Virus genome (UHGV): UHGV-0423091
Direction: 5' to 3' (one strand)
Length of the DNA: 38,795 nucleotides
Source of the DNA: a virus
Shown here in pieces: positions 1 through 38,795 of the stretch. The translations under genes were made by a program, and so were the position numbers. The notes under the pieces were generated by a model. It was not told the origin of the DNA. It did not search any database and saw only the letters and a list, made by a program, of their open reading frames with translations. Every line of letters starts with the position of its first letter. Positions within the stretch are counted from its first letter, which is position 1.

Positions 1-428
1 CCCTGTAGCGAAGTTACCGCCGCAGCACCTCCGACCGGACCACCGAGCGTTGTACCGACAACAGCCTGCCCGCCCATATCGAACAACCCATAAAGGACCT
101 GCCCGGCGGTTCCGGTTGTCGCGGCATCAGGCGTCAGCCGCTTAACCTGCTGCTCTGCTAGTTTTCTCTGCTCAGCAATGTATGAAACTGAAGTGTCATT
201 GAACGAGGTGTTTTCGTTAACAAACTGAGCAATCGGGGATACGATTTTATCCATCCCTGCCCATAGCAACTGATCTGGCTTTGCCACCAGCCCGGAGTAC
301 AAACCAGACAATGCCGCTCCTACAGCATTGTCGAAAAAACCAATATCGCTGTTAAATCCAGCTGGATTTGATGCAGCTTCGTCAAGCTGCTGATTCTGGT
401 TTACTGGATTAAGGCCAAAGTAACTCAT
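1..428 (-). CDS. virion structural/internal protein, partial (3-prime end cut by window start)
   Basis: ATG at 426-428 overlaps the stop of the upstream gene (ATGA); frame stays open to position 1; lies in the late structural operon. Confidence 0.5.
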   Translation of the reverse strand, partial: MSYFGLNPVNQNQQLDEAASNPAGFNSDIGFFDNAVGAALSGLYSGLVAKPDQLLWAGMDKIVSPIAQFVNENTSFNDTSVSYIAEQRKLAEQQVKRLTPDAATTGTAGQVLYGLFDMGGQAVVGTTLGGPVGGAAAVTSLQ

Positions 429-2938
429 TGCGGAATATCTCCGGAGAATCTCTGACGCTTCTGTGTCAGATTAAGAACAACGGGAGAACCATCATCTTTC
501 AGCAGATAACCAGTACCAAGTTTCACCAGGTACTGACTATCGCCGTAACTTTGCAAACCATACTGACCAGGCGGTGTTTTTATCCCGGAGCCGACAACTT
601 GTTCATTCCAAGCCTGATTAACCTGCTTATCGAATTGCTCTGCAGACATTCCCCACGGCAAAAGGACATTCCCCATTCCGTTATAGTCATGCACGCCACC
701 TGTAGCTACGTTAACAGCCTGTTTCCAGACATCATTGTCAATTTCTCCTGATACCACGCCTTTTTTCGCCATCACACCAGCGTAATAATCCTTTGCGATC
801 TCGTATGCCATTGATGCCCCATGAGCGTCACCAGCAAATGCATCCTTCACCATGTCAGAAAACTCAAGGCGAAGATCAGCATCTTTAGGCATCGGAATAC
901 CTTTCGCATCATCAGTACCTTTACGAGCCGCCGCGCCAGCAAGAATTGTCTGCGCAGCGGTTTCAGGAGACACGGAAACATCCGGATTAAACCAGTTTTT
1001 TTCTGCCAAAATACCACCAGGCTTATCCATCAGTATCCCGGCAACGGCAGCAGATGGAGCGTTGGCACTGATCTGCTGTAGTGCTGACATATACATCTGC
1101 CCACCACCAGTGCTCTGCCTGATGGTATCGAGATATGCTGCCTGTTGGGAAACTGGAGCATCACGAAAGAAAACACCGATCTGATTGGCCTCGTCTTTGG
1201 AAAAGAACGTCAGTGGAGTGCCATATGACTTAGCAAGGTCACTGACCTGAGCGGCACGCAAGGCAACGCTCTGTCCAAAGTTATCCTTATTGCTCATGTC
1301 GATAGGCTTTGCCTGTCCGGAGGCAAGAGAGAACTGCACAGGATCCGACTGCCGCTGCTTTATCACCTGATTTGCAGCCGAAACAACGTTGTCATAAAGA
1401 GCTGCGCGTGCCGCATACCCCTCCCCTGTATCACCAGTATCCGGGCGTAATTGCTCAACATATGCTGTAATGCTGCTTGTCGGCATGTTGCGGAAAGAGC
1501 CTATATACTGTCCGGCGATCTGCGTATTCTTAAACTCGGTATATCGCAGGTTTCCTTCTCTGACTCCATAAGCTGCAATAAAATCATCCTCACCAGGTGG
1601 GTTAGGAAATTCAACGCCACGCATATACGCAGCCGTCGCATCGCGAACCCGGCTGTCGAGCATCGTTTTATATTCAGCCTGCTGCTGCCGACGCAGTTGA
1701 TCCGCCTGTCGCATAAAACTTGCCTGCGCCTCAGGAGATGCCGCATCGAATGCTGCATTACCGGTATAGCGTTTGGTGTTGGTTGGAATTGTTGATAAAC
1801 CAAGTGCTGCACTGACACCAGCAGTTAACTGCTGATCACTGTATGGCTGGCTACCGTTCTCATGATGGATAATGGCTGCACAAAGCGCCTTCAGGGTATC
1901 AGGATTAGATGCATCGAGAGGCTCATCAGCAGAAACGCCAAGTTGTTCGCACACTGCTTTGATATACGACATAGTGTCATTTTTATCAGTAGGCGGTGCC
2001 CAGCGATTAATTATCTCGCTGACGGTATCAATACCCTGCCTCTGATACGACATCAGGTTCCGCCCTAATGCACGAATCCCGTGTTCAGGTGTTTCGAATT
2101 TAGCAAATCGACCATCATCACCGGTCTGGCCTACCCACGGATTAGTTTTGCTGTATTCGAGATTTCCTGGGTTATTGTTGCGTATGCCACGGGCACGCTC
2201 GGAAGAGTCACTATCTGCTACAGCACGGCGAGCTCCAGCAGCAGTATCACTTAACTCGCCATTACTTTGGATGAATGCGGTCGCATTGTTTGCCGACCAC
2301 TGGGACAATGCAGCATCAGCAACCTTCTCTTTAAACTCGATTTTCTTGGCCTGGATTTGCTCGTCACTCCAGCCATGTGCAATGCCGTAATCCTCAATTT
2401 GCTGGAAAGTTTGCTTATTAGCCAATACGTATGCGGCGTTGTCGCCATACAATGCTGCGGCATTTTTACCATTGTTCAGCAGCGTAGCCTGAAACTGGCC
2501 TTCTTCGTAGGCATTTATTTGCCCTATCTCGTGCCGCCCGGCCTGCGTAGTGAACTGAATGCGCTGCTGCTGCGCCTGCTGCATGAAAGCATTACGGGCC
2601 TGTTCATCCGGCAGCGACATAGCCAGTTGTTCGACCTGAGCATCAAACTGCTGCGTATACTCATGGCCTTTTCCAATAGCATTTTTCCCTTTCAGGTTAA
2701 GCAATCCTGTTTCAGGATTATTCAGCAGATCACTGCTTATCTGACTGAGGTTAAGAGATGCCTCCTGAGCCAGAGCGATATTGGCACGCTGTTTTGCCTG
2801 CCCCAAAACATCAATTGCCTCTGTCCCTGCCCGAACAAAAGCATCACCAATACCTGGCTGAGAAAACGTCTGCAAGCCTGCTGACTGAACTCCACGACTC
2901 TCAACCTGACGTCCGGATACTGTTGGTACGACTGGCAT
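425..2938 (-). CDS. large internal virion (core/ejection-type) protein, 837 aa
   Basis: Track ORF 425..3013 trimmed to ATG at 2938, which has a GGAGG Shine-Dalgarno 5 nt upstream and overlaps the upstream stop (TAATG); contains a conserved NNPGNL...WxGQ...FxxF segment I recognise only as recurring in phage virion proteins. Confidence 0.6.
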   Translation of the reverse strand: MPVVPTVSGRQVESRGVQSAGLQTFSQPGIGDAFVRAGTEAIDVLGQAKQRANIALAQEASLNLSQISSDLLNNPETGLLNLKGKNAIGKGHEYTQQFDAQVEQLAMSLPDEQARNAFMQQAQQQRIQFTTQAGRHEIGQINAYEEGQFQATLLNNGKNAAALYGDNAAYVLANKQTFQQIEDYGIAHGWSDEQIQAKKIEFKEKVADAALSQWSANNATAFIQSNGELSDTAAGARRAVADSDSSERARGIRNNNPGNLEYSKTNPWVGQTGDDGRFAKFETPEHGIRALGRNLMSYQRQGIDTVSEIINRWAPPTDKNDTMSYIKAVCEQLGVSADEPLDASNPDTLKALCAAIIHHENGSQPYSDQQLTAGVSAALGLSTIPTNTKRYTGNAAFDAASPEAQASFMRQADQLRRQQQAEYKTMLDSRVRDATAAYMRGVEFPNPPGEDDFIAAYGVREGNLRYTEFKNTQIAGQYIGSFRNMPTSSITAYVEQLRPDTGDTGEGYAARAALYDNVVSAANQVIKQRQSDPVQFSLASGQAKPIDMSNKDNFGQSVALRAAQVSDLAKSYGTPLTFFSKDEANQIGVFFRDAPVSQQAAYLDTIRQSTGGGQMYMSALQQISANAPSAAVAGILMDKPGGILAEKNWFNPDVSVSPETAAQTILAGAAARKGTDDAKGIPMPKDADLRLEFSDMVKDAFAGDAHGASMAYEIAKDYYAGVMAKKGVVSGEIDNDVWKQAVNVATGGVHDYNGMGNVLLPWGMSAEQFDKQVNQAWNEQVVGSGIKTPPGQYGLQSYGDSQYLVKLGTGYLLKDDGSPVVLNLTQKRQRFSGDIPQ

Positions 2939-3483
2939 TATAATCCTCCGGGTAATCTGGTTCCTGCTGCTGCCCCGATTGGCGCAGGGGTGCTTTGAGT
3001 AAACGGACTCCACGTCCCACCAAACATCTGGTACGCACCGTATGCCTTCAGAGGCGCAGTGAGCAATGTTGTTGCTGCTCCCACATTCCCCTGTTTACGG
3101 GCTGAACTGGCTTCTGCTTTATAGTTGGCAGCCTGAACCTGATAACCGTAAGCCTCGCGTTGCGCGTTATTCACCGTCGTCAGAGAATCAAGAGCGCCAA
3201 ACTGGGCAGTGTCGCCAAATATATCCAGCGCGTTACCTGTAGATAAATCAGCGCCGGTAGCCCCCATTGTCGCCGCCTGTGTACCAAGCCGCTGTCGGGT
3301 CTCTCTGCGACGTTGCTCAGCTTCAGCGTTACCTCTGTTTATTGCATCATTTGCCTGAGTAGTGGCTATATCTGCGTTAGCTTCTGCAACCTTCGAGGCA
3401 TACTTTCCCTGTTGGTACTGGGTGTATGCCTGAATGCCACTCATGGCGAGCATTGCACCACCAGCAATAACCGGATCGCACAT
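2938..3483 (-). CDS. internal virion protein, 181 aa, N-terminal hydrophobic segment, Ala/Gln-rich
   Basis: Track ORF; GGAG SD 8 nt upstream of ATG 3483; start overlaps upstream stop; composition typical of small ejection/internal proteins. Confidence 0.5.
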   Translation of the reverse strand: MCDPVIAGGAMLAMSGIQAYTQYQQGKYASKVAEANADIATTQANDAINRGNAEAEQRRRETRQRLGTQAATMGATGADLSTGNALDIFGDTAQFGALDSLTTVNNAQREAYGYQVQAANYKAEASSARKQGNVGAATTLLTAPLKAYGAYQMFGGTWSPFTQSTPAPIGAAAGTRLPGGL

Positions 3484-3947
3484 TATTTTCTCTCCATGTG
3501 AAATCTGTGGAAATTAAGACCAAGGGCACCATAAGGCGCGGCTTCTTCAAGCCTGAATCCAAGCCAGTGCAGCCATGCTTTGGCAACATGGTTTCGCTCG
3601 TCGACGTAGTTTTCCAGGCGCGGATAAACTGCCAGCATCTGCTGCAATACAGGGCGGCAGTGGCGAAGAAATGTCTTCTGATATTTTTCAATACGGCTGG
3701 TTCCGACCAGCCAGGGCGTACCATTGCCACCGATCATTGACGCCGGAGATACGCCAAACATGGTTACCAGTTCTCCGTTCGCAAATCCTGACCAGGCCAT
3801 AGTCGCAGTACGCAGACCAACACGCAGCGCATCTTCGGTAGTCATCAGTGATACCGCATACAGTTCGTCAATATCAGCCTGACGAACATCCGGCAAAATC
3901 ATCTGAAGATGCTCTTCGGTTGCGGGAATAATTTGAACATCGATCAT
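3483..3947 (-). CDS. hypothetical virion-associated protein, 154 aa
   Basis: Track ORF; translationally coupled on both sides (ATGA overlap at 3945-3949). Confidence 0.5.
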   Translation of the reverse strand: MIDVQIIPATEEHLQMILPDVRQADIDELYAVSLMTTEDALRVGLRTATMAWSGFANGELVTMFGVSPASMIGGNGTPWLVGTSRIEKYQKTFLRHCRPVLQQMLAVYPRLENYVDERNHVAKAWLHWLGFRLEEAAPYGALGLNFHRFHMERK

Positions 3948-6418
3948 CAGAATCCCCCAACAGTAAGGCGAGGAATAACGGCAAGAACAGACAGCGGCAA
4001 CGGATCAAGCTGACGGATTTTTACACGCCCGTTTTTGCCCCAGTTACTGTCCAGTTTCACTTCTACTTTTCCGGTAGCATCATCAACAGGATCATCGTAG
4101 AACTCGAATTCACGCTGTGGATATTCGTACCATTTACCGCCGGGCGTAGTCGCCCAGATGCCGCGACTGGCATTCACAACCAGAGTAACGGAGGGGATCA
4201 CCTGTTTTTTGTCCAGCAGCGTTTCCTGTCCGTTAATGTTGATATCCAGTGTTTCGAATTCAGCAGTTATTGGCAGGCCGATGTGCACTACAGCCCCCGG
4301 AGATTCCAGCGTGACGGCACCTCCGGAAACCACTTTCTGTGGTTCCACGTTCGCATCAGAGAGAATGTTTACGGTCTGGCCTTCAAGATGAGACAGGCCT
4401 CCAAATGTCCGGCGCGCCATCTGCCAGTTCGTGGTGGCCACATTCCTGAGGGATGGCGGGACGTTCCTGTTAGCACGAACCACTACAGCGGTATTACTGG
4501 TTACAGAAATAATGTCGCAACGTAATTCTTTTGACACCTCATCGCCAGTATCAGGATCAGTTCCGGTATAAGGGAACTGTAGTTGCGCGCCGACATCACT
4601 ACTGGTGAAGTACGCACCACCAGAAACACTGATTGTATATTCCGCGCGGTAATCCCATTCGCCAGAACCACCAGTGATGATCATCGTTCTGTCAGACGTA
4701 TTTCTTCCATCATAGCTAAGGCCAGAATCAACAAAGAAAGCATCTTCATCGCTGGTAAATAAACGGCTGGACAGTCGCTCGATGTATCTCACTGTTTGCC
4801 CGTTAACGGTTCGGTTAACGACGAAATACACCGCATCTTCATTGCCTTCGCTGATACTGCATGTGCTTTCATATTTTCCGGTACTGGATTGTGGTGCCCA
4901 TGCAAAAACCTGCTGATCACGCAAATAGGTCATCACCAGTAATTTACCGTCATCACGGATGCAGAAGGCGCTGGAGTAAGGGACTATTGAGAAGCACCAG
5001 TCAACAATGCTGTGCTTCTGAAAAAGATGATTGGCAAGGATAGTAAGGTCGTTCCCCTGATAGCCGTCAACATCGAATGAGTAGGCGAGATCACGGACAA
5101 CACTGCCTTTCTCCTGGACGAACAGAGCAATATTCGCCACGGCAATTGGTGGGACATTGCTCGAGCCATTTGATCCCTGAGAGCTGAATGCAAATGATGA
5201 TGGGGTAAGCACTTTGTTCTGGTCGCCAGTGATGACGTACTCACCTCCGGAAGTCAGCGCCACCAGCGAACCAACATCAATCAGGTGACGGATCTCATTA
5301 ACCTGACGCCCGGCATAGGTGTAGATAATTCTGTCGTCATCCTGCGTAGGATTGCTTTTGCCAAAATCCTTATAATCCCCAGTACGGCTGGCCCAGATAG
5401 TCTGAGGGAACGCAGTCGATGCGGCGAAGTAAAGACGTTGTTGATAATAAACAACAGTGCCAGGATAACCATTAACACTGTTCCAGGCATATTTAGCCCA
5501 TTTATAGCTGGCATTATCCTCGCCAACGACCTGCGAAGGGATATAGGAAATCACCTCGGCAGTTGCAGTAGTGCCGTTTACAGCAGTGATACGGGCAATG
5601 CCAAAACCACTGTGCAGATACTCCCACTCAATGCCAGTATCATCATCACCGGATCCGCCCCAGCCATCCCATGATGTGCCTTCTGTATGCGAAGGGCGCA
5701 AAGTGCCTGTTTTGCCTGCTGTAACGGCGCGATAGTAGTTACTGTCTGCACGGCGAATATCGCCAATCGACGTACTCTTACTGGTTTCCCATACCGGCAC
5801 TGAATCCACTGCAGGCTGTTCCAGATAGAACAATTTGCCTACCTGCTCCGCGCCAAAAATAGAGGCGCTTGCCGTTAACGTAATTGTCCCGGTGCTGGCG
5901 CTGGCATAAACCGTCACTGACTCGTCAATATTGATATCTTCAAATGGCCCGTTCTTCGTTACCACATCAACCAGTTGCCAGTTGTCATGCGCATAGCGGC
6001 GCAACTCTTTCGGCGGGTATGCCGGGTGAACCAGCGTAAGCACGTCGGCGCTTTGCGTAAATTTAATTCGGAACAGATCGGCTTCAGTATATGGCGTGGC
6101 AATTTCATAAATAACATTGCTGCTGTTCAGCACCAACGCACCATCTTTGATAACGCGCATGTACTGGTGCCCGAACTCCAGAGCATAGGTCTGAACCGTC
6201 GAGAACTGGAACGGGATCAGGCGGCATTTCCGATTTGGGTATTTGGCGGCACCGACAAAACGCGTACCAGGTCGATTCTCAACGCCGCCATACTGCCGCA
6301 CGATAAAGTTATCGCACTTGCGCAATGCCACCTGGTACTTCGCCATGTCGATACGACCGTACAACGACGGTCCAATCTCACCACCGGCAAAGCTGGGCTG
6401 GATCCAACTGATAGCCAT
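3947..6418 (-). CDS. large tail structural protein (tail hub/tube-type), 823 aa
   Basis: Track ORF; size and position directly after the adaptor-like gene in the morphogenesis operon; no enzymatic motif seen. Confidence 0.6.
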   Translation of the reverse strand: MAISWIQPSFAGGEIGPSLYGRIDMAKYQVALRKCDNFIVRQYGGVENRPGTRFVGAAKYPNRKCRLIPFQFSTVQTYALEFGHQYMRVIKDGALVLNSSNVIYEIATPYTEADLFRIKFTQSADVLTLVHPAYPPKELRRYAHDNWQLVDVVTKNGPFEDINIDESVTVYASASTGTITLTASASIFGAEQVGKLFYLEQPAVDSVPVWETSKSTSIGDIRRADSNYYRAVTAGKTGTLRPSHTEGTSWDGWGGSGDDDTGIEWEYLHSGFGIARITAVNGTTATAEVISYIPSQVVGEDNASYKWAKYAWNSVNGYPGTVVYYQQRLYFAASTAFPQTIWASRTGDYKDFGKSNPTQDDDRIIYTYAGRQVNEIRHLIDVGSLVALTSGGEYVITGDQNKVLTPSSFAFSSQGSNGSSNVPPIAVANIALFVQEKGSVVRDLAYSFDVDGYQGNDLTILANHLFQKHSIVDWCFSIVPYSSAFCIRDDGKLLVMTYLRDQQVFAWAPQSSTGKYESTCSISEGNEDAVYFVVNRTVNGQTVRYIERLSSRLFTSDEDAFFVDSGLSYDGRNTSDRTMIITGGSGEWDYRAEYTISVSGGAYFTSSDVGAQLQFPYTGTDPDTGDEVSKELRCDIISVTSNTAVVVRANRNVPPSLRNVATTNWQMARRTFGGLSHLEGQTVNILSDANVEPQKVVSGGAVTLESPGAVVHIGLPITAEFETLDININGQETLLDKKQVIPSVTLVVNASRGIWATTPGGKWYEYPQREFEFYDDPVDDATGKVEVKLDSNWGKNGRVKIRQLDPLPLSVLAVIPRLTVGGF

Positions 6419-7026
6419 CAGGACAACCTCGCAATGGTAAACTCATCAACCGGTGGCTGTGGTTCCTGTGATTCATTCTGGCTATGCGAGCCAGCACTAA
6501 GAATCACGCGATTGTACATATTGAGGGCAAACGTACCGAGGTCTGCATTCCCAGTCAGCGCCATGTTAATAGCTGCCGCAAGACGCCAGGCCAACGCCTC
6601 CATAAAAATGGCATCAAACATGTTCACATCTGTAACGCGAGAGACATACTTGAGCCATGCCTGAGGCTGATCTGTGTAGATCAACTTTCCTGTTCCGTTG
6701 GTGTCTGCACCAACTTCGTACTGAACGCGCATTGATGCTGTTGGATTGCGTACACCAGGAAGCATAATTTCAGTAATGCGCAGACAATCTGACGGGTACT
6801 GGTACGCATATTCCCAGTCAGGCGGTGGATTGCTCGTATCTGCAAGCGCCACGCGTTTGGTAGCAAAGTTCCAGTCAAAATCAGAAAGCACAGCATCACG
6901 GCAGGCCTCAAAGTGCAGCGAACATTCCCCCGCTTCCTTGCTGGCTTCCGTCAGGCTGTTAATGCTGCGGCTGTTGCCAATATTGGACAGCGCACGATTA
7001 CAGATCTCTACTACAGAGGCCATCAC
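6418..7026 (-). CDS. putative head-tail adaptor / tail tube protein, 202 aa
   Basis: Track ORF; position between capsid genes and the large tail protein; coupled starts and stops. Confidence 0.45.
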   Translation of the reverse strand: MMASVVEICNRALSNIGNSRSINSLTEASKEAGECSLHFEACRDAVLSDFDWNFATKRVALADTSNPPPDWEYAYQYPSDCLRITEIMLPGVRNPTASMRVQYEVGADTNGTGKLIYTDQPQAWLKYVSRVTDVNMFDAIFMEALAWRLAAAINMALTGNADLGTFALNMYNRVILSAGSHSQNESQEPQPPVDEFTIARLS

Positions 7027-7346
7027 TCACCTCCGTTACCGTACAGAGTTTCAGCCGCTGATTTTTCTACATCCCCGGAAACAGGAGCGATCGCCATATC
7101 AGTGATCTGCAGATCGGCGCTGCGATTAACGCCATCGTCAGTTTCTCTGGCAGACAGGCCTCGAATAACAGCCTTTGCAGTTATCATCACTTCTGTTCCG
7201 ACGCCCTTAGGTTGCGCCTTCAGCTTATTCAATGTGTCGTTATTCAGCGTGATGCACAGCCCCCACGGGTATTCATCGCGAGTTCTGGTTTCTCCGCTCT
7301 CATCCTGGTAGCTGTCAGTGCCGGTTTTGAGGTTTACGAGTTCCAT
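7023..7346 (-). CDS. hypothetical virion protein, 107 aa
   Basis: Track ORF 7023..7352 trimmed to ATG 7346, which has an AGGAG SD 6 nt upstream. Confidence 0.45.
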   Translation of the reverse strand: MELVNLKTGTDSYQDESGETRTRDEYPWGLCITLNNDTLNKLKAQPKGVGTEVMITAKAVIRGLSARETDDGVNRSADLQITDMAIAPVSGDVEKSAAETLYGNGGE

Positions 7347-7361
7347 ATACACTCCTGCAAT

Positions 7362-7380
7362 AAAGGGGCCGAAGCCCCTT
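7362..7380 (-). terminator. hairpin (AAGGGGC-CGAA-GCCCCTT) inside the late operon, weak T tract; possible attenuator
   Basis: 6-7 bp GC stem with tetraloop between the 114-aa and 107-aa genes; only a short T run follows on the minus strand. Confidence 0.3.
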
Positions 7381-7396
7381 GTCTGATCCGCGAGGC

Positions 7397-7741
7397 TTAC
7401 ACGCCCAGTTCTTTACGCTTATCTGCGATCTTCTCGCGGAGCGTTTCGGCTTTGGCGTTATGGTGTGGCTTCTCGTTAAAGAGCAATTCGTACTCTTCAC
7501 GGAGCTTATCCAGTTCACCATCATCTGACACATCGTTGATGATTTTGGTGCTGATTGCTGCCATTGACACCTTTCCTGCAACTTTTGCTTTTGCCTGTCT
7601 GGCTGCATCGTTAACAGGTTCCAGTGCGCTACCAGGCTCACCTTCGTATTCGATTTCTGCCCCCTCCGGCCACAGAGTGTTATGGATATGAGAGAGGCGC
7701 AGAACGCGGTATCTTGGTTTCTCACCTGACATCGATATCAC
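7397..7741 (-). CDS. hypothetical head-associated protein, 114 aa
   Basis: Track ORF in the capsid gene block. Confidence 0.45.
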   Translation of the reverse strand: MISMSGEKPRYRVLRLSHIHNTLWPEGAEIEYEGEPGSALEPVNDAARQAKAKVAGKVSMAAISTKIINDVSDDGELDKLREEYELLFNEKPHHNAKAETLREKIADKRKELGV

Positions 7742-7742
7742 C

Positions 7743-8180
7743 TTAACCAGTTACTTTTGAGCGGATCGGATACGGCGTATTGGCATCAACATCAAGACTG
7801 ATACCAGCAGTGAATTCGCCAGCCGTTAGTGGGCCAGTTGCGACGGAGTAGTTAACACGCAGATATCGCTGAACACCGGCAGGCACCTTTGCAGAAACAA
7901 CTCGTTTACCTGCTGTCAGGGCGGTCTTTGCCAGTGCGCCACTATCATAAATAGTGGTCCATGAGCTGTTATTCTCACTCGTCTGCAACTGGATGTTTAC
8001 AGTTGCATCACCGCTTGCCGTGGCGGCTGTGTTAACCAGCACCCAAAACTCAAGCGGGTAACCCACGCCGATATCACGACGTTTTCCGTCAATTGGACCG
8101 AGATCGATTACGTCAGTAGAAGCCGCGGTATCAGTTACCGCCTGTGCTTCGGAGAACATCAACAGTTTGTCGGTGATCAT
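7743..8180 (-). CDS. putative capsid accessory/decoration protein, 145 aa
   Basis: Track ORF immediately downstream of the major capsid gene; Thr/Ser/Gly/Val-rich composition. Confidence 0.45.
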   Translation of the reverse strand: MITDKLLMFSEAQAVTDTAASTDVIDLGPIDGKRRDIGVGYPLEFWVLVNTAATASGDATVNIQLQTSENNSSWTTIYDSGALAKTALTAGKRVVSAKVPAGVQRYLRVNYSVATGPLTAGEFTAGISLDVDANTPYPIRSKVTG

Positions 8181-8231
8181 CTTCTTTCTCCATTAGTGGG
8201 TCTGTTACGACCCACAGGTTAATAACAGGCG

Positions 8232-9224
8232 TTACACCACGCGGGCTTCTGTTTCCAGAAGCGCATCAGTTTCACGGATTGGTACACCACGGAATGACGT
8301 CCACCACTCGCCTTCAGTCTCTTTTACGCTAATCGCCAGAGATGTTTTCTCCAGAGACTGCAAATCAAGAGCCTGGCCTACAGTGCGGTTCATGTAGAAC
8401 ACCGGGCGCCCCATGCCACGGTTTGGAATGCGATGCAGTGCTTTAACCATCAACTTCGCAATATTTGCGGCAGAGGAAGGTTCTGAAAGATTGCTGACAT
8501 CGATGTTTGCAATGCGAACAACATAACGCCAGTCACGCAGAGCAAGTCCGTTATCCCATTTGTAATGGGTACGGTAGCCTTCGTACTTGCCGCCATTAGC
8601 ATCTTCCAGTGTCACCTGGCCTTTATCTTCCATCTGAATGCCAGCCTTCTGCCCTTTCGGGAAGATGCCATGCACGGTGTTTTCGCCCCACACCACTAAC
8701 CAGATTGAGGTGTTATCTGTACCCGTGCCACCAGCATCAATGATGTTCTGAGCATTACCTGCAGACAGGCTGGAATAGCGGGAGGACAGTCCCATAAACT
8801 GCTGAGGGTTAACGCTGGAATCACCATAAAACAGCGTCTGCGCCATCTGCTGATTCATCGCTTCAATAAATGCGCGGTCTTCAGACAGGCGGAATTCGGC
8901 GGTATTACCGTTCAGATCAGCCAGTGACTTATCGACTTCAGCATAGGTTTCCAGCATTCCAACGGAATCGGTGACCTGCACTGTGGTTGATTTGCTTGGC
9001 TGTACGCCATAGTTCAGCAAACGCCAGGTGGCTGAAGGTAAACCAGAACGAATGGTGGTTCGGTGTCCGGTAGGAAGGTTCCCTTCGACAAAAGGCATAT
9101 CCTGAAGGATCGGGTTAGTTTGACCGAGAAGTTCGATAATCTTATCGACTTTCCCGTTTGGATCGACGCGCTTACCCCAGTCAGCCAGCGTTAGCGCAGT
9201 TAAGCCTTTAACAGCCATTGTCAT
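8232..9224 (-). CDS. major capsid protein, 330 aa
   Basis: Track ORF; position after portal and scaffold; size typical of HK97-fold coat proteins. Confidence 0.7.
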   Translation of the reverse strand: MTMAVKGLTALTLADWGKRVDPNGKVDKIIELLGQTNPILQDMPFVEGNLPTGHRTTIRSGLPSATWRLLNYGVQPSKSTTVQVTDSVGMLETYAEVDKSLADLNGNTAEFRLSEDRAFIEAMNQQMAQTLFYGDSSVNPQQFMGLSSRYSSLSAGNAQNIIDAGGTGTDNTSIWLVVWGENTVHGIFPKGQKAGIQMEDKGQVTLEDANGGKYEGYRTHYKWDNGLALRDWRYVVRIANIDVSNLSEPSSAANIAKLMVKALHRIPNRGMGRPVFYMNRTVGQALDLQSLEKTSLAISVKETEGEWWTSFRGVPIRETDALLETEARVV

Positions 9225-9232
9225 TTCCTCTC

Positions 9233-9934
9233 TTATTTGCCATAGAGCACTTCGGCCGCACTACGCTGGCCTTCATTACCACCGGTGACCATGTCATCTT
9301 CAGACATCGCCTTTCCGATTTTCACGAACGTTTTGACCAGATCAGGGTGATTACCCAGTCCGGTGGTGTTCAGATATTCTTTGAGTTCAGGTGTCCCGAA
9401 CTGGTCAAGCGCACGCTGTGCGGCGCTAAGGTTAGAAATCAACTTGTCGCCACCGATTTCTTTGTCAGCTTTTACATCAGCAGCCCACTGCTCGGTCGTT
9501 TTCTGCCAGGCTTCTGCCTGACGCTGCTGCACACCTGCCAGAATCTTCGGATAAGCATCAACCAGCTTTTGCGCTTGCTCGTTGGTCAGGTTAAGTTCTC
9601 GCGCCACCGGCTCGAATTCCTTCAACGCTTCTGTATCCAGCTCTACGCCTTCGGCAGCCTGAAACTCGTACTTCTCCGGCGCACCCTCCGGTTTATCGCC
9701 GTCCTTTTTTTCACCCTGTTTATCGTTTTCAGATTTTTTTTCATCATCAGGTTTATCGACATCAACAACAGGTTGTGGCTTATCATCTTCCTGTTGTGAT
9801 GGATCACCAGCTGGAGCAGGGTTATCACCTGCATGCGCTGACGGTTCTGACGCAGCCGGAGCTGCCCCACCATCGACTTGTTGCTCATTGCAAAGACGGC
9901 GATACAGCAAACGCTCAAATAAACTCATGATCAC
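9233..9934 (-). CDS. scaffolding protein, 233 aa, highly acidic with Lys/Glu/Asp repeats
   Basis: Track ORF between portal and capsid; acidic low-complexity central region and helical C-terminus typical of scaffold proteins. Confidence 0.5.
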   Translation of the reverse strand: MIMSLFERLLYRRLCNEQQVDGGAAPAASEPSAHAGDNPAPAGDPSQQEDDKPQPVVDVDKPDDEKKSENDKQGEKKDGDKPEGAPEKYEFQAAEGVELDTEALKEFEPVARELNLTNEQAQKLVDAYPKILAGVQQRQAEAWQKTTEQWAADVKADKEIGGDKLISNLSAAQRALDQFGTPELKEYLNTTGLGNHPDLVKTFVKIGKAMSEDDMVTGGNEGQRSAAEVLYGK

Positions 9935-10227
9935 TCCTGTTCACTGGCCTCTTTGGCCATCTTCAAATACTGTTCAGGGCAATGCGCCATAACGCGCTGA
10001 AACAGTTCCAGCGCCAGATTGCGTTGCCCCTCATTAAATGCCATTGCCATAGCGTCCATCGGTGAGATAGCGGAAAACACACGGCCTTTCTCCAGCACCG
10101 ACCAGACAACGCGACGCCCCTGTTCACTGCTCATGACAAAGCGAATGTCATCAATTTCACGCTGCGCCATGTCACGTTGCTTACGGGCGTTTTCTTCTTT
10201 CAGTTGATCGTCTTCGTAATCTGTCAT
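9931..10227 (-). CDS. small acidic head-morphogenesis-associated protein, 98 aa
   Basis: Track ORF, coupled to the portal stop and the scaffold start. Confidence 0.45.
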   Translation of the reverse strand: MTDYEDDQLKEENARKQRDMAQREIDDIRFVMSSEQGRRVVWSVLEKGRVFSAISPMDAMAMAFNEGQRNLALELFQRVMAHCPEQYLKMAKEASEQE

Positions 10228-11903
10228 TGTGATTGCCCACCCTGACCACTAACTGCATTCGCCATAGCTGACAAAACACTCGGATCCGAAGTTTTAGCTT
10301 CGCTTAGCGTCTTGGCACCCTGTGCCGCCGCCATCCCCATCGCCATCATTTGTTGCTGCTGTTGCTGCTGTGCCCGTTGCTGGCGAGCATGCTCAACCTG
10401 TTCCTGCGGAACAATGACGGTTGGAGACACTCCGGACATATCAGCGAATGCATCGATCGCCTGATCAACGTTGAGTTTGTCGAGAGCTTCTGGTTTCGCT
10501 TGCGCAAGTTGACCAATGAAGTTAACCGTGGACGCCAGACTGGACAGGCCGATAGACTTCTGCGCCTGAGCCATGACGGAAATGTATTCGACCTTCAGGG
10601 GCATGCCTTCCATCGCGTCAGGCGGTGGCGGCAGCATGTTTTTACGCACCATCATCGAGAAAGCGCGGTCAATGAGAGGATTAAGACATTCGTCGTTCAG
10701 ACGCTCCAGAACCGGCCCCAACATCAGAAGTTTTTCTTCTTTCATTTCGATCACCGCTTCAACAGGCATCGAGCGGGTATTGATGTTCTGCAACATCATG
10801 AACAGATCGACAAAGTAGGCGCTGTTAATGATTTGACGAGTGTCCTGAATGTCTGCCACCAAATCTGCTGTACTGGGGTTAACCAGATAAGCAGGCCTGA
10901 AGCCATCCTGACCAGTAATCTGATCGATATACGTGATGTCGCCAGGAAGAAGGGAGGCGCGCTGATTCTTGAGGGAAGTCGGAGCAACCATCGGCGGATT
11001 GGTGGCTTTATCAATCAACTGCGACTTGCGCTTCTGGAGAAGCTGCAATGCCTTAACAGATCCAAGCGCCAGCATACCCGGGCATGATGATCCATAAACA
11101 TCTTCGCCGTTAACTTCCCAGCGCGGAGCCATAATTGGAAACTCATCGAATCCGGACTCACGCAACAACTTGTCGTTATCGCCACCAACCTCGTAATAAA
11201 CCGATTTGAATGGCTTGTTCTTGCTATCCAGCTTCGATGTATCGCGGTCAATGTTCGGGTAAACCGAATGCATCACTTCAATCCACTTCTCGTAGGTGCC
11301 GCTTTCCCACATGCTTTTTACGGATTCGCTGACGTTATTTAGCCCGAACTCCTGAACAAGCTGACGAACAGTCATAGAGAACTTGCGAAAACAGGTGTCC
11401 ACACTGCCACGAGGTGAGTTAGCCAGGTAGTAACTGCCTATCGGGAATGGCATTGTGCGAATGATGTCCTCGTCATCCTCCAGCACTGCCATTGCACCAG
11501 TGCTGTATGTGCCGAGGCTTCCGTATAACTGCGGCAGCGACTGATAGAGATTCGACTTATTGAACATATCGTTCATGCGGTTCTGCACCGCCTCAAGCCA
11601 CAACTTAACAGGGCCATAATCCATCATTTCAGGATCTGGCGTAGCCAGGCGAAACCACGGACGCGCGGGGCTTGTGATGCCTGACATCATGCCGCTGGCG
11701 AGAGTGCGCGCCGCCATAGTCCCGGTCGAATCAATAATGCGTGTATTGCGTCGATCGTTACGGTTGACCTCAGAAGTCAGAAAGCGGGAACCACGTGGGT
11801 TGATGTAATCACTCAACTCGCGCCAGTGCGGCTCGAACGACTGACGCTCGCTTTCAAGTTGTGCGAACTGTTTGTTCAATCGCTCTTTAGTTGTTTCCGC
11901 CAT
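10224..11903 (-). CDS. portal protein, 559 aa
   Basis: Track ORF; size and position; GGAG SD 9 nt upstream of ATG 11903; acidic C-terminal tail with poly-Gln/Ala. Confidence 0.75.
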   Translation of the reverse strand: MAETTKERLNKQFAQLESERQSFEPHWRELSDYINPRGSRFLTSEVNRNDRRNTRIIDSTGTMAARTLASGMMSGITSPARPWFRLATPDPEMMDYGPVKLWLEAVQNRMNDMFNKSNLYQSLPQLYGSLGTYSTGAMAVLEDDEDIIRTMPFPIGSYYLANSPRGSVDTCFRKFSMTVRQLVQEFGLNNVSESVKSMWESGTYEKWIEVMHSVYPNIDRDTSKLDSKNKPFKSVYYEVGGDNDKLLRESGFDEFPIMAPRWEVNGEDVYGSSCPGMLALGSVKALQLLQKRKSQLIDKATNPPMVAPTSLKNQRASLLPGDITYIDQITGQDGFRPAYLVNPSTADLVADIQDTRQIINSAYFVDLFMMLQNINTRSMPVEAVIEMKEEKLLMLGPVLERLNDECLNPLIDRAFSMMVRKNMLPPPPDAMEGMPLKVEYISVMAQAQKSIGLSSLASTVNFIGQLAQAKPEALDKLNVDQAIDAFADMSGVSPTVIVPQEQVEHARQQRAQQQQQQQMMAMGMAAAQGAKTLSEAKTSDPSVLSAMANAVSGQGGQSQ

Positions 11904-11917
11904 TTCAATGACTCCGG

Positions 11918-12124
11918 TTACTGACCAAGCAGCGTTTTACCGCTGGTATTAGCGGTTGATGTGTCGCCCTGAGAACCGGTAAGCAGCGTAGAACTACGAC
12001 CAGCAGCAGCGCGACGGCGACGAGTTTCTTCGTCGCGGGCATCAACAACGGCGGCATCCTGCTCCTGTGGTGCTGCCTGAACTTCTGGTGTTGCAGGCAC
12101 TGATGGTGAGCTACCCATGCACAT
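11918..12124 (-). CDS. small Ala/Arg-rich protein, 68 aa
   Basis: ATG 12124 is preceded by the same GGAGTCATTGA context as the portal start; no recognisable domain. Confidence 0.3.
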   Translation of the reverse strand: MCMGSSPSVPATPEVQAAPQEQDAAVVDARDEETRRRRAAAGRSSTLLTGSQGDTSTANTSGKTLLGQ

Positions 12125-12214
12125 ATCAATGACTCCGTACGCAATTAAATTATTACCAATTTAACCACATATGATTTATTTATCGTAGATAGTTGACATT
12201 TAACGCACAAATTA

Positions 12215-12229
12215 TTACCTTTCAGGTAA
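12215..12229. promoter_or_regulatory. operator-like palindrome TTACC-tttca-GGTAA next to a TTGACA box (12193-12198)
   Basis: Perfect copy of the dispersed 15-bp palindrome, in the intergenic region between the 68-aa gene and the tRNA. Confidence 0.45.
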
Positions 12230-12551
12230 GCAAAGAGTTCATTCCGGTTATTAACCTGACTGGCTTGTCGTTAAATTGAACAGGTGGAGTGAGCTTTTAT
12301 TTTGAGCAGTACGGCGTATGGCACATGCGCCGATAGCGGTCTGGATACGTTTAAGGGGCACCCTCCCTTGCTCGGGCAAACGAACCAGGTAGCCGGAATG
12401 TGCAAGTCGAGCGGTTTTATTCCGCGCACGGGGATTCACCATCCCGGCGATTCGGTGTGACGCCTCGGAAGAGACGAGGGTACAACGATGAGAGCATTTA
12501 TGGAGCCGCGACAAAGTGTGGCGCCTTAACAGGCTAAGTGCTCTCAGCGTT

Positions 12552-12628
12552 GTGGCATTAGCTCAGTTGGACAGAGCAACCGCCTTCTAAGCGGTTGGTC
12601 GCAGGTTCGAATCCTGCATGCCACGCCA
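12552..12628 (+). tRNA. tRNA-Arg (anticodon TCT, reads AGA/AGG), argU-like
   Basis: Hand-folded cloverleaf: 7-bp acceptor GTGGCAT/ATGCCAC, D-arm GCTC...GAGC, anticodon stem ACCGC/GCGGT with loop CTTCTAA, T-arm GCAGG-TTCGAAT-CCTGC, discriminator G and encoded CCA. Confidence 0.85.
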
Positions 12629-12671
12629 GAATCACGCCTAAGGACCGTGATGCCAGAAGTTCCAGGTGCTT

Positions 12672-12715
12672 GGCGGTGATAGTTTCCCTTGAAGGACTAT
12701 CACCGCCCTTTTTAC
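12672..12715 (+). terminator. strong rho-independent terminator after the tRNA
   Basis: Perfect 12-bp stem GGCGGTGATAGT / ACTATCACCGCC with a 12-nt loop, followed by CTTTTT. Confidence 0.7.
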
Positions 12716-12791
12716 AGCAGGACGCCATTGCGATGACTTCATGCTGTAAACCCGTGCAGCCACGGAAGGCATAACTCATTGCTTCCAGTTC

Positions 12792-12815
12792 GCCCGGTTC
12801 GCCGGGCATTTTTTT
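12792..12815 (+). terminator. second intrinsic terminator (GCCCGG-UUCG-CCGGGC plus T7)
   Basis: 6-bp GC stem with UUCG tetraloop followed by seven T. Confidence 0.55.
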
Positions 12816-12831
12816 GCTTGATGACCGCAAA

Positions 12832-12849
12832 TTACCTTAAAGGTATAAT
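12832..12849. promoter_or_regulatory. operator-like site TTACC-ttaaa-GGTAt overlapping a perfect TATAAT (12844-12849) just upstream of the moron gene
   Basis: One-mismatch copy of the dispersed palindrome; consensus -10 hexamer. Confidence 0.4.
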
Positions 12850-12850
12850 C

Positions 12851-13669
12851 ATGAAAAACTTCAAGGTAATTAGCATGTTTGAATCGTTCAAAGAGCTGTT
12901 TTTATCTACTGCCAATACTGCCGTGAATCGAGCCAAAAACCCTGTGCTTGGTGCTTTTGTTATGTCCTGGTGCGCCTTCAACTGGAAATCAATTCTTTAT
13001 CTATTTTTTAGCAAATCAAACATAATAGATAAAATTTCATATATCTCAGATAACAGCACATGGAAAACTGTTATGTTTTATCCATGCTTATCTGTAATTG
13101 CTATCTGCTGCCTATTACCATGGGTAAACAATATCATTAACGTATGGCAAGCAAAGCCTCTTGATAATAATGACTCAATCGAAAATCACCTGAAGGCAAG
13201 AAAAATCCAGCGTGAAACAAGACTGCAGAGGTTATTGGCTAAAAAAGATGTTACATACGACAAAGTTAAGACTGGCGCGGAAAAAGACATCCAAGAGATG
13301 AAAGAAGAGATTATTCGATCAAAGAATAGTATGGGGGAATTGACTGCCGAGTTGAAAGCTAAAGATGACGAATTGAGATCCGCCAGTGCTCAGTTAGCAG
13401 CTCTAAATCATTCATTAAAAGAGATATCGGAAACTCTTGGAAGAATGAATGAGGCATATAAGACCCTCCAAAATGATTTCGACGAATACAAACTCAAATA
13501 CCCTGAAAAATCTCAAATAAAAAGCCTTGAACTTGGCAACGGCCAAACAATTAGCAACTTTTTGGAGCAACACAACTTATCCGGATTAAAATCTGGTAAG
13601 CCAAACGTTTTTAATAACTTTGGTGTTCTATCTGGATTATCAGGTTTCGAGGATAAAAATAAAGACTAA
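12851..13669 (+). CDS. moron: membrane plus coiled-coil protein, 272 aa; candidate superinfection-exclusion or abortive-infection factor
   Basis: Track ORF trimmed to ATG 12851; two predicted transmembrane segments then a long charged helical region; AT-rich; antisense to and converging on the terminase gene. Confidence 0.65.
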   Translation: MKNFKVISMFESFKELFLSTANTAVNRAKNPVLGAFVMSWCAFNWKSILYLFFSKSNIIDKISYISDNSTWKTVMFYPCLSVIAICCLLPWVNNIINVWQAKPLDNNDSIENHLKARKIQRETRLQRLLAKKDVTYDKVKTGAEKDIQEMKEEIIRSKNSMGELTAELKAKDDELRSASAQLAALNHSLKEISETLGRMNEAYKTLQNDFDEYKLKYPEKSQIKSLELGNGQTISNFLEQHNLSGLKSGKPNVFNNFGVLSGLSGFEDKNKD

Positions 13670-15141
13670 GCATATGGATCGTACTCGGTAAGCGCCTTGC
13701 CTTGCTGGTTCTGCTGCCCGGGAAGTCGCAGGCGCTTTGACACCGGGAAAGCAAACGTCAGCAGTAGCGCATCGCCTTTACCAGGCGAACGCCCAAGTCG
13801 TTCTTTGATATCTTCCTTCGGTTCGATAACGATTTTACCGTCCACGCGAACTTTGTACTCTGCCGCCGACAGATCGTCCGCTGTTTCCTGGTCATCCAGC
13901 ATCCCGCCCAACCTCAGCCATGTCTTGCATGAGTTGAACATCTCCCCGCGCTTGTTGAGCATCTGAGGGTCAGTTGACGCACCACCGAACGGAACAAGTT
14001 GCCATGTGCGCCCCCAGCCGTCACCGATTGACTTCAGACCGGTTCCGTAACCGAAGTCGATGAACACCGCGTCAGCCTGATACTGGTCTTCAAAGTCAGC
14101 GATACGCTTCGCCATAATCAGATCGTCAGTGGTCTTGTTGCCAGTCCATAGCACCTTACTATGCAACCCCTGCCGCAGGTATATCACCGCGTCATCAACG
14201 CCTGAATATGCCGGGTCAACACCGATTATCACCGGAGCATGTGCCACCTGCGCAGCGGTTACCACCCGTTTCATTGCCTCATCAGTAAGACCGGTAGGGA
14301 TAAACTGCAATTCAGATGCATCAGGGAATATGCCGCGCACACGGATTTTAACGAAGTCGCTGTCTTCCCCGTAGTCATCAACCCATTTCTGCAACTGCTG
14401 TTTGTTAGTACCTTCCACCGTCCGGCTGTCAATCTGCGCAGTTTTCCAGCGGTGTTTGTATTTGCGGAAACATTCGCGAAAACGCCCGGTATTACGTGTA
14501 GGGTTTCCGAACGCCACCCAGATAATCTCAGTGTCTTCGTCCGTAAGCGCACCCTCAGCAACTTCCCACACCAGATCCGCAATGTTCGACGCTTCATCGA
14601 ATACCACGATGATGCGTTTGCGCTCGTTGTGTAGTCCGGCGAATGCCTCAGTGTTGTGCTCAGACCAGGGGATTGCGTCAGCTCGCCACCGCTTGTCGTG
14701 CCCAGGATCATTGCTGTACATCGCGGTAGCGGTACAGGTAAACCAGTCTTTCGTGATAGCAAGGTTCGACCACTTGATAATTTCCGGCCAGGTCTTCGTT
14801 CGTAGCTGGTTGTCGGTGTTGGCGGTCACCACGACCTTACAATCCTCGCAAGTGGACATGCCCCAGTTGATCAGCATTGAGATGAATGCGGATTTACCAA
14901 TACCGTGACCAGAAGCACGTGCCAGCATAAGCGGCTGATAACGCGTCTCTGGATTCTGCAGGTGATCACGTATCTCTCGGAACGCATCGGCCTGCCACTG
15001 ACGTGGGCCGGTAGCATGTGCCAGTTCAGTCCCCTCTTCCCCCCACGGGAACGCATAGAGGGCATAGCCAAGCGGATCGTGAGTGAACCCTGCAATATCC
15101 TCGATTAACTGCTCTTCAGGAGATAACGCTGTATCTGTCAC
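13666..15141 (-). CDS. terminase large subunit, 491 aa
   Basis: Walker A-like ARASGHGIGKS near the N-terminus; size; directly downstream of the small subunit. Confidence 0.9.
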   Translation of the reverse strand: MTDTALSPEEQLIEDIAGFTHDPLGYALYAFPWGEEGTELAHATGPRQWQADAFREIRDHLQNPETRYQPLMLARASGHGIGKSAFISMLINWGMSTCEDCKVVVTANTDNQLRTKTWPEIIKWSNLAITKDWFTCTATAMYSNDPGHDKRWRADAIPWSEHNTEAFAGLHNERKRIIVVFDEASNIADLVWEVAEGALTDEDTEIIWVAFGNPTRNTGRFRECFRKYKHRWKTAQIDSRTVEGTNKQQLQKWVDDYGEDSDFVKIRVRGIFPDASELQFIPTGLTDEAMKRVVTAAQVAHAPVIIGVDPAYSGVDDAVIYLRQGLHSKVLWTGNKTTDDLIMAKRIADFEDQYQADAVFIDFGYGTGLKSIGDGWGRTWQLVPFGGASTDPQMLNKRGEMFNSCKTWLRLGGMLDDQETADDLSAAEYKVRVDGKIVIEPKEDIKERLGRSPGKGDALLLTFAFPVSKRLRLPGQQNQQGKALTEYDPYA

Positions 15142-15734
15142 TGATTACCATCCTGACGTTCTTTGAGTCGCTTCCTGGCTGCTGCTATGCGATCAGCAAT
15201 TGTCACATTCACATTAACATCCAGACGTTCTTTGAACGCGTTGACATCAACATGCTTACCAATCAGCTCAAGGTTCTTCACCTTGTCAGGCCATTTAATT
15301 TTTTTGAGGATTGTCTCTATCGAATCCTCGTTCATGTTCATGATGGTCGATGACAAATCAAAGCCACTAAGCGTAGTGCGCCAGATTTTCGGCCACTCAC
15401 GGATTGGTTTAAGGCTCCCATCGTCGTTGAGGATGTCGATCACGTCCATCTGGTCGATCTGCACCAGGCGCATGAGAACGTAATCAGCACTGACGCGCAT
15501 TCGTTTGTTGCGCTCCTCCATCAACTCGGCAATCCGTTTTTGAATGCGTTCATCGCGCATCATGACACTGGCTTTAACTGCCGCTGTATTTGGGGAGAAT
15601 CCTGCGTTAATCGCTGCCTGAGTCTGGTTTTCAGGCGTTTTGATGTATGACTGGCAATAAGCCTCCTGCATTGCTGTTAGTGGCTTAAATTGCGTTGATT
15701 TGCGTTTATAGGTTTTAGGTTCAGCAGGCATCAT
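15138..15734 (-). CDS. terminase small subunit, about 198 aa
   Basis: Track ORF 15138..15812 trimmed to tandem ATGs at 15734/15731, because a terminator hairpin lies inside the track's N-terminal extension. Confidence 0.65.
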   Translation of the reverse strand: MMPAEPKTYKRKSTQFKPLTAMQEAYCQSYIKTPENQTQAAINAGFSPNTAAVKASVMMRDERIQKRIAELMEERNKRMRVSADYVLMRLVQIDQMDVIDILNDDGSLKPIREWPKIWRTTLSGFDLSSTIMNMNEDSIETILKKIKWPDKVKNLELIGKHVDVNAFKERLDVNVNVTIADRIAAARKRLKERQDGNQ

Positions 15735-15766
15735 AACCACCGTGGTAATAGTTACCGTTATGGTAA
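15734..15766. promoter_or_regulatory. two tandem operator-like sites (TaACC-accgt-GGTAA and TTACC-gttat-GGTAA) overlapping the terminase small subunit start and SD
   Basis: Dispersed palindrome copies at 15734-15748 and 15752-15766. Confidence 0.45.
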
Positions 15767-15775
15767 TAGTACCAT

Positions 15776-15803
15776 GCAAAATAAAGCCGCCATAGTTGGC
15801 GGC
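15776..15803 (-). terminator. intrinsic terminator in the late-operon leader (GCCGCC-6 nt-GGCGGC then TTTATTTTG on the minus strand)
   Basis: 6-bp GC stem followed by a T-rich tract on the coding strand, about 45 nt upstream of the terminase start. Confidence 0.55.
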
Positions 15804-15852
15804 AGTATTCAAAACCCATCAAATTCATCATGCATAATCTACTCGTGACATG

Positions 15853-16191
15853 TCACACTATTAATTTCGTTTCATGCCAGCCTTTAGTCACCCAGCATTG
15901 CGAGTCACCATTACACGGGCATGAATTAACTGGAACTCTCTCGCCGCACTTACCGCAACATTTTCTGCTGATCGATTTTATACGCCCGCGCACGCGTGCA
16001 TCATCCTGGCGGATCAGTAACGCTATATACTCACCAAATTCGTAAGGCGCACGCCCGGGGCGACGCGTGGCACAGTTACGCTCCAGCATTTCAATTTCCT
16101 GAGCATCAAGCACAATTTCCAGCTTACGCACACCAGATGCAGCTTGTCTGGCTCTCTGAGCGGCTTTGCGCTCTGCTGCTGATTTAGCCAT
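15853..16191 (-). CDS. Cys-rich (zinc-ribbon-like) small protein, 112 aa; candidate late-gene regulator
   Basis: C-terminal CCGKCGERVPVNSCPCNGDSQCW cluster; last early-operon gene before the late leader. Confidence 0.5.
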   Translation of the reverse strand: MAKSAAERKAAQRARQAASGVRKLEIVLDAQEIEMLERNCATRRPGRAPYEFGEYIALLIRQDDARVRGRIKSISRKCCGKCGERVPVNSCPCNGDSQCWVTKGWHETKLIV

Positions 16192-16537
16192 TCTGATTTT
16201 CCTGCATCATGAGGAAGACAATCATGGCGGCGCGGAGAACATTTTCATGCTCATGCTCCCAAATATGGTTGGCAGAAGCACCGTGCAAACCGCTTTCGTT
16301 CCAGTCCCAGAGAATGTTAACTCCGTTATCAGCAATAATCGGCCATGAGGCGCTCGGATCATTGCAGTAGTCAGGTAAAGGGTTTAATGGCTCAAAAGTT
16401 GTATCAGCATTTCCGTAATACCATTTGTTGGTGTTATTCCCTGACGTTTCCGGTTTACATGCCCAAAGGCCTTTAAAAATTATGTCTCCTACCATTCTGT
16501 TAATTTCAAAATCACTTAACTGTGAATAGTCCATCAT
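16184..16537 (-). CDS. hypothetical nin-region protein, 117 aa (tentatively NinX/DUF2591-like)
   Basis: Track ORF; conserved-looking PDYCNDP...W segment; family assignment from memory only. Confidence 0.5.
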   Translation of the reverse strand: MMDYSQLSDFEINRMVGDIIFKGLWACKPETSGNNTNKWYYGNADTTFEPLNPLPDYCNDPSASWPIIADNGVNILWDWNESGLHGASANHIWEHEHENVLRAAMIVFLMMQENQNG

Positions 16538-17172
16538 TTCGCCACCTTCGGAGGCTCTGGTAGCGGCATCCAGTGAGTTACGTCATCCAAGATATTTCCT
16601 GATAAATGCGTGAAAGCTCTATATTTTTTGTAATTAATTGGATTTAAAACCCAGTTCCAATATGCGGCCACGATTTCACCTTGACTAAATGCCAGTAACA
16701 TTTTGGTGTCTTCCGGCATTCGATCACTACAGCTTATCCAACCATCCGGAATTACCGGAGAGTTGCCGGGTTCTTTAATGTGCAAGCGAGGCTCACCATC
16801 TTTTGGTTCAGGCCACTGGCGTTCCATGTTGATCTTCAATTTATTTTCCATAGCAGCGGTAATTTCAGCATCACTGATACCAGCACGGCGCTGTGCATCC
16901 CACAACAGGAACTGCATATCAGCCCACTCGCTGAGATCGTCAGGTTTGGCTGCGGCTTCCAGAGCCTCTTTTGAGAGGTGTTTCAGTGGACCAATGGGGC
17001 CAACGCAGCCAAATGTGGAGTCAGACCATTTGGCATGCTCGTGGCGAATCTGTTCGCGTTCCAGCGATGCCAGTGCAATCCGTGCCACTTCCATTTGTTC
17101 GCCACGAGTAAGTCCGTTATCAAGCGGATTTTTAATGAATAATTCGATACGCTCTTTGGTAATAGTGGTCAT
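16534..17172 (-). CDS. DUF550/DUF551-type two-domain protein, 212 aa (putative nucleotide pyrophosphohydrolase-like N-domain)
   Basis: Trimmed to ATG 17172 with AAGGAG SD; C-terminal W...MPE...THWMPLPEPP segment resembles DUF551. Confidence 0.55.
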   Translation of the reverse strand: MTTITKERIELFIKNPLDNGLTRGEQMEVARIALASLEREQIRHEHAKWSDSTFGCVGPIGPLKHLSKEALEAAAKPDDLSEWADMQFLLWDAQRRAGISDAEITAAMENKLKINMERQWPEPKDGEPRLHIKEPGNSPVIPDGWISCSDRMPEDTKMLLAFSQGEIVAAYWNWVLNPINYKKYRAFTHLSGNILDDVTHWMPLPEPPKVAK

Positions 17173-17173
17173 A

Positions 17174-17896
17174 TCACTCTCCTTTGATGCGAATGCCAGC
17201 GGCGCGGGAATCATTCCATCGCTTTACTTCTTCACGAATTACGTCAATGCATTCTTTCGAATCCATTAGGTAATCTTCATCAAAAAGCCTTTCCTGTTCG
17301 TTTTCTATCGCAACAATGATTGCTTCAACTAACTTTTGTGCCTGAGAACCACTTTCTAACTCTGCAATGCGCTTCTCTGCGGCTTCCAGCTTCTCGCGCA
17401 TATCGTCAACGTACTCGACCAGAGATCCGCCAGCAGGAATTTCGCACTCCTCGACCAGTTGGAAGTAGATATCAGCTGCGGCCCGTGTGTTGCTATGCCT
17501 AGCGTCGCCCATCTCACCTTCACGAAGAGCATCGCGTTCGGCGGTAAGATTGGCTATTTTGCTGTCTTTGCCTTCCAGCTCAACTCTCAGCTTCCCTACC
17601 GTTAGCGCAATTTCCTCGTTCTCCTGATCGCGGCGTTTTATGTATTGCTGGTTTCTTTCCCGTTCATCCAGCAGTGCCTGCACTACTTCAGGGTTGAAAG
17701 CTGCGATATAACGAGCATTAGCAGCAGCTTTTTTCTGTCCATCAAACCCAGGCCATTTGATAACATCTTCGCATCGTTTATCACCTGGCGTATGCACCGC
17801 ATACGTACCAGTACCCGGCGAAATAAATGCGACCCATTCGCCCTGTGTTGCCTGTTTTGCTAACTCACGCAGTGCCTGATAGTCAATCTTGCTCAC
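17174..17896 (-). CDS. coiled-coil protein, 240 aa (possibly Ead/Ea22-like)
   Basis: Track ORF; N-terminal MSKIDYQALRELA motif and long heptad-like central region. Confidence 0.5.
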   Translation of the reverse strand: MSKIDYQALRELAKQATQGEWVAFISPGTGTYAVHTPGDKRCEDVIKWPGFDGQKKAAANARYIAAFNPEVVQALLDERERNQQYIKRRDQENEEIALTVGKLRVELEGKDSKIANLTAERDALREGEMGDARHSNTRAAADIYFQLVEECEIPAGGSLVEYVDDMREKLEAAEKRIAELESGSQAQKLVEAIIVAIENEQERLFDEDYLMDSKECIDVIREEVKRWNDSRAAGIRIKGE

Positions 17897-18312
17897 TGGT
17901 TGCCTCCTTTACGAAGCTGTTCGGCGAACTCGTTGGCGTCATCGATATAAGAATCCATCCATTCAGATTTGCGGTCGGCAGTTAACATCTCAACCCCCTG
18001 CGCCCGTACTTCAGCCAGGAAAGCGTCGGTGGCTGGGGTTTTGATTTCGTTAAGCGCATCACTGAATCCACCACGCTCCATACCTAGCTCTGCTTCGTAA
18101 TCGGCATCGAATGCAGCGTCTTTGCAGAACTTCTTCAGCCCCGCATTCTCCGCTGCCATCGCATTAGCACGCACCAGTTGCACTTCCAGTTGCGTTGCCA
18201 AATCGCTGATCAGCTTTGCCACACTACGCATATCAACGGCACCACATTCTGCTTTCAGTTCCGAAGCCATCTCATGCCCGGCGGCAACTAACCCTTTGAT
18301 ATTACTTTCCAT
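17893..18312 (-). CDS. hypothetical early protein, 139 aa
   Basis: Track ORF in the early operon. Confidence 0.5.
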   Translation of the reverse strand: MESNIKGLVAAGHEMASELKAECGAVDMRSVAKLISDLATQLEVQLVRANAMAAENAGLKKFCKDAAFDADYEAELGMERGGFSDALNEIKTPATDAFLAEVRAQGVEMLTADRKSEWMDSYIDDANEFAEQLRKGGNQ

Positions 18313-18373
18313 CTTTACCCTCGCTTATCCACATAACTTATTGATTACATTGATAACTAAAAAGATCGTCGAT

Positions 18374-18718
18374 TCAGAACTCTTCGATGTTCCAGCCACC
18401 ACCTGCTTTCTTTGGTTTAACCGTTACCCCGATGATTCGGAACGGATACTGATCTGCGGCGACTTTGGTTTTCACCCTGGCGTCGTCGGTCCAGAAACCT
18501 TTCACTTCGTGCAGTTCCATCTCGCCGGTGGCGAGCATCACAGCAAAATCGGGCGTATAGAACGTGTTGTCAGCTAACCGCAGCTTGATACCCTCAAATC
18601 GATACCAGACGATTTCTCCTGCACGTTTACGCAGCTCAAGGTGCTGGCAATACGCAGATTCTGTTTTGTTCATCTGTCCTGTTTTGAGTCGACCAAGAGC
18701 CTGTATCTGTTTTCTCAT
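18374..18718 (-). CDS. DUF1064-like small nuclease-fold protein, 114 aa
   Basis: Track ORF; size and conserved E/D/K pattern reminiscent of DUF1064; operator-like site immediately upstream. Confidence 0.5.
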   Translation of the reverse strand: MRKQIQALGRLKTGQMNKTESAYCQHLELRKRAGEIVWYRFEGIKLRLADNTFYTPDFAVMLATGEMELHEVKGFWTDDARVKTKVAADQYPFRIIGVTVKPKKAGGGWNIEEF

Positions 18719-18721
18719 GAT

Positions 18722-18798
18722 TTACCCCTGAGGTAATTAAAAACCACATAAGACACGAAATCAATAGATTTTAGAATATTTTATTACCTAACAGGTAA
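18722..18798. promoter_or_regulatory. two perfect operator-like palindromes (18722-18736 TTACC-cctga-GGTAA; 18784-18798 TTACC-taaca-GGTAA)
   Basis: Both lie in the intergenic region upstream of the DUF1064-like gene. Confidence 0.45.
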
Positions 18799-18835
18799 TT
18801 ATCGAAACGTAAAAAAATGCGCTATCGCGCTGGTA

Positions 18836-19636
18836 TTACTTGATAAATCCTGCCGCCTTTCCTCGCCTGTATTCCTCCATCAGCCACTGCGCCGGTGTTA
18901 TTCCCCCAAGGGTGGCGGCGTTAGGCATGCACCCGAAACTTCGCCCTGGTGGATGGTAAACGTCTCTCCCTGTGTCCGGAGGCGTACTCATGGGTTCTGG
19001 CTTTGCCTGTATGCTGATCACCGGATCGGGTATCTGCTGTCCGGAAGCCACCTTTTTCGCCCAATCATCGAGCAGCCTGCGCGCGTGTTTCTCAACCTCT
19101 ATCTCGCTAAGCTGGCGCTGATACATTGCACGGCGGGTATCACATACGACCCAGTACATAACCGGATGCCGCCACGGGAATCTTTCGGGACCACCAGGAT
19201 ATAAACTTTTTTCCTTGCTGTACCGGTGAAACTCCGTCATCACATCGTCAATGGTGACGCCAAGAACCATCTTGCTGTCTTTGCACCACTTGATGAATTG
19301 CCCTGGCGACGGCCAGAACGGAGAATCACTGGCGCGGGCGTGGCGCATACCAGCAGAAACCTGTTCACGGGTTCGGATCCCCCCTTCGGCAAACGCAGCA
19401 ATCCACTGCTGTTTTGCAGCAACTTCCTGCTCTGGCGTCTTCAGGTTGGTTACCACTGCCGCCGGAAACAGTTGTTTCAACTGTTTGAAAAGGGCATCAA
19501 CAAGCCTCTCTGCTGACATGTTCACTACGTTGTCATTGTTGACGTACTGATGCTCATAACCTGACATGCGAGAAAGGGCTTCTCCGTCACGGTTTTGTAT
19601 TGCGGTAAAAACGTTGTTCACAAGAAATCCTCCCAT
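18836..19636 (-). CDS. replication protein, lambda P-like (helicase loader), 266 aa
   Basis: Segment FPAAVVTNLKTPEQEVAAKQQWIAAFAEGGIRTREQVSAGMRHARASDSPFWPSPGQFIKWCK matches the conserved core of lambda P as I remember it. Confidence 0.7.
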   Translation of the reverse strand: MGGFLVNNVFTAIQNRDGEALSRMSGYEHQYVNNDNVVNMSAERLVDALFKQLKQLFPAAVVTNLKTPEQEVAAKQQWIAAFAEGGIRTREQVSAGMRHARASDSPFWPSPGQFIKWCKDSKMVLGVTIDDVMTEFHRYSKEKSLYPGGPERFPWRHPVMYWVVCDTRRAMYQRQLSEIEVEKHARRLLDDWAKKVASGQQIPDPVISIQAKPEPMSTPPDTGRDVYHPPGRSFGCMPNAATLGGITPAQWLMEEYRRGKAAGFIK

Positions 19637-20433
19637 GCTTCAGGGCTGTTCCAGTGCGGAACGTTGTTATCAGGTAATGTTGATTGCTTCTGTCTGCTAA
19701 TCTGCAGCCGCCTTGCCAGCTTCTGCTCCCACTGCGCCTGATGGTATGCCTTACCCTCAGCCATCCAGTAAATTCTGAACTCTGCAAGTTCCTGTGCCGT
19801 TGGCAGACTGTCCAGGTAGATCCCCTGCAATGAGCTTTTCCGAAGAAAGTCATCTGATGGTTGCCATTGTTCATGCATGACAAATTTGCCTAATTGCCCT
19901 GGCCCACCAGGAGGAACAAAGTTATTCATCACGGCGTTGTTTGCGCCGGGGTCATGAGGCACAGAATCCCCGCTTTTTGTCCTGCTCTCCCTCTCTTGGT
20001 TAAATGACTGGTTATATGACTGGTTCTGGATCCCGTTTTTGGGATCATTCAACATCCCGTTTTTGGGATCATTCAACATCCCGTTTTTGGGTATATTCCC
20101 GTTTTCGGTAACATTACCGTTTTCGGGTTCATTACCCCCTTCCCGGTTGCCTTTAATGTTCCCGTTTTTGGTTATATTAAGAGAGAAAACCCGCACTCTT
20201 TTCGTCGCTCCCTTTCTCTCTCCGGTATCTGAAATAAGCCCCATTTTCATGAGCGATATAAGCCCGGCCTGCACGGTTTTTTTATTCAGGCAAGTGTCTT
20301 TAACGAGGCGTTCTATGCTGGGGTAGCAGAGGTTATATTCATCGGCTCTGTCAGCCATCGAGAGCAGTATGAGCTTTAATGACGAGCTACCTGGATCTGT
20401 CTCCCAGGCCCAATCTGTTGCATGTCTGCTCAT
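19618..20433 (-). CDS. replication initiator, lambda O-like role, 271 aa
   Basis: Immediately upstream of the P-like gene; N-terminal HTH-like region; iteron array embedded in the coding sequence. Confidence 0.65.
   Translation of the reverse strand: MSRHATDWAWETDPGSSSLKLILLSMADRADEYNLCYPSIERLVKDTCLNKKTVQAGLISLMKMGLISDTGERKGATKRVRVFSLNITKNGNIKGNREGGNEPENGNVTENGNIPKNGMLNDPKNGMLNDPKNGIQNQSYNQSFNQERESRTKSGDSVPHDPGANNAVMNNFVPPGGPGQLGKFVMHEQWQPSDDFLRKSSLQGIYLDSLPTAQELAEFRIYWMAEGKAYHQAQWEQKLARRLQISRQKQSTLPDNNVPHWNSPEAWEDFL
20031..20177. repeat. iteron array (candidate origin of replication) inside the O-like gene
   Basis: Seven direct repeats with core TCCCGTTTT(T/C)GG: two identical 24-mers (20031-20054, 20055-20078), three 18-mers (20079-20132), a degenerate copy and a final copy at 20160-20177. 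Confidence 0.7.
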
Positions 20434-20448
20434 GATTAATCTCCGCTA

Positions 20449-20649
20449 TCAGCTTGAATGTTGTGGGGAGGAATTAATCATGATCTGCTTAATCTCTGCC
20501 CTGATACGACGGTTTGATTCCATGGTGCACTCAACACAGTGTCCGTTGTAAACCCAGCGTTCACTGTCATGTCCGTGCTTACATGTTTTTCCGGTGTAGT
20601 AGCGTTTAAGTCCGCGCTTTGCGGCATCAATACGTGTAATGATTTCCAT
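20449..20649 (-). CDS. small Cys/His-containing protein, 66 aa (CII-position gene, function unknown)
   Basis: Track ORF trimmed to ATG 20649; CKHGH...CVEC motif; sits between the Cro-like and O-like genes. Confidence 0.4.
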   Translation of the reverse strand: MEIITRIDAAKRGLKRYYTGKTCKHGHDSERWVYNGHCVECTMESNRRIRAEIKQIMINSSPQHSS

Positions 20650-20729
20650 GGTAAGCCCTGTTATTAGTATTGGGATTACGGTCATTTTGTGCTGACACAA
20701 AAAAAATATCAACCAGATTTGGTTTTTTA

Positions 20730-20744
20730 TTACCTTTGAGGTAC
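20730..20744. promoter_or_regulatory. operator-like site TTACC-tttga-GGTAc
   Basis: One-mismatch palindrome between the post-cro terminator and the 66-aa gene. Confidence 0.4.
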
Positions 20745-20754
20745 GAATAGATAT

Positions 20755-20777
20755 GAAAAGACCGCCGGGTGGCGGTC
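20755..20777 (-). terminator. intrinsic terminator just downstream of the Cro-like gene (tR1-like position)
   Basis: 7-bp stem GACCGCC/GGCGGTC with 4-nt loop followed by TTTT on the minus strand. Confidence 0.5.
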
Positions 20778-20799
20778 TACAGAGGGTTGTAGCTGGATA

Positions 20800-21030
20800 T
20801 CATGAGTAGAAGAAGTATGCCAGTTCTGCTTTTGAGCGCAGCCATTGTCTTGTTTTACAGGCTTTAAAAAGCCCATTCATCAATACTTTACCTGGCATTT
20901 TGCGCTTACCTGTTAAGTGAGTCTGGATATAGTGACTCGTCGTTCCGGCTTCCTGTGCGAAGGCTTCACGCTCATCCGGAGTAAGTGCAAGCCAGTGCTT
21001 TTTGAAATCGAAATGTCCGTTATCGCTCAT
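20800..21030 (-). CDS. Cro-like HTH regulator, 76 aa
   Basis: Divergent from the repressor gene across an operator-rich intergenic region; HTH-like segment FAQEAGTTSHYIQTHLTGKR. Confidence 0.5.
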   Translation of the reverse strand: MSDNGHFDFKKHWLALTPDEREAFAQEAGTTSHYIQTHLTGKRKMPGKVLMNGLFKACKTRQWLRSKAELAYFFYS

Positions 21031-21066
21031 AGCTATTGCCTGATATTTATTTCAGATAATAAATAT

Positions 21067-21129
21067 TCACCCATAAGGTAACAAAAATCAAGGATAGTTA
21101 CCTATGAGGTGCATTTACCTGTTGGGTAA
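21067..21129. promoter_or_regulatory. tripartite operator cluster with divergent promoters between the Cro-like and repressor genes
   Basis: Three palindrome copies: 21067-21081 TcACC-cataa-GGTAA, 21098-21112 TTACC-tatga-GGTgc, 21115-21129 TTACC-tgttg-GGTAA. Confidence 0.6.
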
Positions 21130-21184
21130 TATTGCTTTAAATTGAATCATCTACTGATTCATATATGAGGCGATTTTCCAGAAA

Positions 21185-21769
21185 ATGAAAAGTATCCAGG
21201 ACGTCCGCAGGCAAAATCTCAACGACTTGATCGACCGTGAATTCAATGGTGTTCAGACGCGGATGGCAGAAAAACTTGGAACTCAGGCAAATCTGGTAAA
21301 CCGCTGGGCTCTTGGCAAGAAGGTTATCGGCGACCAGGTTGCACGAAAAATTGAAGCTGCCGCCAATAAACCCCGTAACTGGCTTGATATTGATCGCTCG
21401 CTTTCTCAGGAGGGTTTTCAGCCTGTCGGCCCGAGCGATATAGGTCAGCTGGCGGCTCACAACCTGGAACGCTGGATGAGCGAAAGCCGCGACCTTTCAA
21501 CGCAGGGAAAACTACACCGCGCATCCGGCGTCGCCCAGGTGACAATCAGCCGCCTGTTAAACAATGAGGTCAGCGTTTCCATTTCCACCCTGGAGAATGT
21601 TGCATCCGCATTCGGGCGTCACGGCTATGAATTACTGATTCACCCGCACGACCCTGCGACCATCAACTATGATCGCTCGCGCTACGCATTGTTACCCGAA
21701 ACCGAGAAAGCAAAGATCGAAAGTTACATTGAATTTGTCATCAACCAGAACGAAAAAAACAAACAATAA
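21185..21769 (+). CDS. phage repressor (CI role), 194 aa, two HTH-like segments, no S24 peptidase domain
   Basis: Divergent from the Cro-like gene; HTH-like segments near residues 25-45 and 110-135; no Ala-Gly/Ser-Lys autocleavage module; no SD (leaderless-like start). Confidence 0.65.
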   Translation: MKSIQDVRRQNLNDLIDREFNGVQTRMAEKLGTQANLVNRWALGKKVIGDQVARKIEAAANKPRNWLDIDRSLSQEGFQPVGPSDIGQLAAHNLERWMSESRDLSTQGKLHRASGVAQVTISRLLNNEVSVSISTLENVASAFGRHGYELLIHPHDPATINYDRSRYALLPETEKAKIESYIEFVINQNEKNKQ

Positions 21770-21790
21770 AATCATATTTTTCAGTAAGTA

Positions 21791-21816
21791 AGCCGCCAGA
21801 AGGCGGCTTTTTTATT
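21791..21816 (+). terminator. rho-independent terminator after the repressor gene
   Basis: AGCCGCC-AGAA-GGCGGCT followed by TTTTTTATT. Confidence 0.75.
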
Positions 21817-21826
21817 GCCTATTCGA

Positions 21827-21903
21827 TTACCTAATGGGTAATTTTTTTAACTCATATCTATTGACATCAAACCAGATACGCATAATTATTACCTCAACGG
21901 TAA
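21827..21903. promoter_or_regulatory. second operator pair with sigma70-like promoter (TTGACA at 21861-21866) for the plus-strand recombination operon
   Basis: Perfect palindromes at 21827-21841 (TTACC-taatg-GGTAA) and 21889-21903 (TTACC-tcaac-GGTAA), the latter over the -10/start region. Confidence 0.55.
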
Positions 21904-21922
21904 CAGACCGAGGTAACAAGTT

Positions 21923-22075
21923 ATGCAGTGGAAAATCATCAACGGTTGGTACTGCGTTACTGCATGCGGATTCATGAGCTGGAAGTTCCGCACCTTACAG
22001 GAAGGCATTAAGTGGGCTTTCGTCAGCAAAGAAGCTCGCGATGTGGCCAACGATAACGAGATATGGGAGGGCTGA
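21923..22075 (+). CDS. small ORF, 50 aa, Cys/Trp-containing
   Basis: ATG 21923 with AGGT 6 nt upstream; below the 60-aa track cutoff; first ORF after the promoter. Confidence 0.3.
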   Translation: MQWKIINGWYCVTACGFMSWKFRTLQEGIKWAFVSKEARDVANDNEIWEG

Positions 22076-22077
22076 TA

Positions 22078-22377
22078 ATGAACGTTAATCAGCAGAAAAA
22101 TCTTCAAAAAATCATGCTGGCATTCGACAAGGACTACCGCCTGTCAGAACAGCTATATGACCGACAAGTTGAACTGATTGAGAGTATCCGGCTTCATCAA
22201 CTGGCATCAACTTTCGACGTTGTAACAGTTAAAGGCGTTCGCCAGGAAGTACTGGAGGCCGCTAAAGACAGCCCTGAGTTCGAAGAACTAATGGATGCCT
22301 ACCGGCGCGAGGCAATGGCAATTATCGCCCGCTGGGATCTGGCTGATCAGATTGATGGGCAGAGGGACGCGGCATGA
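22078..22377 (+). CDS. hypothetical early protein, 99 aa
   Basis: Track ORF 22063..22377 trimmed to ATG 22078 with GGGAGGG SD. Confidence 0.5.
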   Translation: MNVNQQKNLQKIMLAFDKDYRLSEQLYDRQVELIESIRLHQLASTFDVVTVKGVRQEVLEAAKDSPEFEELMDAYRREAMAIIARWDLADQIDGQRDAA

Positions 22378-23195
22378 ATCCGGGAATTTATTTCGATATC
22401 AGCAACGAGGACTACCACGCCGGTGACGGCGTGAGTAAGTCGCAGCTAGATATGGTGGCTAAGAACCCTGCCCTTCTGAAATGGGTGAAGGCTGCTCCGG
22501 AAGACGAAGAGAAGAAGTCTGCACTGGACATGGGTACTGCTCTGCACTGTCTGCTTCTGGAACCTGGAGAGTTTGACAAACGCTTCATCGTTTCACCGAA
22601 ATTCGATCGTCGGACAAAACAAGGTAAAGCTGACGAAGAGGCATTTATTCGTGATGTAGCGGATATGGGGATTTCGGTACTTGATGCAGAGCAGTGGCGA
22701 AAACTGGAGCTGATGCGTGATAGCGCAATGGCTCACCCGGCGGCACGCTGGATGTTGGAAGCACCTGGTTACTGCGAAGCATCAATGTACTGGAACGATG
22801 AAGATACGGGTGAGTTGTGCCGAATTCGTCCAGACAAATGGCTGAACGAGCACAACGTGATCGTCGACGTGAAAAAGGTTGCAGATATGGACCGTTTTGC
22901 ACGCCACATCGAGGAGTTCCGCTACCACGTGCAGGACGCAATGTACCGCGAAGGCGCAATGAGGGTTACTGGTCAGCCACATGGTTTTTTCTTTCTTGCC
23001 GTGAGCGAAAGCATTGATTGTGGTCGGTATCCGGTACGCGTGTTCGAGCTGGATGCGCCGGATGTCGATGCCGGGCACGCTCTGTTCCGCCGGGATCTGA
23101 ATACCTATCACGAATGCCGCATCAACGATGAGTGGGGCGGAGTGGAAATTATTAAACGCCCTGACTGGGCACGTAAACAGGATATGTACGTATGA
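22374..23195 (+). CDS. PD-(D/E)XK-type exonuclease (YqaJ/RecE-like recombination exonuclease), 273 aa
   Basis: Coupled to the downstream annealing-protein gene; IVDVKK-type nuclease motif. Confidence 0.6.
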   Translation: MNPGIYFDISNEDYHAGDGVSKSQLDMVAKNPALLKWVKAAPEDEEKKSALDMGTALHCLLLEPGEFDKRFIVSPKFDRRTKQGKADEEAFIRDVADMGISVLDAEQWRKLELMRDSAMAHPAARWMLEAPGYCEASMYWNDEDTGELCRIRPDKWLNEHNVIVDVKKVADMDRFARHIEEFRYHVQDAMYREGAMRVTGQPHGFFFLAVSESIDCGRYPVRVFELDAPDVDAGHALFRRDLNTYHECRINDEWGGVEIIKRPDWARKQDMYV

Positions 23196-24073
23196 GCAAT
23201 GATATCGCAATCACATCACAACCAGGCGCAACTGTAGGTACTGCTGCGGCAATCTTCAGCCCGGAGGGCATGAATCAACTGGTGCGTTTCGCGGAGTTGA
23301 TGTCACAAAGCAAAGCGACTGTACCGAAACATCTTGAAGGCAAACCTGCCGATTGTCTGGCGGTGACCATGCAGGCGGCACAGTGGGGAATGAATCCTTT
23401 CGCCGTGGCGCAGAAAACGCATGTGGTAAACGGAACGTTAGGCTACGAAGCACAGTTGGTAAACGCGGTCGTATCCTCTTCCAGCCTGCTAGCGACACGC
23501 CTGAATTATCGCTGGAGCGGTGACTGGTCGAATGTTAACGGCAAAACAGATAAATCACCGAATCTGACGGTAACTGTGTCAGCAGTTCTTAAAGGAGAAG
23601 CAGAACCCCGTGAGCTTACCATCAGTATGGCGCAAGCCGGAGTGCGTAACTCTCCATTGTGGGAACAGGATCCGCGCCAGCAGCTTGCCTATCTTTGCAC
23701 GAAACGATGGGCTCGCCTGCACGCTCCTGATGTACTTCTCGGTGTTTACACCCCTGACGAATTACAGGAAACGGCACCGCGCGTTGAGCGAGACATTACT
23801 CCGCAAACGACCACTGCTGCGGGAATGAACAGTCTGATCAACGCTAAACCAGCGAAAAAGCCTGATGAGCAAACGCGTAAAGCGGATAGCCGTGATCCAG
23901 AAGAAATGCTGATGGCCTTTACCAGCGCAGCGATGAATTACAGCACTGTCTCCGAACTGGATAAGGCTTACAAATACATTGCACAAAAACTTTCAGATGA
24001 TGACGAACTGCTGGCAAAAGCCACCGACGTTTACAGCGTTCGTCGGGAAGAATTAAACGAAACATCTATGTAA
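23192..24073 (+). CDS. single-strand annealing protein, Red-beta (Bet) family, 293 aa
   Basis: Segments GMNPFAVAQ and ERDITP parallel lambda Beta as I remember it; paired with the exonuclease. Confidence 0.7.
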   Translation: MSNDIAITSQPGATVGTAAAIFSPEGMNQLVRFAELMSQSKATVPKHLEGKPADCLAVTMQAAQWGMNPFAVAQKTHVVNGTLGYEAQLVNAVVSSSSLLATRLNYRWSGDWSNVNGKTDKSPNLTVTVSAVLKGEAEPRELTISMAQAGVRNSPLWEQDPRQQLAYLCTKRWARLHAPDVLLGVYTPDELQETAPRVERDITPQTTTAAGMNSLINAKPAKKPDEQTRKADSRDPEEMLMAFTSAAMNYSTVSELDKAYKYIAQKLSDDDELLAKATDVYSVRREELNETSM

Positions 24074-24122
24074 CCACCACCGCGGCGCCACGCGCGCCGC
24101 ACTGCAACCAAGAGAGGTATTT

Positions 24123-24371
24123 ATGAAAGGTGCATTAGGTAAGAAGGAACTCCTGGCGGTGGTGCCACTGTCATGGAGCACTATCGACCGTATGGAGCGC
24201 GCAGGGGAATTTCCTAAACGCTGGTATATCACCGATAAACGCTGCGCATGGAACCGTGATGAAGTTGAGCGTTGGCTTGATGAACGTCAGGCAGCAAGCC
24301 CGGCAGAGTTCCAGGGTAAAAAACCTCCTGTTCAGCAACGTGTATATCGTCCCGTGAGCAACGCGGCATGA
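24123..24371 (+). CDS. AlpA-family HTH protein (excisionase/regulator), 82 aa
   Basis: Small basic protein with the MERAGEFPKRWYI...W...EVERW pattern typical of AlpA/Vis-type proteins; about 1.2 kb from the integrase. Confidence 0.65.
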   Translation: MKGALGKKELLAVVPLSWSTIDRMERAGEFPKRWYITDKRCAWNRDEVERWLDERQAASPAEFQGKKPPVQQRVYRPVSNAA

Positions 24372-24480
24372 GTGTGCTGCTAAGGCACTGGAGCAAATGG
24401 TCAGGATGGTACTTATTCCTGGCCTCTGTTTCTGCATGGCTTTATCTGCTGGCATTAATTTTCAGAGAGGGTTGGATTAA

Positions 24481-24780
24481 GTGAGAAAGTTAAGCCGACT
24501 TGAAAAATATCACATGAACAAGGTTTCAATGCGCAGCCCTTCAAAGGTTGTTGCCGTTACTCCTGCGGCGATAGAGATCGAAAAACGCGCGATTGAAAGA
24601 GAGAAAAAAGGGCAGTTCCGCATTGCCGCCCACCTTTGGCTTCAGTGTATGGATGTTGCTTCTGGTGATGTTGAGCGTGCAAGGATCGCGGTTCGCAGGG
24701 ACCAATGTATCACAAAAGGTAACGGCCTTCGCCGTGGCGACTATAGCGGCATAGGATGTTGCGGGGTGGTTTATGACTAA
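24481..24780 (+). CDS. small putative regulatory protein, 99 aa
   Basis: Track ORF (GTG start) immediately upstream of and overlapping the methyltransferase start. Confidence 0.45.
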   Translation: MRKLSRLEKYHMNKVSMRSPSKVVAVTPAAIEIEKRAIEREKKGQFRIAAHLWLQCMDVASGDVERARIAVRRDQCITKGNGLRRGDYSGIGCCGVVYD

Positions 24781-25423
24781 GAAATACACACTAATCTATG
24801 CAGATCCACCCTGGGTATACCGGGACAAAGCCGCAGATGGTAATCGCGGTGCCGGTTTTAAATATCCGGTTATGAGTGTGCTGGATATCTGCCGCCTTCC
24901 TGTGTGGGATTTGGCCGATGAAAACTGTCTGTTGGCCATGTGGTGGGTGCCAACACAACCACTCGAAGCACTAAAAGTTGTTGAAGCCTGGGGATTCCGT
25001 CTGATGACCATGAAGGGCTTCACGTGGATAAAATGTGGTAGTCGACAACCAGATAAACTGGTTATGGGTATGGGACACATGACTCGCGCCAATAGTGAAG
25101 ATTGCCTGTTTGCAGTAAAGGGAAAACTACCTCCGCGCATTAATGCAGGGATCGTTCAGTCATTTACCGCACCGCGGCTTGAGCATTCAAGAAAACCAGA
25201 TGTCGTTCGTGAAAAACTTGTGCAATTGTTAGGCGATGTTTCTCGCATTGAACTGTTCGCCCGCCAGTCGTCTCATGGCTTCGATGTTTGGGGTAATCAG
25301 TGCGAAGACCCGGCAGTGCAACTACACCCTGGATACGCATTGGATATTGCCAGATTAACAAATGCATTCAGCAATGCTCCGCTGTCACCAACAGACAACC
25401 AGGGGCGGGAGCGTGCAGCATGA
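24773..25423 (+). CDS. DNA N6-adenine methyltransferase, MT-A70-like (DPPW motif), 216 aa, orphan
   Basis: IYADPPW catalytic motif near the N-terminus; no adjacent restriction endonuclease gene. Confidence 0.8.
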   Translation: MTKKYTLIYADPPWVYRDKAADGNRGAGFKYPVMSVLDICRLPVWDLADENCLLAMWWVPTQPLEALKVVEAWGFRLMTMKGFTWIKCGSRQPDKLVMGMGHMTRANSEDCLFAVKGKLPPRINAGIVQSFTAPRLEHSRKPDVVREKLVQLLGDVSRIELFARQSSHGFDVWGNQCEDPAVQLHPGYALDIARLTNAFSNAPLSPTDNQGRERAA

Positions 25424-25614
25424 ACAGGGCATCACCAGCAGATTTAAGGAAATGCCTTGAAACTGCAAACATGCTTGCACACAGCGGGATCAGGTTTGTT
25501 CCAGTTCCCGCTGTCACTGATGCTGAATTTGCAACGCTGTCAGCAATATTCGCAGACAAAATTGAATCACTGGCAGCAGAAGCCGAGATGGAAGAAAATC
25601 AGCAGAATAATTAA
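25420..25614 (+). CDS. hypothetical protein, 64 aa
   Basis: ATG 25420 overlaps the methyltransferase stop (ATGA); acidic C-terminus. Confidence 0.4.
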   Translation: MNRASPADLRKCLETANMLAHSGIRFVPVPAVTDAEFATLSAIFADKIESLAAEAEMEENQQNN

Positions 25615-25617
25615 ACG

Positions 25618-26868
25618 TTATTCCCCCGCCATCCACTTCTCAAACTTCGACGGGGAGAACGGAATCAGATCCGTATGCTCCCCGTTAATCCAGGAATCAA
25701 TCATATCGGCCCACTGCTGCAACATGTAGGCGCGCTGTCTGGCGTATTCCGCTTTGTTATATACGGCGCGCACACCTTTCTGCTCATGTGCCAGAGCCTT
25801 TTCAATCCAGTCTGAAGGATAACCAGCCTCATGCAACAACGTACTGGCTGTACGGCGCATATCGTGTACGGTGAAGTCCTGAATATGCTCACCATCTTCA
25901 TTTATTATTTTCACCGTTCTGTCGATCAGAGAGTTCAGCGCGGCATTAGATAATGGCTTCCGGAAATTGTAACGACCAGGAACCAGATATTCACTTCCAC
26001 CAGCGCACATCTGCAACCCGACCAATATATCCTGTGCCTGTTTAGGCAGGTAAATAACGTGCGCCCGGCTTCCCTTCATACGGTCTGAAGGAATTGTCCA
26101 TGTCCATTTTTTAAAATCTATTTCATCCCACGTTGCATTGGTGAATTCGCCTTTACGAACCATAGTGATAAGCACCAGCTTTAAAGCCATTTTCATAGTG
26201 CCCATAGCGCCAATGGCATCCAACGTGCGGAAGAACAGGCCAATTTCTTCTGGTGTCAGTGTTCGCTCTCGTGGTTTAAATATGGCGATAGACGAAGGTT
26301 TAATGTCAGCCGCAGGATTAAACAAACCATGACCACGGTCATTGGCGTGACGGTATACGCTGCTGATGATCTCCCGGGCCTGCACTGCTGTTGCCCGGCC
26401 ACCGCGTTCGACAATCCGGTCACACAAATCACGAACCATCGATGTGGTAATTTCAGCCATCATTTTGTTGCCAAGAACCGGAAGTATGTCACGGTCGATC
26501 ACCGCCTGCTTCATTGCGCGGGTACTTTCAGCCAGGATGACGTGTTTCATATAACTGTCGGTATGTACCGCAAATGTCTCGGCACCACGAATCTTTTTGA
26601 TACCGTCACGTTTAGCCGCAGCCGGCGACTGGCCTGCTTTAAGCAGCTTCTTTGCAGCAATCAGTTCTTCCCGCGCTTCTGCCAGGCTGATACCGTCACG
26701 CCCATACTGCCCGATTACCAGTGTTTCGCGGCGACCGTTGATACGGTAGTCATAGCGAAACGAGACCGTACCTGACGTAAGCACAGCTACATACAGCCCG
26801 TCACGATCGGAAACTTTGTACAGTTTGTCCTGTGGCTTGAGGTTCTTTAATTTTGTATCGGTAAGCAC
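25618..26868 (-). CDS. tyrosine integrase, P4-type, 416 aa
   Basis: Size; N-terminal MLTDTKLKNLKP-type arm-binding region; C-terminal HDMRRT...LAHE...Y catalytic region. Confidence 0.85.
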   Translation of the reverse strand: MLTDTKLKNLKPQDKLYKVSDRDGLYVAVLTSGTVSFRYDYRINGRRETLVIGQYGRDGISLAEAREELIAAKKLLKAGQSPAAAKRDGIKKIRGAETFAVHTDSYMKHVILAESTRAMKQAVIDRDILPVLGNKMMAEITTSMVRDLCDRIVERGGRATAVQAREIISSVYRHANDRGHGLFNPAADIKPSSIAIFKPRERTLTPEEIGLFFRTLDAIGAMGTMKMALKLVLITMVRKGEFTNATWDEIDFKKWTWTIPSDRMKGSRAHVIYLPKQAQDILVGLQMCAGGSEYLVPGRYNFRKPLSNAALNSLIDRTVKIINEDGEHIQDFTVHDMRRTASTLLHEAGYPSDWIEKALAHEQKGVRAVYNKAEYARQRAYMLQQWADMIDSWINGEHTDLIPFSPSKFEKWMAGE

Positions 26869-27186
26869 AATTCACCCGTATAGAAACCATTTTCATGACG
26901 GTATGAGAGTATACCTTTAAGGTAATACCGTCACCTGTACCGCCGAAAAATATGGTGTAGAGTGAATAGAAATGAATACATAAAAACAAAAAACCCTCTG
27001 TAAAAACAGAGGGTTAAATTAGTATCTGAATAGGAATGAGTTGCTATGAGTTAGCTGTTAATCATTCCCACTCAATTATTTACGGATACAATAACCAATT
27101 GAGTGATAACATTTTTCCAAATCTCAATTTTTACCGTACCGTTTTATATACCGTCACCGGAAATCAGTACCATGAAAAATGCCATG
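26869..27186. other. candidate attP / integrase control region
   Basis: Non-coding 318 bp immediately upstream of the integrase; 11-bp direct repeat ATACCGTCACC at 26925-26935 and 27148-27158; nested palindrome GACGGTAT...ATACC-tttaa-GGTAA-TACCGTC; TACCG repeats at 27132-27141. Confidence 0.3.
26981..27013 (-). terminator. rho-independent terminator ending the tailspike-lysis operon
   Basis: CCCTCTG-6 nt-CAGAGGG followed on the minus strand by TTTTTTGTTTTT. Confidence 0.7.
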
Positions 27187-27669
27187 CTATCTGGTCAGGG
27201 TGTCGTACTGTTTTTCACAGACTCTTCCGGCTTCGGCTGCCCGGTCAGCATACTCTGCCAGTTGTCTGTTTCTCTCGAGAGATTTACTGAGCACGTCGGC
27301 AAGCAAAACTCCGGTGTCTGCGGCTGACGTCCCAGCGCCGACAATGGCGTTATACTGCCTGAGCTGCTCACGGATGGCAACGAGCTGTTGCTGCAACCGG
27401 CCAGCGCGAGCGGCAGCATCAAGAGCATCATTGCGCGCCTGGTCGATCCTCTGCTGCGCTTCACGTTCATTGATCGATTTCTCCTGTTCGTAGTGCTGAC
27501 GAACTCTCTCATCTTCGGTTTTGCGGTCTTCTTTCGCCTGTGCATACCCGGCGTCGTACTGACGACTACCGTGTACATTCCAGGCAACAACCCCTGATAT
27601 GACCAGAACAGCAAGCACCGCCACGATAAGCAACTGTTTCCAGTATGCTTTTACGAATGCCCAGATCAT
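27187..27669 (-). CDS. i-spanin (Rz-like), 160 aa
   Basis: N-terminal transmembrane helix then charged coiled-coil; directly after the endolysin (start overlaps its stop). Confidence 0.65.
27195..27470 (-). CDS. o-spanin (Rz1-like) lipoprotein, embedded in the +1 frame of Rz
   Basis: Signal peptide ending in lipobox LAGC ([26 protein letters not shown]); AGGAG upstream of ATG 27470 (alternative start 27431); entirely inside the Rz ORF. Confidence 0.55.
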   Translation of the reverse strand: MNVKRSRGSTRRAMMLLMLPLALAGCSNSSLPSVSSSGSITPLSALGRQPQTPEFCLPTCSVNLSRETDNWQSMLTGQPKPEESVKNSTTP

Positions 27670-28295
27670 ACCGCCAGCACCTTACTGGCAGTGATGTACC
27701 GCGCTCTCCGGTCGTCGATGCCGTTCCTGCCACCATTGATAATCAAAGTTACACGTGCAATATCGCCGGTATACTTCATGCAACCTTTGCTGGAGAAGAA
27801 CCACGCCGCGCTACGAGCCGCATATTCGTCCTGCGCTAACAGTTCAGGATTCTCCAGCAGGTCCACTTTCAGGCCGTTTCCGCAGTCACGATAGTTATTC
27901 AAACCGGTAATCTGGATAAGTCCACGGCCTCGGTAATTCCAGCCGTCACCAGGGGAATTGTTCCCCATGCGTTTGCTGTACACCAGATTGGCGATCGCTC
28001 GCTGGCGCTCGAGTGGCAATGGTGGTTCACCAGCACGGCGACCCAGTGCATTAGCCTGCCCCTGAGTGAGACGCCCAGCCCGAACGAAGTTAGCCAGACC
28101 GCTGACACTGTAGTTGAAATTCTCCTGCAATCTGGTGAAGCCCACAGATTCATGCCCGACCTGAGCAATAAACATTGCCAGATCTTCTGGTTTGCTGATA
28201 CCAAACTCTTTCATCGCAGAAGTTATATGCGAGAACCAGCGTGCGGCCAGCGCCTCGCTAATACCAGCAGCTCGCTGGAATTGTTTAATCTCCAT
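27666..28295 (-). CDS. endolysin, glycoside hydrolase family 19-like (chitinase-like lysozyme), 209 aa
   Basis: Track ORF 27666..28526 trimmed to ATG 28295 (GAGG SD); GH19-like segments [12 protein letters not shown] and [13 protein letters not shown]. Confidence 0.8.
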
Positions 28296-28593
28296 GTTTA
28301 GACCTCGATATTTTGAAAATCTGAACAACGTTACCGCGTGTTTTAATAACCGCGGCAAGCATGACAGCGTTGATAATGACCTCAGATAAATCCACAGCCA
28401 TTGGCGTGCGTAACCAGATTGCATAGACGACACGAACAGGAATACTGGCCGCAGCAACAATAAGGAAATAAGCAAGCCACCCTCCCCATCTTCGATGTTG
28501 AGAGCCGTTACGCCGGAATGTGACAACGCGAATTGCTATGCCAGTACAAATAACTGCATTGGTGATAAGCAAAAAAAACTCATGCGTTACCAT
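28285..28593 (-). CDS. holin or antiholin, 102 aa, about three transmembrane segments
   Basis: Hydrophobic small protein immediately upstream of, and overlapping, the endolysin start. Confidence 0.5.
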
Positions 28594-28996
28594 CGTCTTT
28601 TCTCCCCGGAATTAAATCGCGTGGATTGTCTGAACGGTGGTAGAGCCATATACCAATACGCACAGCGACAATTGCTGACACGAATGCGCCAGCAGAGAAA
28701 ACAATACCTTTTTCAAAAGAGTCCTGCGTGATGGTAGGGATCAGGCTGGCTATGCCGATAAGAATTGATGCTGCTGGTTTGTAGAAAAGAAGTCCGCAGA
28801 GAAAGCTGAGCATCGACAAGAGTACGCGACGACGAATTGGATACTCTACCGCAGAGGTAACAAAAATTACCGCACCAGCAAGAGCACCGAGCGCCACCTC
28901 TGGCGGAACACCTACGATAACCGCAGCAAGAGAGCTCACACTAAGCCATTGATTTAAAGACTCAGTTGTTATGTTAACCGACATAGCACACACCAT
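28580..28996 (-). CDS. holin-like membrane protein, 138 aa, about four transmembrane segments
   Basis: First gene of the lysis cassette; overlaps the next membrane-protein gene by 14 bp. Confidence 0.5.
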   Translation of the reverse strand: MVCAMSVNITTESLNQWLSVSSLAAVIVGVPPEVALGALAGAVIFVTSAVEYPIRRRVLLSMLSFLCGLLFYKPAASILIGIASLIPTITQDSFEKGIVFSAGAFVSAIVAVRIGIWLYHRSDNPRDLIPGRKDDGNA

Positions 28997-29159
28997 TTTT
29001 TTTGTACATATCGAACCTCTTCACTTACAGATCACCACACACAACAAACCATATATGTTTAACTATCAGATATTCTGAAATAACTATCAATTCATTGGTT
29101 TTTGATGACAATATTCATAAACAACCATAAATGTAAGGCGGTTTATTAGTTGCCAAAAT

Positions 29160-31766
29160 TTATTTCCTGCAAACTCCAGATGATGTTAATCCATCAAAAA
29201 TAACCTGCACTCTGGCAATAACAACATCAACTCCAGAAGTCGTTTCACTTGCATAACCAAGTTTTATTTTAGATACAATATCCTGAGTAAGTTCAGATAT
29301 TTCAGTTTCTGCAATGTTACCAGAGGCCATGTGATTATCGTATGCCATAGAATGAATTCCATTATTGACATCGATTGAACTAGTATGTTTGTGAAAAATA
29401 GATGGGTTTACCTGAAACGAATTTGAACCGATAAGATCAGAAGATACTCCATTCATCACTGCAGTACAGCGTGGAATATTATTATCGGTTATTGTCATAT
29501 GCAGACGGTTACCAGTTAACCCCTCACCAAGTGTGACATAATACGCCAATTCTCCACCTGCATATTGTTTCCCCTCAACAATAACAGTAATCCCTCTTAA
29601 TTTCTGATTAGCTAGCAAAAACTTATTACTGTCTATATAGCATTTATTTGCGGAACCAAAAACAGCCCCTTCTAAAATATCTGATGAATAGGAATAAATA
29701 AGGTCACCTGAAACAAAGGAAAGAATATCAGATACGTTTCCTTTTGTAGATAAGTTAGGAGAATAGCTATTAACTATTTCATATTGTCCTGTGATAAAAT
29801 CAAGGTAAACGCCATCAGTTTTCATCTCTTTAAAGAAAATGCTATTAAAGCATCCATCAAGAACCGGTGGATATATTCTAGAGCTTGCATAAGCTGTTGG
29901 GTGATTCTTATTATTACCACTACCAGGCGAATAAACATCTTCGTTAGTCATTGACTTTTTAAGCTTAACAGGAATCATCGGCTGCATATCAATTTTGCAG
30001 TTCCCTGAACCACCGATGCGAGGATAAAATAAACCACCAAACCTTACAATATTACTACTGAATAGTATTTCGTTATCGTTAAGTGTTATCTCAACGAAGT
30101 TTCCAATAAGTTTAAATTCAACTGAAAACAAACCAAGTGGAGCAGATAATTTAACAATATTGCGCATAAAAACACCTACAGTCCCTGTTGATGCAGTATA
30201 GTGTGTGGTTTCAAAGGCAGAGCCTGTATATTTCAAGTTAATGAAATTATTATGGTATGAAGACAATTGAAATTGAATCCCAGAACTAAGGATTTCAATA
30301 TCTACAAATTGAATCCTTACGGAGTAAGCATATGATAAATCTTCATATTCATAAGGCAATGTAACATCTTTTGAAATAGTTGCCCTCACATAATTACCAG
30401 AAACCACATCAATCCCATCACGTACAGCATTAAAGTAACGATTAAAATCAATAAGCCCAGCGCCAACATACTGCGCATATGACCGAGTCCATCCTGCCAT
30501 TGCGTTTCGTCCATTCTGAGCTTCTAAACTGCTAAATTCAGAGTCACTTGTGGTACTTGATGGGAGGATATTTGTACAAAAAACAATTTCAGGCATTGAA
30601 GTAATATCATTCAGTTCAGCCATCAATTTAAAAAAAGTTTTCTGCGGGAAGTTACCAACATCCCAACCATCTCCGTCATTCATGCCAAAAGCAATAATAA
30701 CAACATCAGGGTTAATATCACGAATGTAATCAATCCAGCGTCTGTTCGTGTCTGAATACCATGGGTACTGTGAGTTATAAGAAGTAATTGCTGGTGTATC
30801 TTTTCCAAGGTCATAGTACCTCATTCCACCAATTGCTCTGTTAAATAAAGTAGAACTTGGGAATTTCTCTTGCAAAACTCTCTTAAGATGAGCGGCAAAA
30901 ATGCTTGATCGATCCACTGTGCTTATATTATATGGGGCACTTAAGCTGTCACCAACTAACACTATTTTTGAGTTAGGCCTTGATAATCTCTCAAGTGTTT
31001 TAGATGTGACTAAACTGCATGAATTAATGAACTGAGCACTATTTAGTGTCTGTTCAAGTGTATCACCAAATCTGGTACCAACGTATGATGATCCGTTGAC
31101 ACTTGCTAGCTTAAGGCATAAATCAGCAGTATCTGTAATTGAAAAAATAGGAACAGGACGTCCTAAACTGTCATACCCCTGAATTGAGTTTGCCCTAGAA
31201 GATGCTGATGCCATTTCGCTTACTATCTCAGGGAAGCGGAGTGTTTTAGATATGTTGCTGTTAATAACTCCTTTGATAGATGAGTCTGTATATTTCTTCG
31301 TGGAAGCGTCCTGAGGAAATAATGGATCATCAAGGTTACGAATACGATTGCCTAGTGCATCGTAGTAAGTGGCACTAAATGATGGTTTACGAAGAGCCAG
31401 CCGAGCCATGCTTTTGACTAACTGGATCAGCATCGTTAGCTTATCAAAAGCATCCTCATGCACTTCCGCAAAGAACTTACCCTGATTGCGCAGATCAGTT
31501 TCCTGTGTAACCGGTAGCTCTCGTGATATAGAAATCTTATAGCCATTGGCCAACGCCTTCGACAATATTACATTTCCACCATTGTATCCTCCGGCCCCGG
31601 TAACTATATAATCAGTATCAAGAGTCAGTACGGTGATATTTTCATGAATATCAACAACCTGCACAATCAAATCAGATTTATTGAAAACCCTAAAGGCATA
31701 CGGAAACGATGTCGTAACGCCGTTACCGGTGTATTCGTTGTGGTCAACTTCGGTTGAGACCGTCAT
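29160..31766 (-). CDS. tailspike / tail fibre with T7 gp17-like N-terminal anchor and central SGNH (GDSL) esterase-like domain, 868 aa
   Basis: N-terminus YTGNGVTTSFPYAFRVF...LIVQVV resembles the T7 tail-fibre anchor; GDSL block (IVLVGDSLS, residues ~268-276, DNA ~30939-30965) and GxND block (AFGMNDG, ~358-364); AT-rich C-terminal half; GGAG SD. Confidence 0.8.
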   Translation of the reverse strand: MTVSTEVDHNEYTGNGVTTSFPYAFRVFNKSDLIVQVVDIHENITVLTLDTDYIVTGAGGYNGGNVILSKALANGYKISISRELPVTQETDLRNQGKFFAEVHEDAFDKLTMLIQLVKSMARLALRKPSFSATYYDALGNRIRNLDDPLFPQDASTKKYTDSSIKGVINSNISKTLRFPEIVSEMASASSRANSIQGYDSLGRPVPIFSITDTADLCLKLASVNGSSYVGTRFGDTLEQTLNSAQFINSCSLVTSKTLERLSRPNSKIVLVGDSLSAPYNISTVDRSSIFAAHLKRVLQEKFPSSTLFNRAIGGMRYYDLGKDTPAITSYNSQYPWYSDTNRRWIDYIRDINPDVVIIAFGMNDGDGWDVGNFPQKTFFKLMAELNDITSMPEIVFCTNILPSSTTSDSEFSSLEAQNGRNAMAGWTRSYAQYVGAGLIDFNRYFNAVRDGIDVVSGNYVRATISKDVTLPYEYEDLSYAYSVRIQFVDIEILSSGIQFQLSSYHNNFINLKYTGSAFETTHYTASTGTVGVFMRNIVKLSAPLGLFSVEFKLIGNFVEITLNDNEILFSSNIVRFGGLFYPRIGGSGNCKIDMQPMIPVKLKKSMTNEDVYSPGSGNNKNHPTAYASSRIYPPVLDGCFNSIFFKEMKTDGVYLDFITGQYEIVNSYSPNLSTKGNVSDILSFVSGDLIYSYSSDILEGAVFGSANKCYIDSNKFLLANQKLRGITVIVEGKQYAGGELAYYVTLGEGLTGNRLHMTITDNNIPRCTAVMNGVSSDLIGSNSFQVNPSIFHKHTSSIDVNNGIHSMAYDNHMASGNIAETEISELTQDIVSKIKLGYASETTSGVDVVIARVQVIFDGLTSSGVCRK

Positions 31767-31870
31767 GTTAAATCTCCAGATAGTCGCAGCACCCGTTGCG
31801 CCGCATATCTGGTTATTCTATTACCTGAAAAACCATATATGTATAGAAAGACTATAAATACCAATAGATA

Positions 31871-31885
31871 TTACCTTTATGGTAA
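31871..31885. promoter_or_regulatory. operator-like palindrome TTACC-tttat-GGTAA
   Basis: Perfect copy in the divergent control region between the tailspike and antirepressor operons. Confidence 0.45.
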
Positions 31886-31924
31886 TTTGCAAAACGTGCT
31901 GGATAGCAAACAAATTATTTGATA

Positions 31925-31940
31925 CTGTATAAATATACAG
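31925..31940. promoter_or_regulatory. LexA (SOS) box CTGTATAAATATACAG
   Basis: Perfect CTGT-N8-ACAG with AT-rich spacer, flanked TA...TT, 22 bp upstream of ATG 31962. Confidence 0.7.
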
Positions 31941-31961
31941 TTATTGCATGGAGAAGATAAG

Positions 31962-32219
31962 ATGCAGCGGTATCACTATCCACTGGAAGACGGATTTACC
32001 GAAAGGATTCACACGCCGGGAGGCGTCAGGTCACTGGTGGAGGGATCGCACTTGATGAAATTACTCCGGGATCTCGATAAGGATGGATTTAATGTCGATG
32101 GCCCACTTGCCGAACTGACTGCACTGATTAACTACGTCACCAGCTCACAGATGTCTATGCAGGATCTGCAAACACATCTCGACTATTGTGCCGAACAATT
32201 ACGAAAACAAACCAGATAA
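31962..32219 (+). CDS. small protein, 85 aa, paralogous to the C-terminal domain of the downstream antirepressor; candidate small antirepressor
   Basis: Track ORF trimmed to ATG 31962 (GGAGAAG SD); by-eye alignment to antirepressor residues ~150-225 (IHxPxGV...E.S.LM.LL..L..DG..V.G..AEL...DxQTH). Confidence 0.55.
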   Translation: MQRYHYPLEDGFTERIHTPGGVRSLVEGSHLMKLLRDLDKDGFNVDGPLAELTALINYVTSSQMSMQDLQTHLDYCAEQLRKQTR

Positions 32220-32222
32220 GGT

Positions 32223-32265
32223 TTGCAATTACCAAGTGGAGTGCTTATATTTACCATTGCGGTAA
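32223..32265 (+). promoter_or_regulatory. sigma70-like promoter (TTGCAA-N17-TATATT) with operator-like site TTACC-attgc-GGTAA (32251-32265) over the start region
   Basis: Near-consensus -35/-10 with 17-bp spacer; palindrome overlaps the -10 and predicted +1. Confidence 0.45.
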
Positions 32266-32532
32266 ATTTACATCGCACTCCTCTTGTGCCATAGTAATCG
32301 GGCACTGGCAAAATCCAGTGCCGGGATTGGCGTTCCGGATTACTACAGAGGCACATATGCCGCATAAGCGGTTTTTTTATGTGTAAAGCGCACCTATTCT
32401 ATGGTGGGCTGTGTGGGGGCACCGAAAGGTGCGCCGGGTTCCTTTGTAGCCGGTTACGCCAACCCTGCACAGTTCACCACCAACCGATTGGCGTCGGTAG
32501 TGGTGATTAACCTAACTACAAAGGTGATCACT

Positions 32533-33219
32533 ATGACTGCTAACGTAACCCCATCTGTTTTTCATTTTGAATCAGAAGCAACCATTCGAGCCATTGTTAT
32601 TGATGGAAATCCTTGGTTTGTTGCCAAAGACGTTATTAAAGCTCTTCAACTGACAAACCCCACTATGTCAATAAAATCTCTTGATGATGATGAAAGGGCT
32701 AAATTTAACTTAGGCCGTCAAGGCGAAACCAATATTATCAACGAGTCAGGCCTCTACACACTGATCCTCCGCTGCCGCGACGCAGTGACACCAGGCACTA
32801 TCCCCTACCGCTTTCGTAAATGGGTTACAGGTGAGGTTCTTCCTCAGATCCGCCGCACCGGAAGTTACATTAAAAACTCGCTCCCGCAGGAAGAACGCAT
32901 AAAGATGGTTGCCGACCAAGTAGCCAACGCCACGGCGTCAGCAGTGATGCAGGCAATGAAGATAGAGAACAAAACCTACAGTGCACCACTGAAGCCCGGC
33001 TACCGCAGCCTGATTCATTCGCCGTCTGGTGTTCTCGGCCTGACGGAGAACTCACTGCTGATGAATTTGCTGAACCAGTTACAGGAAGACGGGCATGACG
33101 TATCGGGCGCGGCGGCGGAGCTGACCACCATGTTCTGCTACATCGTCGGTGTGAGCAAATGCCTGCGTGATATCCAGACGCACGCGGAGTACATCAACGA
33201 CAAAGCAGGGTTCTTCTGA
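32533..33219 (+). CDS. antirepressor, Bro-N domain family, 228 aa
   Basis: Track ORF 32401..33219 trimmed to ATG 32533 (AAGGTG SD); N-terminal Bro-N-like segment IRAIVIDGNPWFVAKDV...LYTLILRC. Confidence 0.7.
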   Translation: MTANVTPSVFHFESEATIRAIVIDGNPWFVAKDVIKALQLTNPTMSIKSLDDDERAKFNLGRQGETNIINESGLYTLILRCRDAVTPGTIPYRFRKWVTGEVLPQIRRTGSYIKNSLPQEERIKMVADQVANATASAVMQAMKIENKTYSAPLKPGYRSLIHSPSGVLGLTENSLLMNLLNQLQEDGHDVSGAAAELTTMFCYIVGVSKCLRDIQTHAEYINDKAGFF

Positions 33220-33291
33220 CGGGCGGCGGCACAGGGATGTGCCTTTAAATAATTCTGTACAGATTGCAGACTGGGGGTGAATAGCGTACTA

Positions 33292-33306
33292 TTACCTTAA
33301 AGGTAA
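33292..33306. promoter_or_regulatory. operator-like palindrome TTACC-ttaaa-GGTAA upstream of the accessory module
   Basis: Perfect copy 43 bp upstream of ATG 33349. Confidence 0.45.
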
Positions 33307-33348
33307 ACCTGTTTTTATTTTATACCTGTAACTTACCGGAGATTAAAG

Positions 33349-33675
33349 ATGACAAAACTTGGATTCGTGATGAGAGGTCCGGTAAGAAGCGGAACTCATG
33401 CAAAGCGTAGCAAGAGTCGTATTTTTACTGGTAAGGTTGTAGCACGTAAATCAGCTATTGGCTCGTTCAATAGTGAAAATGCGGCATTGCGCCATATTTT
33501 TATCAGCACAAAGCCAAGAGCATCCGCTGATGTGCATACAATGACTATTCCTATCACAAAGAATATAAAGCGGATAAAAAAGCTCTCATCTGCAGAATCA
33601 AAAGAGATATCTTTCCGCCAGCTTAACTCATTAGAAACGCATATGAAGGAAGAGGAATTCGATGTTTTTGAGTGA
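33349..33675 (+). CDS. highly basic small protein, 108 aa (accessory module gene 1)
   Basis: GGAG SD 7 nt upstream; Lys/Arg-rich; AT-rich codon usage; overlaps the next gene by 14 bp. Confidence 0.5.
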   Translation: MTKLGFVMRGPVRSGTHAKRSKSRIFTGKVVARKSAIGSFNSENAALRHIFISTKPRASADVHTMTIPITKNIKRIKKLSSAESKEISFRQLNSLETHMKEEEFDVFE

Positions 33676-34174
33676 GTATAGCGGGAAGGTTATACCTACT
33701 GGTGAGTTTAAAACTGATGACTTTCTGATTTCGCTAAAAGATGCTTTTAAACAACACTGGCGTCATGGTCATCATCCTGATCTGGGAAAAGATACTCTTT
33801 TTGAAAGACCAGACGAAGTATTAGGTTTCCATCTCAGAAAGGTTCATGTCAATATTGGTGAATATGCATCATATTCATACTCATGTACTGAACAGTGTTG
33901 GGATGAGTGGTCATATGGATTGATTGATGAACAAGGAAATTACAGGCCAAAACCAACCAGTAACGCATATCTCATATATGCAGTCAATGAAATAAGAGAT
34001 GCAGCCTTACTAGCTTATTGGGACCCGCCCGCACACACCAAAGCTAACGCAAAAGTTTGGATGGATTCCGTATTGAATTTCACAAAATTATTTCATGAAC
34101 GAACGAATACAGCTCCACTTAGTAGAAATGTTTATCCGTGGGATTATTCGTACAAATCCAAAAAGCCTGCATAG
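33662..34174 (+). CDS. hypothetical protein, 170 aa, His/Trp/Tyr-rich (accessory module gene 2); loose by-eye resemblance to YafO-type toxins
   Basis: GAGG SD; translationally coupled to gene 1; resemblance is from memory and low-confidence. Confidence 0.5.
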   Translation: MFLSEYSGKVIPTGEFKTDDFLISLKDAFKQHWRHGHHPDLGKDTLFERPDEVLGFHLRKVHVNIGEYASYSYSCTEQCWDEWSYGLIDEQGNYRPKPTSNAYLIYAVNEIRDAALLAYWDPPAHTKANAKVWMDSVLNFTKLFHERTNTAPLSRNVYPWDYSYKSKKPA

Positions 34175-34255
34175 TAGTTTTTTATGGACGAAACAAAAGT
34201 CAGTGCTACACTCATTGACGCCACATTGAGGTGGCTTATAGATGGAAATTTCACA

Positions 34256-34417
34256 ATGAAAAAAGCATTTGCTGCACTGTTCGTTTTGTTGTCTCTGGTA
34301 GCTTCAACTCAGGCCTTTGCCGGTCGTTGTCAGCACGACAGCGATACTGCCGCTGACGGCTCCCGCTGCGGTGGGCGTTCTGCGGATTCCCGCCCGGGCG
34401 GCGGTGGCATTCGTTAA
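34256..34417 (+). CDS. small secreted peptide precursor, 53 aa (signal peptide plus 31-aa mature peptide with two Cys)
   Basis: Internal ATG of track ORF 34184..34417; MKKAFAALFVLLSLVASTQAFA signal with AxA-like cleavage site; followed by a terminator hairpin. Confidence 0.4.
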   Translation: MKKAFAALFVLLSLVASTQAFAGRCQHDSDTAADGSRCGGRSADSRPGGGGIR

Positions 34418-34440
34418 AAACAAGGCCGCGAAAGCGGCCT
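34414..34440 (-). terminator. intrinsic terminator ending the late structural operon (also closes the convergent plus-strand module)
   Basis: AGGCCGC-GAAA-GCGGCCT followed on the minus strand by TGTTTTTAA. Confidence 0.55.
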
Positions 34441-34448
34441 GTGACATG

Positions 34449-34745
34449 TCACGTTCCTTTTCTGAATGATAGCCGTTCGAAAAATGATGACATTCCACCG
34501 CAGACAATAGCAAAGATGATCCCACCAAAGAAGAGAAGGCCAGCCTGCCACCACTCCCACCGCCATACATCCACAGCACCAACCATACCAACAATCGCTC
34601 CAACAAACGGAATATAACTCACGATGAAAGCAATGGTGGCTGCAATTATCCAGTGCAATCCCCACCATGATTCAAGCCCAGCCATAATTGCTGCCAACTG
34701 AAAAAGGCCAACGACGATATAAACAATGAATCCTATCGCTTGCAT
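34449..34745 (-). CDS. small integral membrane protein, 98 aa, last gene of the late operon
   Basis: Three hydrophobic segments rich in Gly/Ala/Ile/Trp. Confidence 0.55.
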   Translation of the reverse strand: MQAIGFIVYIVVGLFQLAAIMAGLESWWGLHWIIAATIAFIVSYIPFVGAIVGMVGAVDVWRWEWWQAGLLFFGGIIFAIVCGGMSSFFERLSFRKGT

Positions 34746-34940
34746 GTAGTCACCTATTTACCCAGTAAAAATCAGAGGCCTCCCCTCAATAAGGCTTGCA
34801 ACAAGAACTATTCCCTGCACAACAAAGATGAACCAGCAAATAGCTTGAGTCTGAGGGTTAAGAAAATATTTGTAGCGGTCAATAAATAACAACCCACCAG
34901 AAATTATCACACTCAAAATAATTAAAAACACAACACTTCC

Positions 34941-37415
34941 TTATTGCGGAGTGACATCCTGAGGTCGCCACCAGTATGTCTGATTAAACTCTTTCTTCGA
35001 ACGTTGCTCCATTTTACGCAAATAGCCTGGTGAAAAATACTCCTGCATCTGGTTAAAGATCATATGATCGAGAGCCGCCTTTAAGTACCAGAGATTCGCA
35101 CCTGGCATCAAACCTTTCCCCAGCTTCACCAGATCACCACCAGTCTGCTCACTCTTCCCTTCCACAGCATTTAACGGTATGCCCTGAGCAATCTTCACTA
35201 CGTCATCAACCAGACCAGCTACCGGGCCAAGCATCGACGCCAGCGCGCCGCTTCCGTACCTAGTGTGATCTGACAATAAAAAGTCACCATAAAGGCCAAG
35301 ACCACCACCTTTCAGTAGAGCACCAAGCCAGAATTTTGCGGCATCTTCTCCTGTCATCTCTCGAGGATTACGACCAGACGCAAGGTCGTTAAGTTGTTGC
35401 GACAAAGCGCCAAGAATGGTCGTACTGGCAATAAACGTCGCAATATATACCGCACGCCCACCAGCAGACGGCATACCCATAGCGCGTGACCAGTGACGCA
35501 TAACAACCGAGATAGGGAACGATTTAAACAGGAAAACACTTCTCGTTAATTCACCTTTCCATGTTCCACGCTGAATACCAGAACCGGTTATCAGTTGCTC
35601 ACGTGCTCCCGGTGTAATAACAGCCATATCAACTTCTTCAGTTACGGCACCGAGCAGTTTACGCATTGCCTCAAATTTCACGCGTTCAGGCTCACCAAGA
35701 TGTTTAACTGCTGAATCAGGGATACGCATAATGCTTTCCGGTGTCAGCATCGTATTATTACCGTTCCCCCAGTCCTCCTGTTGCGCCAGCTTCCATACGC
35801 TCCAGTCTGTGTCAGTAATCCCTTTGCTTTTCAGGATACGAAAATCAGAGTCATCGAGGCTACGAAGGTCTGGTGTTCGTGACACTACTTCTCCCAGGCT
35901 TCCCATCATGGTTACGCCATAGGCGCGCTTGTGCGCATCTGACCATGCTGTAAGCCCACTGGCACGCATTACCGCCGTTGCCGCCCAACGAGACACTGAC
36001 GGCCCCATATTATCCATCGCCCAGCGGTTAACGCTGCCAAGTAGAGATTCCATCGCCAGACCAGCGCGGCGCGCCCGCGCAAGTTCTGTACGGTTCGTTG
36101 GGTCCATAGCTTCAAGCTGGTTGCGGAATAACTGGTTCATTGGAAGGTTGGTAACCTTCGCAGACAGATACATGGTTCCAAGATCAGAGAACGATGACAG
36201 CAACGCGGATCCGAGTCTGCTGGCAACCAGCCAGTTGCGGATATTGTCAGACCATCGCGCGATGTGCGGATTCGCTACAGGCTGTGTCTTTCCGGAAATA
36301 AAGTTGTACAGATTCTCTGTGTTGTTCGCCAGCCGCTCGACTTTACCGGTTTTACTCGGGTTAGCTGTTGCCGTTTCTGCCTTCACCTGATCAAGAAGAG
36401 AGCGGAAAACATGATCGGGGTTTGGGCCATATGTTTCCACCAGTGCAATATCTTTACTGATACCTTCCAGGTGACCGACCATGATTTCCCATAGAGAGCG
36501 ATCGCCATAAAGTTGCTGATATTGCAGATAGGAATCTGCATCTTTGAAATGTATCTGTCGTGATGCATTACCCCGGTTAGCACGTGCGCCGGAAATTCGC
36601 ATTCCGATATCAGTAAGCTTATTCAGCCCACCAGTAGCGATCGTGTTATAAGCCTCTCCAAGAAATGCAGACAACTCGGCATCGTTCATCAGTTGTCCAT
36701 CGGCTCGGATATAATATTTGCGATCCAGCTTACCTATAACATCGCTAACCCACTTATCCTTTGATACCGCCCCAACCTTTTCCATAGAATGATGTTGAGG
36801 GATCCCCCAGTTTTCGAGATAGCCAATGTCCCCACCAGCATCATTAAACCGGCGGCGCAGCAGCTCTGTAACTTCTCTCCACGCCTTAGCACCTTTTCTT
36901 GCTTTAGCATTGCCAGTATTTTGCCCCCGCATTTCATATACCAGGTCACGTACGCCCGCTTCATCTTCAAACAGACCAAAAAAGCGAGGATCAACTGCTT
37001 CGAATGCCTCCTGCAATTGACTCAATGCATAATCACGGGTGGCTTTTGTTCTGGATTCAACAGAGAGGAAATTAGATTTACCGTCTGCATTAAAAGCTAT
37101 AGTACGGTTAAGAGCGCCAAGTTTCCCATCAGCCCCTTGATAGCTATTGATAAATTTATCCAATCTCTGACGCGCGGCTATAGTAAGAGCCACACGACGT
37201 TTCTTTAATGCCGCTTCTCGCTGTAATTCTTCAGATGCCAATTGTGCTGCTCGATATAGCCGCTCTGATTCGGAAAGTTGTCGCCACGACATCGGGTCAT
37301 CACGAGCAATGGAGCGCATATTTCGATAAATGCGGTCTTCAATGTTCTGTATTTCTCGCGCCGTTAACGTGCGCTGCGCCGCCTGCTGGACCGCTTGTAT
37401 ACATTCCTGTCTCAT
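34941..37415 (-). CDS. large internal virion (ejection/core-type) protein, 824 aa
   Basis: Track ORF; size and position within the late operon; no enzymatic motif recognised. Confidence 0.6.
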   Translation of the reverse strand: MRQECIQAVQQAAQRTLTAREIQNIEDRIYRNMRSIARDDPMSWRQLSESERLYRAAQLASEELQREAALKKRRVALTIAARQRLDKFINSYQGADGKLGALNRTIAFNADGKSNFLSVESRTKATRDYALSQLQEAFEAVDPRFFGLFEDEAGVRDLVYEMRGQNTGNAKARKGAKAWREVTELLRRRFNDAGGDIGYLENWGIPQHHSMEKVGAVSKDKWVSDVIGKLDRKYYIRADGQLMNDAELSAFLGEAYNTIATGGLNKLTDIGMRISGARANRGNASRQIHFKDADSYLQYQQLYGDRSLWEIMVGHLEGISKDIALVETYGPNPDHVFRSLLDQVKAETATANPSKTGKVERLANNTENLYNFISGKTQPVANPHIARWSDNIRNWLVASRLGSALLSSFSDLGTMYLSAKVTNLPMNQLFRNQLEAMDPTNRTELARARRAGLAMESLLGSVNRWAMDNMGPSVSRWAATAVMRASGLTAWSDAHKRAYGVTMMGSLGEVVSRTPDLRSLDDSDFRILKSKGITDTDWSVWKLAQQEDWGNGNNTMLTPESIMRIPDSAVKHLGEPERVKFEAMRKLLGAVTEEVDMAVITPGAREQLITGSGIQRGTWKGELTRSVFLFKSFPISVVMRHWSRAMGMPSAGGRAVYIATFIASTTILGALSQQLNDLASGRNPREMTGEDAAKFWLGALLKGGGLGLYGDFLLSDHTRYGSGALASMLGPVAGLVDDVVKIAQGIPLNAVEGKSEQTGGDLVKLGKGLMPGANLWYLKAALDHMIFNQMQEYFSPGYLRKMEQRSKKEFNQTYWWRPQDVTPQ

Positions 37416-37420
37416 TTAAT

Positions 37421-38795
37421 TTAACCTCTCAAGAAACACGCCACAGCGACATCAAACAGGCTGGAATCCTGTATTGCCTGCTCACTTTCCCTGTTCGCTT
37501 CATCCAGTACTTCACGCGCGCTGCGCGATTGTGGATTACCATCATCATCCAGCACGGTGATTATCATGTCAGGTGATTCAAGCAGCGAGTCTTCAGCTAT
37601 GCGCAGATCAATATCTCCTGCCTGATCTGACATCATTTTTTGTTCTGCCTGTTGCAATATTTTATCAGCCTCAAAAGGAGCTACTTCGTCTGGCGTCCTG
37701 ACCTCTGCTGTTTTATAGAATGAAACAGCCTGAGCATTAAGTTCACTTTCTGCCTGCTGTCTCCGAGCCAGTTCTGCTCGAGCTTCAAAAAACTGACCGC
37801 CAGGCTCGTGCGGTGCCAACGCGTTACGGGAAAATTCCAGGCGTTCTTGTGCCTGCCGGATTCGTTGATCAATATCGCGAAGTCTGGCCTGTTTATCTGA
37901 TCGAGCACGAGACAAAGCTTTACCGCTACCGGTTGGCTCTTCTGCAAGAATTTGTGCACGCTGTTCAGTGAGATTTTCAATAATTCGTTGGCTATTAGCG
38001 ATTTCCGACTGGTAAACCTGTCTATCGCCACGCGGCAAAAGCTGCGCGGCCTGTTCTTCAAGCAACCGATTTTCTATAGCGCGCGCCGTTACTCCATCAT
38101 CTACAGATGACAGAGCCTCATTAACTGCCTGAGACAGCAGACTCTTGCGCCCAGGAATTTCACTGAAAGATGCAGACTCAACAATGCTGGCAACGTCTAC
38201 AGGTCTCCCCTGGCTAACATCAGACATGGCTTTTCGCAGAGCCTGAATGTGAGAATTGCGCGAAAGCACGTTGATCGGCACGCCGGGAGCAATATCAATT
38301 TCAGCATGATGAGCGGCATTCGCCGCCAGTGCAGCATCGACATCAACTGGTGAAAAATTTGGTGCGCTTGTAGACTCGCCGCGAGAGTTAATAAATCTGC
38401 CGACACCACCAAACGCCACTCCAAGAACAGCATCAATAGCAATTGCCTGTCGATCCAACACATCATACTGATTAGCCATTTCGCTATAGCCACCATCACG
38501 AAGCGTTTTTGCAGTAAGCCCACGCTGTGCCATACCGAACGCAATATTTGTACCTGCGGCATAGGCAATATCTGGCGTTGCACGTACTGCTGTTGCTGCA
38601 GCGCGTCGCACTGAACTTTCACCCGTCCGCGCAAGCTGAGACGCCACACCTTCCGCCAGCGCACCACCAGCACGTAACCCGAGGCTCATAGGGATCAGTG
38701 TTCCGGCACCAGCAGTAATACCCTGCACTAATCCCGCTTCCTGCGCCGTCCTGAAATCAACACCCTGTGCTGTCAGCCGTTCAAACTCAGAAAAA
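37421..38795 (-). CDS. virion protein, at least 435 aa; reading frame remains open to the window end (possibly 5-prime partial)
   Basis: Track start is GTG 38728 with AGGAAG SD, but no in-frame stop occurs between 38729 and 38795, so the true start may lie outside the window. Confidence 0.5.
   Translation of the reverse strand, partial: FSEFERLTAQGVDFRTAQEAGLVQGITAGAGTLIPMSLGLRAGGALAEGVASQLARTGESSVRRAAATAVRATPDIAYAAGTNIAFGMAQRGLTAKTLRDGGYSEMANQYDVLDRQAIAIDAVLGVAFGGVGRFINSRGESTSAPNFSPVDVDAALAANAAHHAEIDIAPGVPINVLSRNSHIQALRKAMSDVSQGRPVDVASIVESASFSEIPGRKSLLSQAVNEALSSVDDGVTARAIENRLLEEQAAQLLPRGDRQVYQSEIANSQRIIENLTEQRAQILAEEPTGSGKALSRARSDKQARLRDIDQRIRQAQERLEFSRNALAPHEPGGQFFEARAELARRQQAESELNAQAVSFYKTAEVRTPDEVAPFEADKILQQAEQKMMSDQAGDIDLRIAEDSLLESPDMIITVLDDDGNPQSRSAREVLDEANRESEQAIQDSSLFDVAVACFLRG

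Follow-up and report, generated by a model that had tools for sequence, protein, structure and literature searches.

The window, which is the whole stretch of 38,795 nt from the virus genome UHGV-0423091, carries a 38-codon micro-gene at 24368..24484 on the + strand, between an AlpA-family gene and a PerC-family gene. In the reading that we consider likely, it is a genuine gene of the Uetakevirus early-left operon and encodes a single-helix inner-membrane peptide whose translation is coupled to the preceding gene by reinitiation and which acts through helix-helix contact. The initial annotation had left the frame as either a small membrane peptide or a coincidence; conservation of the frame, together with the purifying selection indicated by sequence comparison, supports the peptide. 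The micro-gene is genuine but already catalogued, not a discovery, and it is ordinary for phage early operons.

Genomic context and predicted peptide

Several E. coli chromosomes match the region at 100% identity, and phiV10 and related phages match it at 98-99%. Identity is 72-79% for the Salmonella phages epsilon15 and SPN1S, Enterobacter phage Tyrion and phages of Klebsiella. Every relative with a genus assignment belongs to Uetakevirus. The window is itself a Uetakevirus prophage of the phiV10/epsilon15 type.

The gene order was taken from the window ORFs and the phiV10 and epsilon15 records. It runs repressor, terminator, promoter-like site, two small genes, exonuclease, RecT, AlpA/Xis, micro-gene, PerC, MT-A70 methylase and DUF1382. 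The repressor gene occupies 21185..21769, and the terminator lies 3' of it (21790-21809). Past both is a promoter-like site identified by a consensus scan (TTGACA-17-AATTAT, 21861..21889, + strand), where the early-left operon probably begins. In the epsilon15 RefSeq record the corresponding position, immediately upstream of the initial small gene (gp37), bears three annotated repressor operators, which would put the micro-gene in a repressor-controlled early-left operon. The consensus scan returned no promoter-like site nearer the micro-gene on either strand (weak promoters could escape it), and no Rfam family was found in 23500-25500 at E ≤ 1. Overlaps of 4 or 8 bases join nearly all genes of the operon, and without the micro-gene it would contain an atypical 109-nt gap. 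The window operon includes a DUF1382 gene and its relatives a DUF1317 gene, both encoding small early-operon proteins. The integrase gene lies beyond DUF1382 on the opposite strand and adjoins guaA. A holin/antiholin or other lysis-cassette protein was rejected, as the lysis genes of phiV10 and epsilon15 are on the far side of the integrase gene from the micro-gene.

The micro-gene consists of 38 codons plus a stop, and its translation, read from the window sequence, is MSVLLRHWSKWSGWYLFLASVSAWLYLLALIFREGWIK (38 aa). The coordinates, sequence and translation first given for this frame, with its ATG overlapping the AlpA-like stop, are exact. A transmembrane helix is predicted by hydropathy and AlphaFold2 at codons 15-32 (YLFLASVSAWLYLLALIF, 24410..24463, + strand). 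These residues form one hydrophobic stretch (best 18-residue Kyte-Doolittle window 2.08). The AlphaFold2 model, which was built from the single sequence without an alignment, is one helix spanning residues 3-37 (mean pLDDT 83). Both agree with the single transmembrane helix originally proposed. Trp-rich motifs border the helix (KWSGW ... EGW), small residues crowd one of its faces ([A/T][S/A/G]xxAW), and the N-terminal turn is amphipathic and basic. The K+R balance around the helix is 2:2 in the 38-aa form of the window and 3:1 and 3:0 in divergent forms. The peptide is probably orientated N-in, which the K+R count favours only in the divergent members and leaves ambiguous in the 38-aa form.

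Phage curators have annotated homologues of this peptide. It matches PHROG 17484 ('membrane protein'), with residues 1-38 aligned to all 38 profile positions (E = 4.7e-27); this family is placed in the category 'moron, auxiliary metabolic gene and host takeover'. Phage RefSeq lists 'membrane protein' entries for phiV10 PhiV10p35 (gp35, YP_512290.1), epsilon15 gp32 (NP_848240.1, UniProt Q858E3), SPN1S_0036 and Tyrion gp33, and the PhiV10p35 record notes one predicted C-terminal transmembrane helix. phiV10 gp35 is 97% identical to the window peptide, and epsilon15 gp32 and Tyrion gp33 are 79% identical to it. All three have 38 aa and occupy the same slot between AlpA and PerC with the same overlaps. 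The window allele has V3 and phiV10 has A3; nothing else of substance differs. The exact window peptide is deposited in GenBank as a 'putative integral membrane protein' of E. coli O7:K1 CE10 (AEQ13680.1) and also occurs in phage YDC107_2. Searches of Pfam, NCBIfam, PADLOC and PDB sequences with the peptide or its profile gave zero matches. Our search of the published literature, which included peptide substrings, found no paper mentioning the peptide, and the micro-gene is absent from the text of a Ribo-seq preprint on UPEC CFT073.

Conservation and selection in the reading frame

A bare 38-codon ORF is within chance expectation. The chance of an open frame of this length is (61/64)^38 ~ 0.16, and the window ORF list holds 79 ORFs of at least 20 aa in 4 kb. 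Its conservation exceeds chance. An open frame starting on the AlpA stop is present in phiV10, epsilon15, SPN1S, Tyrion, PAT1 and three Klebsiella phages, in EPEC E2348/69, and in genomes of Citrobacter werkmanii, C. braakii, Pseudocitrobacter faecalis and Superficieibacter electus. The frame is thus intact in prophages of seven genera (Escherichia, Salmonella, Enterobacter, Klebsiella, Citrobacter, Pseudocitrobacter and Superficieibacter). In the phage collection, the 36 records with this AlpA type are precisely those with the micro-gene and with this PerC type. A scan of 1.84 billion representative proteins yielded about five true clusters of the micro-peptide. The 39-aa forms P0003 and P0004 keep M1, W11-S-G, L18, A23-W24, L27, I31 and G-W. 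Across the aligned 38/39-aa members W11, S12, G13, L18, A23, W24, L27, I31, G35 and W36 are invariant. The conserved columns of this alignment span the whole helix, with an invariant core of ...AW..L..I...

Frame conservation and codon substitution in relatives were the checks proposed in the initial annotation. The frame is intact in all relatives examined, and purifying selection acts on the amino-acid sequence in the micro-frame and in no other. Pairwise NG86 estimates of dN/dS in the micro-frame range from 0.11 to 0.47, with dS of 0.3 to ~1.6. The dN of the micro-gene (0.08-0.25) is similar to those of AlpA (0.04-0.21) and PerC (0.17-0.29). Its dS is somewhat below that of its neighbours, and some constraint at the nucleotide level may act on the micro-gene. 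Frames +1, +2, -0 and -2 contain stops and have omega mostly above 1. The antisense frame -1 has a low omega like that of the micro-frame, as expected of two frames that share third positions, and the window, phiV10 and Tyrion each carry stops in it. When substitutions were scattered at random, keeping the observed numbers of transitions and transversions, more amino-acid changes arose than were observed in 8 of 8 pairs (P <5e-5 to 0.02). Between 76 and 85% of the simulated sequences gained a stop, since the micro-gene is rich in TGG codons.

Variation among close copies follows the same pattern. IMG/VR contains 325 contigs with a relative of the micro-gene, and the 80 closest of these comprise 9 haplotypes with 8 polymorphic sites. 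Six of the eight polymorphisms are synonymous and two are conservative (V3A and E34D); seven fall at codon position 3. Stops and frameshifts are absent from these 80 copies, and ATGA...GTGA is found in 80/80. Synonymous sites in the stretch TGG-TCA-GGA-TGG are invariant, and they are too few to interpret.

A 32-aa ORF with the same ATGA start occupies this slot in Enterobacter phage BUCT554 and E. coli ECE218 and EC2. Its pattern is MTALKKH[IV][GS]RWSDVY[LM][YC]LAVVAYLMWLAAVIS, and the variant reads MTALKKHIGRWSDVY[LM]YLAVVAYLMWLAAVIS in BUCT554 and in Enterobacter and E. coli prophages. It shares with the 38-aa form the N-terminus MTAL..H..RWS, a single hydrophobic helix and the slot after AlpA, whereas overall identity is only 35-48%. 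A TGA at the R33-equivalent codon cuts off the REGWI[KR] tail and with it the PerC overlap, so that the variants stop 15 nt before PerC. Relics of the old tail lie in frame past this stop (EVWIR* in EC2). Between the two forms dN is 0.46-0.70 and omega 0.55-1.03, whereas AlpA and PerC differ by ~0.2-0.3. A dN so far above that of the flanking genes indicates rapid change of the peptide along the lineage that led to 32 aa. Among random walks with the same number of substitutions, 0.4% remained open with equal hydropathy and 2.7% remained open with a hydropathy window of at least 1.6. The 32-aa cluster at 90% identity has 74 members, and 15 of 15 that were retrieved are 32 aa long. Two cluster members each occur on at least 1000 contigs, and the named members are mostly from Enterobacter. 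The dN/dS within the variant rests on 4-6 differences only. A decaying pseudogene is unlikely given the retained hydropathy and the uniform length across many contigs. Judged by sequence, what is kept in both forms is a basic N-terminus plus a hydrophobic helix.

Junctions and translation signals

The upstream partner of the micro-gene is an AlpA-family excisionase/regulator gene (24123..24371, + strand, 82 aa; Pfam PF05930, PHROG 66). Its stop TGA (24369-24371) overlaps the ATG of the micro-gene (24368-24370) as ATGA (24368..24371, + strand), which we propose as a termination-reinitiation site. The coupling to the AlpA-like gene noted at the outset is strengthened by the relatives examined, in which this junction is ATGA throughout, with GTGA in Klebsiella phages. 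The downstream partner is a PerC-family transcriptional activator gene with a GTG start (24481..24780, + strand, 99 aa; Pfam PF06069, PHROG 868). The initial annotation had the micro-gene ending just as the next gene begins; in fact its stop TGA (24482-24484) and the PerC start GTG (24481) form a 4-nt GTGA overlap (24481..24484, + strand). In most relatives, including epsilon15, Tyrion, Klebsiella and Citrobacter, this second junction is ATGA. The PHROG 868 profile match covers PerC residues 1-99 of 99, and the N-terminal KLSRLEKYH is kept in relatives that have the PerC start at the overlap. The 300-nt PerC ORF is also called by PGAP.

Shine-Dalgarno strengths were assessed as predicted duplex energies with the anti-Shine-Dalgarno. 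The AlpA start reaches -8.1 kcal/mol and the micro-gene start -2.0 kcal/mol, the weakest in the operon. The PerC GTG at 24481 reaches -7.0 kcal/mol, and the internal ATG at 24514, which is the PerC start in phiV10 RefSeq, has 0.0 kcal/mol. The PerC value derives from a Shine-Dalgarno-like motif AGAGAGGG (24464..24471, + strand) that lies 9 nt before the GTG and places GAGAGGG in micro-gene codons R33-E34-G35. We conclude that PerC owns a predicted ribosome-binding site inside the micro-gene. A purine-rich GAGG-like motif stays at this spot in the 32-aa variants, past their earlier stop. The conservation of the C-terminal R-E-G may partly reflect this embedded site and not the peptide. RNA folds at both micro-gene junctions are no better than those of shuffled sequence (24450-24525: z -0.58).

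Possible roles of the micro-peptide

If the micro-gene is a coupled early-left gene for a membrane peptide, as we consider likely, it would be transcribed only with the repressor off, during infection or induction, alongside the recombination and excision genes. Ribosomes that end AlpA at the UGA would reinitiate on the overlapping AUG, tying micro-gene output to AlpA output. Reinitiation is proposed because the micro-gene's own Shine-Dalgarno is very weak. With the micro-gene stop overlapping the PerC start and the PerC Shine-Dalgarno in the last codons, ribosomes could then be handed on to PerC. The peptide would insert into the inner membrane as a single pass, probably N-in, with its amphipathic basic N-terminal turn at the cytoplasmic face. 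During early lytic development it may contact a host or phage membrane protein helix-to-helix, and the likely contact surface is the small-residue face [A/T][S/A/G]xxA-W. The fast turnover toward the 32-aa form fits a specific conserved partner poorly.

Other functions of a membrane peptide have less to commend them. Hok, Ldr, TisB and Ibs-type toxins are small, with a single hydrophobic helix and charged flanks, and lambdoid phages keep host-killing functions in repressor-controlled early operons. The micro-peptide resembles these toxins in size and in its helix with charged flanks, its gene sits in such an operon, and the loose sequence constraint across the 38- and 32-aa forms with hydrophobicity kept would suit a generic membrane activity. 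It could then be a membrane-damaging 'kil'-type or type-I-toxin-like peptide that shuts the host down by depolarising or perturbing its inner membrane soon after induction. We regard this as unlikely. Pfam, NCBIfam and PADLOC gave no toxin-family match, the consensus scan showed no antisense promoter, Rfam returned no sRNA in 23500-25500, and a separate transcription unit is missing. The near-invariant WSGW and EGW motifs shared by the 38-aa forms point to a specific fold or contact, and low expression via a weak coupled start is unexpected for a killing function. Like type I toxins (Hok, Ldr, TisB, Ibs and ShoB), the micro-peptide is a short hydrophobic single helix on a mobile element, whereas its gene is coupled mid-operon, without an antisense RNA or promoter, a transcription unit of its own or a family match. 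The specific type-I toxin/sRNA reading was rejected on the missing Rfam family and antisense promoter. Small inner-membrane proteins often serve exclusion, epsilon15 serotype conversion uses small membrane proteins, and the PHROG 17484 category includes morons. All three would suit a lysogenic-conversion or superinfection-exclusion 'moron' that is expressed from the prophage and blocks phage DNA entry or modifies the envelope. However, the micro-gene is promoterless, mid-operon, overlapping its neighbours and downstream of the repressor operators, a position in which it should be silent in a lysogen. It is also present whatever the host genus or O-antigen type, and the epsilon15 alpha-polymerase inhibitor and O-antigen polymerase are other genes, adjoining the tailspike gene. 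A moron is therefore very unlikely. A serotype-conversion polymerase inhibitor (epsilon15, D3 Iap-like) was rejected as well, as the epsilon15 inhibitor is epsilon15_p02, by an O-antigen ligase-family gene ~5 kb from gp32.

The overlaps at both ends of the micro-gene, the PerC Shine-Dalgarno in its last codons, its UGA stop and its 1:1 linkage with PerC (36/36 phage records) could also be expected of an ORF without a peptide role. Such an ORF would be a translational relay or uORF carrying ribosomes from AlpA to PerC, or a cis-acting leader whose stalling sets PerC translation. Other small ORFs of E. coli offer a precedent, in which translating the upstream ORF alters how strongly the gene after it is expressed (bioRxiv 10.1101/511675). 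A relay needs an open frame and not a particular sequence, yet omega is ~0.15-0.25 with synonymous sites nearing saturation. An arrest peptide needs conservation in its last 10-15 residues, whereas here conservation is strongest in the hydrophobic core. The 32-aa variants, without the tail and 15 nt short of PerC, still keep the helix, and folding around the PerC start gave no stable masking structure (z -0.58). We give a relay or leader little credence. Least probable of all is that there is no gene here, only a chance open spacer or coding in the +2 frame as an N-terminal extension of PerC. A chance probability of ~0.16 for 38 open codons and the omission of the micro-gene by PGAP would allow a spacer, and three phage records (PAT1, BUCT711 and ST512-KPC3phi13.3) annotate a PerC of 369-375 nt that starts inside the micro-gene in the other frame. 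However, the micro-frame alone is open in all relatives and is the only open frame under purifying selection, and a spacer would leave the operon with its atypical gap. In the window and phiV10 a TAA closes the +2 frame immediately ahead of GTG 24481. This frame also meets a stop in Tyrion and has an omega of 0.9-2.7, and the PerC extension was rejected on these stops and omega values.

A more elaborate role is conceivable and improbable. The AlpA, micro-peptide and PerC triad could form a functional unit in which reinitiation would keep the peptide at a constant ratio to the excisionase. The peptide would bind an inner-membrane protein of the host, or would hold PerC or AlpA at the membrane or titrate them there. 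Excision and early transcription would thereby be linked to the state of the membrane or envelope, and the 38-aa and 32-aa forms would be alternative specificities. If true, the peptide would be a small phage factor of a new type, serving host takeover or decision. The micro-gene would gain interest only with a target or a phenotype.

The closest functional parallels to the coupled membrane peptide that we favour may be chromosomal. E. coli small inner-membrane proteins such as AcrZ and MgrB have a single helix and fewer than 50 aa, and they bind and modulate larger membrane proteins. The micro-peptide is like the chromosomal small membrane proteins in size, single helix and aromatic/charged flanks, and in being missed by automatic annotation. 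By analogy, it likely shares with the AcrZ/MgrB-type proteins an action through helix-helix contact. It differs in having no sequence similarity to them and in being phage-encoded, mid-operon and confined to one phage genus. We know of no report of a transmembrane helix in the small proteins of the lambda exo-xis region. That region contains the small ORFs ea8.5, orf60a, orf61 and orf63 (PMC7093339), which like the micro-gene are short, poorly characterised early-left genes by recombination/excision genes. The likeness to the ORFs described there is positional only, with no homology found.

The micro-gene is a clean small case of a real gene kept by phage curators and lost from standard bacterial annotation. 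Frame-specific selection, junction conservation and the strict linkage to AlpA and PerC justify adding it to prophage annotation. The same evidence suggests corrections to the PerC start in phiV10 and to the over-long PerC in PAT1, BUCT711 and ST512. PGAP leaves the micro-gene uncalled in all ~90 E. coli chromosome records listed, so that 109 nt stand empty in its place. Of 5426 complete E. coli genomes, 567 (~10%) carry the region from AlpA to PerC.

Start site of PerC and its longer annotations

The PerC gene begins in the phiV10 RefSeq record at an internal ATG equivalent to window position 24514, giving a 267 nt gene. The predicted Shine-Dalgarno strength is -7.0 kcal/mol for the upstream GTG at 24481 versus 0.0 kcal/mol at 24514. 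Initiation at the GTG adds the N-terminal residues RKLSRLEKYH, which are kept in relatives, and PGAP likewise calls a 99-aa protein. Because the GTG has a good Shine-Dalgarno sequence and the added residues are conserved, the product is likely the 99-aa PerC.

Three relatives carry PerC annotations of 369-375 nt whose start lies within the micro-gene, read in the +2 frame; the micro-gene itself is missing from all three records: PAT1 (locus L005, 1404-1778), BUCT711 (L007, 1404-1772) and ST512-KPC3phi13.3 (L009, 1334-1702). The extension is probably a mis-annotation, since the +2 frame has an omega >1 and stop codons interrupt it in the window, phiV10 and Tyrion.

Micro-gene variants and apparent AlpA disruption

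A 32-aa form of the micro-gene (loci L006 1369-1467, L018 546-644 and L019 561-659) is found mainly in Enterobacter prophages. It has a stop at the R33-equivalent codon, followed by remnants of the former tail, and has evolved fast, with a dN of about 0.5-0.7 versus about 0.2-0.3 for the flanking genes. The dS of the micro-gene is somewhat below that of neighboring genes. The Ser codon TCA and the Gly codon GGA of the W-S-G-W motif (24395-24409, AAATGGTCAGGATGG) do not vary at their synonymous positions in any of the six 38-aa lineages compared, and TGGTCAG is also retained in the 32-aa forms. So small a number of sites does not allow a nucleotide-level element to be called.

The AlpA gene (24123-24371 in the window) appears to be disrupted in phage TL-2011b (locus L011, 1124-1545), where the sole annotated ORF of the region is 111 nt. 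The AlpA match there has 68% identity and exceeds those in other records by 15 nt; TL-2011b keeps an intact micro-gene. In some assemblies AlpA is frameshifted, giving 77-aa products, and 119-aa products also occur in which the shifted frame continues into the micro-gene (proteins P0013, P0023).

Operon signals and mosaicism

Downstream of the repressor gene (21185-21769), a terminator and then a predicted promoter lie at 21790-21889. The terminator is strong and intrinsic (AAGCCGCC-AGAA-GGCGGCTT plus a T-run), and the promoter is near-consensus (TTGACA-17-AATTAT). This layout suggests that the repressor transcript ends here and that a separate, repressible promoter drives the early-left operon.

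The operon's only real intergenic gap, between RecT and AlpA, holds a GC-rich hairpin (GCGGCGC-CACGC-GCGCCGC, 24082-24100; -17.3 kcal/mol, z -1.85) that lacks a T-run. The epsilon15 record labels the equivalent site 'stem-loop; transcriptional pausing'. Through this hairpin, the recombination genes and the AlpA-micro-PerC block may be expressed separately.

E. coli WP8-S17-ESBL-12 is 100% identical to the window across 24000-24900. After the methylase gene it carries a Ser/Thr phosphatase gene (locus L020, 4798-5457), whereas the window has the DUF1382 gene (25420-25614). The comparison shows that the operon has undergone mosaic exchange in its integrase-proximal part.

Follow-up and report, generated by a model that had tools for sequence, protein, structure and literature searches.

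Described methyltransferase loci of temperate phages

Small phage-encoded methyltransferases of the MT-A70 family have been interpreted in two conflicting ways, namely as Dam-like enzymes acting on GATC in DNA (REBASE, BZS1) or as partner-dependent rRNA methyltransferases (phiPA8). The latter interpretation derives from M.EcoPA8orf6770P, which forms a 1:1 complex with PNB-2, the product of the co-transcribed upstream gene (PMC10810198; Gong, Chakraborty & Koudelka, NAR 2023). The complex favoured 16S rRNA >13-fold in a SAM-consumption assay with the methylation site unmapped, and the purified methyltransferase was nearly inactive on dam- DNA in vitro (PMC10810198). M.EcoPA8orf6770P was reported to increase spontaneous prophage induction; induction and virulence phenotype were gone upon mutation of its DPPW motif to APPA, and its C-terminal ~27 amino acids, typical of the STEC enzymes, were tied by the authors to association with PNB-2 (PMC10810198). 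According to the rRNA interpretation, such enzymes tune prophage induction and Shiga-toxin release.

The GATC interpretation rests on close relatives. M.EcoGV of E. coli O104:H4 is closely similar to M.EcoPA8orf6770P (PMC10810198) and, according to the secondary accounts (PMC10810198; PMC6602927, Table 3), methylates GATC in vivo; these refer to over-expression, with Fang et al. 2012 as primary source. In case of Serratia phage vB_SspM_BZS1, the orphan methyltransferase p32 was cloned alone in a dam- host and rendered plasmid DNA MboI-resistant and DpnI-sensitive, i.e., it is GATC-specific (PMC7556043). The MT-A70 enzyme M.EfaBMDam of Tn1549 is cited as GATC-specific in the same publication (PMC7556043). 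Orf63 of phage lambda is an early developmental protein encoded in the exo-xis region (PMC10869804), the genes of which are described in summary form as dispensable in the laboratory.

Gene cluster and early-left operon

The window analysed here (UHGV-0423091, 38,795 nucleotides) represents a complete phiV10-like (Uetakevirus) genome of the temperate podophage type. An MT-A70 methyltransferase gene flanked by two small genes is located next to the integrase gene. The relevant features are:

21790-21809: terminator of the repressor gene, upstream of the promoter-like site
21861-21889, + strand: predicted promoter-like site (TTGACA-17-AATTAT; consensus scan, 10/12 match)
24123-24371, + strand: putative excisionase/regulator of the AlpA family, 82 aa (Pfam PF05930, E 3e-5)
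24368-24484, + strand: predicted membrane protein, 38 aa (PHROG 17484, E 5e-27; annotated as phiV10p35)
24481-24780, + strand: PerC/ANR-like small helical protein, 99 aa, GTG start (Pfam PerC PF06069, PHROG 868)
24773-25423, + strand: solitary MT-A70 (beta-class) N6-adenine methyltransferase, 216 aa, ATG start (Pfam PF05063)
25420-25614, + strand: homolog of lambda Orf63 (DUF1382), 64 aa, ATG start (Pfam PF07131)
25618-26868, - strand: P4-type tyrosine integrase (Pfam Arm-DNA-bind_3, Phage_int_M, Phage_integrase)

The last three plus-strand ORFs, with coordinates identical to those in the sequence-only reading, overlap by 8 nt at the first junction (ATGACTAA) and by 4 nt at the second (ATGA). 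Shine-Dalgarno-like purine runs precede the GTG at 24481 (GAGAGGG, 9 nt upstream) and the ATG at 25420 (GGGAG, 8 nt upstream). Translational coupling of the methyltransferase gene to its small neighbours had been proposed; the start/stop overlaps are in line with this, but they are an operon-wide property and not special to the trio. The 38-aa ORF bridges the AlpA gene (ATGA overlap) and the PerC-like gene (GTGA overlap with its start codon), and ATGA/GTGA-type overlaps occur from 22063 to 25614 at all junctions except that between RecT and AlpA (49-nt gap, 24073-24123). The gene order is exo, RecT, AlpA, 38-aa ORF, PerC-like gene, methyltransferase and orf63-like gene, followed by the integrase gene on the opposite strand, which is convergent and has its stop codon 3 nt from that of the orf63-like gene.

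The AlpA-family protein also matches PHROG 66 ("excisionase and transcriptional regulator", E 2e-16). The previously suggested placement in the early operon, with an adjoining excisionase and a convergent integrase, agrees with the annotation, the AlpA-type protein being the excisionase candidate. The promoter-like site at 21861-21889 is a candidate start of this early-left operon, and no strong plus-strand terminator was found between 21861 and 25614. The trio is best explained as the group of genes closing the early-left (recombination/excision) operon rather than as one dedicated system, and we infer the timing of its expression from the predicted operon structure.

A restriction endonuclease was not found across the 38.8-kb genome, for which the collinear annotation of phage ZX5 as well as Pfam/PADLOC scans of the non-collinear ORFs were used. 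The methyltransferase had been described as lacking a cognate restriction enzyme, and since the genome contains none and both neighbouring products are PerC-like and Orf63-like, respectively, the designation "orphan" is correct. A type II restriction-modification system is ruled out, as the genome encodes no nuclease for it. In some relatives, a PDDEXK_5 gene adjoins the methyltransferase gene; it does not do so in this genome.

Proteins encoded in the cluster

The methyltransferase matches the entire PF05063 model (residues 5-176, model positions 1-172 of 172; 78.6 bits, cut-off 23.9; E 7e-22) as well as the PADLOC model MTase_II (E 5e-77). Its YADPPWVY sequence (residues 9-16) places the DPPW motif at residues 11-14 close to the N-terminus (motif IV, permuted beta order), confirming the originally assigned DPPW-type N6-adenine methyltransferase as intact. 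DPPW aligns with that of Tetrahymena MTA1, as do the blocks EDCLFAVKG, SRKPD and IELFAR, such conserved blocks being common to MTA1/METTL3. The protein consists of a catalytic core (residues 1-187) and a lineage-specific C-terminal tail of 29 residues. In the AlphaFold2 model, which is of moderate quality (pLDDT 69, pTM 0.66), the protein adopts a predicted MT-A70 Rossmann-like fold, with METTL3 (E 2.5e-11, TM 0.59) and ciliate MTA1 (rmsd 4.6 A) as top Foldseek matches in the PDB. All three genes of the cluster are under purifying selection in comparison with diverged relatives (dN/dS 0.04-0.2; methyltransferase 0.05-0.09, PerC-like gene 0.04-0.13).

The sequence-only reading had correctly sized the two flanking genes (99 and 64 aa) and had left them anonymous, which they are not. 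The upstream product matches PHROG 868 (E 6.5e-62) and, at model positions 5-50 of 90 only, Pfam PF06069 (E 6e-7; 30.1 bits, cut-off 22.6); its match to the NCBIfam ANR model (NF033650) is under the cut-off (23.6 bits versus 32; E 3e-5). Among 12 related upstream proteins, 6 matched PerC and 9 ANR. A search of the PDB with the PerC-like protein retrieved no informative match (best E 0.12, TPR repeats). The protein shares 79 % identity over 99 residues with gp31 of phage epsilon15, in which the internal methionine is replaced by leucine. Since conservation in gp31 extends to the N-terminal 11 residues, the GTG start (99 aa) is favoured over the ATG start of the phiV10 RefSeq annotation (88 aa). 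The protein may form a single TPR-like helical hairpin, and the family acts through protein-protein contact with regulators. Activation of transcription is the activity associated with PerC/Pch proteins, whereas ANR proteins are associated with binding to H-NS and to regulators of the AraC type.

The downstream product matches Pfam PF07131 over the complete model (positions 1-60 of 60; 105 bits, E 2e-30) and lambda Orf63 in the PDB (8DSB; E 8.5e-13, residues 2-62). It would probably form a lambda-Orf63-like dimer of a family promoting lytic development. The PerC/ANR-like and Orf63-like proteins may represent separate early accessory proteins, as in the lambda exo-xis region.

Distribution and variability

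The cluster is already known: it was annotated in phiV10 in 2006 and is present in ~10 % of complete E. coli genomes (539 of 5,426), where its genes are annotated as encoding a PerC family regulator, an MT-A70 methyltransferase and a DUF1382 protein. It is a common accessory module, and the prophage type carrying it is well known. While the methyltransferase is retained in the Uetakevirus phages and prophages examined, its neighbours vary. In epsilon15 and SPN1S as well as in prophages of Salmonella and Enterobacter, the PerC-like gene is separated from the methyltransferase gene by one or two other genes; in SPN1S, the methyltransferase gene is displaced by two inserted genes. The region is mosaic, with an insertion slot between these two genes, alternative downstream genes and, in some strains, a phosphatase gene instead of orf63.

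Target and function of the methyltransferase

The enzyme shares 83 % identity (156/187, residues 1-187) with TL-2011c gp13, which is of the M.EcoPA8orf6770P type (42/42 nt of the phiPA8 terminator sequence matched upstream of TL-2011c gp12), and 82-83 % over 187 residues with the enzymes of Stx2a/O104 phages. Identity to the HK639 enzyme is 44.3 %, the latter being 74 % identical to that of BZS1; BZS1 itself shares ~40 % (local BLASTP). The target motif had previously been called unknown, which understates what the relatives of the enzyme indicate, i.e., the M.EcoGV type at 83 % and the GATC-specific BZS1 clade at 44 %. With moderate confidence, the middle gene is considered to encode a solitary, Dam-mimicking GATC DNA methyltransferase; we infer both this specificity (by homology) and the biological roles. 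Genome composition provides no support for this specificity, since the GATC count is at expectation (151 observed versus 153 +/- 10 expected; neither avoided nor enriched), and the C-terminal tail, unlike that of both characterised relatives, counts against it, as do the near inactivity of purified M.EcoPA8orf6770P on dam- DNA and the dependence of the M.EcoGV result on over-expression.

As a GATC methyltransferase, the protein would be a small SAM-dependent beta-class enzyme acting alone, probably as homo-oligomer like other beta-class enzymes. Once the operon is switched on after infection or induction, GATC adenine would become methylated in phage and host DNA, so that rapidly replicating phage DNA could stay fully methylated independent of limiting host Dam. 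Likely consequences would be shielding from restriction systems cutting unmethylated GATC, evasion of MutH/SeqA action at hemimethylated or unmethylated sites, and a shift in Dam-sensitive lysis-lysogeny control. An anti-restriction or epigenetic role, as initially suggested, is plausible.

An anti-restriction DNA methyltransferase could also have a target other than GATC, i.e., a new short motif or relaxed to non-specific adenine methylation. The enzyme is indeed very small, has no separate target-recognition domain and deviates from the Stx-phage type at several positions of the putative recognition loop (residues 84-108); moreover, non-specific phage adenine methyltransferases such as M.EcoGII exist. 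This possibility is nevertheless very unlikely, considering that the tested relatives on either side in the family tree, BZS1 p32 and the M.EcoGV type, are GATC-specific, as is M.EfaBMDam according to its citation in the BZS1 study, and that the cluster is so common in E. coli. To our knowledge, no orphan extra motif has been ascribed to the cluster, which may be explained by masking through host Dam if the target is GATC. That the methyltransferase fulfils no dedicated function at all, being either a moron that is expressed without being needed or a gene carried along silently by modular recombination, would be in line with the mosaic and variable region and with the non-essential exo-xis genes of lambda as summarised above. 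Strong purifying selection, the intactness of all catalytic motifs and the retention of the gene in the examined Uetakevirus phages and prophages argue against this possibility, which is considered extremely improbable.

A further alternative is a two-subunit RNA methyltransferase, in which the PerC/ANR-like protein would bind the enzyme and direct it to 16S rRNA or other RNA in a PNB-2-like manner; altered translation would then change the frequency of prophage induction. The precedents are the complexed, 16S rRNA-preferring ortholog type and the solved MT-A70 relatives, all of which are hetero-oligomers (METTL3-METTL14; MTA1-MTA9-p1-p2). In addition, the pairing recurs: among 38 methyltransferase lineages (clusters at 85 % identity), 7 have a PerC/ANR-like gene immediately adjoining the methyltransferase start and a further 4 have one no more than 1.3 kb upstream, in each case with the same orientation. 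Each of the other neighbour families occurs in no more than 3 lineages; pairs span down to 39 % identity to the enzyme of the window. Two in-frame PerC::methyltransferase fusions (P0003, P0004) hardly differ from the window in sequence and may have arisen from 1-nt indels or assembly errors; no distant fusion was present in the 120 best of 169 profile matches. On the other hand, a PerC/ANR gene is not nearby in 26 of the 38 lineages, one or two unrelated genes separate the pair in sister phages, and p32 of BZS1 methylated GATC without the adjacent ANR gene (PMC7556043). Homology of the PerC-like protein to PNB-2 is rejected, since BLASTP against TL-2011c gp12 gave no alignment and phmmer with PNB-2 over all loci gathered matched TL-2011c and nothing else; composite wHTH+PerC proteins of Buttiauxella and Dryocola likewise displayed no PNB-2 similarity. 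Furthermore, the STEC-type C-terminal stretch linked to PNB-2 is absent, the alignment ending at residue 187 where a different tail follows, and the rRNA preference of the phiPA8 enzyme itself is based on SAM consumption. Taken together, the RNA methyltransferase is an unlikely alternative to the GATC-specific DNA methyltransferase.

The recurrence of the PerC/ANR-methyltransferase pair is a mildly new point, literature on such a link not having been found, and the PerC/ANR-like protein could be a partner subunit. One may speculate that phage MT-A70 methyltransferases have a second class of accessory subunits, widespread and made up of PerC/ANR-like mini-proteins, which would be functionally analogous to PNB-2, METTL14 or MTA9/p1/p2, even though this generalization seems quite doubtful. 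Binding might switch or gate the substrate, e.g., from GATC in DNA to rRNA, or couple methylation with the choice between lysis and lysogeny. The co-oriented and often overlapping arrangement of the pair in lineages of 39 % to 100 % identity is compatible with such a function and does not demonstrate it. If a physical complex is formed, some of the prophage proteins now bearing the label "PerC/ANR family transcriptional regulator" would in fact be methyltransferase cofactors.

Comparison with known systems

The closest counterpart is the cluster PhiV10p34-p33-p32 of phiV10 (NC_007804), which has all three genes, identically ordered and positioned, at 98 % DNA identity; their products are annotated there as a PerC-family activator, a DNA methyltransferase and a DUF1382 protein. 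Apart from the start of the PerC-like gene at the internal ATG in RefSeq, there is no substantive difference. The same cluster is present in vB_EcoP_ZX5, YDC107_2 and the O157 typing phages 9/10, the methyltransferase being 100 % identical to that of ZX5 and 97.7 % to that of phiV10.

The downstream 64-aa protein matches lambda Orf63 over its own whole length and is encoded at the corresponding place, i.e., in the early-left transcript between recombination genes and int/xis. However, lambda has no methyltransferase, whereas the orf63-like gene follows one here. METTL3-METTL14 and the ciliate MTA1c complex share the fold and the DPPW motif and provide the best structural matches to the phage enzyme. 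At ~20-25 % identity, these eukaryotic enzymes possess extra domains and require paralogous or accessory subunits, whereas the phage protein represents the bare catalytic core.

BZS1 resembles the present locus in that the PerC/ANR-superfamily gene p33 is located directly 5' of the orphan MT-A70 gene p32 near xis/int. It differs by an insertion of ~20 residues in the putative recognition loop of the methyltransferase, by a shorter ANR protein (60 aa) devoid of the C-terminal YSGI-type extension, and by the absence of a downstream Orf63 homolog.

In case of phiPA8, the organization is likewise similar: the upstream gene overlaps the methyltransferase start, a DUF1382/Orf63 gene follows, and the methyltransferase gene is located in the early region near int/xis without a nuclease. 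The phages encoding M.EcoPA8orf6770P and M.EcoGV are, however, lambdoid Stx phages (Sepvirinae) rather than Uetakevirus members, PNB-2 is a predicted wHTH protein of 143 aa unrelated to the PerC-like protein, and the C-terminal tails of the two methyltransferase types are unrelated after residue 187. Since upstream neighbour and C-terminal tail both differ, the phiV10-type variant lends itself to a comparison on whether the upstream product sets the substrate.

Genome and early operon

The window represents the full, circularly permuted genome of a temperate podophage of the phiV10/epsilon15 type (genus Uetakevirus). Phage vB_EcoP_ZX5 is collinear with all of it save a few replaced segments, and 1.6 kb around the methyltransferase gene and its two small neighbours share 98.3% identity with phiV10 and 98-99% with several other E. 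coli phages. Copies of the 1,134-bp stretch (at least 95% identity) occur in 539 of 5,426 complete E. coli genomes, labelled by PGAP as PerC family regulator, MT-A70 methyltransferase and DUF1382 protein; IMG/VR holds at least 600 stretches matching the trio, and the phiV10 record has carried the same annotation since publication of that phage. The trio was known and annotated beforehand, and there is experimental work on close homologs.

Features of the methyltransferase region
21861-21889 (+), predicted promoter-like site, after the repressor-gene terminator
24481-24780 (+), PerC-like gene, 99 aa, GTG start
24773-25423 (+), methyltransferase, 216 aa, DPPW at residues 11-14
25420-25614 (+), Orf63-like gene, 64 aa

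All three ORFs are real genes, located exactly where the sequence-only reading had placed them, and dN/dS values of 0.04-0.2 against diverged relatives (with dS near saturation) indicate purifying selection on each. No strong plus-strand terminator was found between the promoter-like site and 25614. The gene order from 22063 to 25614 is a 104-aa ORF, a PDDEXK exonuclease, RecT, an AlpA-type excisionase candidate, a 38-aa membrane ORF and the trio; the integrase gene converges on this operon, its stop codon 3 nt from that of the Orf63-like gene. Overlaps within the trio are ATGACTAA (between PerC-like gene and methyltransferase) and ATGA (between methyltransferase and Orf63-like gene). ATGA/GTGA-type overlaps mark all junctions from 22063 to 25614 except RecT-AlpA (49-nt gap), so the translational coupling previously claimed for the trio belongs to the operon at large and does not set these three genes apart.

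Identity of the flanking genes

The flanking genes are not anonymous, as had been supposed, but encode a PerC-like protein (upstream) and a DUF1382/lambda Orf63 homolog (downstream). The PerC-like product matches Pfam PerC over the cut-off (E 6e-7, N-terminal half of the model only) and PHROG 868, has weak likeness to ANR, and is 79% identical to epsilon15 gp31 across all 99 residues. Three points make the 99-aa length called from the sequence preferable to that in RefSeq: the N-terminal 11 residues are kept in gp31, the internal Met used as phiV10 start in RefSeq is Leu in epsilon15, and the GTG start shares bases with the stop codon of the 38-aa ORF before it. The Orf63-like product matches DUF1382 over its full length (Pfam, E 2e-30) as well as the NMR structure of lambda Orf63 (PDB 8DSB, E 8.5e-13), an early exo-xis-region protein which forms a phage-specific dimer and promotes lytic development (PMC10869804). 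The annotation of some E. coli strains has a Ser/Thr phosphatase gene where the match to the window ends on its 3' side, and similarity breaks off just before orf63.

Methyltransferase family and predicted target

The description as an orphan MT-A70 methyltransferase stands: the protein covers the entire Pfam MT-A70 model (E 7e-22), and restriction endonucleases were found neither in the ZX5 annotation, nor by Pfam among window ORFs in segments differing from ZX5, nor by PADLOC among the three focal products and four ORFs from such segments. Its nearest solved relatives by sequence are ciliate MTA1 (E 3.5e-13) and human METTL3, which are also the top structural matches of its AF2 model (pLDDT 69, moderate confidence).

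The tail (residues ~188-216, ..YALDIARLTNAFSNAPLSPTDNQGRERAA) resembles the C-terminus (..YPSLIEMLSATMRNAPLAPTDNQGKKK..) of a separate small Kluyvera ORF (L007, 3525-3755) located 3' of a 197-aa methyltransferase, which makes the long tail of the phiV10-type enzyme look like the relic of a gene fusion; Salmonella (P0007) and Enterobacter (P0074) prophages retain this tail. In some relatives (L008, L013, L047 and Klebsiella phage KO-TP1, H83), a PDDEXK_5 (PD-(D/E)XK endonuclease-like) gene of 168-192 aa lies directly 5' of the MT-A70 gene, and could represent a homing-type insertion or a nuclease partner; the window contains no such gene.

As judged from sequence, the enzyme is most likely a solitary, Dam-mimicking methyltransferase that would target GATC in DNA and be expressed from the early-left operon, with the PerC-like and Orf63-like proteins as two independent small early neighbours. 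Serratia phage BZS1 p32 (MT-A70), cloned alone in a dam- host, rendered plasmid DNA MboI-resistant and DpnI-sensitive (PMC7556043) and is thus GATC-specific; p32 and the HK639 enzyme share 74% identity, and the HK639 enzyme in turn has 44% with the window enzyme. The Tn1549 enzyme M.EfaBMDam is cited as GATC-specific in the same paper. Methyltransferase matches were obtained by tblastn in 516 phage records, about 120 of them Stx2-converting phages whose enzymes share 82-83% identity over residues 1-187 (156/187 for TL-2011c gp13). For M.EcoGV, highly similar to the MT-A70 enzyme of Stx2a prophage phiPA8 (M.EcoPA8orf6770P), GATC methylation in vivo on over-production is reported, and M.EcoGV-like enzymes are given as GATC-specific in REBASE, according to PMC10810198 and Table 3 of PMC6602927. 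With GATC-specific relatives on both sides of the family, the target motif need no longer be regarded as unknown, and GATC is the best prediction. The 151 GATC sites of the window genome (153 +/- 10 expected by chance) carry no information on specificity.

The main rival reading, a partner-dependent rRNA methyltransferase, draws on phiPA8. There, M.EcoPA8orf6770P alone had almost no in vitro activity on either DNA or RNA, formed a 1:1 complex with PNB-2, the product of the gene directly upstream, and in this complex preferred 16S rRNA by SAM-consumption assay (site unmapped); spontaneous induction and virulence were both higher with its gene, an effect that depended on DPPW (Gong et al., PMC10810198). 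The window enzyme likewise has an abutting upstream gene, and the pairing is recurrent. In a survey of 128 loci with methyltransferase relatives (40 species genomes, annotated phage records, two prophage contigs, 80 BZS1-clade IMG/VR loci and the window; 38 clusters at 85% identity), the gene abutting the methyltransferase start was very variable (30 families), PerC/ANR-like being by far the largest (42 loci, 7 of 38 clusters). These lineages include some only 39-44% identical to the window enzyme, among them BZS1, whose p33 abutting p32 is annotated as ANR family. Four further clusters have a PerC/ANR-like gene within 1.3 kb upstream, and the strand is always that of the methyltransferase. 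Common to these upstream proteins is A-x-E-x-E-x-x-G-x-Y-x-x-A-A-x-x-W ... R-x-x-F/x-C as a shared motif, with Pfam PerC matches for 6 and NCBIfam ANR matches for 9 of 12 representatives.

Against an obligate partnership, 26 of the 38 clusters have no PerC/ANR-like gene nearby, BZS1 p32 is active without its ANR neighbour (PMC7556043), and one or two genes (DUF1317, PDDEXK_5, a 331-aa protein) separate PerC and methyltransferase in epsilon15, SPN1S and Salmonella and Enterobacter prophages. In the light of these intervening genes, the two genes seem to abut in the window because an insertion slot between them is empty. The only PerC::methyltransferase fusions were two proteins near-identical to the window, which could be indels; none turned up among the best 120 of 169 profile-search matches. 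A physical partnership of the PerC-like protein with the methyltransferase is considered unlikely.

Among database variants of the locus are an in-frame PerC::methyltransferase fusion of 297 aa (P0003), which fits the loss of one T from GTTTATG, a deletion fusion of 263 aa (P0004), and P0239, which joins PerC to DUF1382 and lacks the methyltransferase.

Other features of the genome

A tRNA-Arg (anticodon TCT) is predicted by both ARAGORN and Rfam at 12552-12628 (+). The 296-aa ORF at 12779-13669 (+; TTG start), in a segment absent from ZX5 and on the strand opposite to the neighbouring terminase genes, may be a moron; it matches PHROG 4780 (function unknown, E 1e-136), has weak coiled-coil/SMC-like PADLOC matches and lacks a Pfam match. 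The nin-like region adds two more lambda-type accessory genes to the podophage backbone: 16534-17214 (-) encodes a dATP/dGTP pyrophosphohydrolase with a fused DUF551, and 17174-17896 (-) an Ead/Ea22-like protein. Rfam places an isrK-like sRNA at 32302-32378 (+, 71 bits) and a C4 antisense RNA at 32397-32484 (+, 84 bits), just 5' of an Ash/Bro-N antirepressor ORF (32401-33219) and running into its start; together they form a P1/P7 immI-type antirepressor module under antisense control, in a podophage. The overlapping pair 33349-33675/33662-34174 (+), in a segment differing from ZX5, may be a toxin-antitoxin system, the second product having weak YafO-toxin likeness under the cut-off (E 9.5e-4).

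Comparison with the phiPA8 holoenzyme

The terminator printed by Gong et al. for phiPA8, just 5' of gp6, is present in TL-2011c (42/42 nt), so that TL-2011c gp12 and gp13 correspond to PNB-2 and M.EcoPA8orf6770P, respectively. In Dryocola and Buttiauxella prophages (L021, L023, L025), the PerC-like domain forms the C-terminal half of a 147-170-aa protein encoded 5' of the methyltransferase; its N-terminal half is winged-helix-like, and likeness to PNB-2 was not detectable in these proteins. Membership of the window enzyme in a phiPA8-type holoenzyme is rejected on two defining features, PNB-2 homology and Stx-type tail: the phiPA8 holoenzyme has PNB-2 upstream, whereas the upstream PerC-like protein of the window is unrelated to it, and the tail of the window methyltransferase after residue 187 differs from the Stx type.

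Follow-up and report, generated by a model that had tools for sequence, protein, structure and literature searches.

The question raised by this locus is where, and by means of which DNA sites, the phage recombines with the chromosome of its host. The window analysed is a stretch of 38,795 nucleotides, virus genome UHGV-0423091, and all coordinates refer to it. An intergenic gap of 318 bp (26869–27186) separates an integrase gene from an Rz-like gene, both on the minus strand. A first-pass annotation of the same sequence had placed a candidate attP in this gap, beside a P4-type integrase. The integrase gene, int (25618–26868, minus strand), has a GTG start and encodes 416 amino acids; the phiV10 equivalent is annotated INT_P4. 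Pfam domains of the product are Arm-DNA-bind_3 (PF13356, residues 2–87, 3.9e-20), Phage_int_M (PF22022) and Phage_integrase (PF00589). This combination identifies a P4-type tyrosine integrase, as first annotated, and PF13356 provides it with a separate N-terminal arm-binding domain. On the other side, domain content and the phiV10 annotation assign the gene at 27187–27669 (minus strand) to the DUF2514 Rz-like spanins. Given these neighbours, the gap is the space from the end of the lysis operon to the start of int.

The segment 25600–27700, which includes int and lysis genes, shares 97.7% identity with Escherichia phage phiV10 across its entire length and 84% with Salmonella phage epsilon15, two members of the genus Uetakevirus. 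The att region is 97.5% identical to that of ZX5 and phiV10, and outside this segment the window resembles phiv142-3, PAS61, ZX5 and related phages, with similarity interrupted in a mosaic pattern. By sequence similarity, then, the window is a phiV10/epsilon15-type podophage of the genus Uetakevirus. Compared with these relatives nothing essential differs, and it is a mosaic variant with another tailspike and other accessory genes. Within the stretch 27000–38795, which includes an 868-residue open reading frame at 29160–31766, no phage record of the collection covers more than about two-thirds of the length; the uncovered parts may be divergent or swapped accessory genes. Similarity to Phi05_2388 B, GPEC1258, Tyrion, PAT1 and BUCT711 is lost at about 27163–27175, just past the outermost repeat on the Rz side, and a different spanin gene starts beyond this point in those records. 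The mosaic joint coincides with the outer edge of the int–attP module.

The attP core is a 17 bp sequence at 27060–27076, which reads ATTGAGTGGGAATGATT on the minus strand. Exactly these 17 bp are common to attP in the window, to attL and attR of the prophage in NZ_CP027390.1 and to the empty attB of K-12 MG1655, and the four-way comparison reveals no identity beyond them. The sequence corresponds to the last four codons of guaA, I-E-W-E, followed by the TGA stop. Crossover probably occurs within GAGTGGGA (27066–27073). The core lies 191 nt from the start of int at 26868, inside the interval first proposed for attP and not in another part of the phage genome. The host match, which the first-pass annotation had suggested seeking especially at tRNA 3′ ends, is found instead at the 3′ end of guaA.

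Lysogens confirm the assignment. Of 5,426 complete E. coli genomes searched, 569 (572 records) contained the att region, which was contiguous in only five. The int-side piece of split matches typically stops at window position 27076, abutting guaA. In strain 2015C-4944 the prophage sits between guaA and yfgI, and the prophage-derived phage records phiv142-3 and TL-2011b start and end at the core sequence. On either side of the core, where lysogens are split, the window continues without a break along phiV10, so that its reading as the excised, or virion, configuration holds. For vB_EcoP_ZX5, a published study locates this core 190 bp 5′ of int; PCR and Sanger sequencing confirmed attB at the guaA 3′ end, and the authors state that the sequence had also been shown for phiV10 and epsilon15. 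The Uetakevirus core (attgagtgggaatgatt) and its guaA 3′ target are thus identical to those identified here, and the core–int distance is 191 nt in the window against the 190 bp reported. Core and integration site are established, by computation for the window and by the experiments reported on a near-identical phage. The ZX5 report means that this central finding is correct and already in the literature.

Some chromosomal and plasmid records have other arrangements. In strain A_5 (NZ_CP195580.1; locus L011, 2860–2900) the int-side arm is fused to a truncated bigA at GATAATGCAGTGGGAATGATT, a sequence with two differences from the core, and the exchange can be placed to the right of the TG/GC difference. 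This junction is probably a secondary integration site. In five E. coli chromosomes (hits H26–H30) attP is uninterrupted, bordered by int and by lysis genes, and two further att places are present; one example is L010 (NZ_CP027599.1, 1517493–1523192). Either tandem double lysogeny at guaA or an artefact of assembly could account for this arrangement. Two 41,027 bp records from duck E. coli, NZ_CP079771.1 and NZ_CP079768.1, are filed as plasmids. They encode an integrase 98.8% identical to that of the window, and attP is uninterrupted as far as the match extends; both are probably circular phage genomes captured in assemblies.

Flanking the core on both sides is a repeated motif that does not resemble it, at 27148–27156 on the Rz side and at 26925–26933 and 26896–26904 on the int side. 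The 11 bp direct repeat of the first-pass annotation, ATACCGTCACC, is confirmed by direct reading at 26925–26935 and 27148–27158, and the other elements listed there were likewise recovered at the positions given. The underlying unit is the 9-mer ATACCGTCA (sense TGACGGTAT), of which the window contains seven copies against 0.18 expected. None of 100 shuffled sequences reached seven, and six of the copies fall within 26348–27156. The additional TACCG repeats were also correctly seen: six copies of the pentamer TACCG/CGGTA fall in the 318 bp, where the background rate would give 0.84, and no other part of the window is as dense in it.

Full and partial copies of the 9-mer define two arms. On the Rz-proximal arm, the candidate arm-type site at 27148–27156 (minus strand, sense TGACGGTAT), the second copy of the direct repeat, is recognized by motif count and lies within a 21-nt block invariant in eight phages that are 78–98% identical. 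Beside it are partial copies (27132–27141, minus strand, sense ACGGTACGGTA), with TACCG pentamers at 27132 and 27137 and the sequence AAAACGGTA invariant in the eight-phage alignment. On the int-proximal arm, the site at 26925–26933 (minus strand, sense TGACGGTAT), the first copy of the direct repeat, is invariant in 16 sequences. A degenerate copy 12 nt upstream (26937–26945, minus strand, sense CGGCGGTAC) matches at six of nine positions, retains an invariant CGGTA in the 16 sequences and forms a tandem pair with the full site; in Klebsiella and beta-proteobacterial relatives it is a full tandem copy. Motif search also finds an inverted site at 26896–26904, where TGACGGTAT is read on the plus strand and which forms the other arm of a palindrome discussed below. 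This site is degenerate in two of the eight phages, with no compensating change in its partner arm, and is thus dispensable at least in those phages. The eight aligned phages share two blocks without change, GTGACGGTATATAAAACGGTA in the Rz-side arm and TGACGGTATTACC in the int-side arm, and differ in the non-coding sequence next to them.

Conservation of this motif extends well beyond the genus. A scan of one genome per species identified 47 loci encoding relatives of the integrase. In 29 of these, from alpha-, beta- and gamma-proteobacteria and with integrases 47–91% identical, the end of guaA (IEWE and stop) with GAGTGGGA is found 195–364 nt upstream of int. The intervals between guaA and int at the 29 loci contain 54 exact 9-mers in 7,264 nt, compared with one in 74,167 nt of flanking sequence. 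The first direct 9-mer is always 137–139 nt from GAGTGGGA, in all clades, whereas its distance to the int start ranges from 65 to 193 nt; usually it is the second of a tandem pair with 12-nt spacing. Conservation tied to the core and not to the gene start is as expected of an intasome component, with binding itself a prediction from sequence. Since it is kept beside guaA-targeting integrases across alpha-, beta- and gamma-proteobacteria, TGACGGTAT is very probably an arm-type Int site. The earlier description of the repeats as arm-type is in keeping with their presence on both sides of the core and their family-wide conservation, and their identity as arm sites may be called strongly supported. 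A full-text literature search for TGACGGTAT returned unrelated primer matches only.

Two further copies of the 9-mer lie inside int, at 26690–26698 (codons 57–60) and 26600–26608 (codons 87–90), both on the minus strand and both encoding RDGI. The epsilon15 record annotates these copies as integrase-binding sites. In that record GTGACGGTAT is marked four times in this way: once on the Rz side, once upstream of int and twice inside int. As both copies are read in frame as R-D-G-I, inside the arm-binding domain or next to it, the 9-mer might be a by-product of coding two RDGI peptides, with no function at the DNA level. The copies are also distant from the core (360–470 bp, which is far for an intasome), and they were not found in beta- or alpha-proteobacterial relatives or in relatives below about 59% identity. 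Such a purely coding origin is unlikely. The codon-57 9-mer, retained in enterobacterial and some other gamma-proteobacterial relatives, survives when the first residue is I, P, A or S, always via a codon ending in T, whereas at a comparable RDGL at codon 22 the synonymous positions vary freely. Third positions are identical in 62 of 72 cases inside the two sites, against 0.38–0.53 elsewhere in int; such differences as occur are in the last codon (Ile/Lys), on the 3′ margin of the 9-mer or immediately past it. This pattern points to selection on the DNA sequence. The candidate roles are an extended arm or regulation. The copies inside int had been missed by the first-pass annotation, as had the core position, the guaA target and the identity of the palindrome arms with the direct-repeat motif.

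An AlpA-family protein is encoded at 24123–24371 on the plus strand (Pfam Phage_AlpA, 3.1e-05) and is a candidate excisionase, or recombination directionality factor. At 20 or more related loci, and in the resistance island GIsul2, an AlpA homologue adjoins int. Homology and co-inheritance with int make it the likely candidate for the excisionase. The same linkage means that co-occurrence alone cannot assign the 9-mer to Int, as both proteins co-vary with the motif. Moreover, a second conserved repeat is present in the same arm. Its two copies, TCATTCCTATTCA at 27027–27039 and TCATTTCTATTCA at 26963–26975 (both sense, minus strand), form a repeat family conserved in eight phages; the repeat, TCATT(C/T)CTATTCA, flanks an intrinsic terminator on both sides and is confined to the int-proximal arm. 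Distant relatives (loci L026–L050) carry CTATCG-type pairs at these positions. It is conceivable that TGACGGTAT is bound by the AlpA-family protein or some other factor, and that the true Int arm sites are another motif, such as CTATTCA or CTATCG. The arrangement makes this improbable: TGACGGTAT stands on both sides of the core, direct and inverted and at a fixed core distance, the typical pattern of Int arm sites. Directionality factors generally bind a single arm, and the second repeat occurs only in the int-proximal arm. The AlpA-family factor is one candidate binder of the second repeat.

The arms also contain a site for transcription termination and possibly one for DNA bending. The intrinsic terminator at 26992–27015 (minus strand) consists of ten pairs followed by TTTTGTTTTT. 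The phage sequence AACCCTCTGTTTTTACAGAGGGTTTTTT and the native K-12 guaA terminator (window 26985–27020 against locus L004) differ by only two loop bases, which suggests that host-derived sequence is present in attP. Related elements, some with unrelated cargo, have their own hairpin and T-run at the same position, with different stems. Because hairpins of unrelated stem sequence are kept there, the conserved job of the terminator is most likely to end the reconstituted guaA transcript and to shield int from guaA read-through. In the phage it also ends lysis-operon transcripts. The terminator of the first-pass annotation is thus real, while its attribution to the lysis operon covers only part of a role that across the family more likely concerns guaA termination and insulation of int. 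On the other side of the core, the sequence ACTCAATTGGTTA at 27092–27104 (minus strand) is IHF-like, with one mismatch to WATCAANNNNTTR. A search of the att region returned only such one-mismatch matches; at this one, TCAAT....TTA is invariant in eight phages and the epsilon15 record, which marks IHF sites as well as the terminator, has IHF at the corresponding position.

The int-proximal arm contains a nested palindrome. Its perfect 9-nt outer arms, 26896–26904 and 26925–26933, lie 20 nt apart in a structure of 38 nt, and they are an inverted and a direct copy of the 9-mer that forms the direct repeat. The inner palindrome, TACCTTTAAGGTA at 26912–26924, is an exact TACC-N5-GGTA, part of a repressor-operator-like element with a GGTAAT flank at 26910–26926 that is identified by motif count and by epsilon15 annotation. 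The window contains 14 copies of TACC-N5-GGTA against 0.30 expected, and these 13-mers start at 12216, 12833, 15753, 18723, 18785, 20731, 21116, 21828, 21890, 26912, 28847, 31872, 32252 and 33293. Operator clusters at 21068–21128 and 21828–21902 lie on both sides of a repressor gene (21185–21769, plus strand). The operators around this gene were found by pattern search and not by a scan for short inverted repeats; the latter (arms at most 12 nt apart) gave only a terminator-like hairpin and one unrelated palindrome there. The gene product, with an HTH_3 domain and flanking operator clusters, is taken as the immunity repressor (Rep) and presumed binder of TACC-N5-GGTA, and it is homologous to the phage SPC32H repressor of known structure (5D50, E = 4e-42). 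Comparison with the epsilon15 gene map places the other copies upstream of packaging, portal, tailspike and replication genes; in all, most operons are preceded by a copy. The distribution suggests that a single repressor would control nearly every transcription unit, int included. The operator-like half-site pair that the first-pass annotation saw in a nested palindrome (26897–26933) is therefore present, and its motif flanks the repressor gene.

Comparison with annotated operators shows one difference in detail. The motif of the window matches ATTACC-N5-GGTAAT, the operator type of the SPC32H/epsilon15 Rep proteins, which the epsilon15 record annotates as a repressor site in corresponding positions. 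The copy at 26910–26926 matches this consensus at 15 of 17 positions, with both mismatches at outer positions, and no Rep site was found annotated upstream of int in the epsilon15 record, where the whole palindrome is labelled RNase III. The half-sites are nevertheless invariant in 16 aligned phage and prophage sequences, in which the N5 spacer is variable. An interpretation of the palindrome as an operator for Int only was partly revised, TACC-N5-GGTA being a genome-wide operator motif.

The location of the palindrome is consistent with control of int. As a terminator lies between the core and int, the int promoter must lie in the 120 nt that hold the palindrome. A putative −10 element, TATACT at 26908–26913 on the minus strand (TATAAT in epsilon15), was read from sequence and alignment; it is conserved and is overlapped by the right half-site of the operator. 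A consensus promoter scanner gave no minus-strand sigma-70 match between terminator and int, and the best −35 candidate requires a 15-nt spacer, so that the proposed promoter rests on alignment and has the status of a hypothesis. On this hypothesis the int promoter would lie in the palindrome region, Rep would block it in lysogens, and the Int sites that flank it could add autoregulation.

The RNase III label in the epsilon15 GenBank record implies a different function, in which the 38-nt palindrome would act as an RNA hairpin, processed in read-through or int transcripts, and not as protein-binding DNA. The RNA does fold, at −18.7 kcal/mol (z = −2.72). Among the 16 aligned sequences, however, none of the 13 pairs shows a compensatory change; every break affects one side only, and the covariation term is +0.05. 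The outer arms consist of a 9-mer that is also present without a pairing partner at other places in attP, and the inner arms of the operator motif spread through the genome. A promoter at the proposed place would also leave most of the hairpin out of the int mRNA. An Rfam search returned no family at threshold, only sub-threshold chance matches. The RNA-hairpin reading was rejected for lack of covariation and is, all told, very unlikely; the palindrome is better read as a composite of predicted Int and repressor sites in DNA.

Known integration systems place these features in context. Lambda- and P4-type attP sites share their overall logic with the site described here: a heterobivalent integrase and arm sites flanking a short core, to which the window adds a putative bending site and a candidate for the small directionality factor. 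Unlike those, the target is the 3′ end of a protein gene and not a tRNA or an intergenic site. Transfer RNA genes are common targets of P4-type integrases and the window does contain a tRNA-Arg gene, but the idea that the true att site lies elsewhere, for example in a tRNA-like sequence, and that the gap is only a regulatory spacer, is already refuted by prophage junctions at 27060–27076 in hundreds of genomes, by agreeing published PCR and sequencing, and by prophage-built records that start and end at the core. A tRNA-targeting site of the P4 type was also rejected, the core being guaA coding sequence plus stop codon. ARAGORN finds only tRNA-Arg (12552–12628) in the window and no tRNA in or near the att region. 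This gene (anticodon TCT) lies between the terminase and portal genes and is unrelated to integration. A further difference from lambda- and P4-type sites is that int is transcribed away from attP, which puts its promoter inside an arm, and that there are probably extra sites in the int reading frame. P4 Int and KplE1 IntS autoregulate via arm sites overlapping their own promoters, a parallel that serves as analogy only.

A second comparison is with GIsul2, which is reported to insert at the 3′ end of guaA with the core recombination motif GAGTGGGA. Its integrase is 54% identical to that of the window, with an AlpA-family gene adjacent. GIsul2 differs in being a resistance island and not a phage, and the copy examined occupies a secondary site on a plasmid (locus L059, A. 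baumannii ATCC 17978 plasmid, int at 2501–3703). No TGACGGTAT with up to one mismatch was found in the 600 nt upstream of this int or in its first 400 nt, and recurring (C)ATGGTAT-like sequences are found upstream. The 9-mer is thus not universal in the integrase family.

The following scheme is proposed. The P4-type integrase would recombine the 17 bp core (27060–27076) with the identical sequence at the guaA 3′ end, probably exchanging strands inside GAGTGGGA, and the prophage would land between guaA and yfgI. Since the core contains the end of guaA, four codons and the stop, and a near copy of the guaA terminator would be supplied by the phage 44 nt downstream of the core, guaA should stay intact and properly terminated. 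The N-terminal domain of the integrase would read TGACGGTAT as its arm-type site. The predicted Rz-side arm has one full and partial copies; the int-side arm has a tandem pair plus an inverted copy, two more sites fall in the int reading frame, and an IHF-like site is beside the core. A TACC-N5-GGTA operator would overlap the int −10, flanked by two inverted arm sites, and int may thereby be shut off in lysogens by the immunity repressor and possibly also by Int itself. Induction would then release int together with the AlpA-family excisionase candidate. That the region is the attP of a phiV10/epsilon15-type temperate podophage, with integration, arm sites and regulation along these lines, is held with high confidence. 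Within it, promoter position, control by repressor and Int, and the roles of IHF and the excisionase are inferred only.

A broader interpretation is offered tentatively, as falling a little short of probable. It holds that the int-proximal arm is a regulatory node, with the promoter between inverted arm sites and under an operator, and that the sites in int are selected as DNA. If it is true, the 9-mer and its 137–139-nt spacing, conserved among guaA-targeting integrases of three proteobacterial classes, point to one ancient intasome design shared by phages and by resistance or genomic islands.

The guaA attachment site is already known for the genus, and in this respect the finding is correct but ordinary. 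The main result confirms the published site and adds the coordinates of the core. The operator at the int promoter, the DNA constraint on the sites in the reading frame and the family-wide 9-mer and spacing are possibly undescribed so far. Operator over promoter and arm sites within the gene provide hypotheses on how int is silenced in lysogens. The conserved arm 9-mer provides a simple sequence signature for finding elements beside guaA. The 3′ end of guaA is a landing site common to Uetakevirus-type phages and the sul2 resistance island GIsul2, and occupancy by either one could consequently affect the other.

What the first reader, a model, noticed from the sequence alone, without database searches (positions are those of the whole stretch)
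29160..31766. Tailspike carrying an SGNH/GDSL esterase-like domain with an AT-rich C-terminal module
The 868-aa tailspike has a T7 gp17-like N-terminal anchor, then clear GDSL (VLVGDSLS) and GxND (AFGMNDG) blocks of the SGNH hydrolase family. SGNH tailspikes (for example phage G7C gp63.1) deacetylate O-antigen rather than cleave glycosidic bonds. I could not find a canonical DxxH block; the best candidate region reads RDGIDV, so the catalytic His may be displaced or the domain inactive. The C-terminal ~400 codons are markedly AT-rich compared with the rest of the genome, suggesting a horizontally exchanged receptor-binding module.
Basis: partly seen in the sequence, partly recalled or inferred. 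Interest (0 to 1): 0.65.

Follow-up and report, generated by a model that had tools for sequence, protein, structure and literature searches.

The report
Prophage tailspike with split SGNH esterase
This is the single tailspike of an epsilon15-like E. coli prophage in which the usual sugar-cutting beta-helix is replaced by an acetyl-esterase (SGNH) domain whose catalytic histidine sits about 170 residues downstream of its usual place, after an inserted lectin-like domain; it belongs to a phage protein family with one experimentally proven O-antigen deacetylase, so it is a real but fairly ordinary feature.

The parts
29160..31766 (-). Tailspike gene, 868 aa plus stop codon. It is the only receptor-binding protein gene in the window.
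   Evidence: ORF list. Full-length match to PHROG 17220, with tail fibre/spike PHROGs matching the N-terminus. The other large virion genes match head, ejection or tail-tube PHROGs.
31065..31766 (-). N-terminal particle-binding (anchor) domain, aa 1-234, of the epsilon15/Uetakevirus tailspike type.
   Evidence: 67% identity to the Salmonella phage VB_ST_E15 tailspike, E=8e-101. 78-87% DNA identity to Uetakevirus-like phages over the first ~350-430 nt only. PDB Dpo31 N-terminus E=5.6e-24. T7 gp17 not significant.
30984..31064 (-). Short neck/linker, aa 235-261, between the anchor and the esterase.
   Evidence: It lies between the end of the epsilon15-type similarity and the first SGNH strand in the model. 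The boundary is approximate.
30414..30983 (-). SGNH esterase core, first segment, aa 262-451 (beta1-beta5 and their helices).
30942..30953 (-). Block I, GDSL (aa 272-275). Ser274 is the predicted nucleophile.
   Evidence: G272, D273 and S274 are invariant in 51 sequences. Coordinates verified.
30825..30842 (-). Block II, NRAIGG (aa 309-314). A backbone Gly is the predicted oxyanion-hole donor.
   Evidence: At least 90% conserved in 51 sequences. Invariant in the five closest homologues.
30675..30686 (-). Block III, GMND (aa 361-364). Asn363 is the predicted oxyanion-hole residue.
   Evidence: G361, M362, N363 and D364 are invariant in 51 sequences.
30408..30422 (-). R-D-G-I-D (aa 449-453), a vestigial block V-like motif at the canonical position, with Asp where the His would be. 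Asp450 is a candidate catalytic acid (inferred).
   Evidence: R449, D450, G451 and D453 are invariant in 51 sequences. [RK]DGxD is found in most family representatives. In the model it sits at the end of the helix after beta5, immediately before the insert.
29964..30413 (-). Inserted beta-sandwich, aa 452-601 (concanavalin A / LamG / CBM40-like jelly roll). Predicted carbohydrate-binding module inside the block V loop.
29832..29963 (-). SGNH core, second segment, aa 602-645: a short helix, the block V loop and the C-terminal helix.
   Evidence: Model helices at residues 354-358 and 371-386. Deleting the insert lets PF13472 extend from 155 to 173 of 178 and PF00657 from 173 to 203 of 208.
29895..29906 (-). 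Block V remnant, NHPT (aa 621-624). His622 is the predicted general base.
   Evidence: N621 and H622 are invariant in 51 sequences and in Possum gp66. A weak alignment to the D-A-L-H-P of solved SGNH protein 9kr0 places the family's Gly (Asn619 here) at the canonical Asp position.
29163..29831 (-). C-terminal beta-sandwich domain, aa 646-868 (second lectin-like jelly roll). Predicted receptor-binding and/or trimerisation module.
   Evidence: All-beta model segment at residues 398-604. Foldseek tandem galectin/LamG matches. Shared by only about 10 of the best family representatives.
28940..31960 (.). Low-GC island (37.0% GC against 48-49% on both sides) covering the tailspike gene and both intergenic flanks. 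Likely a horizontally exchanged cassette.
   Evidence: Two-change-point likelihood fit and the composition profile.

Best explanation
The gene encodes the sole tailspike of an epsilon15-like (Uetakevirus-type) temperate podophage of E. coli.

Domain layout:
- An epsilon15-type N-terminal domain (aa 1-234) fixes the trimer to the tail.
- The distal body is an SGNH acetyl-esterase (aa 262-451 and 602-645) rather than a beta-helix glycosidase.
- A lectin-like beta-sandwich (aa 452-601) is inserted into the esterase's block V loop.
- A second lectin-like beta-sandwich (aa 646-868) follows.

Proposed mechanism. The beta-sandwich domains bind a surface polysaccharide. Ser274 attacks an O-acetyl ester, activated by His622 as general base. 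The oxyanion hole is formed by the Ser274 backbone, a block II Gly (313/314) and Asn363. The canonical block V Asp is absent, because His-3 is Asn619. Catalysis therefore uses either a Ser-His dyad, as in CE2 esterases, or an Asp supplied by the invariant R449-D450-G-x-D453 motif on the other side of the insert. Removing acetyl groups lets the virion bind irreversibly or move down through the glycan layer without cutting the chain, as shown for the family member Possum gp66.

Status of each step.
- Shown here: the fold, the domain order, residue conservation, and homology to a proven deacetylase.
- Inferred: that this protein has activity, which residue is the catalytic acid, the identity of the substrate, and that the protein is a trimer.
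For: - Conservation: G272/D273/S274, G361-D364, R449/D450/G451/D453 and N621/H622 are invariant in 51 sequences. The motif spacing is conserved in about 110 representatives. The family has 494 clusters at E<1e-3, most of them spanning core, insert and His.
- Block V assignment: the insert-deleted construct extends both GDSL Pfam profiles through block V. The insert-deleted family profile hits solved SGNH esterases by sequence (7ddy E=1.4e-6).
- Experimental anchor: Possum gp66 aligns over core, insert and His (BLASTP E=1e-34; Foldseek E=5.9e-32, TMq 0.57), shares all invariant residues, and removes the 2-O-acetyl group of rhamnose from its host's O-polysaccharide (PMC9569702).
- Precedent for lacking the block V Asp: Ser-His dyads in active SGNH enzymes of CE2, SsEst and NanS (PMC9487903).
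- Only RBP: no other receptor-binding protein gene is present in the window.
Against: - No coordinates were available, so Ser274-His622 proximity was not measured. It rests on topology, profile alignment and conservation.
- The score gain from deleting the insert is small (about 3-4 bits), and the one sequence alignment reaching block V of a solved enzyme is weak.
- Identity to the proven deacetylase is only 27%.
- The canonical D-x-x-H is not met.
- The substrate is unknown. The 37 lysogens carry four O-antigen clusters and at least three capsule region-2 types, only half of which include an O-acetyltransferase gene.
- A monomer model says nothing about the oligomeric state.
Confidence: 0.8

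Rival explanations
1. Pseudo-esterase. The SGNH fold is kept only as a scaffold or carbohydrate-binding surface, the loss of the canonical D-x-x-H has inactivated it, and the protein works as a non-enzymatic adhesin through its lectin-like domains.
For: RDGID occupies the canonical block V position with Asp in place of His. There is no Asp at His622-3. Two lectin-like domains are present that could bind glycans on their own.
Against: Ser274, the block II Gly, Asn363 and His622 are all invariant or nearly so across highly divergent relatives at 21-45% identity, which is hard to explain without catalysis. Possum gp66 has the same RDGxD ... NHP arrangement and is catalytically active on O-polysaccharide. 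Active SGNH enzymes without the block V Asp are known.
Confidence: 0.08
2. Hidden depolymerase. One of the concanavalin-like beta-sandwiches is a GH16-type or other glycanase, so the spike both deacetylates and cleaves the polysaccharide. The epsilon15 tailspike is reported to combine a cleaving body with a protruding esterase domain.
Against: Non-catalytic lectin/CBM/LamG folds score as well or better. Reading the sequence printed, neither beta-sandwich contains a GH16-type E-x-D-x-x-E motif. No glycosidase family appears in Pfam. Possum gp66 deacetylated its O-polysaccharide and left the backbone intact.
Confidence: 0.05
3. The esterase acts on a substrate other than a surface polysaccharide, for example lipids, lipoproteins or O-acetylated peptidoglycan during genome ejection. 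In that case it would not determine host recognition.
For: SGNH hydrolases include lipases and peptidoglycan O-acetylesterases (PMC9487903). The tailspike allele does not track any one O or K locus among lysogens.
Against: The protein sits at the position of the receptor-binding tailspike, on the epsilon15-type anchor, and is the only RBP. Its closest structural matches are carbohydrate esterases. It carries two lectin-like domains. Every characterised phage RBP with an SGNH domain acts on O-antigen or capsule.
Confidence: 0.05

Closest known systems
Pectobacterium phage Possum gp66 (Cbunavirus tail fibre, O-polysaccharide deacetylase; PMC9569702)
   Same: The catalytic module has the same family and architecture: GDS, NRAxGG, GMND, RDGxD, an inserted beta-sandwich of about 190 aa, then GGNGxNHP. 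BLASTP E=1e-34 over aa 258-648. Foldseek E=5.9e-32 over 567 columns. All invariant residues are shared. It is virion-borne and is an experimentally shown deacetylase.
   Different: Only 27% identity. It belongs to an N4-like lytic phage, has a different N-terminal adaptor (TSP1/Gp66_N-like, attached through gp67) and a different C-terminal domain. Its substrate, Rha2Ac in a Pectobacterium O-polysaccharide, need not be the substrate here.
Escherichia phage G7C gp63.1
   Same: A phage receptor-binding protein with an SGNH esterase followed by beta-sandwich domains. It deacetylates O-antigen instead of cleaving it (as cited). The overall logic of anchor, esterase and carbohydrate-binding domains is the same.
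   Different: Its SGNH domain is uninterrupted (PF00657 positions 1-207 of 208 at aa 270-485) and is followed by the G7C_GBD and G7C_C domains, none of which are found here. Profile-profile comparison with this family is not significant (probability 1.1%). G7C is absent from the tblastn hits. It is part of a branched two-protein fibre, not a sole tailspike.
Epsilon15-type tailspike (gp20; Salmonella phage VB_ST_E15 as the representative)
   Same: 67% identical over the N-terminal 234 aa. Same genome position in the same type of podophage. The 2026 preprint listed reports that the epsilon15 spike also carries an esterase domain.
   Different: The epsilon15 spike has a right-handed beta-helix body of 1,070 aa. 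Here everything after about aa 235 is replaced by the SGNH and lectin-like module, and no beta-helix appears in the model or in Pfam.
SGNH-domain receptor-binding proteins of Klebsiella prophages (PMC13123978) and the Acinetobacter phage Aristophanes gp41 deacetylase (PMC8471582)
   Same: Temperate or lytic phage RBPs that use an SGNH esterase instead of a depolymerase. Two of the Klebsiella proteins are active on p-nitrophenyl acetate. That study found SGNH RBPs less tied to one capsule locus than beta-helix depolymerases. The lack of O- or K-locus tracking seen here resembles that, although here it may simply reflect antigen switching after lysogeny.
   Different: Sequence relationship to this family was not tested here. 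Their hosts are capsulated Klebsiella and Acinetobacter. No inserted domain or displaced His is described in the passages read.
Carbohydrate esterases of the SGNH superfamily (AlAXEase 7ddy; acetyl-mannan esterase 6hfz; CE2 enzymes)
   Different: In those enzymes the beta-sandwich is appended, not inserted in the block V loop. They are soluble bacterial enzymes, not virion proteins.

Membership tests
SGNH/GDSL hydrolase superfamily | Block I: G-D-S-(L) with the nucleophilic Ser after beta1 | tested here: met
   GDSL at aa 272-275. G, D and S are invariant in 51 homologues.
SGNH/GDSL hydrolase superfamily | [quoted passage not shown] | tested here: met
   NRAIGG at aa 309-314 is at least 90% conserved. 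GMND at aa 361-364 is invariant.
SGNH/GDSL hydrolase superfamily | Block V: D-x-x-H in the loop before the last helix | tested here: not met
   No D-x-x-H is present. The canonical position reads R-D-G-I-D (aa 449-453). The invariant His622 lies 169 residues later, after an inserted domain, with Asn619 (family consensus Gly) at His-3. The His is present but the motif is split. Active SGNH enzymes lacking the Asp exist.
SGNH/GDSL hydrolase superfamily | Three-layer alpha/beta/alpha fold with a five-stranded parallel sheet | tested here: met
SGNH/GDSL hydrolase superfamily | Esterase or acyl-hydrolase activity | not testable with these tools
   Needs purified protein. Indirect support only: the homologue Possum gp66 is active.
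Possum gp66-like phage RBP deacetylases (split-SGNH family) | Significant similarity across the core, the inserted beta-sandwich and the post-insert His segment | tested here: met
   BLASTP E=1e-34 over query 4-394. Foldseek E=5.9e-32, TMq 0.57. tblastn E=9e-26.
Possum gp66-like phage RBP deacetylases (split-SGNH family) | Signature [RK]-D-G-x-D, then 175-205 aa, then G-x-x-x-N-H-P | tested here: met
   RDGID at aa 449 and NHP at aa 621 give a spacing of 172 in the near-identical cluster representative P0005. The pattern is present in about 110 of 183 representatives and in gp66.
Possum gp66-like phage RBP deacetylases (split-SGNH family) | Removes O-acetyl groups from host surface polysaccharide without cleaving the backbone | not testable with these tools
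   Shown for gp66 by NMR (PMC9569702). Not tested for this protein.
G7C gp63.1-type esterase tailspikes | Detectable homology to gp63.1 and its domain set (Tail_spike_N, Gp63_3rd_G7C, contiguous SGNH, G7C_GBD, G7C_C) | tested here: not met
   hhalign probability 1.1%. None of the G7C Pfam domains appears in this protein, whereas all appear in gp63.1. G7C is absent from the tblastn hits.
Epsilon15-type (Uetakevirus) tailspikes | N-terminal particle-binding domain | tested here: met
   67% identity over aa 1-234, E=8e-101.
Epsilon15-type (Uetakevirus) tailspikes | Right-handed parallel beta-helix depolymerase body | tested here: not met
   No beta-helix in the model of aa 255-868, none in Pfam, and similarity ends at about aa 234.
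T7 gp17 tail-fibre N-terminal domain (PF03906) | Profile match above the gathering threshold, or significant pairwise similarity to T7 gp17 | tested here: not met
   PF03906 scores 14.7 bits against a cut-off of 25.2, covering profile positions 122-152 only. BLASTP against T7 gp17 gives E=0.15. Two weak co-linear patches, and PF03906 hits in some family members, leave a remote relationship possible.

The most novel reading that the evidence does not exclude
The active site may be assembled across a domain insertion. On this reading an ancestral block V (D-G-x-H-P) was split into a first half that kept the Asp (R-D450-G-x-D453) and a second half that kept the His (N-H622-P), with a lectin-like beta-sandwich wedged between them. 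Glycan binding by the insert would then be coupled directly to the geometry of the catalytic triad. This would be an SGNH arrangement that none of the papers read here describes. A second, separate possibility is that the nearly invariant tailspike allele, found in lysogens with four O loci and at least three K loci, targets an acetylated glycan that does not depend on serotype.
Probability: 0.25. Interest if true: 0.5.

Novelty: new member of a known kind. Interest (0 to 1): 0.3.

Why it matters
Esterase tailspikes are a less studied alternative to depolymerases for getting a phage through O-antigen or capsule. Recent work suggests they are common in prophages and less serotype-bound than beta-helix depolymerases.

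This case adds three practical points.
- A literal search for D-x-x-H wrongly suggests that a large family of phage receptor-binding esterases is inactive (494 clusters at 50% identity). In this family the His lies after an inserted lectin-like domain.
- It gives a defined set of residues to mutate: S274, N363, D450, D453 and H622.
- It shows that an epsilon15-type podophage can rely on an esterase-only tailspike.

It does not change any general concept, and the gene is already annotated as an SGNH/GDSL hydrolase in RefSeq.

Tried and rejected
- PDB sequence search with the native protein and with the native family profile found only N-terminal tailspike matches or nothing relevant. SGNH hits appeared only after the insert was removed from the profile.
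- The AFDB fold library was not available. BFVD was used instead.
- The epsilon15 tailspike preprint could not be opened, so only its title and abstract lines are used. The E. coli O-antigen review holds no O102 structure and no supplements, so I could not check whether O102 is O-acetylated.
- Hypothesis 'the tailspike is specific for one O serogroup': rejected as untestable from lysogens. O102, O15, O17-family and O25 loci all occur. The O15/O17-family pair is a single clone whose O locus was swapped.
- Hypothesis 'all lysogens share one O-acetylated capsule': rejected. Three region-2 types split 9/9/15, with 4 lysogens having none, and all three occur within the O102 lineage.
- Hypothesis 'AT-richness is a property of the family': rejected. 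The anhysbys and Possum homologues are not AT-rich relative to their genomes.
- The promoter and terminator scan around the gene showed no enrichment over shuffles.
- No O-antigen-modifying moron such as an acyltransferase or gtr gene was detected among the accessory ORFs scanned next to the tailspike or in the 13-kb low-GC island.
- The Phage BP9 match (100% identity over 320 nt) was examined and set aside as a probable chimeric record.
Full report
**What is there.** The window carries one long ORF at 29160..31766 on the minus strand, encoding 868 aa. The window itself looks like a circularly permuted genome of an epsilon15-like temperate podophage. An integrase is at 25618-26868, a lysis cassette sits just downstream of the ORF, and virion genes wrap around the window ends. 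The ORF is the only gene with tail-fibre or tail-spike matches.

**It is already catalogued.** PHROG 17220 matches it end to end. In 37 of 5,426 complete E. coli genomes a copy at least 99.5% identical sits in a chromosomal prophage next to yfgI, and NCBI's pipeline names it 'SGNH/GDSL hydrolase family protein'.

**N-terminal domain.** Residues 1-234 are 67% identical (E=8e-101) to the N-terminus of an epsilon15-type tailspike, a 1,070-aa beta-helix protein. DNA similarity to other Uetakevirus-like phages stops after the first 350-430 nt of the gene. The T7 gp17 label is not supported at significance. Pfam PF03906 scores 14.7 bits against a threshold of 25.2, and BLASTP against T7 gp17 gives E=0.15 with only two short co-linear patches. 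The anchor is best called epsilon15 gp20-like, with at most a remote link to the T7 fibre domain.

**Esterase domain.** Pfam Lipase_GDSL_2 matches aa 271-447 above its gathering threshold, but the match stops at profile position 155 of 178, short of block V. I collected 53 homologues and aligned 50 of them with aa 255-868. The following residues are invariant: G272/D273/S274, G361/M362/N363/D364, R449/D450/G451/D453, and N621/H622. The block II stretch NRAIGG is at least 90% conserved.

An AlphaFold2 model built from this alignment is confident (mean pLDDT 91.1, pTM 0.86). Its domain order is:
- five beta-alpha units of an SGNH core (aa 267-450);
- an all-beta domain (aa 452-601);
- a short helix and a loop carrying N621/H622;
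- a long helix (aa 625-640);
- a second all-beta domain (aa 650-868).

**The missing block V.** RDGID sits where block V normally is, directly after the helix that follows beta5, with Asp in the place of His. From my memory of the E. coli TesA sequence, which I did not check with a tool, its block V reads D-D-G-I-H-P, and R-D-G-I-D-V lines up with that position for position.

The invariant His622 lies 169 residues further on, just before the last SGNH helix. Four results identify it as the block V His:
- It is invariant, together with Asn621.
- The topology matches.
- When the insert is deleted in silico, PF13472 extends from profile position 155 to 173 of 178 (43.4 to 46.5 bits) and PF00657 from 173 to 203 of 208 (27.4 to 31.6 bits). 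Both alignments then end just past His622.
- A family profile built without the insert hits solved SGNH esterases by sequence (7ddy E=1.4e-6, 6hfz E=5e-5). In the one weak alignment that reaches block V, N-H-P pairs with the H-P of D-A-L-H-P.

In that alignment the canonical Asp position is the family's Gly, which is Asn619 in this protein. So the canonical acid is absent. Either the enzyme uses a Ser-His dyad, as documented for CE2 esterases, SsEst and NanS (PMC9487903), or the invariant Asp450 or Asp453 on the other side of the insert supplies the acid. I could not measure distances because the tools return no coordinates, so this point stays an inference.

**A family feature, and an active family.** An exhaustive search found 494 clusters (50% identity level) at E<1e-3 and 281 at E<1e-10. 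Most matches span query positions 13-385, which cover the core, the insert and the His. In about 110 of the 183 sequences at hand the pattern [RK]DGxD, then 175-205 residues, then N-H-P recurs. N-terminal adaptors vary widely: T7-tail-like, TSP1/Gp66_N, tail-collar and pectate-lyase-3. So the module is shuffled among phage types.

Only nine of 50,697 deposited phage records carry it: Escherichia phage anhysbys, a Kayfunavirus, the Pectobacterium N4-like phages Arno152, Horatius and Possum, and a fragment in BP9. The Possum hit lies in gp66, which its authors showed by NMR to remove the 2-O-acetyl group of rhamnose from the host O-polysaccharide, leaving the deacetylated polymer (PMC9569702). 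gp66 aligns with this protein from the GDS block to beyond the His (BLASTP E=1e-34; Foldseek E=5.9e-32 over 567 columns) and shares every invariant residue. The unusual block V is therefore compatible with activity, and the 'inactive domain' option is unlikely.

**Relation to G7C gp63.1.** gp63.1 has an uninterrupted SGNH domain (PF00657 positions 1-207 of 208) followed by its own G7C_GBD and G7C_C domains. None of these occurs here. A profile-profile comparison is not significant (probability 1.1%), and G7C is not among the tblastn hits. The two proteins work alike and share a superfamily, but this protein is not a member of the gp63.1 family.

**Composition and exchange.** The gene is 37.7% GC against 49.1% for the rest of the window. 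A two-change-point fit puts the low-GC island at 28940-31960, which is the whole gene with both intergenic flanks. Within the gene, GC3 falls from about 0.4 in codons 1-200 to 0.19-0.30 afterwards. The homologous genes of anhysbys and Possum are not AT-rich relative to their neighbours, so the bias belongs to this allele and not to the family.

I compared four lysogens representing three lineages.

| Region compared | Divergence between lineages |
|---|---|
| Chromosomal flanks | 0.9-1.2% |
| Prophage structural genes | 0.8-1.65% |
| Tailspike | 0.19-0.42% |

Fisher p values for the tailspike against the other two regions range from 9e-12 to 6e-3. The window's own tailspike differs from that of isolate 624 at 3 of 2,607 positions, while the genomes differ by about 1.7% where they align. 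None of the allele differences touches a catalytic residue. The spike cassette has therefore spread among related prophage backbones more recently than those backbones diverged, or it is under much stronger constraint.

**What is the substrate?** I tried to infer it from the lysogens and could not.
- O-antigen loci: O102 in the majority (at least 9 lysogens appear among the 60 rows shown out of the 107 O102-wzy genomes); O15; an O17/O44/O73/O77/O106-family locus; and O25 with a frameshifted wzy.
- The O15 and O17-family strains are one clone (flank divergence 0.02%, identical prophage). That difference reflects O-locus replacement after lysogeny, not independent infection.
- Capsule loci next to yghD also vary. 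Nine lysogens have a group 2 locus with a CatB-type O-acetyltransferase and a 1,114-aa polymerase-like enzyme. Nine have a group 3-type locus with an AlgX-related O-acetyltransferase. Fifteen have a group 3-type locus with a methyltransferase-containing enzyme. Four have none of these markers.
- All three capsule types occur inside the O102 lineage.

So both surface-antigen loci change under a constant tailspike, and the genotype of a lysogen cannot name the receptor. Half of the lysogens do encode a capsule O-acetyltransferase, which keeps an acetylated capsule on the candidate list beside O-antigen. A Klebsiella prophage study likewise found SGNH-domain RBPs to be less tied to one capsule locus than beta-helix depolymerases (PMC13123978).

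**Verdict.** This is an esterase tailspike, probably active, in a horizontally exchanged cassette. It is a new member of a known kind, the Possum gp66-like split-SGNH receptor-binding esterases, and databases already label it an SGNH hydrolase. The one point not described in the papers I read is the insertion of a lectin-like domain inside the block V loop, with conserved half-motifs on either side. If Asp450 or Asp453 completes the triad across the insert, that would be a modestly interesting variation on SGNH catalysis. Interest is low to moderate.

Noticed in passing
window 29160-29479; locus L002 (PP488543.1, Escherichia phage BP9, record 120362-130681): The last 320 nt of the tailspike gene are 100% identical to a stretch of the 138-kb Vequintavirus BP9. 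In that record it sits beside the same lysis cassette, an integrase and an IS2 InsA gene, wedged next to rIIA/rIIB. This looks like a prophage fragment captured with an IS, or an assembly chimera in the deposited record.
   Followed up: partly
loci L001, L012, L013, L014 (lysogen chromosomes), tailspike at locus positions 20001-22607: Between three host lineages the tailspike differs by 0.19-0.42%, while neighbouring prophage structural genes differ by 0.8-1.65%, the lysis genes by up to 4.1%, and the chromosomal flank by 0.9-1.2%. The spike cassette is several-fold more conserved than its own prophage backbone.
   Followed up: yes
L007 (NZ_CP063492.1) and L011 (NZ_CM163380.1) O-antigen loci; L012 and L013 prophage loci: Strains EF5-18-41 (chicken, Laos) and A287 (swine, South Korea) are near-identical around the prophage (3 differences in 16 kb of flank, 0 in the prophage). 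They nonetheless carry different O-antigen clusters (O17/O44/O73/O77/O106-family vs O15) and different capsule region-2 markers. This is a clean example of recent surface-antigen switching.
   Followed up: partly
L021 (NZ_CP163448.1, 2389536-2404317), L024 (NZ_CP033884.1), L025 (NZ_OW967003.1): Within the O102 lineage three different capsule loci occupy the pheV/yghD site. One is a group 2 locus with a CatB-like O-acetyltransferase and a 1,114-aa HAD-domain polymerase-like enzyme. The other two are group 3-type loci, one with an AlgX-related O-acetyltransferase and one with a 909-aa SAM-methyltransferase-domain protein.
   Followed up: partly
window 12779-13669 (+), low-GC island around 13001-13500 (36% GC): A second AT-rich island holds a 296-aa ORF on the opposite strand to its neighbours. 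It has no Pfam match and matches only unknown-function PHROGs (phrog_4780). It is probably a moron of unknown function.
   Followed up: partly
window 33349-34174 (+): Two small overlapping ORFs lie downstream of a BRO-N/Ash-family gene. The second has a weak YafO-toxin match and is annotated in lysogens as a type II toxin-antitoxin YafO-family toxin. The accessory region between the tailspike and the virion genes differs between lysogens (DUF4760 vs YafO vs extra hypothetical genes).
   Followed up: no
L010 (NZ_OW967003.1, 92800-93862): The O25 lysogen whose tailspike is closest to the window's has a frameshifted O25 wzy and a frameshifted wcaM, so it may be rough or semi-rough.
   Followed up: no
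L004 (Escherichia phage anhysbys, 3740-5815): The closest homologue in a cultured phage (44% identity, annotated 'hypothetical protein') sits in the multi-fibre cluster of a 149-kb Phapecoctavirus isolated on E. coli K-12, a strain that makes no O-antigen (my own knowledge). This hints that family members can be carried as one of several RBPs.
   Followed up: no

What the first reader, a model, noticed from the sequence alone, without database searches (positions are those of the whole stretch)
31871..33219. SOS-wired induction: LexA box in front of an antirepressor operon containing a duplicated antirepressor C-domain
CTGTATAAATATACAG at 31925-31940 is a near-consensus E. coli LexA box, 22 bp before the first gene of a plus-strand operon. 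That gene (85 aa) is paralogous to the C-terminal third of the downstream Bro-N antirepressor. The phage repressor has no recognisable S24 autocleavage domain, so induction is probably by LexA-derepressed antirepressor (as in coliphage 186 Tum, N15 AntC or Salmonella Gifsy phages) rather than RecA-stimulated repressor cleavage. The standalone C-domain copy may be the actual repressor-binding module or a modulator of the full-length antirepressor.
Basis: partly seen in the sequence, partly recalled or inferred. Interest (0 to 1): 0.7.

Follow-up and report, generated by a model that had tools for sequence, protein, structure and literature searches.

The report
SOS-controlled phage antirepressor plus riboregulated paralogue
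This is the E. coli version of a prophage-induction switch already solved in Salmonella phage SPC32H, in which a LexA-repressed 85-aa antirepressor disables a repressor that cannot cleave itself. Next to it sits a separate second antirepressor that carries the same repressor-binding domain but is controlled by a P1-type antisense RNA, so the two genes are not one operon.

Summary
TACTGTATAAATATACAGTT (31923-31942) is the only LexA-box-like site in the window. It lies 21 nt upstream of an 85-aa gene (31962-32219), and that protein is 40% identical to the C-terminal ~80 residues of the downstream Bro-N protein (32533-33219).

The SOS-antirepressor reading is right, but the system is already known. 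The 85-aa protein is 88% identical to SPC32H Ant (PDB 5D50). The window's repressor (21185-21769) is a homologue of SPC32H Rep with HTH domains only and no S24 domain. The LexA box is orthologous to the SPC32H box, whose ACAG-to-AAAG change is one of only two differences from the variant SPC32N.

The "operon" is not supported. The 313-nt gap contains:
- a promoter-like site;
- an IsrK-type sRNA with an intrinsic terminator (32302-32379);
- a C4 antisense RNA (32397-32484).

The C4 loops pair with the Bro-N gene's Shine-Dalgarno region (32516-32524) and with 32488-32494. These pairings covary in ten phages.

The locus is therefore two units: SPC32H-type Ant under LexA, and a P1 immI / Gifsy-1 isrK-type riboregulated Bro-N::Ant-domain antirepressor. 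SPC32H lacks the second unit. About 300 of 5426 complete E. coli genomes carry both.

Novelty: new member of a known kind. Interest is modest.

The parts
31923..31942 (.). LexA operator (SOS box) TACTGTATAAATATACAGTT; core CTGT-N8-ACAG at 31925-31940
   Evidence: 18/20 to consensus and unique in the window. PWM 27.6 bits against a next best of 9.5. CTGT/ACAG are kept while the spacer varies in phiV10, SPC32H and a Klebsiella phage. The orthologous SPC32H box carries the SPC32N point change.
31950..31956 (+). Shine-Dalgarno of ant (GGAGAAG), 9 nt after the LexA box
   Evidence: Read from the sequence; conserved in the alignment. The -10 element and transcription start of any ant promoter must therefore lie in or next to the box (inference from geometry).
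31962..32219 (+). ant: 85-aa SPC32H-type antirepressor
   Evidence: PDB 5D50_E 'Anti-repressor protein', E 1e-46. 88% identical to the annotated ant of SPC32H. PHROG 450.
31871..31885 (.). Palindrome TTACCTTTATGGTAA, a probable operator of the phage master regulator, between tailspike and ant
   Evidence: The motif has 16 sites against 0.8 expected. It is conserved at this position in 4 phages and clusters in the rep/cro gap of SPC32H. Assignment to Rep is an inference.
32251..32265 (.). Palindrome TTACCATTGCGGTAA abutting the -35 hexamer of the IsrK promoter-like site
   Evidence: The same juxtaposition (TTACCAAAATGGTAAATTTACA) occurs in Klebsiella phage L003.
32267..32295 (+). Promoter-like site TTTACA-N17-CATAGT (TG-extended); the predicted start, about 32302, coincides with the first base of the IsrK model
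   Evidence: Identical hexamers and spacing in the Klebsiella phage. A second candidate, TTGCAA-N17-TATATT, lies at 32223-32251.
32302..32379 (+). IsrK-type sRNA carrying C4 target copies b1 (TTGGCGT 32327-32333) and a1 (CTACAGAGG 32343-32351), ending in an intrinsic terminator (GCCGCATAAGCGGT + T7, 32359-32379)
   Evidence: Rfam RF01394 scores 71.2 bits (gathering score 50). RF03163 c4-a1b1 scores 39 bits, below its gathering score of 46.7. Terminator; complementarity.
32397..32484 (+). C4 antisense RNA; loop a' CCUUUGUAG at 32441-32449, single-stranded b' ACGCCAA at 32456-32462
   Evidence: Rfam RF01695 scores 84 bits (gathering score 45), full length. The MFE fold exposes both elements.
32488..32524 (+). 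C4 targets in the Bro-N leader: b2 TTGGCGT (32488-32494) and a2 CTACAAAGG (32516-32524). a2 overlaps the Shine-Dalgarno AAGGTG (32521-32526)
   Evidence: Exact complementarity. a'/a2 and b'/b2 covary in 10 phages.
32533..33219 (+). Second antirepressor, 228 aa: Bro-N domain (residues 18-104, 32584-32844) fused to an Ant-like domain (residues 145-226, 32965-33210)
   Evidence: Pfam PF02498. 40% identical to Ant. PHROG 450 and 130. 100% identical over residues 78-228 to ZX5 ORF4, whose overexpression lowers ZX5 lysogeny about 1000-fold (PMC9782041).
21185..21769 (+). rep: 194-aa SPC32H-type repressor with two HTH regions and no S24 domain; target of Ant
   Evidence: PDB 5D50_A E 4e-42 and 5D4Z_A E 4e-20. 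Pfam HTH_3 only. 100% identical to phiV10 and ZX5 Rep, 41.8% to SPC32H Rep.

Best explanation
The locus holds two adjacent but separate antirepressor units of an epsilon15/phiV10-like (Uetakevirus) E. coli phage.

Unit 1 is the SPC32H-type lytic switch. Host LexA binds the box at 31923-31942, which sits on the ant promoter and start region. DNA damage removes LexA, and the 85-aa Ant is made. Ant binds the non-cleavable repressor Rep (21185-21769) and takes it off its operators, so the prophage is induced. LexA control is inferred from orthology. Ant-Rep binding is inferred from 88% identity to the crystallised Ant.

Unit 2 starts right after the ant stop codon. Its parts, in order:
- a promoter-like site abutted by a Rep-type palindrome;
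- an IsrK-type sRNA that ends in a terminator and carries decoy copies (b1, a1) of the C4 targets;
- a C4 antisense RNA;
- a Bro-N protein whose C-terminal domain is a paralogue of Ant.

As in P1 immI, C4 pairs through its a' and b' elements with b2 and a2 in the leader. This covers the Shine-Dalgarno sequence and keeps the second antirepressor untranslated until C4 is outnumbered or titrated. The pairing and its covariation are shown here. The repression itself is inferred.

The Ant-like domain is the repressor-binding module. It occurs alone, or fused to Bro-N or AntA N-domains.
For: Ant identity: PDB 5D50_E E 1e-46; the annotated ant of SPC32H is 88% identical and lies in the same place, between the tailspike and ejection-protein genes.

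Rep identity and lack of S24.

LexA box strength, uniqueness and conservation. SPC32H and SPC32N differ at 2 nt, and one of them turns ACAG into AAAG in the orthologous box. This matches my recollection of Kim & Ryu 2013.

Separate unit 2:
- Rfam IsrK 71 bits and C4 84 bits; terminator and promoter-like sites.
- SPC32H lacks unit 2 entirely, and DNA homology to the Salmonella phages stops at about the ant stop codon.
- A Klebsiella relative has a strong terminator between ant and the conserved IsrK promoter.
- C4 a' is 9/9 complementary to the SD region and b' is 7/7 complementary to b2 and b1.
- a'/a2/a1 and b'/b2/b1 covary across 10 phages.
- The IsrK-C4-antirepressor cassette is known from P1, Gifsy-1 and APSE (PMC4825925, PMC7313666).

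Bro-N::Ant-domain activity: ZX5 ORF4 is identical over residues 78-228 and ZX5 Rep is identical. ORF4 overexpression cut lysogens from 1e9 to 1e6 (PMC9782041).

Domain shuffling (Bro-N, AntA or standalone).
Against: - No sigma-70 promoter scoring 9/12 or better was found over the LexA box, so the ant promoter is inferred only from geometry and orthology.
- Rep is only 41.8% identical to SPC32H Rep while Ant is 88% identical. Binding of this Ant to this Rep is therefore likely but not shown.
- There is no terminator between the ant stop (32219) and the IsrK terminator (32359). Transcripts from the LexA-controlled promoter probably run into IsrK and may leak further, so some co-transcription with the Bro-N gene cannot be excluded.
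- In Gifsy-1 the IsrK sRNA was reported to activate translation of the downstream antirepressor through a leader ORF, not to act as a C4 decoy. The leader ORFs here are not conserved.
- The a1b1 Rfam model scores below its gathering threshold.
- The primary SPC32H papers could not be read.
Confidence: 0.8

Rival explanations
1. One LexA-controlled operon runs from the box through the 85-aa gene to the Bro-N gene. The Bro-N protein is the main antirepressor, and the small protein is a duplicated accessory or modulator.
For: Both genes are on the same strand, and no terminator lies between the ant stop and 32359. The IsrK terminator is leaky in Gifsy-1 (PMC4825925). The Bro-N homologue has antirepressor activity in ZX5.
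Against: The small protein alone is the crystallised, functional Ant of SPC32H, which has no Bro-N gene at all. The gap holds its own promoter-like site, two sRNAs and a terminator. The Bro-N Shine-Dalgarno is the covarying target of C4. In a Klebsiella relative a strong terminator and a toxin-antitoxin-like pair separate the two units.
Confidence: 0.08
2. Unit 2 is not part of this prophage's own induction pathway. It is an anti-immunity (immI-like) device used on infection or against co-resident related prophages. The Bro-N::Ant-domain protein is made briefly after DNA entry, before C4 builds up. It biases the lysis-lysogeny decision or inactivates the Rep of a resident relative.
For: This is how P1 and P22 Ant are used (established knowledge). 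The same IsrK-C4 cassette sits in front of unrelated downstream genes in Stx, APSE, phiP27 and Hafnia phages. The Ant-domain subfamily differs from small Ant (about 37-40% identity). The ZX5 experiment measured lysogenisation after infection, not induction.
Against: It is compatible with, rather than exclusive of, the main explanation. Nothing in the sequence separates the two uses. A Rep-type palindrome at the IsrK promoter suggests control by the resident Rep.
Confidence: 0.3
3. The LexA-box match is a chance AT-rich palindrome with no regulatory role.
For: No strong sigma-70 promoter was detected over it. The bare CTGT-N8-ACAG pattern is not enriched in the window.
Against: It matches the consensus at 18/20 against 0 matches in shuffles. 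Its PWM score is above every training site. CTGT/ACAG are conserved with a variable spacer at a fixed distance from the start codon in four phages of three host genera. One of the two differences between SPC32H and SPC32N falls in the orthologous box.
Confidence: 0.01

Closest known systems
Salmonella phage SPC32H Rep-Ant-LexA antirepression switch (Kim & Ryu 2013 J Virol; Kim et al. 2016 PNAS; PDB 5D50, 5D4Z)
   Same: Orthologous 85/86-aa Ant (88% identical). Homologous two-domain HTH Rep without S24. LexA box at the same distance from the ant start codon. Same genome position between the tailspike and ejection-protein genes. Same phage genus.
   Different: Rep is only 41.8% identical. SPC32H has nothing between ant and the next gene, whereas this phage has IsrK, C4, a Bro-N::Ant-domain protein and about 1.5 kb of further cargo inserted right after the ant stop.
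P1/P7 immI region: c4 antisense RNA controlling icd-ant (Citron & Schuster 1990; Rfam RF01695, RF03163)
   Same: A C4 RNA with a' and b' elements. Target copies lie upstream (a1/b1) and downstream (a2/b2) of c4 on the same transcript. The downstream copy covers a ribosome-binding site in front of an antirepressor. Specificity covaries between phages.
   Different: The target Shine-Dalgarno is that of the antirepressor gene itself. No conserved icd-like leader ORF exists. The antirepressor is a Bro-N::SPC32H-Ant-domain fusion, not P1 Ant1/2. The repressor it presumably attacks is SPC32H-type Rep, not P1 C1.
Gifsy-1 isrK-orf45-anrP locus (Hershko-Shalev et al. 2016, PMC4825925)
   Same: An IsrK sRNA with its own promoter and a leaky intrinsic terminator, followed by a stable processed RNA (STnc1160, at the position C4 holds here) and an antirepressor-like gene.
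   Different: In Gifsy-1, translation of orf45 is required for anrP expression and IsrK acts as an activator. Here the small ORFs across C4 vary in frame and length among close relatives and lack Shine-Dalgarno sequences. There is no antQ context.
E. coli phage vB_EcoP_ZX5 ORF4 anti-repressor and ORF21 repressor (Li et al. 2022, PMC9782041)
   Same: Rep is 100% identical. The Bro-N antirepressor is 82% identical overall and 100% identical over residues 78-228. The locus layout is the same.
   Different: That paper does not mention LexA, SPC32H, the small Ant (annotated as hypothetical) or the sRNAs. The N-terminal 77 residues of the Bro-N domain differ.
LexA-controlled antirepressors of other phages: 186 Tum, N15 AntC, Gifsy GfoA/GfhA (Lemire et al. 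2011, PMC3121763)
   Same: The same logic: LexA represses a small antirepressor that inactivates a non-cleavable repressor.
   Different: No sequence relationship was detected. Ant has no Pfam or NCBIfam family, and its only PDB relative is 5D50. No direct comparison with the Tum, AntC or Gfo sequences was run.

Membership tests
SPC32H-type Rep-Ant-LexA switch | Small (~86 aa) Ant homologous to SPC32H Ant | tested here: met
   PDB 5D50_E E 1e-46 over residues 2-84; 88% identical to the annotated ant of KC911856.
SPC32H-type Rep-Ant-LexA switch | Repressor homologous to SPC32H Rep and lacking an S24 autocleavage domain | tested here: met
   5D50_A E 4e-42, full length. Pfam HTH_3 only. No S24 motif or domain anywhere in the window.
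SPC32H-type Rep-Ant-LexA switch | LexA box overlapping the ant promoter region | tested here: met
   18/20 to consensus, unique in the window, PWM 27.6 bits. Orthologous position and spacing to the SPC32H box. The promoter itself was not located.
SPC32H-type Rep-Ant-LexA switch | LexA binding, SOS-dependent ant expression, and Ant-Rep complex formation | not testable with these tools
   Needs EMSA, reporter and pull-down experiments. Only orthology supports it.
P1/P7 immI C4 antisense control | C4 RNA matching the family covariance model | tested here: met
   RF01695 scores 84 bits against a gathering score of 45, model positions 1-87.
P1/P7 immI C4 antisense control | a'/b' elements complementary to a2/b2 covering the ribosome-binding site of the downstream gene | tested here: met
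   a' 32441-49 pairs 9/9 with 32516-24, which overlaps the SD. b' 32456-62 pairs 7/7 with 32488-94. Covariation in 10 phages.
P1/P7 immI C4 antisense control | Upstream a1/b1 target copy | tested here: inconclusive
   b1 is exact (7 nt) and a1 is 9 nt with one G-U pair. Rfam c4-a1b1 scores 39 bits, below its gathering score of 46.7. The same region passes the IsrK model.
P1/P7 immI C4 antisense control | icd-like leader ORF translationally coupled to ant | tested here: not met
   ORFs across C4 differ in frame and length (15-43 aa, or fused) among relatives, and none has an SD.
Gifsy-1 isrK locus | IsrK sRNA (RF01394) with an intrinsic terminator upstream of an antirepressor gene | tested here: met
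   71.2 bits against a gathering score of 50; terminator at 32359-32379.
Lambda-type RecA-stimulated autocleaving repressor | Peptidase S24 C-terminal domain with a Ser-Lys dyad | tested here: not met
   No S24 hit at E<=1 in Rep. No G[DMN]SM motif in six frames and no LexA similarity.
Bro-N antirepressors | N-terminal Bro-N domain (PF02498) | tested here: met
   E 5e-20, residues 18-104 of the 228-aa protein.

The most novel reading that the evidence does not exclude
The two antirepressors are wired in series into a commitment circuit:
1. SOS removes LexA, and small Ant is made.
2. Ant strips Rep from the TTACC-N5-GGTAA palindrome that abuts the IsrK promoter. In addition, ant transcripts run on into IsrK, since no terminator lies before 32359.
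3. IsrK RNA carrying the b1/a1 decoy sites therefore surges and titrates C4.
4. The Shine-Dalgarno of the Bro-N::Ant-domain gene is freed, and a second antirepressor with the same Rep-binding fold is made. It may also co-assemble with Ant into mixed tetramers.
5. This locks Rep off.

If true, this would be a protein-plus-sponge-RNA positive feedback that makes SOS induction irreversible. The 3' UTR of an SOS gene would be acting as an sRNA sponge.
Probability: 0.15. Interest if true: 0.6.

Novelty: new member of a known kind. Interest (0 to 1): 0.3.

Why it matters
- It transfers a structurally solved induction mechanism from a Salmonella phage to the phiV10/ZX5 group of E. coli prophages. About 300 of 5426 complete E. 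coli genomes carry the whole arrangement, including relatives in O157 and other pathogenic strains.
- The true Ant is still annotated 'hypothetical' or 'unknown function' in RefSeq, Pfam, NCBIfam and PHROGs. It was also overlooked in the one experimental paper on this immunity group.
- The SPC32H Ant fold turns out to be a portable repressor-binding module, fused to Bro-N or AntA domains or standing alone.
- The locus is a compact natural case in which one repressor faces two antirepressors with different inputs: SOS through LexA, and an antisense-RNA threshold.

Tried and rejected
- The primary SPC32H papers (PMC3807360, PMC4983836) are not held. What I say about them rests on my memory of their abstracts, on secondary citations and on the SPC32H/SPC32N genome comparison.
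- The promoter scan found no sigma-70 site of 9/12 or better at the LexA box. Hand inspection gave only weak -35/-10 pairs, so no ant promoter is claimed.
- The big-database search with small Ant returned only standalone 85-86-aa proteins. The fused forms appeared only when the Bro-N C-terminal part was used as the query. This reflects the sensitivity limit of the word index, not biology.
- RNAduplex energies for C4 against its targets were uninformative, because the tool cannot leave the 21-nt gap between b2 and a2 unpaired. I rely on exact complementarity and covariation instead.
- A conserved orf45/icd-like leader peptide across C4 was considered and rejected.
- PADLOC and NCBIfam gave nothing for the locus proteins or the downstream cargo genes.
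- A hidden S24 repressor elsewhere in the window was considered and rejected.
- A tRNA-like element in the gap was considered. ARAGORN finds only tRNA-Arg at 12552-12628.
Full report
**1. Context**

The window is a complete or near-complete genome of an epsilon15/phiV10-like podovirus (genus Uetakevirus) of E. coli. The first 25 kb are 98% identical over about 90% of their length to phages phiv142-3, PAS61 and ZX5. The finding lies between the tailspike gene (29160-31766, minus strand) and the ejection-protein gene (34941-37415, minus strand).

**2.

- CTGTATAAATATACAG is at 31925-31940.
- With its flanks, TACTGTATAAATATACAGTT (31923-31942) matches the 20-nt E. coli consensus at 18 positions. 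It is the only site in the window within 3 mismatches, with none in 100 shuffles.
- A PWM built from 24 LexA operators recalled from memory (so approximate) scores it 27.6 bits. That is above every training site. The next best site in the window scores 9.5, and the best of 200 shuffles scores 19.8.
- The start codon is at 31962, so the gap is 21 nt rather than 22. GGAG lies at 31950.
- The 85-aa product aligns with residues 147-224 of the downstream 228-aa Bro-N protein (32533-33219) at 40% identity, E 1e-15. Both hit PHROG 450.

**3. The small protein is a known, crystallised antirepressor**

- It matches PDB 5D50 chain E, 'Anti-repressor protein', at E 1e-46.
- It is 88% identical to the annotated ant of Salmonella phage SPC32H, which sits at the same place in that genome.
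- The window's repressor (21185-21769, divergent from a Cro-like gene) matches 5D50 chain A, 'Repressor', at E 4e-42 over its full length. Its C-terminal half matches 5D4Z.
- Pfam sees only HTH domains in it. No S24 motif or domain occurs anywhere in the window.
- From memory of the abstract of Kim & Ryu 2013 (paper not held): Rep is not cleaved during SOS. ant is repressed by LexA at a site overlapping its promoter. A single base change in that site makes the variant SPC32N constitutively lytic.
- I checked that last point directly. The two deposited genomes differ at only two positions. One of them changes the box CTGTATGTTTATACAG to CTGTATGTTTATAAAG, immediately upstream of ant.
- The window's box aligns with it, with the same 21-nt distance to the ATG. 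CTGT and ACAG are kept while the spacer varies in phiV10, SPC32H and a Klebsiella phage.
- The SOS-antirepressor reading is therefore correct, and the system is an orthologue of a published one.

**4. The 'operon' is two units**

The 313 nt between the genes (32220-32532) are not a spacer. Rfam finds two sRNAs:

| Element | Coordinates | Rfam model | Score | Gathering score |
|---|---|---|---|---|
| IsrK-type sRNA | 32302-32378 | RF01394 | 71 bits | 50 |
| C4 antisense RNA | 32397-32484 | RF01695 | 84 bits | 45 |

- IsrK ends in a canonical intrinsic terminator (GCCGCATAAGCGGT followed by T7, 32359-32379).
- A promoter-like site, TTTACA-N17-CATAGT with a TG extension (32267-32295), would start transcription at about 32302. 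That is the first base of the IsrK model.
- SPC32H has none of this. Its ant is followed directly by the next gene, and the whole genome has no IsrK or C4 match.
- DNA similarity of the Salmonella phages to the window ends at about the ant stop codon. Unit 2 is therefore an insertion relative to SPC32H.
- In Klebsiella phage ST512-KPC3phi13.3 the same two units are present. There they are separated by two small ORFs and a strong terminator (AAGCCCGCGTTGCGGGCTT followed by a T-run). The IsrK promoter-like hexamers are identical to those in the window.
- This argues that unit 2 is transcribed on its own.

**5. The C4 RNA targets the Bro-N gene's ribosome-binding site**

| C4 element | Sequence and coordinates | Target(s) |
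|---|---|---|
| a' (hairpin loop) | CCUUUGUAG, 32441-32449 | a2 CTACAAAGG, 32516-32524, perfectly complementary; overlaps the SD AAGGTG, 9 nt before the ATG at 32533. a1 CTACAGAGG, 32343-32351 in IsrK, pairs with one G-U |
| b' (single-stranded) | ACGCCAA, 32456-32462 | b2 TTGGCGT, 32488-32494, and b1 at 32327-32333 inside IsrK; both perfectly complementary |

Across ten phages, a' takes seven different sequences and b' four. The phages are the window, ZX5, phiV10, Tyrion, the Klebsiella phage, Hafnia yong2, VT2-Sakai, 2H10, APSE-7 and phiP27. In every case the downstream targets, and usually the IsrK copies, change to match. In every case a2 sits on the Shine-Dalgarno of the next gene.

Even between the window and its 96%-identical relatives the triplet changes together:

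| Phage | a' | a2 | a1 |
|---|---|---|---|
| Window | CCTTTGTAG | CTACAAAGG | CTACAGAGG |
| ZX5 / phiV10 | CCTTTTAG | CTAAAAGG | CTAAAAGG |

This is the signature of the P1/P7 immI mechanism (Citron & Schuster 1990, cited in PMC7313666), in which C4 blocks translation of the antirepressor operon.

The same tandem of IsrK, a processed stable RNA and an antirepressor-like gene was studied in Gifsy-1. There the IsrK promoter drives both the short sRNA and a read-through mRNA, and IsrK supplied in trans switches on antirepressor translation (PMC4825925). Those authors invoke a leader ORF (orf45). Here the small ORFs that cross C4 differ in frame and length even among close relatives and lack Shine-Dalgarno sequences. 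I therefore do not claim a leader peptide.

**6. The Bro-N protein is a real antirepressor carrying the Ant module**

- Its residues 78-228 are 100% identical to ORF4 of phage ZX5, and ZX5's Rep is identical to the window's.
- Overexpression of ORF4 reduced ZX5 lysogens from 1e9 to 1e6 per ml (PMC9782041).
- That paper does not mention LexA, SPC32H, the small Ant or the sRNAs.
- Database searches show the Ant-like C-domain fused to Bro-N (PF02498), fused to AntA/AntB (PF08346), or standing alone as proteins of about 95 aa in Enterobacteriaceae. The small-Ant subfamily is always standalone.
- The domain therefore behaves as a portable repressor-binding module.

**7. How the locus most likely works**

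- Shown: the parts, their homologies and the RNA complementarities.
- Inferred from orthology: LexA represses ant. SOS leads to Ant production. Ant removes Rep.
- Inferred from the P1 and Gifsy-1 precedents: C4 keeps the second antirepressor untranslated until the ratio of target or decoy RNA to C4 rises.
- Open: when unit 2 fires.

A 15-bp palindrome, TTACC-N5-GGTAA, occurs 16 times in the window against 0.8 expected, always between genes. SPC32H has 18 copies against 0.6 expected, including three in its rep/cro gap. It is probably the operator of the master regulator.

Copies lie upstream of ant (31871), against the -35 hexamer of the IsrK promoter-like site (32251; same arrangement in the Klebsiella phage), and before the next gene pair (33292). 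If Rep binds there, unit 2 would be derepressed only after Ant has acted, which would give positive feedback. That idea, together with read-through of ant transcripts into the IsrK decoy, is the most novel reading. I give it about 0.15, because the Klebsiella arrangement shows that read-through coupling is not conserved.

**8. Verdict**

- The finding is accurate, and its central interpretation is right.
- The switch is a known one (SPC32H). The second module is a known type (C4/IsrK-controlled antirepressor), and the arrangement is common in E. coli prophages.
- The corrections are that there is no single operon and that the small protein is the principal characterised antirepressor.
- The residual interest lies in two antirepressors that share one binding fold but take two different inputs. 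There is also an annotation gap: Ant is unnamed in Pfam, NCBIfam, PHROGs and RefSeq.

Noticed in passing
window 12215, 12832, 15734, 15752, 18722, 18784, 20730, 21067, 21115, 21827, 21889, 26911, 28846, 31871, 32251, 33292 (15-bp sites): The palindrome TTACC-N5-GGTAA occurs 16 times (up to 1 mismatch) against 0.8 expected, almost always between genes. Two copies lie in the cro/rep gap and two lie after rep. SPC32H has 18 copies against 0.6 expected, with three in its rep/cro gap. It is probably the operator of Rep (or of Cro), scattered over many transcription units as P1 C1 operators are. It is puzzling that phages whose Reps are only 42% identical share the half-site.
   Followed up: partly
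window 33349-34174 (+): Two overlapping genes (108 aa and 170 aa; PHROG 5933 and 1651, both of unknown function) follow the Bro-N gene and are preceded by an operator-like palindrome (33292). The 170-aa protein has a sub-threshold YafO_toxin hit (E 9.5e-4). PADLOC and NCBIfam give nothing. They are also present in ZX5 but absent from phiV10. This may be a toxin-antitoxin or moron cassette.
   Followed up: partly
L003 (Klebsiella phage ST512-KPC3phi13.3) 3346-3825: An 85-aa and a 65-aa ORF lie between ant and IsrK. By eye they look like a HicB/HicA-type pair, but no family search was run. They are followed by a strong intrinsic terminator. The same intergenic slot accepts different cargo in different phages.
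   Followed up: no
L001 (phiV10) 3333-4012: The phiV10 Bro-N::Ant-domain gene is split. The annotated 194-aa CDS is followed by a 29-aa CDS, and tblastn shows the Ant-like domain continuing in another frame. The second antirepressor is probably inactivated in the type phage.
   Followed up: partly
window 32401-33219 (+): In this window only, the ATG inside the conserved 5' end of C4 (TATGGTGGG) opens a frame that runs without a stop into the Bro-N gene, giving a 272-aa ORF. In ZX5, phiV10, Tyrion and the Klebsiella phage the equivalent frame stops after 15-35 codons, so the extension is probably incidental.
   Followed up: yes
window 31962-32219; A3 alignment: The small Ant has no name in Pfam, NCBIfam, PHROGs (phrog_450, 'unknown function') or RefSeq ('hypothetical protein'), although a crystal structure exists. 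Separately, the Klebsiella small Ant carries the motif DGHDVSGAAAEL. That motif is otherwise typical of the Bro-N-fused subfamily, which hints at exchange between the two paralogues.
   Followed up: partly
window 29160-31766 (-): The 868-aa tailspike shares only its N-terminus with the epsilon15 and phiV10 tail fibres. It contains a GDSL-like motif (IVLVGDSLSAPY), which suggests an SGNH esterase (O-antigen deacetylase?) receptor-binding domain. NCBIfam gave no hit, and Pfam was not run on it.
   Followed up: no
window 32233-32286: A 12-bp inverted repeat (CAAGTGGAGTGC / GCACTCCTCTTG, 92% complementary, 30 nt apart) brackets the operator-like palindrome and the -35 hexamer of the IsrK promoter-like site. 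If it is transcribed from the ant promoter, it would form a hairpin in the ant 3' UTR. Its function is unknown.
   Followed up: no

Follow-up and report, generated by a model that had tools for sequence, protein, structure and literature searches.

The window is the whole stretch of DNA analysed here, 38,795 nucleotides of a virus genome (UHGV-0423091), and the leader at 32220-32532 raises the question of how the antirepressor gene directly behind it is controlled. The window belongs to the phiV10/epsilon15-like (Uetakevirus) prophages of E. coli. Across this region, sequence identity is 93-97% with phiV10-like podoviruses of that genus and 79% with Enterobacter phage Tyrion, and the leader is matched in 941 of 5426 complete E. 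coli genomes. The leader is preceded by a tail fibre gene and an 85-aa gene (31962-32219) and is followed by ant, which encodes a 228-aa Bro-N antirepressor. The ant product matches Bro-N in Pfam (5e-20) and phrog_130, 'anti-repressor Ant' (8e-57). It is 82% identical overall to ORF4 of phage ZX5 and identical to it across most of the C-terminal part. ZX5 ORF4 overexpression moved the prophage titre from 10^9 to 10^6 and pushed lysogens towards lysis (PMC9782041). Judged by this homology, Ant is a working antirepressor in Uetakevirus. The regulated gene and its ribosome-binding site are as follows.

32533..33219, + strand: ant, the regulated gene (228-aa Bro-N antirepressor; ATG at 32533, stop at 33219)
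32521-32527, + strand: ant Shine-Dalgarno sequence AAGGTGA (AAGGUGA in RNA)

A first-pass annotation, made from the letters alone, had described a structured leader between a small antirepressor paralog and the antirepressor. Both descriptions hold. The 85-aa protein is paralogous to the C-terminal domain of Ant (40% identity, E 1e-15), and 286 nt of leader fold at -125.5 kcal/mol compared to -89.6 ± 5.4 for shuffled sequences (z -6.69, 0/200 shuffles). The Shine-Dalgarno sequence that it placed after the hairpins is there, with the ATG at 32533 and not at 32534.

The whole window was scanned with Rfam, and three matches scored above the curated cut-offs. Two of them fall within the leader; each covers its full model and is on the + strand. 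The first is isrK (cut-off 50, model positions 1-77 of 77, E 1.9e-13) and the second is the C4 antisense RNA (cut-off 45, model positions 1-87 of 87, E 2.8e-15). Their parts are listed here.

32302..32378, + strand: IsrK small RNA, the a1/b1 region of the C4 system (RF01394, 71.2 bits)
32302-32321, + strand: IsrK hairpin 1 (its 8-bp stem was located at 32301-32322)
32322-32337, + strand: IsrK hairpin 2, followed by the single-stranded b1 stretch and then the terminator
32359..32378, + strand: IsrK Rho-independent terminator, GCCGC-ATAA-GCGG plus seven T (terminator scan)
32397..32484, + strand: C4 antisense RNA (RF01695, 84 bits)
32402-32418 with 32463-32479, + strand: C4 closing stem, 17 bp
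32419-32432, + strand: C4 hairpin 1 with a GNRA loop, GCACC-GAAA-GGTGC
32433-32454, + strand: C4 hairpin 2 with a 12-nt loop

The isrK match has the two 5' hairpins, single-stranded stretch, Rho-independent terminator and 77-nt length of its family, and it lies 5' of an STnc1160/orf45-type region and an antirepressor gene in a prophage. The C4 match has the 17-bp closing stem, two internal hairpins and single-stranded joint that characterize C4 RNAs. The three hairpins of the first-pass annotation fall into place within these two RNAs. Its 8-bp stem is IsrK hairpin 1, its attenuator-like GC stem with seven T is the IsrK terminator, which the terminator scan also recovered, and its GNRA-loop hairpin is the first internal hairpin of C4. 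It had missed the closing stem of C4, the recognition-loop hairpin 2 and both pairs of target sites. The IsrK terminator would act as an attenuator for C4 and ant. Partial read-through of this terminator was shown for the Gifsy-1 homolog (PMC4825925), and a promoter scan found no separate promoter between the terminator and C4.

Both folds were checked for covariation against related phages on an alignment of 13 sequences. The C4 fold is paired in 98.3% of cells with double changes in 12 of 27 pairs, and its covariation measures were reached in 0/500 shuffles. The IsrK fold is paired in 91.8% of cells with double changes in 9 of 17 pairs, and its measures were reached by 0 to 2 of 500 shuffles. 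Pairing fell to 34-50% of cells in controls in which the partners of either fold were slid; for C4, with its 3' partner moved, the range was 35-50%. The folding energy of the C4 stretch is strand specific (z -4.57 for the + strand, z 0.01 for the minus strand). G-U pairs dominate several C4 stem positions, and these are A-C mismatches on the other strand.

The upstream C4 target motif of Rfam, c4-a1b1 (RF03163), was recovered at 32289-32341 in a permissive scan with 39 bits, under its cut-off of 46.7. The a1/b1 complementarity that functionally defines this motif is present despite the low score. Because the score is under the cut-off, we rely on the isrK match and on the direct complementarity between the RNAs. 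The recognition elements of C4 and their targets are as follows.

32441..32449, + strand: b', CCUUUGUAG, in the 12-nt loop of C4 hairpin 2
32456..32462, + strand: a', ACGCCAA, in the single-stranded joint of C4
32327..32333, + strand: a1, UUGGCGU, in the loop and 3' arm of IsrK hairpin 2, the exact complement of a'
32343..32351, + strand: b1, CUACAGAGG, complementary to the b' loop over 9 nt, one of the pairs being G-U
32488..32494, + strand: a2, UUGGCGU, in the ant leader, a 7/7-nt match to a'
32516..32524, + strand: b2, CUACAAAGG, a 9/9-nt match to b', at -17 to -9 from the ATG and overlapping the ant Shine-Dalgarno sequence

As in other members of the C4 family, a' and b' are complementary to a1 and b1 upstream and to a2 and b2 downstream on the same transcript, and the next gene downstream has its ribosome-binding site overlapped by b2. 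The ant gene starts 8 nt past b2. A target combining a and b elements was not found elsewhere in the window.

The complementarities were scored in 13 loci, consisting of the window, ten phage loci (phiV10, Tyrion, phiv142-3, Ayreon, SfV, IdasGreatGrand, Hafnia yong2, Stx2-1717 (Stx-1717 below), 118970_sal3 and phiP27), Gifsy-1 and P1. The order isrK, gap, C4, a2 to b2, gene is common to the ten phage loci, Gifsy-1 and P1, with c4-a1b1 replacing isrK in P1. The gap from isrK to C4 is 23-25 nt in the ten other phage loci compared to 18 nt in the window. The b' loop has 12 different sequences among the 13 loci, and the cognate b1 and b2 track it in nearly every locus; the phiV10-type b2, for example, is CUAAAAGG compared to CUACAAAGG in the window. 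The mean run complementary to b' is 7.9 for cognate b1 and 8.8 for cognate b2, compared to 4.9 and 5.4 for the non-cognate sites. The a' heptamer occurs in four forms and matches a1 in 13/13 loci and a2 in 12/13. Pairing of the b elements is weaker in Stx-1717 (6-7 nt), Gifsy-1 is also among the weakest, and IdasGreatGrand combines weaker b pairing with a b2 that lies within the coding region. The position of b2 is nearly fixed. In 9 of 13 loci its last position is -9 relative to the start codon, and all 13 keep it within -22 to +11. Between a2 and b2 there are 20-26 nt in 12 of the 13 loci, with 21 nt in the window as in P1. Five further Uetakevirus loci were read by eye. They carry at least five a'/b' combinations in near-identical leaders, each with matched targets.

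The duplex energy of the C4 segment from hairpin 2 to a' beats 500/500 shuffled targets when the partner is IsrK and 495/500 when it is the ant leader. The net gain in RNAcofold was -3 kcal/mol for C4 plus IsrK and -1 kcal/mol for C4 plus the ant leader, by a method that forbids loop-loop (pseudoknotted) contacts, so that this gain counts neither for nor against the pairing. The main evidence for the mechanism proposed below is the three-way co-variation of loop and targets, combined with the constant position that b2 takes on the ribosome-binding site. Family membership, the two folds, the co-varying complementarities and the placement of b2 on the ribosome-binding site are established here by sequence.

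Two promoter-like sites and a palindrome precede IsrK.

32223..32251, + strand: upstream promoter-like site, TTGCAA-N17-TATATT (9/12 consensus positions)
32250..32266, no strand assigned: operator-like palindrome, TTTACC-ATTGC-GGTAAA, covering the upstream promoter's -10 and start and abutting the downstream -35
32267..32295, + strand: downstream promoter-like site, TTTACA-N17-CATAGT, with a TG extension, the probable IsrK promoter

The first-pass annotation had reported the upstream site as a near-consensus promoter with an operator-like palindrome over its start. The palindrome lies where it was described. The promoter is present, but 9 of 12 positions make it a fair match and not a near-consensus one, and it is probably the upstream member of a tandem pair whose downstream member was missed. 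The IsrK 5' end (32302) is 6 nt past the -10 of the downstream site. The same spacing is 6 nt in Gifsy-1, and in P1, counted from the end of the annotated P1c4 promoter, it is 5 nt. The downstream site is taken as the IsrK promoter because spacing and alignment agree with Gifsy-1 and P1, and it is probably homologous to the Gifsy-1 isrK promoter and the P1c4 promoter.

The core of the palindrome, TTACC-N5-GGTAA, occurs 16 times in the window compared to 0.8 times expected, mostly between the larger ORFs, and it clusters beside the gene for a 194-aa HTH protein (21185-21769). This protein has no peptidase S24 match in Pfam. The prophage repressor, for which the 194-aa HTH protein is a candidate, presumably binds the motif. 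In other Uetakevirus loci the arms of the palindrome are kept and the spacer varies, with one arm mismatch in PH444. Phage TL-2011b has an insertion in place of the upstream promoter and retains the palindrome, the downstream promoter and the remaining leader. The placement resembles that in P1, which has two c4 promoters and a C1 operator, Oc4, overlapping the upstream one. The ZX5 paper on Uetakevirus regulation describes neither the palindrome nor the leader RNAs (PMC9782041).

The leader is very probably an RNA immunity module of the P1/P7 immI type that holds ant untranslated in the lysogen. Transcription would start from one or both of the tandem promoters, with the operator-like palindrome between them. 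The terminator would stop most transcripts and yield the 77-nt IsrK RNA, and the read-through transcripts would bear C4, from which a stable RNA of about 80 nt would be cut out by analogy with P1. In P1, C4 is excised from a longer precursor by RNase P. The ACCA that follows the closing stem in the window (32479-32482) fits such processing, and the mature C4 is predicted to span about 32403-32482 and to end in this ACCA, with ends set by the annotated C4 of P1. Loop b' and joint a' of C4 would pair with b2 and a2 on the ant mRNA, and the Shine-Dalgarno sequence would be covered, which would keep the lysogen from translating Ant. P1 needs C4 to repress its ant fully (PMC8198154). Rho-dependent polarity may reinforce the repression of ant, as in P1; the translational-coupling and Rho-polarity step of P1 cannot be transferred unchanged, because the window has no icd. 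IsrK, through a1 and b1, would compete for C4, either free or still within the read-through transcript, and a rise in IsrK would release ant translation, as was shown in Gifsy-1. Ant would then inactivate the prophage repressor.

Several of these steps are modelled on the homologs, namely how the RNAs would be processed, that they would act in trans, which way IsrK would shift ant expression and that the repressor would bind the palindrome. In Gifsy-1, IsrK supplied in trans lifts anrP translation 139-fold, mutations at paired positions acted as expected, and STnc1160 is processed from the isrK read-through transcript and depends on the isrK promoter (PMC4825925). Because the authors of that study explain the action of IsrK through translation of a leader ORF and not through titration of a C4-like repressor (PMC4825925), we only infer the sign and route of the IsrK effect in the window.

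The comparison with P1/P7 immI is the closest in layout. The P1 record annotates a1, b1, C4, a2, b2 and a C1 operator at the c4 promoter. Both systems place, on one strand and in the same order, the promoter or promoters with a repressor operator, a1/b1, C4, a2/b2 and the regulated gene. In both, C4 has a long closing stem, two hairpins and a joint, with b' in the loop of hairpin 2 and a' in the joint. Each system has 21 nt between a2 and b2, with b2 running up to -9 relative to the start codon (b2 spans -19 to -9 from the icd ATG in P1 and -17 to -9 from the ant ATG in the window), and an antirepressor is the final target. The window differs from P1 in that it lacks icd and has no ORF between C4 and ant, so that C4 would target the ant ribosome-binding site directly. 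The presence of icd is a feature of the P1 operon and not of the C4 RNA family. The recognition elements differ as well (a' CUGUCAA and b' UCACUAAC in P1; a' ACGCCAA and b' CCUUUGUAG in the window). P1 makes in-frame Ant1 and Ant2 products, whereas no such pair is annotated for the 228-aa Bro-N Ant of the window, and P1 is a plasmid prophage, whereas the window is an integrated podovirus. The a1/b1 region of the window matches the isrK model and has a strong terminator, whereas P1 matches only c4-a1b1.

The Gifsy-1 locus of Salmonella has, like the window, a full-length IsrK with three hairpins, then a C4-family RNA, then an antirepressor gene. Gifsy-1 STnc1160 scores 69 bits as C4 in Rfam, and this C4 takes up the same place as the orf45/STnc1160 stretch that separates isrK from anrP. 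The a' element (ACGCCAA) and the 6-nt spacing from the -10 to the IsrK 5' end are the same as in the window. The b' element is different (UCGGUGAU compared to CCUUUGUAG), and so are its targets. The window also differs in having no antQ-type Q antiterminator gene 5' of the leader and no isrJ match 3' of ant in the Rfam scan of the whole window. The CI/seqA/seqC system of phage P4 is similar by description, with a stable RNA, processed out of an untranslated leader, that pairs with sites up- and downstream of itself on one transcript, and the IsrK authors call seqA a structural homolog of IsrK (PMC4825925). The outcome in P4 is different, namely premature transcription termination of the replication genes and not occlusion of an antirepressor ribosome-binding site.

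These comparisons indicate that IsrK and the a1/b1 region of P1 are one and the same element. The link of IsrK/STnc1160 to C4/a1b1 was not found in the literature searched. The 2016 IsrK paper and a 2025 review do not make it, and the review handles IsrK/STnc1160 and C4 as separate systems. The link is implicit in public data, where the Rfam models overlap on these sequences.

The route proposed for Gifsy-1 was weighed as an explanation of the window itself. The read-through transcript would take up an inactive fold, IsrK in trans would open the ribosome-binding site of a leader ORF starting at AUG 32401, and ribosomes on this ORF would continue into ant, leaving free C4 a secondary role as a repressor. 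The minimum-energy fold of the leader does pair the middle of IsrK with a' and b' of C4 and resembles 'structure A' of the Gifsy-1 study (PMC4825925), whose mutational data back coupling through orf45. The AUG at 32401 is kept in all loci, and the window frame reads into ant. The ORF that follows this AUG is not conserved. It has 3 aa in phiv142-3, 14 aa in P1, 15 aa in Tyrion and 33-36 aa in phiV10, IdasGreatGrand and Stx-1717; it reaches 45 aa with an AUGA overlap in Gifsy-1 only, and in six loci, the window among them, it is joined to ant in frame. The AUGA overlap of the Gifsy-1 leader ORF with anrP has its counterpart in a window frame that runs into ant and is cut short in close relatives, and activation through an AUGA-coupled leader ORF (orf45), which belongs to the isrK family description, was not found in the window. 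There is also no SD-like sequence 5' of 32401, a 43-aa frame at 32379-32510 has no Pfam family, and the presence of b2 on the ant Shine-Dalgarno sequence in nearly every locus is left unexplained. Because the leader ORFs are conserved in neither frame nor length, orf45 coupling is unlikely as a general mechanism, even though the frame in the window happens to reach ant. As the reading of this locus, the positive switch is improbable.

A leader that acts purely in cis would need only an attenuator and a hairpin that sequesters the ribosome-binding site in response to a signal, with no RNA acting in trans. The terminator at 32359-32378 would serve as the attenuator, and the isolated ant initiation region folds on itself, with GUGGUGAU paired to AUCACUAU in a hairpin at the start codon (z -3.96). 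This arrangement leaves unexplained the independently folding, tRNA-like domain of 80 nt that is conserved from P1 to Gifsy-1, and it leaves unexplained the three-way co-variation of loop and targets across up to 190 nt. The homologs act in trans, as seen in the P1 C4 sites annotated on the icd-ant mRNA and in Gifsy-1 IsrK expressed from a plasmid. There is accordingly very little probability left for a purely cis-acting leader. The first-pass annotation had suggested a cis-regulatory RNA, a reading that gives way to two known same-strand RNAs with loop-to-target pairing.

The stretch could instead be coding, either as a 272-aa ORF from 32401 that makes a long Ant isoform or as a gene of 43 aa at 32379-32510. 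These ORFs are present in the window, and GenBank records place CDSs over the C4 region as an 'Ash family protein' (yong2 and ZX5), an 'immunity region' (Ayreon) and SfV orf37. Frame and length vary even among the closest relatives, ATG 32379 is missing in 6 of 13 loci, substitutions in the stretch keep base pairs, and the 43-aa ORF has no Pfam family. Both ORFs were rejected as coding on length, frame and, for the 43-aa ORF, the missing family, and a protein product of either kind is highly improbable.

P22 sar is a cis-antisense RNA proper, read from the strand opposite ant and crossing the ant start. P22 is the textbook example of an ant gene under antisense control, and the P22 system and the window have in common that an antisense RNA limits antirepressor synthesis. 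A short opposite-strand RNA of this type, pairing with ant mRNA in cis, has next to no chance of operating in the window, where no tool result backs it, no minus-strand promoter-like site was found in 31700-33400, the minus strand of the C4 region folds as shuffled sequence does (z 0.01), the helices are rich in G-U pairs, the T-run of the terminator is on the + strand and the Rfam matches are on the + strand only; a sar-type RNA was rejected on these grounds. The first-pass annotation was right that the antirepressor is under RNA-based leader control, and its analogy with sar is the part that does not stand.

The P1/P7 immI-type reading makes this leader an ordinary, unannotated copy of the known C4 plus IsrK switch and not a new element. 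Its departures from the P1 operon (no icd) and from Gifsy-1 (no orf45 coupling) are variations within a known kind, and nothing known about how the C4 system works is altered. The RNAs are absent from the phiV10, Tyrion, ZX5 and RefSeq records, and some phage records place CDSs over C4 instead. The phiV10 record has only a 'terminator' and a Bro-N protein here, and a RefSeq E. coli genome sharing 99% identity along the leader has no RNA annotated. The module is present in the Stx-converting phage loci examined, and it probably helps to set spontaneous and stress-triggered induction in many strains. The collected loop and target variants illustrate how immunity specificity can shift through coordinated changes at three sites.

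Control of ant may involve more than the leader. A LexA box (31923-31942) lies at the 85-aa gene; a scan for sigma-70 promoters near it returned none at 9/12 positions or better and no convincing placement. It is conceivable, if somewhat doubtful, that the LexA-box-controlled 85-aa protein, the operator between tandem promoters and the switch formed by IsrK, C4 and the targets make up one undescribed induction circuit in these E. coli Uetakevirus prophages. No terminator was found between the 85-aa gene and the leader, so in such a circuit SOS-induced transcripts of the 85-aa gene would bring in further a1/b1 decoy RNA, which could free Ant. The codes formed by a' and b', with their five or more combinations among near-identical phages, would then define heteroimmunity classes.

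A conserved GGUGGUG(A) element, GUGGUGAU, lies at window positions 32498-32507, a few nucleotides 3' of a2 (one site of the C4 target pair at the ant ribosome-binding site), and every related locus has an equivalent. The 3' strand of the closing stem of the C4 antisense RNA (UCACCACC) is complementary to the element, and the two change together in P1 (GGUAGCAGG versus CCUGCCACC) and likewise in phiP27. In the fold of 32485-32545 (z -3.96), the window element can also base-pair with AUCACUAU, which lies at the start codon of ant. GGUGGUG(A) may be an alternative-structure element in the unprocessed transcript.

P1 has a hairpin and T-run (CCGCAGAUUUCCGAUAUUGCGG UAUUUUU; L011, the P1 locus, 3278-3312) 3' of the a1/b1 region, the upstream C4 target pair. 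Because these features follow a1/b1, P1 may also produce an IsrK-like short RNA; the P1 a1/b1 region scores below the isrK model cut-off. In phage TL-2011b, a 1.1-kb insertion (L015, the TL-2011b locus, 742-1830) separates the leader from the 85-aa gene; the insertion has its end point directly upstream of the palindrome. The upstream promoter is lost, and the operator, downstream promoter, IsrK, and C4 are retained.

The isrK and C4 sequences are overlaid by annotated protein-coding genes in several GenBank phage records, labeled 'immunity region', 'transcriptional regulator' (SfV orf37), 'Ash family protein', and 'putative antirepressor'.

Coding sequences annotated across isrK/C4 in the phage records
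L003 1125-1961
L004 1125-1961
L007 988-1671
L009 831-1973
L010 1043-1702
L014 917-1030

These annotations look like artefacts arising from RNA genes that are stop-free and GC-rich. The true downstream gene in these records appears to begin directly 3' of b2, the other site of the ribosome-binding-site pair.

The 85-aa gene (31962-32219) is preceded, at a distance of 20 nt, by a perfect LexA box (TACTGTATAAATATACAGTT; window 31923-31942). The CTGT and ACAG arms of the box are constant in 8/8 related Uetakevirus loci, and its center is variable. The 85-aa protein matches phrog_450 and shares 40% identity with Ant across the 80 residues at the Ant C-terminus (E 1e-15). It looks like a free-standing antirepressor domain under SOS control, comparable to the Gifsy antirepressors and 186 Tum. 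The gene and the leader are not separated by a terminator.

The palindrome TTACC-N5-GGTAA occurs 16 times in the window compared to 0.8 expected.

TTACC-N5-GGTAA sites (15 nt each; window positions)
Sites 1-8: 12215, 12832, 15734, 15752, 18722, 18784, 20730, 21067
Sites 9-16: 21115, 21827, 21889, 26911, 28846, 31871, 32251, 33292

The majority fall in gaps between the larger ORFs, some have TTGACA -35-like hexamers immediately 5', and three flank the ant module. Most related Uetakevirus loci have the palindrome at corresponding positions. Sites 21067 and 21115 are immediately upstream of a 194-aa HTH repressor-like gene (21185-21769), whose product gave no match to Pfam peptidase S24. The sites are probably the operator set of the prophage repressor, dispersed like the scattered C1 operators of P1.

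Downstream of ant, a 108-aa ORF (phrog_5933, unknown function) precedes a 170-aa ORF (33662-34174, + strand) and its end overlaps the start of the latter; the two possibly form a toxin-antitoxin-like or moron pair. The 170-aa ORF matches the YafO toxin family weakly and below threshold (19.7 bits versus a cut-off of 25; E 9.5e-4). Elsewhere, the window encodes a tRNA (12552-12625, + strand; Rfam, 73 bits) with the anticodon loop CUUCUAA, read by eye as UCU (Arg).

Follow-up and report, generated by a model that had tools for sequence, protein, structure and literature searches.

The window, by which we mean the whole stretch of 38,795 nucleotides that was analysed (UHGV-0423091), is an epsilon15/phiV10-like (Uetakevirus) E. 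coli prophage. The flanks of the locus described here match phiv142-3, TL-2011b and phiV10, and the 824-aa late protein beside it is 99% identical to its phiV10 counterpart. An earlier note on this DNA had described three tightly packed plus-strand genes as one AT-rich accessory module with its own operator and terminator, and had suggested a toxin–antitoxin-like, anti-defence or secreted-effector cargo. The three open reading frames, of 108, 170 and 53 aa and termed g1, g2 and g3 in the following, are all present, as is the perfect operator-like palindrome that had been noticed upstream of them. The features of the locus are as follows.

33228–33243, plus strand: hairpin GGCACA-GGGA-TGTGCC followed by TTTAAATAATT, 9 nt 3' of the antirepressor stop codon; probable terminator of the antirepressor (ant) unit
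33264–33292, plus strand: putative promoter-like pair, with −35 TTGCAG (33264–33269), a 17-nt spacer and −10 TACTAT (33287–33292)
33292–33306, no strand assigned: candidate operator TTACCTTAAAGGTAA, a perfect 7+1+7 palindrome overlapping the last base of the −10 hexamer
33309–34177, plus strand: exchangeable AT-rich cargo cassette comprising g1 and g2 only, delimited by homology breakpoints against TL-2011b/phiv142-3 and by GC content
33349–33675, plus strand: g1, 108 aa, pI 10.6, putative antitoxin of an undescribed family (phrog_5933)
33662–34174, plus strand: g2, 170 aa, probable divergent YafO-family toxin with a predicted RelE/HigB (BECR) fold
34256–34417, plus strand: g3, 53-aa precursor with a predicted Sec-type signal peptide and a 31-aa mature peptide containing two Cys (phrog_14503)
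34423–34440, no strand assigned: hairpin AGGCCGC-GAAA-GCGGCCT, GC-rich and strong, common to phages with other cargo

The slot and its cassette

In blastn comparisons with TL-2011b and phiv142-3, homology extends up to 33307/8 and is found again from 34178, directly 3' of the g2 stop codon, and therefore the palindrome, g3 and the terminator belong to flanks common to phages carrying other cargo. With 39% GC, the cassette (g1, g2) is below the 48% of the window, and g3 has 58%. The description as an AT-rich module thus applies to g1 and g2 but not to g3, which lies outside the breakpoints.

Judged by these sequence comparisons, the interval between ant and the end of the convergent late operon is a variable accessory slot. 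In TL-2011b it is filled by a different YafO-family pair and in phiv142-3 by two small ORFs; Klebsiella phages have either a DUF2335 protein or an unrelated pair there, and in phiV10 it is essentially empty. Of 5426 complete E. coli genomes, 69 contain the whole segment 33200–34480, which spans the module, at ~99.8% identity, and a further 468 gave a partial match only. The cassette is accordingly present in ~13% (69/537) of the complete E. coli genomes that contain this prophage region. The close clade of g2 was found only in Uetakevirus-like contexts with the same neighbourhood and in no deposited phage genome, and a locus search with a narrow alignment returned one species-representative genome only.

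Searches of Rfam and NCBIfam returned nothing relevant, and a literature search on the three RefSeq protein accessions gave no match. In PADLOC-DB v2 no family matched g1, g2, g3 or the TL-2011b pair at E ≤ 1; the anti-defence function proposed earlier was not borne out by any PADLOC model.

The g2 protein and its overlapping partner

The 170-aa product of g2 is rich in His, Trp and Tyr as had been noted (8, 6 and 12 residues, respectively) and has a pI of 6.4. A loose resemblance to YafO-type toxins had been seen by eye, and this held up in the profile comparisons and in the predicted fold. The match of g2 to the Pfam family YafO_toxin (PF13957) spans nearly the full model (positions 7–100 of 101) at 19.7 bits (E 9.5e-4), which falls short of the gathering cut-off of 25 bits. 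An exhaustive HMMER search yielded only 58 cluster representatives, and among 42 of these that were scanned, 27 matched PF13957 at E ≤ 0.01 (best 6.8e-23). When a 42-sequence profile of the g2 family was aligned with E. coli K-12 YafO using hhalign, a probability of 96% was obtained (E 4.7e-9, 112 columns), with residues 11–128 of the 132 YafO residues covered. The family invariants F29, G42, D44, H62, Y106 and H125 align with identical residues of YafO, so that both proteins carry the invariant F, G-[KR]-D, H, Y and H. The predicted structure is of the RelE/HigB-like alpha/beta type and falls within the RelE fold; Foldseek returned no significant match for g2 in the PDB or BFVD, and the g2 profile found no relatives among PDB sequences. 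We know of no YafO-family structure that has been solved. The identical protein WP_000479990.1 has been named a YafO-family toxin by PGAP. The profile matches and the predicted fold thus identify g2 as a probable divergent YafO-family toxin with a RelE fold; we infer its toxin activity from homology and fold.

The closest described system is YafN-YafO of E. coli K-12, encoded in the dinB-yafN-yafO-yafP operon, the toxin of which is of the same family and fold class as g2. Experiments have shown that YafO, which belongs to the RelE superfamily, is a translation-dependent mRNA interferase (PMC2814082); recent data have called its ribosome dependence into question (PMC8546651). In both systems the antitoxin gene comes first, as is the rule for PF_YafO systems (PMC11980606), and in both the toxin is near-neutral and not basic (pI 7.0 for YafO). 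Identity between the two toxins is only ~18%, however, and g2 is longer (170 versus 132 aa), with an additional acidic insert of ~34 aa (residues 64–97) and a 22-aa C-terminal extension. The pair further differs from yafNO in its 14-nt gene overlap and in its location in a prophage cargo slot instead of the chromosomal dinB operon. More distant likeness exists to the ribosome-dependent mRNA interferases HigB2 of Vibrio cholerae (PDB 5mje, 5jaa) and HigB1 of M. tuberculosis (7nbu), with 11–14% identity; g2 contains extra elements relative to these and has no sequence-level match to any PDB entry. In higBA, unlike here, the toxin gene is the first (PMC11980606).

The pair gp45-gp44 of phage TL-2011b, annotated in RefSeq as 'type II toxin-antitoxin system YafO family toxin', occupies the same slot as g1-g2 and is flanked in the same way, by an operator-bearing flank upstream and by g3 and the terminator downstream. 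Its 181-aa toxin passes the PF13957 gathering cut-off (26.3 bits) and is likewise overlapped by a small upstream gene. The two toxins are, however, only 33% identical, and the 59-aa partner in TL-2011b lacks the N-terminus of g1, its C-terminal end being only loosely similar.

The g1 protein is very basic overall, in agreement with the earlier note, and consists of two unlike parts. Residues 1–78, with a pI of 12 and a net charge of +16, make up a basic region for which disorder is predicted, while residues 79–108 form a predicted acidic helix and tail (pI 4.5) with the terminal sequence EEEFDVFE. The AF2 model has a mean pLDDT of 57 and is confident for helix 81–106 only. No Pfam or NCBIfam domain was found in g1, nor any PDB relative by sequence, and all of the homologues found (22/22) carry the name 'hypothetical'. 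Within the close clade, the N-terminus (MTKLGFVMxG...KRRK) and the C-terminus (ISFRMLNSLEDRMKEEEFDVFE) are conserved, with a hypervariable basic stretch between them.

All three genes are truly coding: in comparison with the Salmonella and Serratia homologues the pN of g2 (0.13–0.19) is far below its pS (~0.8, saturated synonymous sites) and the pN/pS of g1 is 0.57–0.70, while for g3 the mature part hardly varies in Klebsiella phages. The g2 start codon lies 14 nt upstream of the g1 stop (overlap ATG...TGA), and the Shine-Dalgarno sequence of g2, GGAAGAGGA, is situated within g1. Pairing was surveyed in Escherichia, Salmonella, Serratia and Klebsiella-plasmid loci and in IMG/VR contigs. At all loci examined a g1-type gene is directly upstream of the g2 homologue, and the partner overlaps it in every case, by 5–14 nt (14 nt in most, 5–11 nt in the most distant g2 clade). 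The toxin–antitoxin-like cargo suggested earlier is therefore supported for g1-g2, a unit with overlapping genes across genera, but not for g3. The pair has the organisation generic to type II systems, an adjacent or overlapping co-oriented unit with the antitoxin first in the YafO type. It departs from the generic type II antitoxin in that no folded DNA-binding domain (RHH, HTH, AbrB or Phd/YefM) is recognisable or predicted in g1.

Three g2 clades correspond to three types of partner, and the only part common to these is the C-terminal helix with its acidic tail, ending in FDVFE, FDGPE or YDDAE according to the clade. Conservation of this element alone is the pattern expected for a toxin-binding element co-evolving with the toxin. 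An acidic-aromatic tail is also found in YafN (DDDFNDFKE, as compared with EEEFDVFE in g1). The final 29 residues of g1 and of YafN can be aligned over their whole length, and 47–53 of 2000 shuffled sequences scored as well (p ~0.025, uncorrected); this gives a weak hint that a neutralising tail may be common to both. A BLASTP comparison of the g1 C-terminus with YafN gave no match, and hhalign of g1 with YafN gave a probability of 0.3%, i.e. no profile similarity. In this respect, and in being predicted as mostly disordered, g1 is unlike the Phd/YefM-type YafN. The most plausible reading is that g1 represents a new antitoxin family. This would provide a testable function for proteins that are named 'hypothetical' in every database searched, and the C-terminal helix of ~30 residues could serve as a minimal system for the study of YafO-type toxin neutralisation.

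Promoter and operator

Upstream of the cassette, the hairpin at 33228–33243 probably terminates the ant transcription unit, as its sequence and position suggest; an equivalent is found at the same position in four related loci (L012, L015, L018 and L040). The promoter-like pair that follows was below the threshold of the consensus scan and was not reported by it, its −35 element matching the consensus at 3 of 6 positions. The layout TTGCA(T/G/A)-17/18 nt-TAnnAT nevertheless precedes the operator in most related loci inspected, where the operator either adjoins the −10 hexamer or is situated ~11 nt downstream.

The palindrome at 33292–33306 agrees with the motif TTACC-N5-GGTAA at 10/10 core positions and with the extended form ATTACC-N5-GGTAAT at 11/12. 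Where 0.8 copies of the core motif would be expected, the window has 16, a number reached by none of 100 shuffled sequences, and 15 of the 16 copies are in gaps between ORFs. Two are found between a cro-like gene (20800–21030) and a CI-like repressor gene (21185–21769), two more just downstream of the latter, and further ones before the terminase, resolvase, gp19-like and ant genes. The extended motif is identical to that of the seven sites annotated in epsilon15 (RefSeq NC_004775.2) as 'protein_bind: repressor, lysogeny', which share the conserved arms and free spacer and precede the terminase, resolvase, immunity and tail-fibre/gp19 regions in the same pattern as in the window. The repressors of the window and of epsilon15 are 42% identical. 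In most of the divergent loci inspected, the site upstream of g1 has kept its arms but differs in the 5-nt spacer; a few loci have degenerate copies only.

A role of the palindrome as an RNA terminator hairpin was considered and rejected in view of its low stability (−6 kcal/mol, z −0.4, no better than shuffled sequence) and of its conserved arms and variable spacer. No LexA box is present at the module promoter, the only perfect one lying 1.4 kb upstream.

By motif and by database annotation, the palindrome is thus a candidate binding site of the epsilon15-type repressor. A promoter gated by the repressor is suggested because the motif abuts the −10 hexamer, is annotated as a repressor site in epsilon15 and shows no RNA-hairpin signal. 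Epsilon15 itself has no cargo cassette at this position, and no annotation of an operator copy fronting a toxin–antitoxin pair was found in the records examined. In practical terms, the accessory block of Uetakevirus prophages can be read as a series of transcription units, each with a single cassette and gated by the repressor, a view that helps in its annotation.

Possible function of the pair

Taken as a whole, the locus is in our judgement probably, though not securely, explained by a type II toxin–antitoxin cassette g1-g2 with a divergent YafO-type toxin, transcribed from a promoter with a repressor operator and followed by the independent gene g3. What is new in this would be the antitoxin family, so far undescribed, and the unusual regulatory wiring deduced here; the toxin family is known.

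Transcription would start at the weak promoter, the −10 hexamer of which abuts a copy of the operator of the phage's repressor. In the lysogen the cassette would be silent or expressed at a much reduced level, and it would be switched on at infection or induction, when the repressor is absent or inactivated. From the common transcript, g1 would be translated first, with the translation of g2 probably coupled to it via the 14-nt overlap. As a YafO-family endoribonuclease with a RelE fold, g2 would cut mRNA, probably mRNA under translation, and so arrest protein synthesis; the acidic C-terminal helix and tail of g1 (residues ~81–108) probably binds and blocks g2.

Silence in the lysogen does not fit easily with the addiction and abortive-infection roles usual for toxin–antitoxin systems. 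Two candidate roles of the pair are considered: it may function in the lytic phase or in commitment, or it may be a leaky module for defence or addiction. As to the first, we tentatively suggest that control of the pair has been ceded to the master repressor of the prophage. In this proposal, which we hold possible but doubtful, g1 has no DNA-binding domain of its own and represents a new, largely disordered class of antitoxin that keeps a YafN-like acidic C-terminal plug, and RNase and antidote are made only upon infection or induction. If this were true, the pair might punish a cell in which the incoming phage is destroyed or induction is aborted. Were the control by the repressor real, the locus would provide a clear example of a toxin–antitoxin system wired to the lysis–lysogeny switch and would bear on the question what phage-borne toxin–antitoxin systems are for.

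As to the second candidate, g1-g2 would protect the lysogen through leaky or repressor-independent transcription, either by aborting other phages or by penalising loss of the prophage. The operator abutting the −10 hexamer predicts repression in the lysogen and thus speaks against this, as does the failure of any PADLOC model to match. Members of the RelE superfamily do serve in phage defence (PMC11980606), and related 170-aa YafO-family toxins occur on small Acinetobacter plasmids beside other toxin–antitoxin genes. The content of the slot, moreover, varies as would that of a cargo site (the YafO pair in TL-2011b, the small ORFs in phiv142-3, the DUF2335 protein in a Klebsiella phage), and the low GC content of the cassette marks it as acquired. 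Against this, the restriction of the close g2 clade to Uetakevirus-like contexts is more in keeping with a lineage-specific phage function than with a roaming island. On balance, we regard a lysogen-protecting role as rather unlikely.

The downstream gene and the ownership of the operator

The third gene had been described as encoding a precursor with a signal peptide and a mature peptide of 31 aa containing two Cys, and this description stands by inspection. The protein starts with MKK-AFAALFVLLSLVA-STQAFA/G, displaying a basic n-region, a hydrophobic h-region and an A-x-A motif, and has no lipobox. Its Klebsiella homologues have the same ATG start and conserved signal features, and their mature part, including both Cys, is almost invariant.

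The view of all three genes as one system, in which g1, g2 and a secreted g3 would cooperate, e.g. as toxin, immunity protein and exported effector or signal, did not survive the comparison of genomes. The three share one orientation and lie between a single promoter-like site and a single terminator, and four E. coli loci (L019, L025, L026 and L030) keep the order g1-g2-g3 even with the antirepressor gene elsewhere. However, g3 occurs without g1-g2 at three loci (L002, L052 and L053), and in phiv142-3 and two Klebsiella phages the cargo in front of it is unrelated. Conversely, many g1-g2 loci lack g3, among them those of Serratia and Salmonella and several from IMG/VR. The higher GC content of g3 and its position outside the breakpoints also argue against one system. 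ORFs 3' of g2 in Salmonella and Serratia were examined as possible analogues of g3 and were rejected. The distribution across genomes has already largely refuted the three-gene system, which we consider very improbable, and no link was found between g3 and the g1-g2 pair that would have sustained the secreted-effector suggestion. Hence g3 is an accessory gene in its own right and independent of the pair, although it is probably on the same transcript.

The hairpin at 34423–34440 had been taken as the terminator of the module. The GC-rich hairpin is indeed there, but its canonical T-run is on the minus strand, that of the convergent late operon, and the sequence is common to phages with other cargo. 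Read on the plus strand, it comes after an A-tract and lacks a T-run directly behind it. For phiV10, a terminator annotation exists for the corresponding hairpin, on the strand of the late operon; the hairpin here probably also ends the plus-strand transcript.

The palindrome, finally, had been regarded as the operator of the module itself, and its autoregulatory use by g1 or the g1-g2 pair in place of the phage repressor would suit the strongly basic N-terminal part of g1 with its conserved MTKLGFVMxG...KRRK and the presence of an operator directly upstream of the cargo only where there is cargo (none follows ant in the empty phiV10 slot), but is extremely improbable given the 16 copies in the window, which include those in the immunity region and upstream of terminase, resolvase and ant, the annotated repressor sites of epsilon15, which has no g1-g2-like pair among its annotated genes, the motif preceding different cargo in phiv142-3, and the lack of a predicted folded DNA-binding domain in g1.

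With the palindrome thus read as a site of the phage repressor, a parallel to the chromosomal system may be pointed out. The K-12 yafNO genes belong to the SOS-regulated dinB operon, which is repressed by LexA (PMC3105422). Under the wiring proposed here for g1-g2, each of the two pairs would lie behind a repressor that is removed upon DNA damage or induction, LexA in the one case and the phage repressor in the other, and both YafO-type loci would be released by its removal.

Repressor operators across the window

The epsilon15-type repressor operator, TTACC-N5-GGTAA, occurs 16 times in the window, with all but one of the copies located in gaps between ORFs, frequently in pairs.

Start positions of the operator copies
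12215, 12832, 15734, 15752, 18722, 18784, 20730, 21067
21115, 21827, 21889, 26911, 28846, 31871, 32251, 33292

Copies precede the small terminase subunit and resolvase genes and flank the CI-like repressor gene on either side; strong TTGACA promoters adjoin those at 12215 and 21889. The number of copies, their mainly inter-ORF location and these positions suggest that most transcription units of the phage are gated by a single repressor. One copy lies near a perfect LexA box and a gp19-like ORF.

31871-31885, repressor operator copy
31925-31940, perfect LexA box, CTGTATAAATATACAG, just upstream of the gp19-like ORF
31944-32219, gp19-like ORF (phrog_450), similar to antirepressor C-termini

The epsilon15-like phage SPC32H reportedly has a small antirepressor under SOS control and, by analogy, window 31871-32219 looks like an SOS-controlled small antirepressor unit of the SPC32H type.

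Surroundings of the cargo slot in related loci

In phage TL-2011b (L001), a 257-bp inverted repeat brackets g3, the gene for a signal-peptide precursor, together with the cargo slot, the variable site between the antirepressor gene ant and the end of the convergent late operon.

L001, 2091-3109 and 4173-4429, regions for the inverted repeat

Both arms consist of the Bro-N antirepressor gene's 3' end, which is repeated on the opposite strand as the 3' end of a second ant gene, of P22 type. An ant homologue in reversed orientation is also found downstream of g3 in several IMG/VR loci (L019, L025, L026, L030, L035). The repeat flanking the TL-2011b slot and these reversed genes together suggest inversion or recombination via the 257-bp repeat.

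In Serratia and Salmonella relatives, a gene for a Rap1a-family protein (type VI secretion immunity) lies directly 3' of the predicted toxin gene g2, on the opposite strand, and is further accessory cargo at the same junction.

L006, L007, L013 and L014, about 4554-4943, minus strand, Rap1a-family gene

A homologue of the pair formed by g2 and the putative antitoxin gene g1 (46% identity) is present in Klebsiella pneumoniae NZ_CP129740.1 (L055, 199297-204809), an entry classed as a plasmid of 229 kb. Because its surroundings are the same (tail fibre, gp19-like, Bro-N), this plasmid contains a Uetakevirus-like prophage segment.

Late-operon end and other AT-rich stretches

The convergent late operon ends with two small, very hydrophobic ORFs.

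34449-34745, minus strand, 98-aa ORF (phrog_3075), weak holin/LrgA-like Pfam matches
34758-34931, minus strand, 57-aa ORF

Related phages of Escherichia and Klebsiella conserve the 98-aa membrane protein. At its 3' end, the gene for this protein overlaps a perfect 12-bp palindrome, GTGACATGTCAC (34441-34452), which comes directly after the terminator hairpin.

Two more stretches of the window are AT-rich (33-39% GC) and are probably mosaic acquisitions: 29001-31800, which corresponds to an 868-aa tailspike annotated as SGNH/GDSL hydrolase, and 13001-13500, which falls within a mechanically listed plus-strand ORF (12779-13669).
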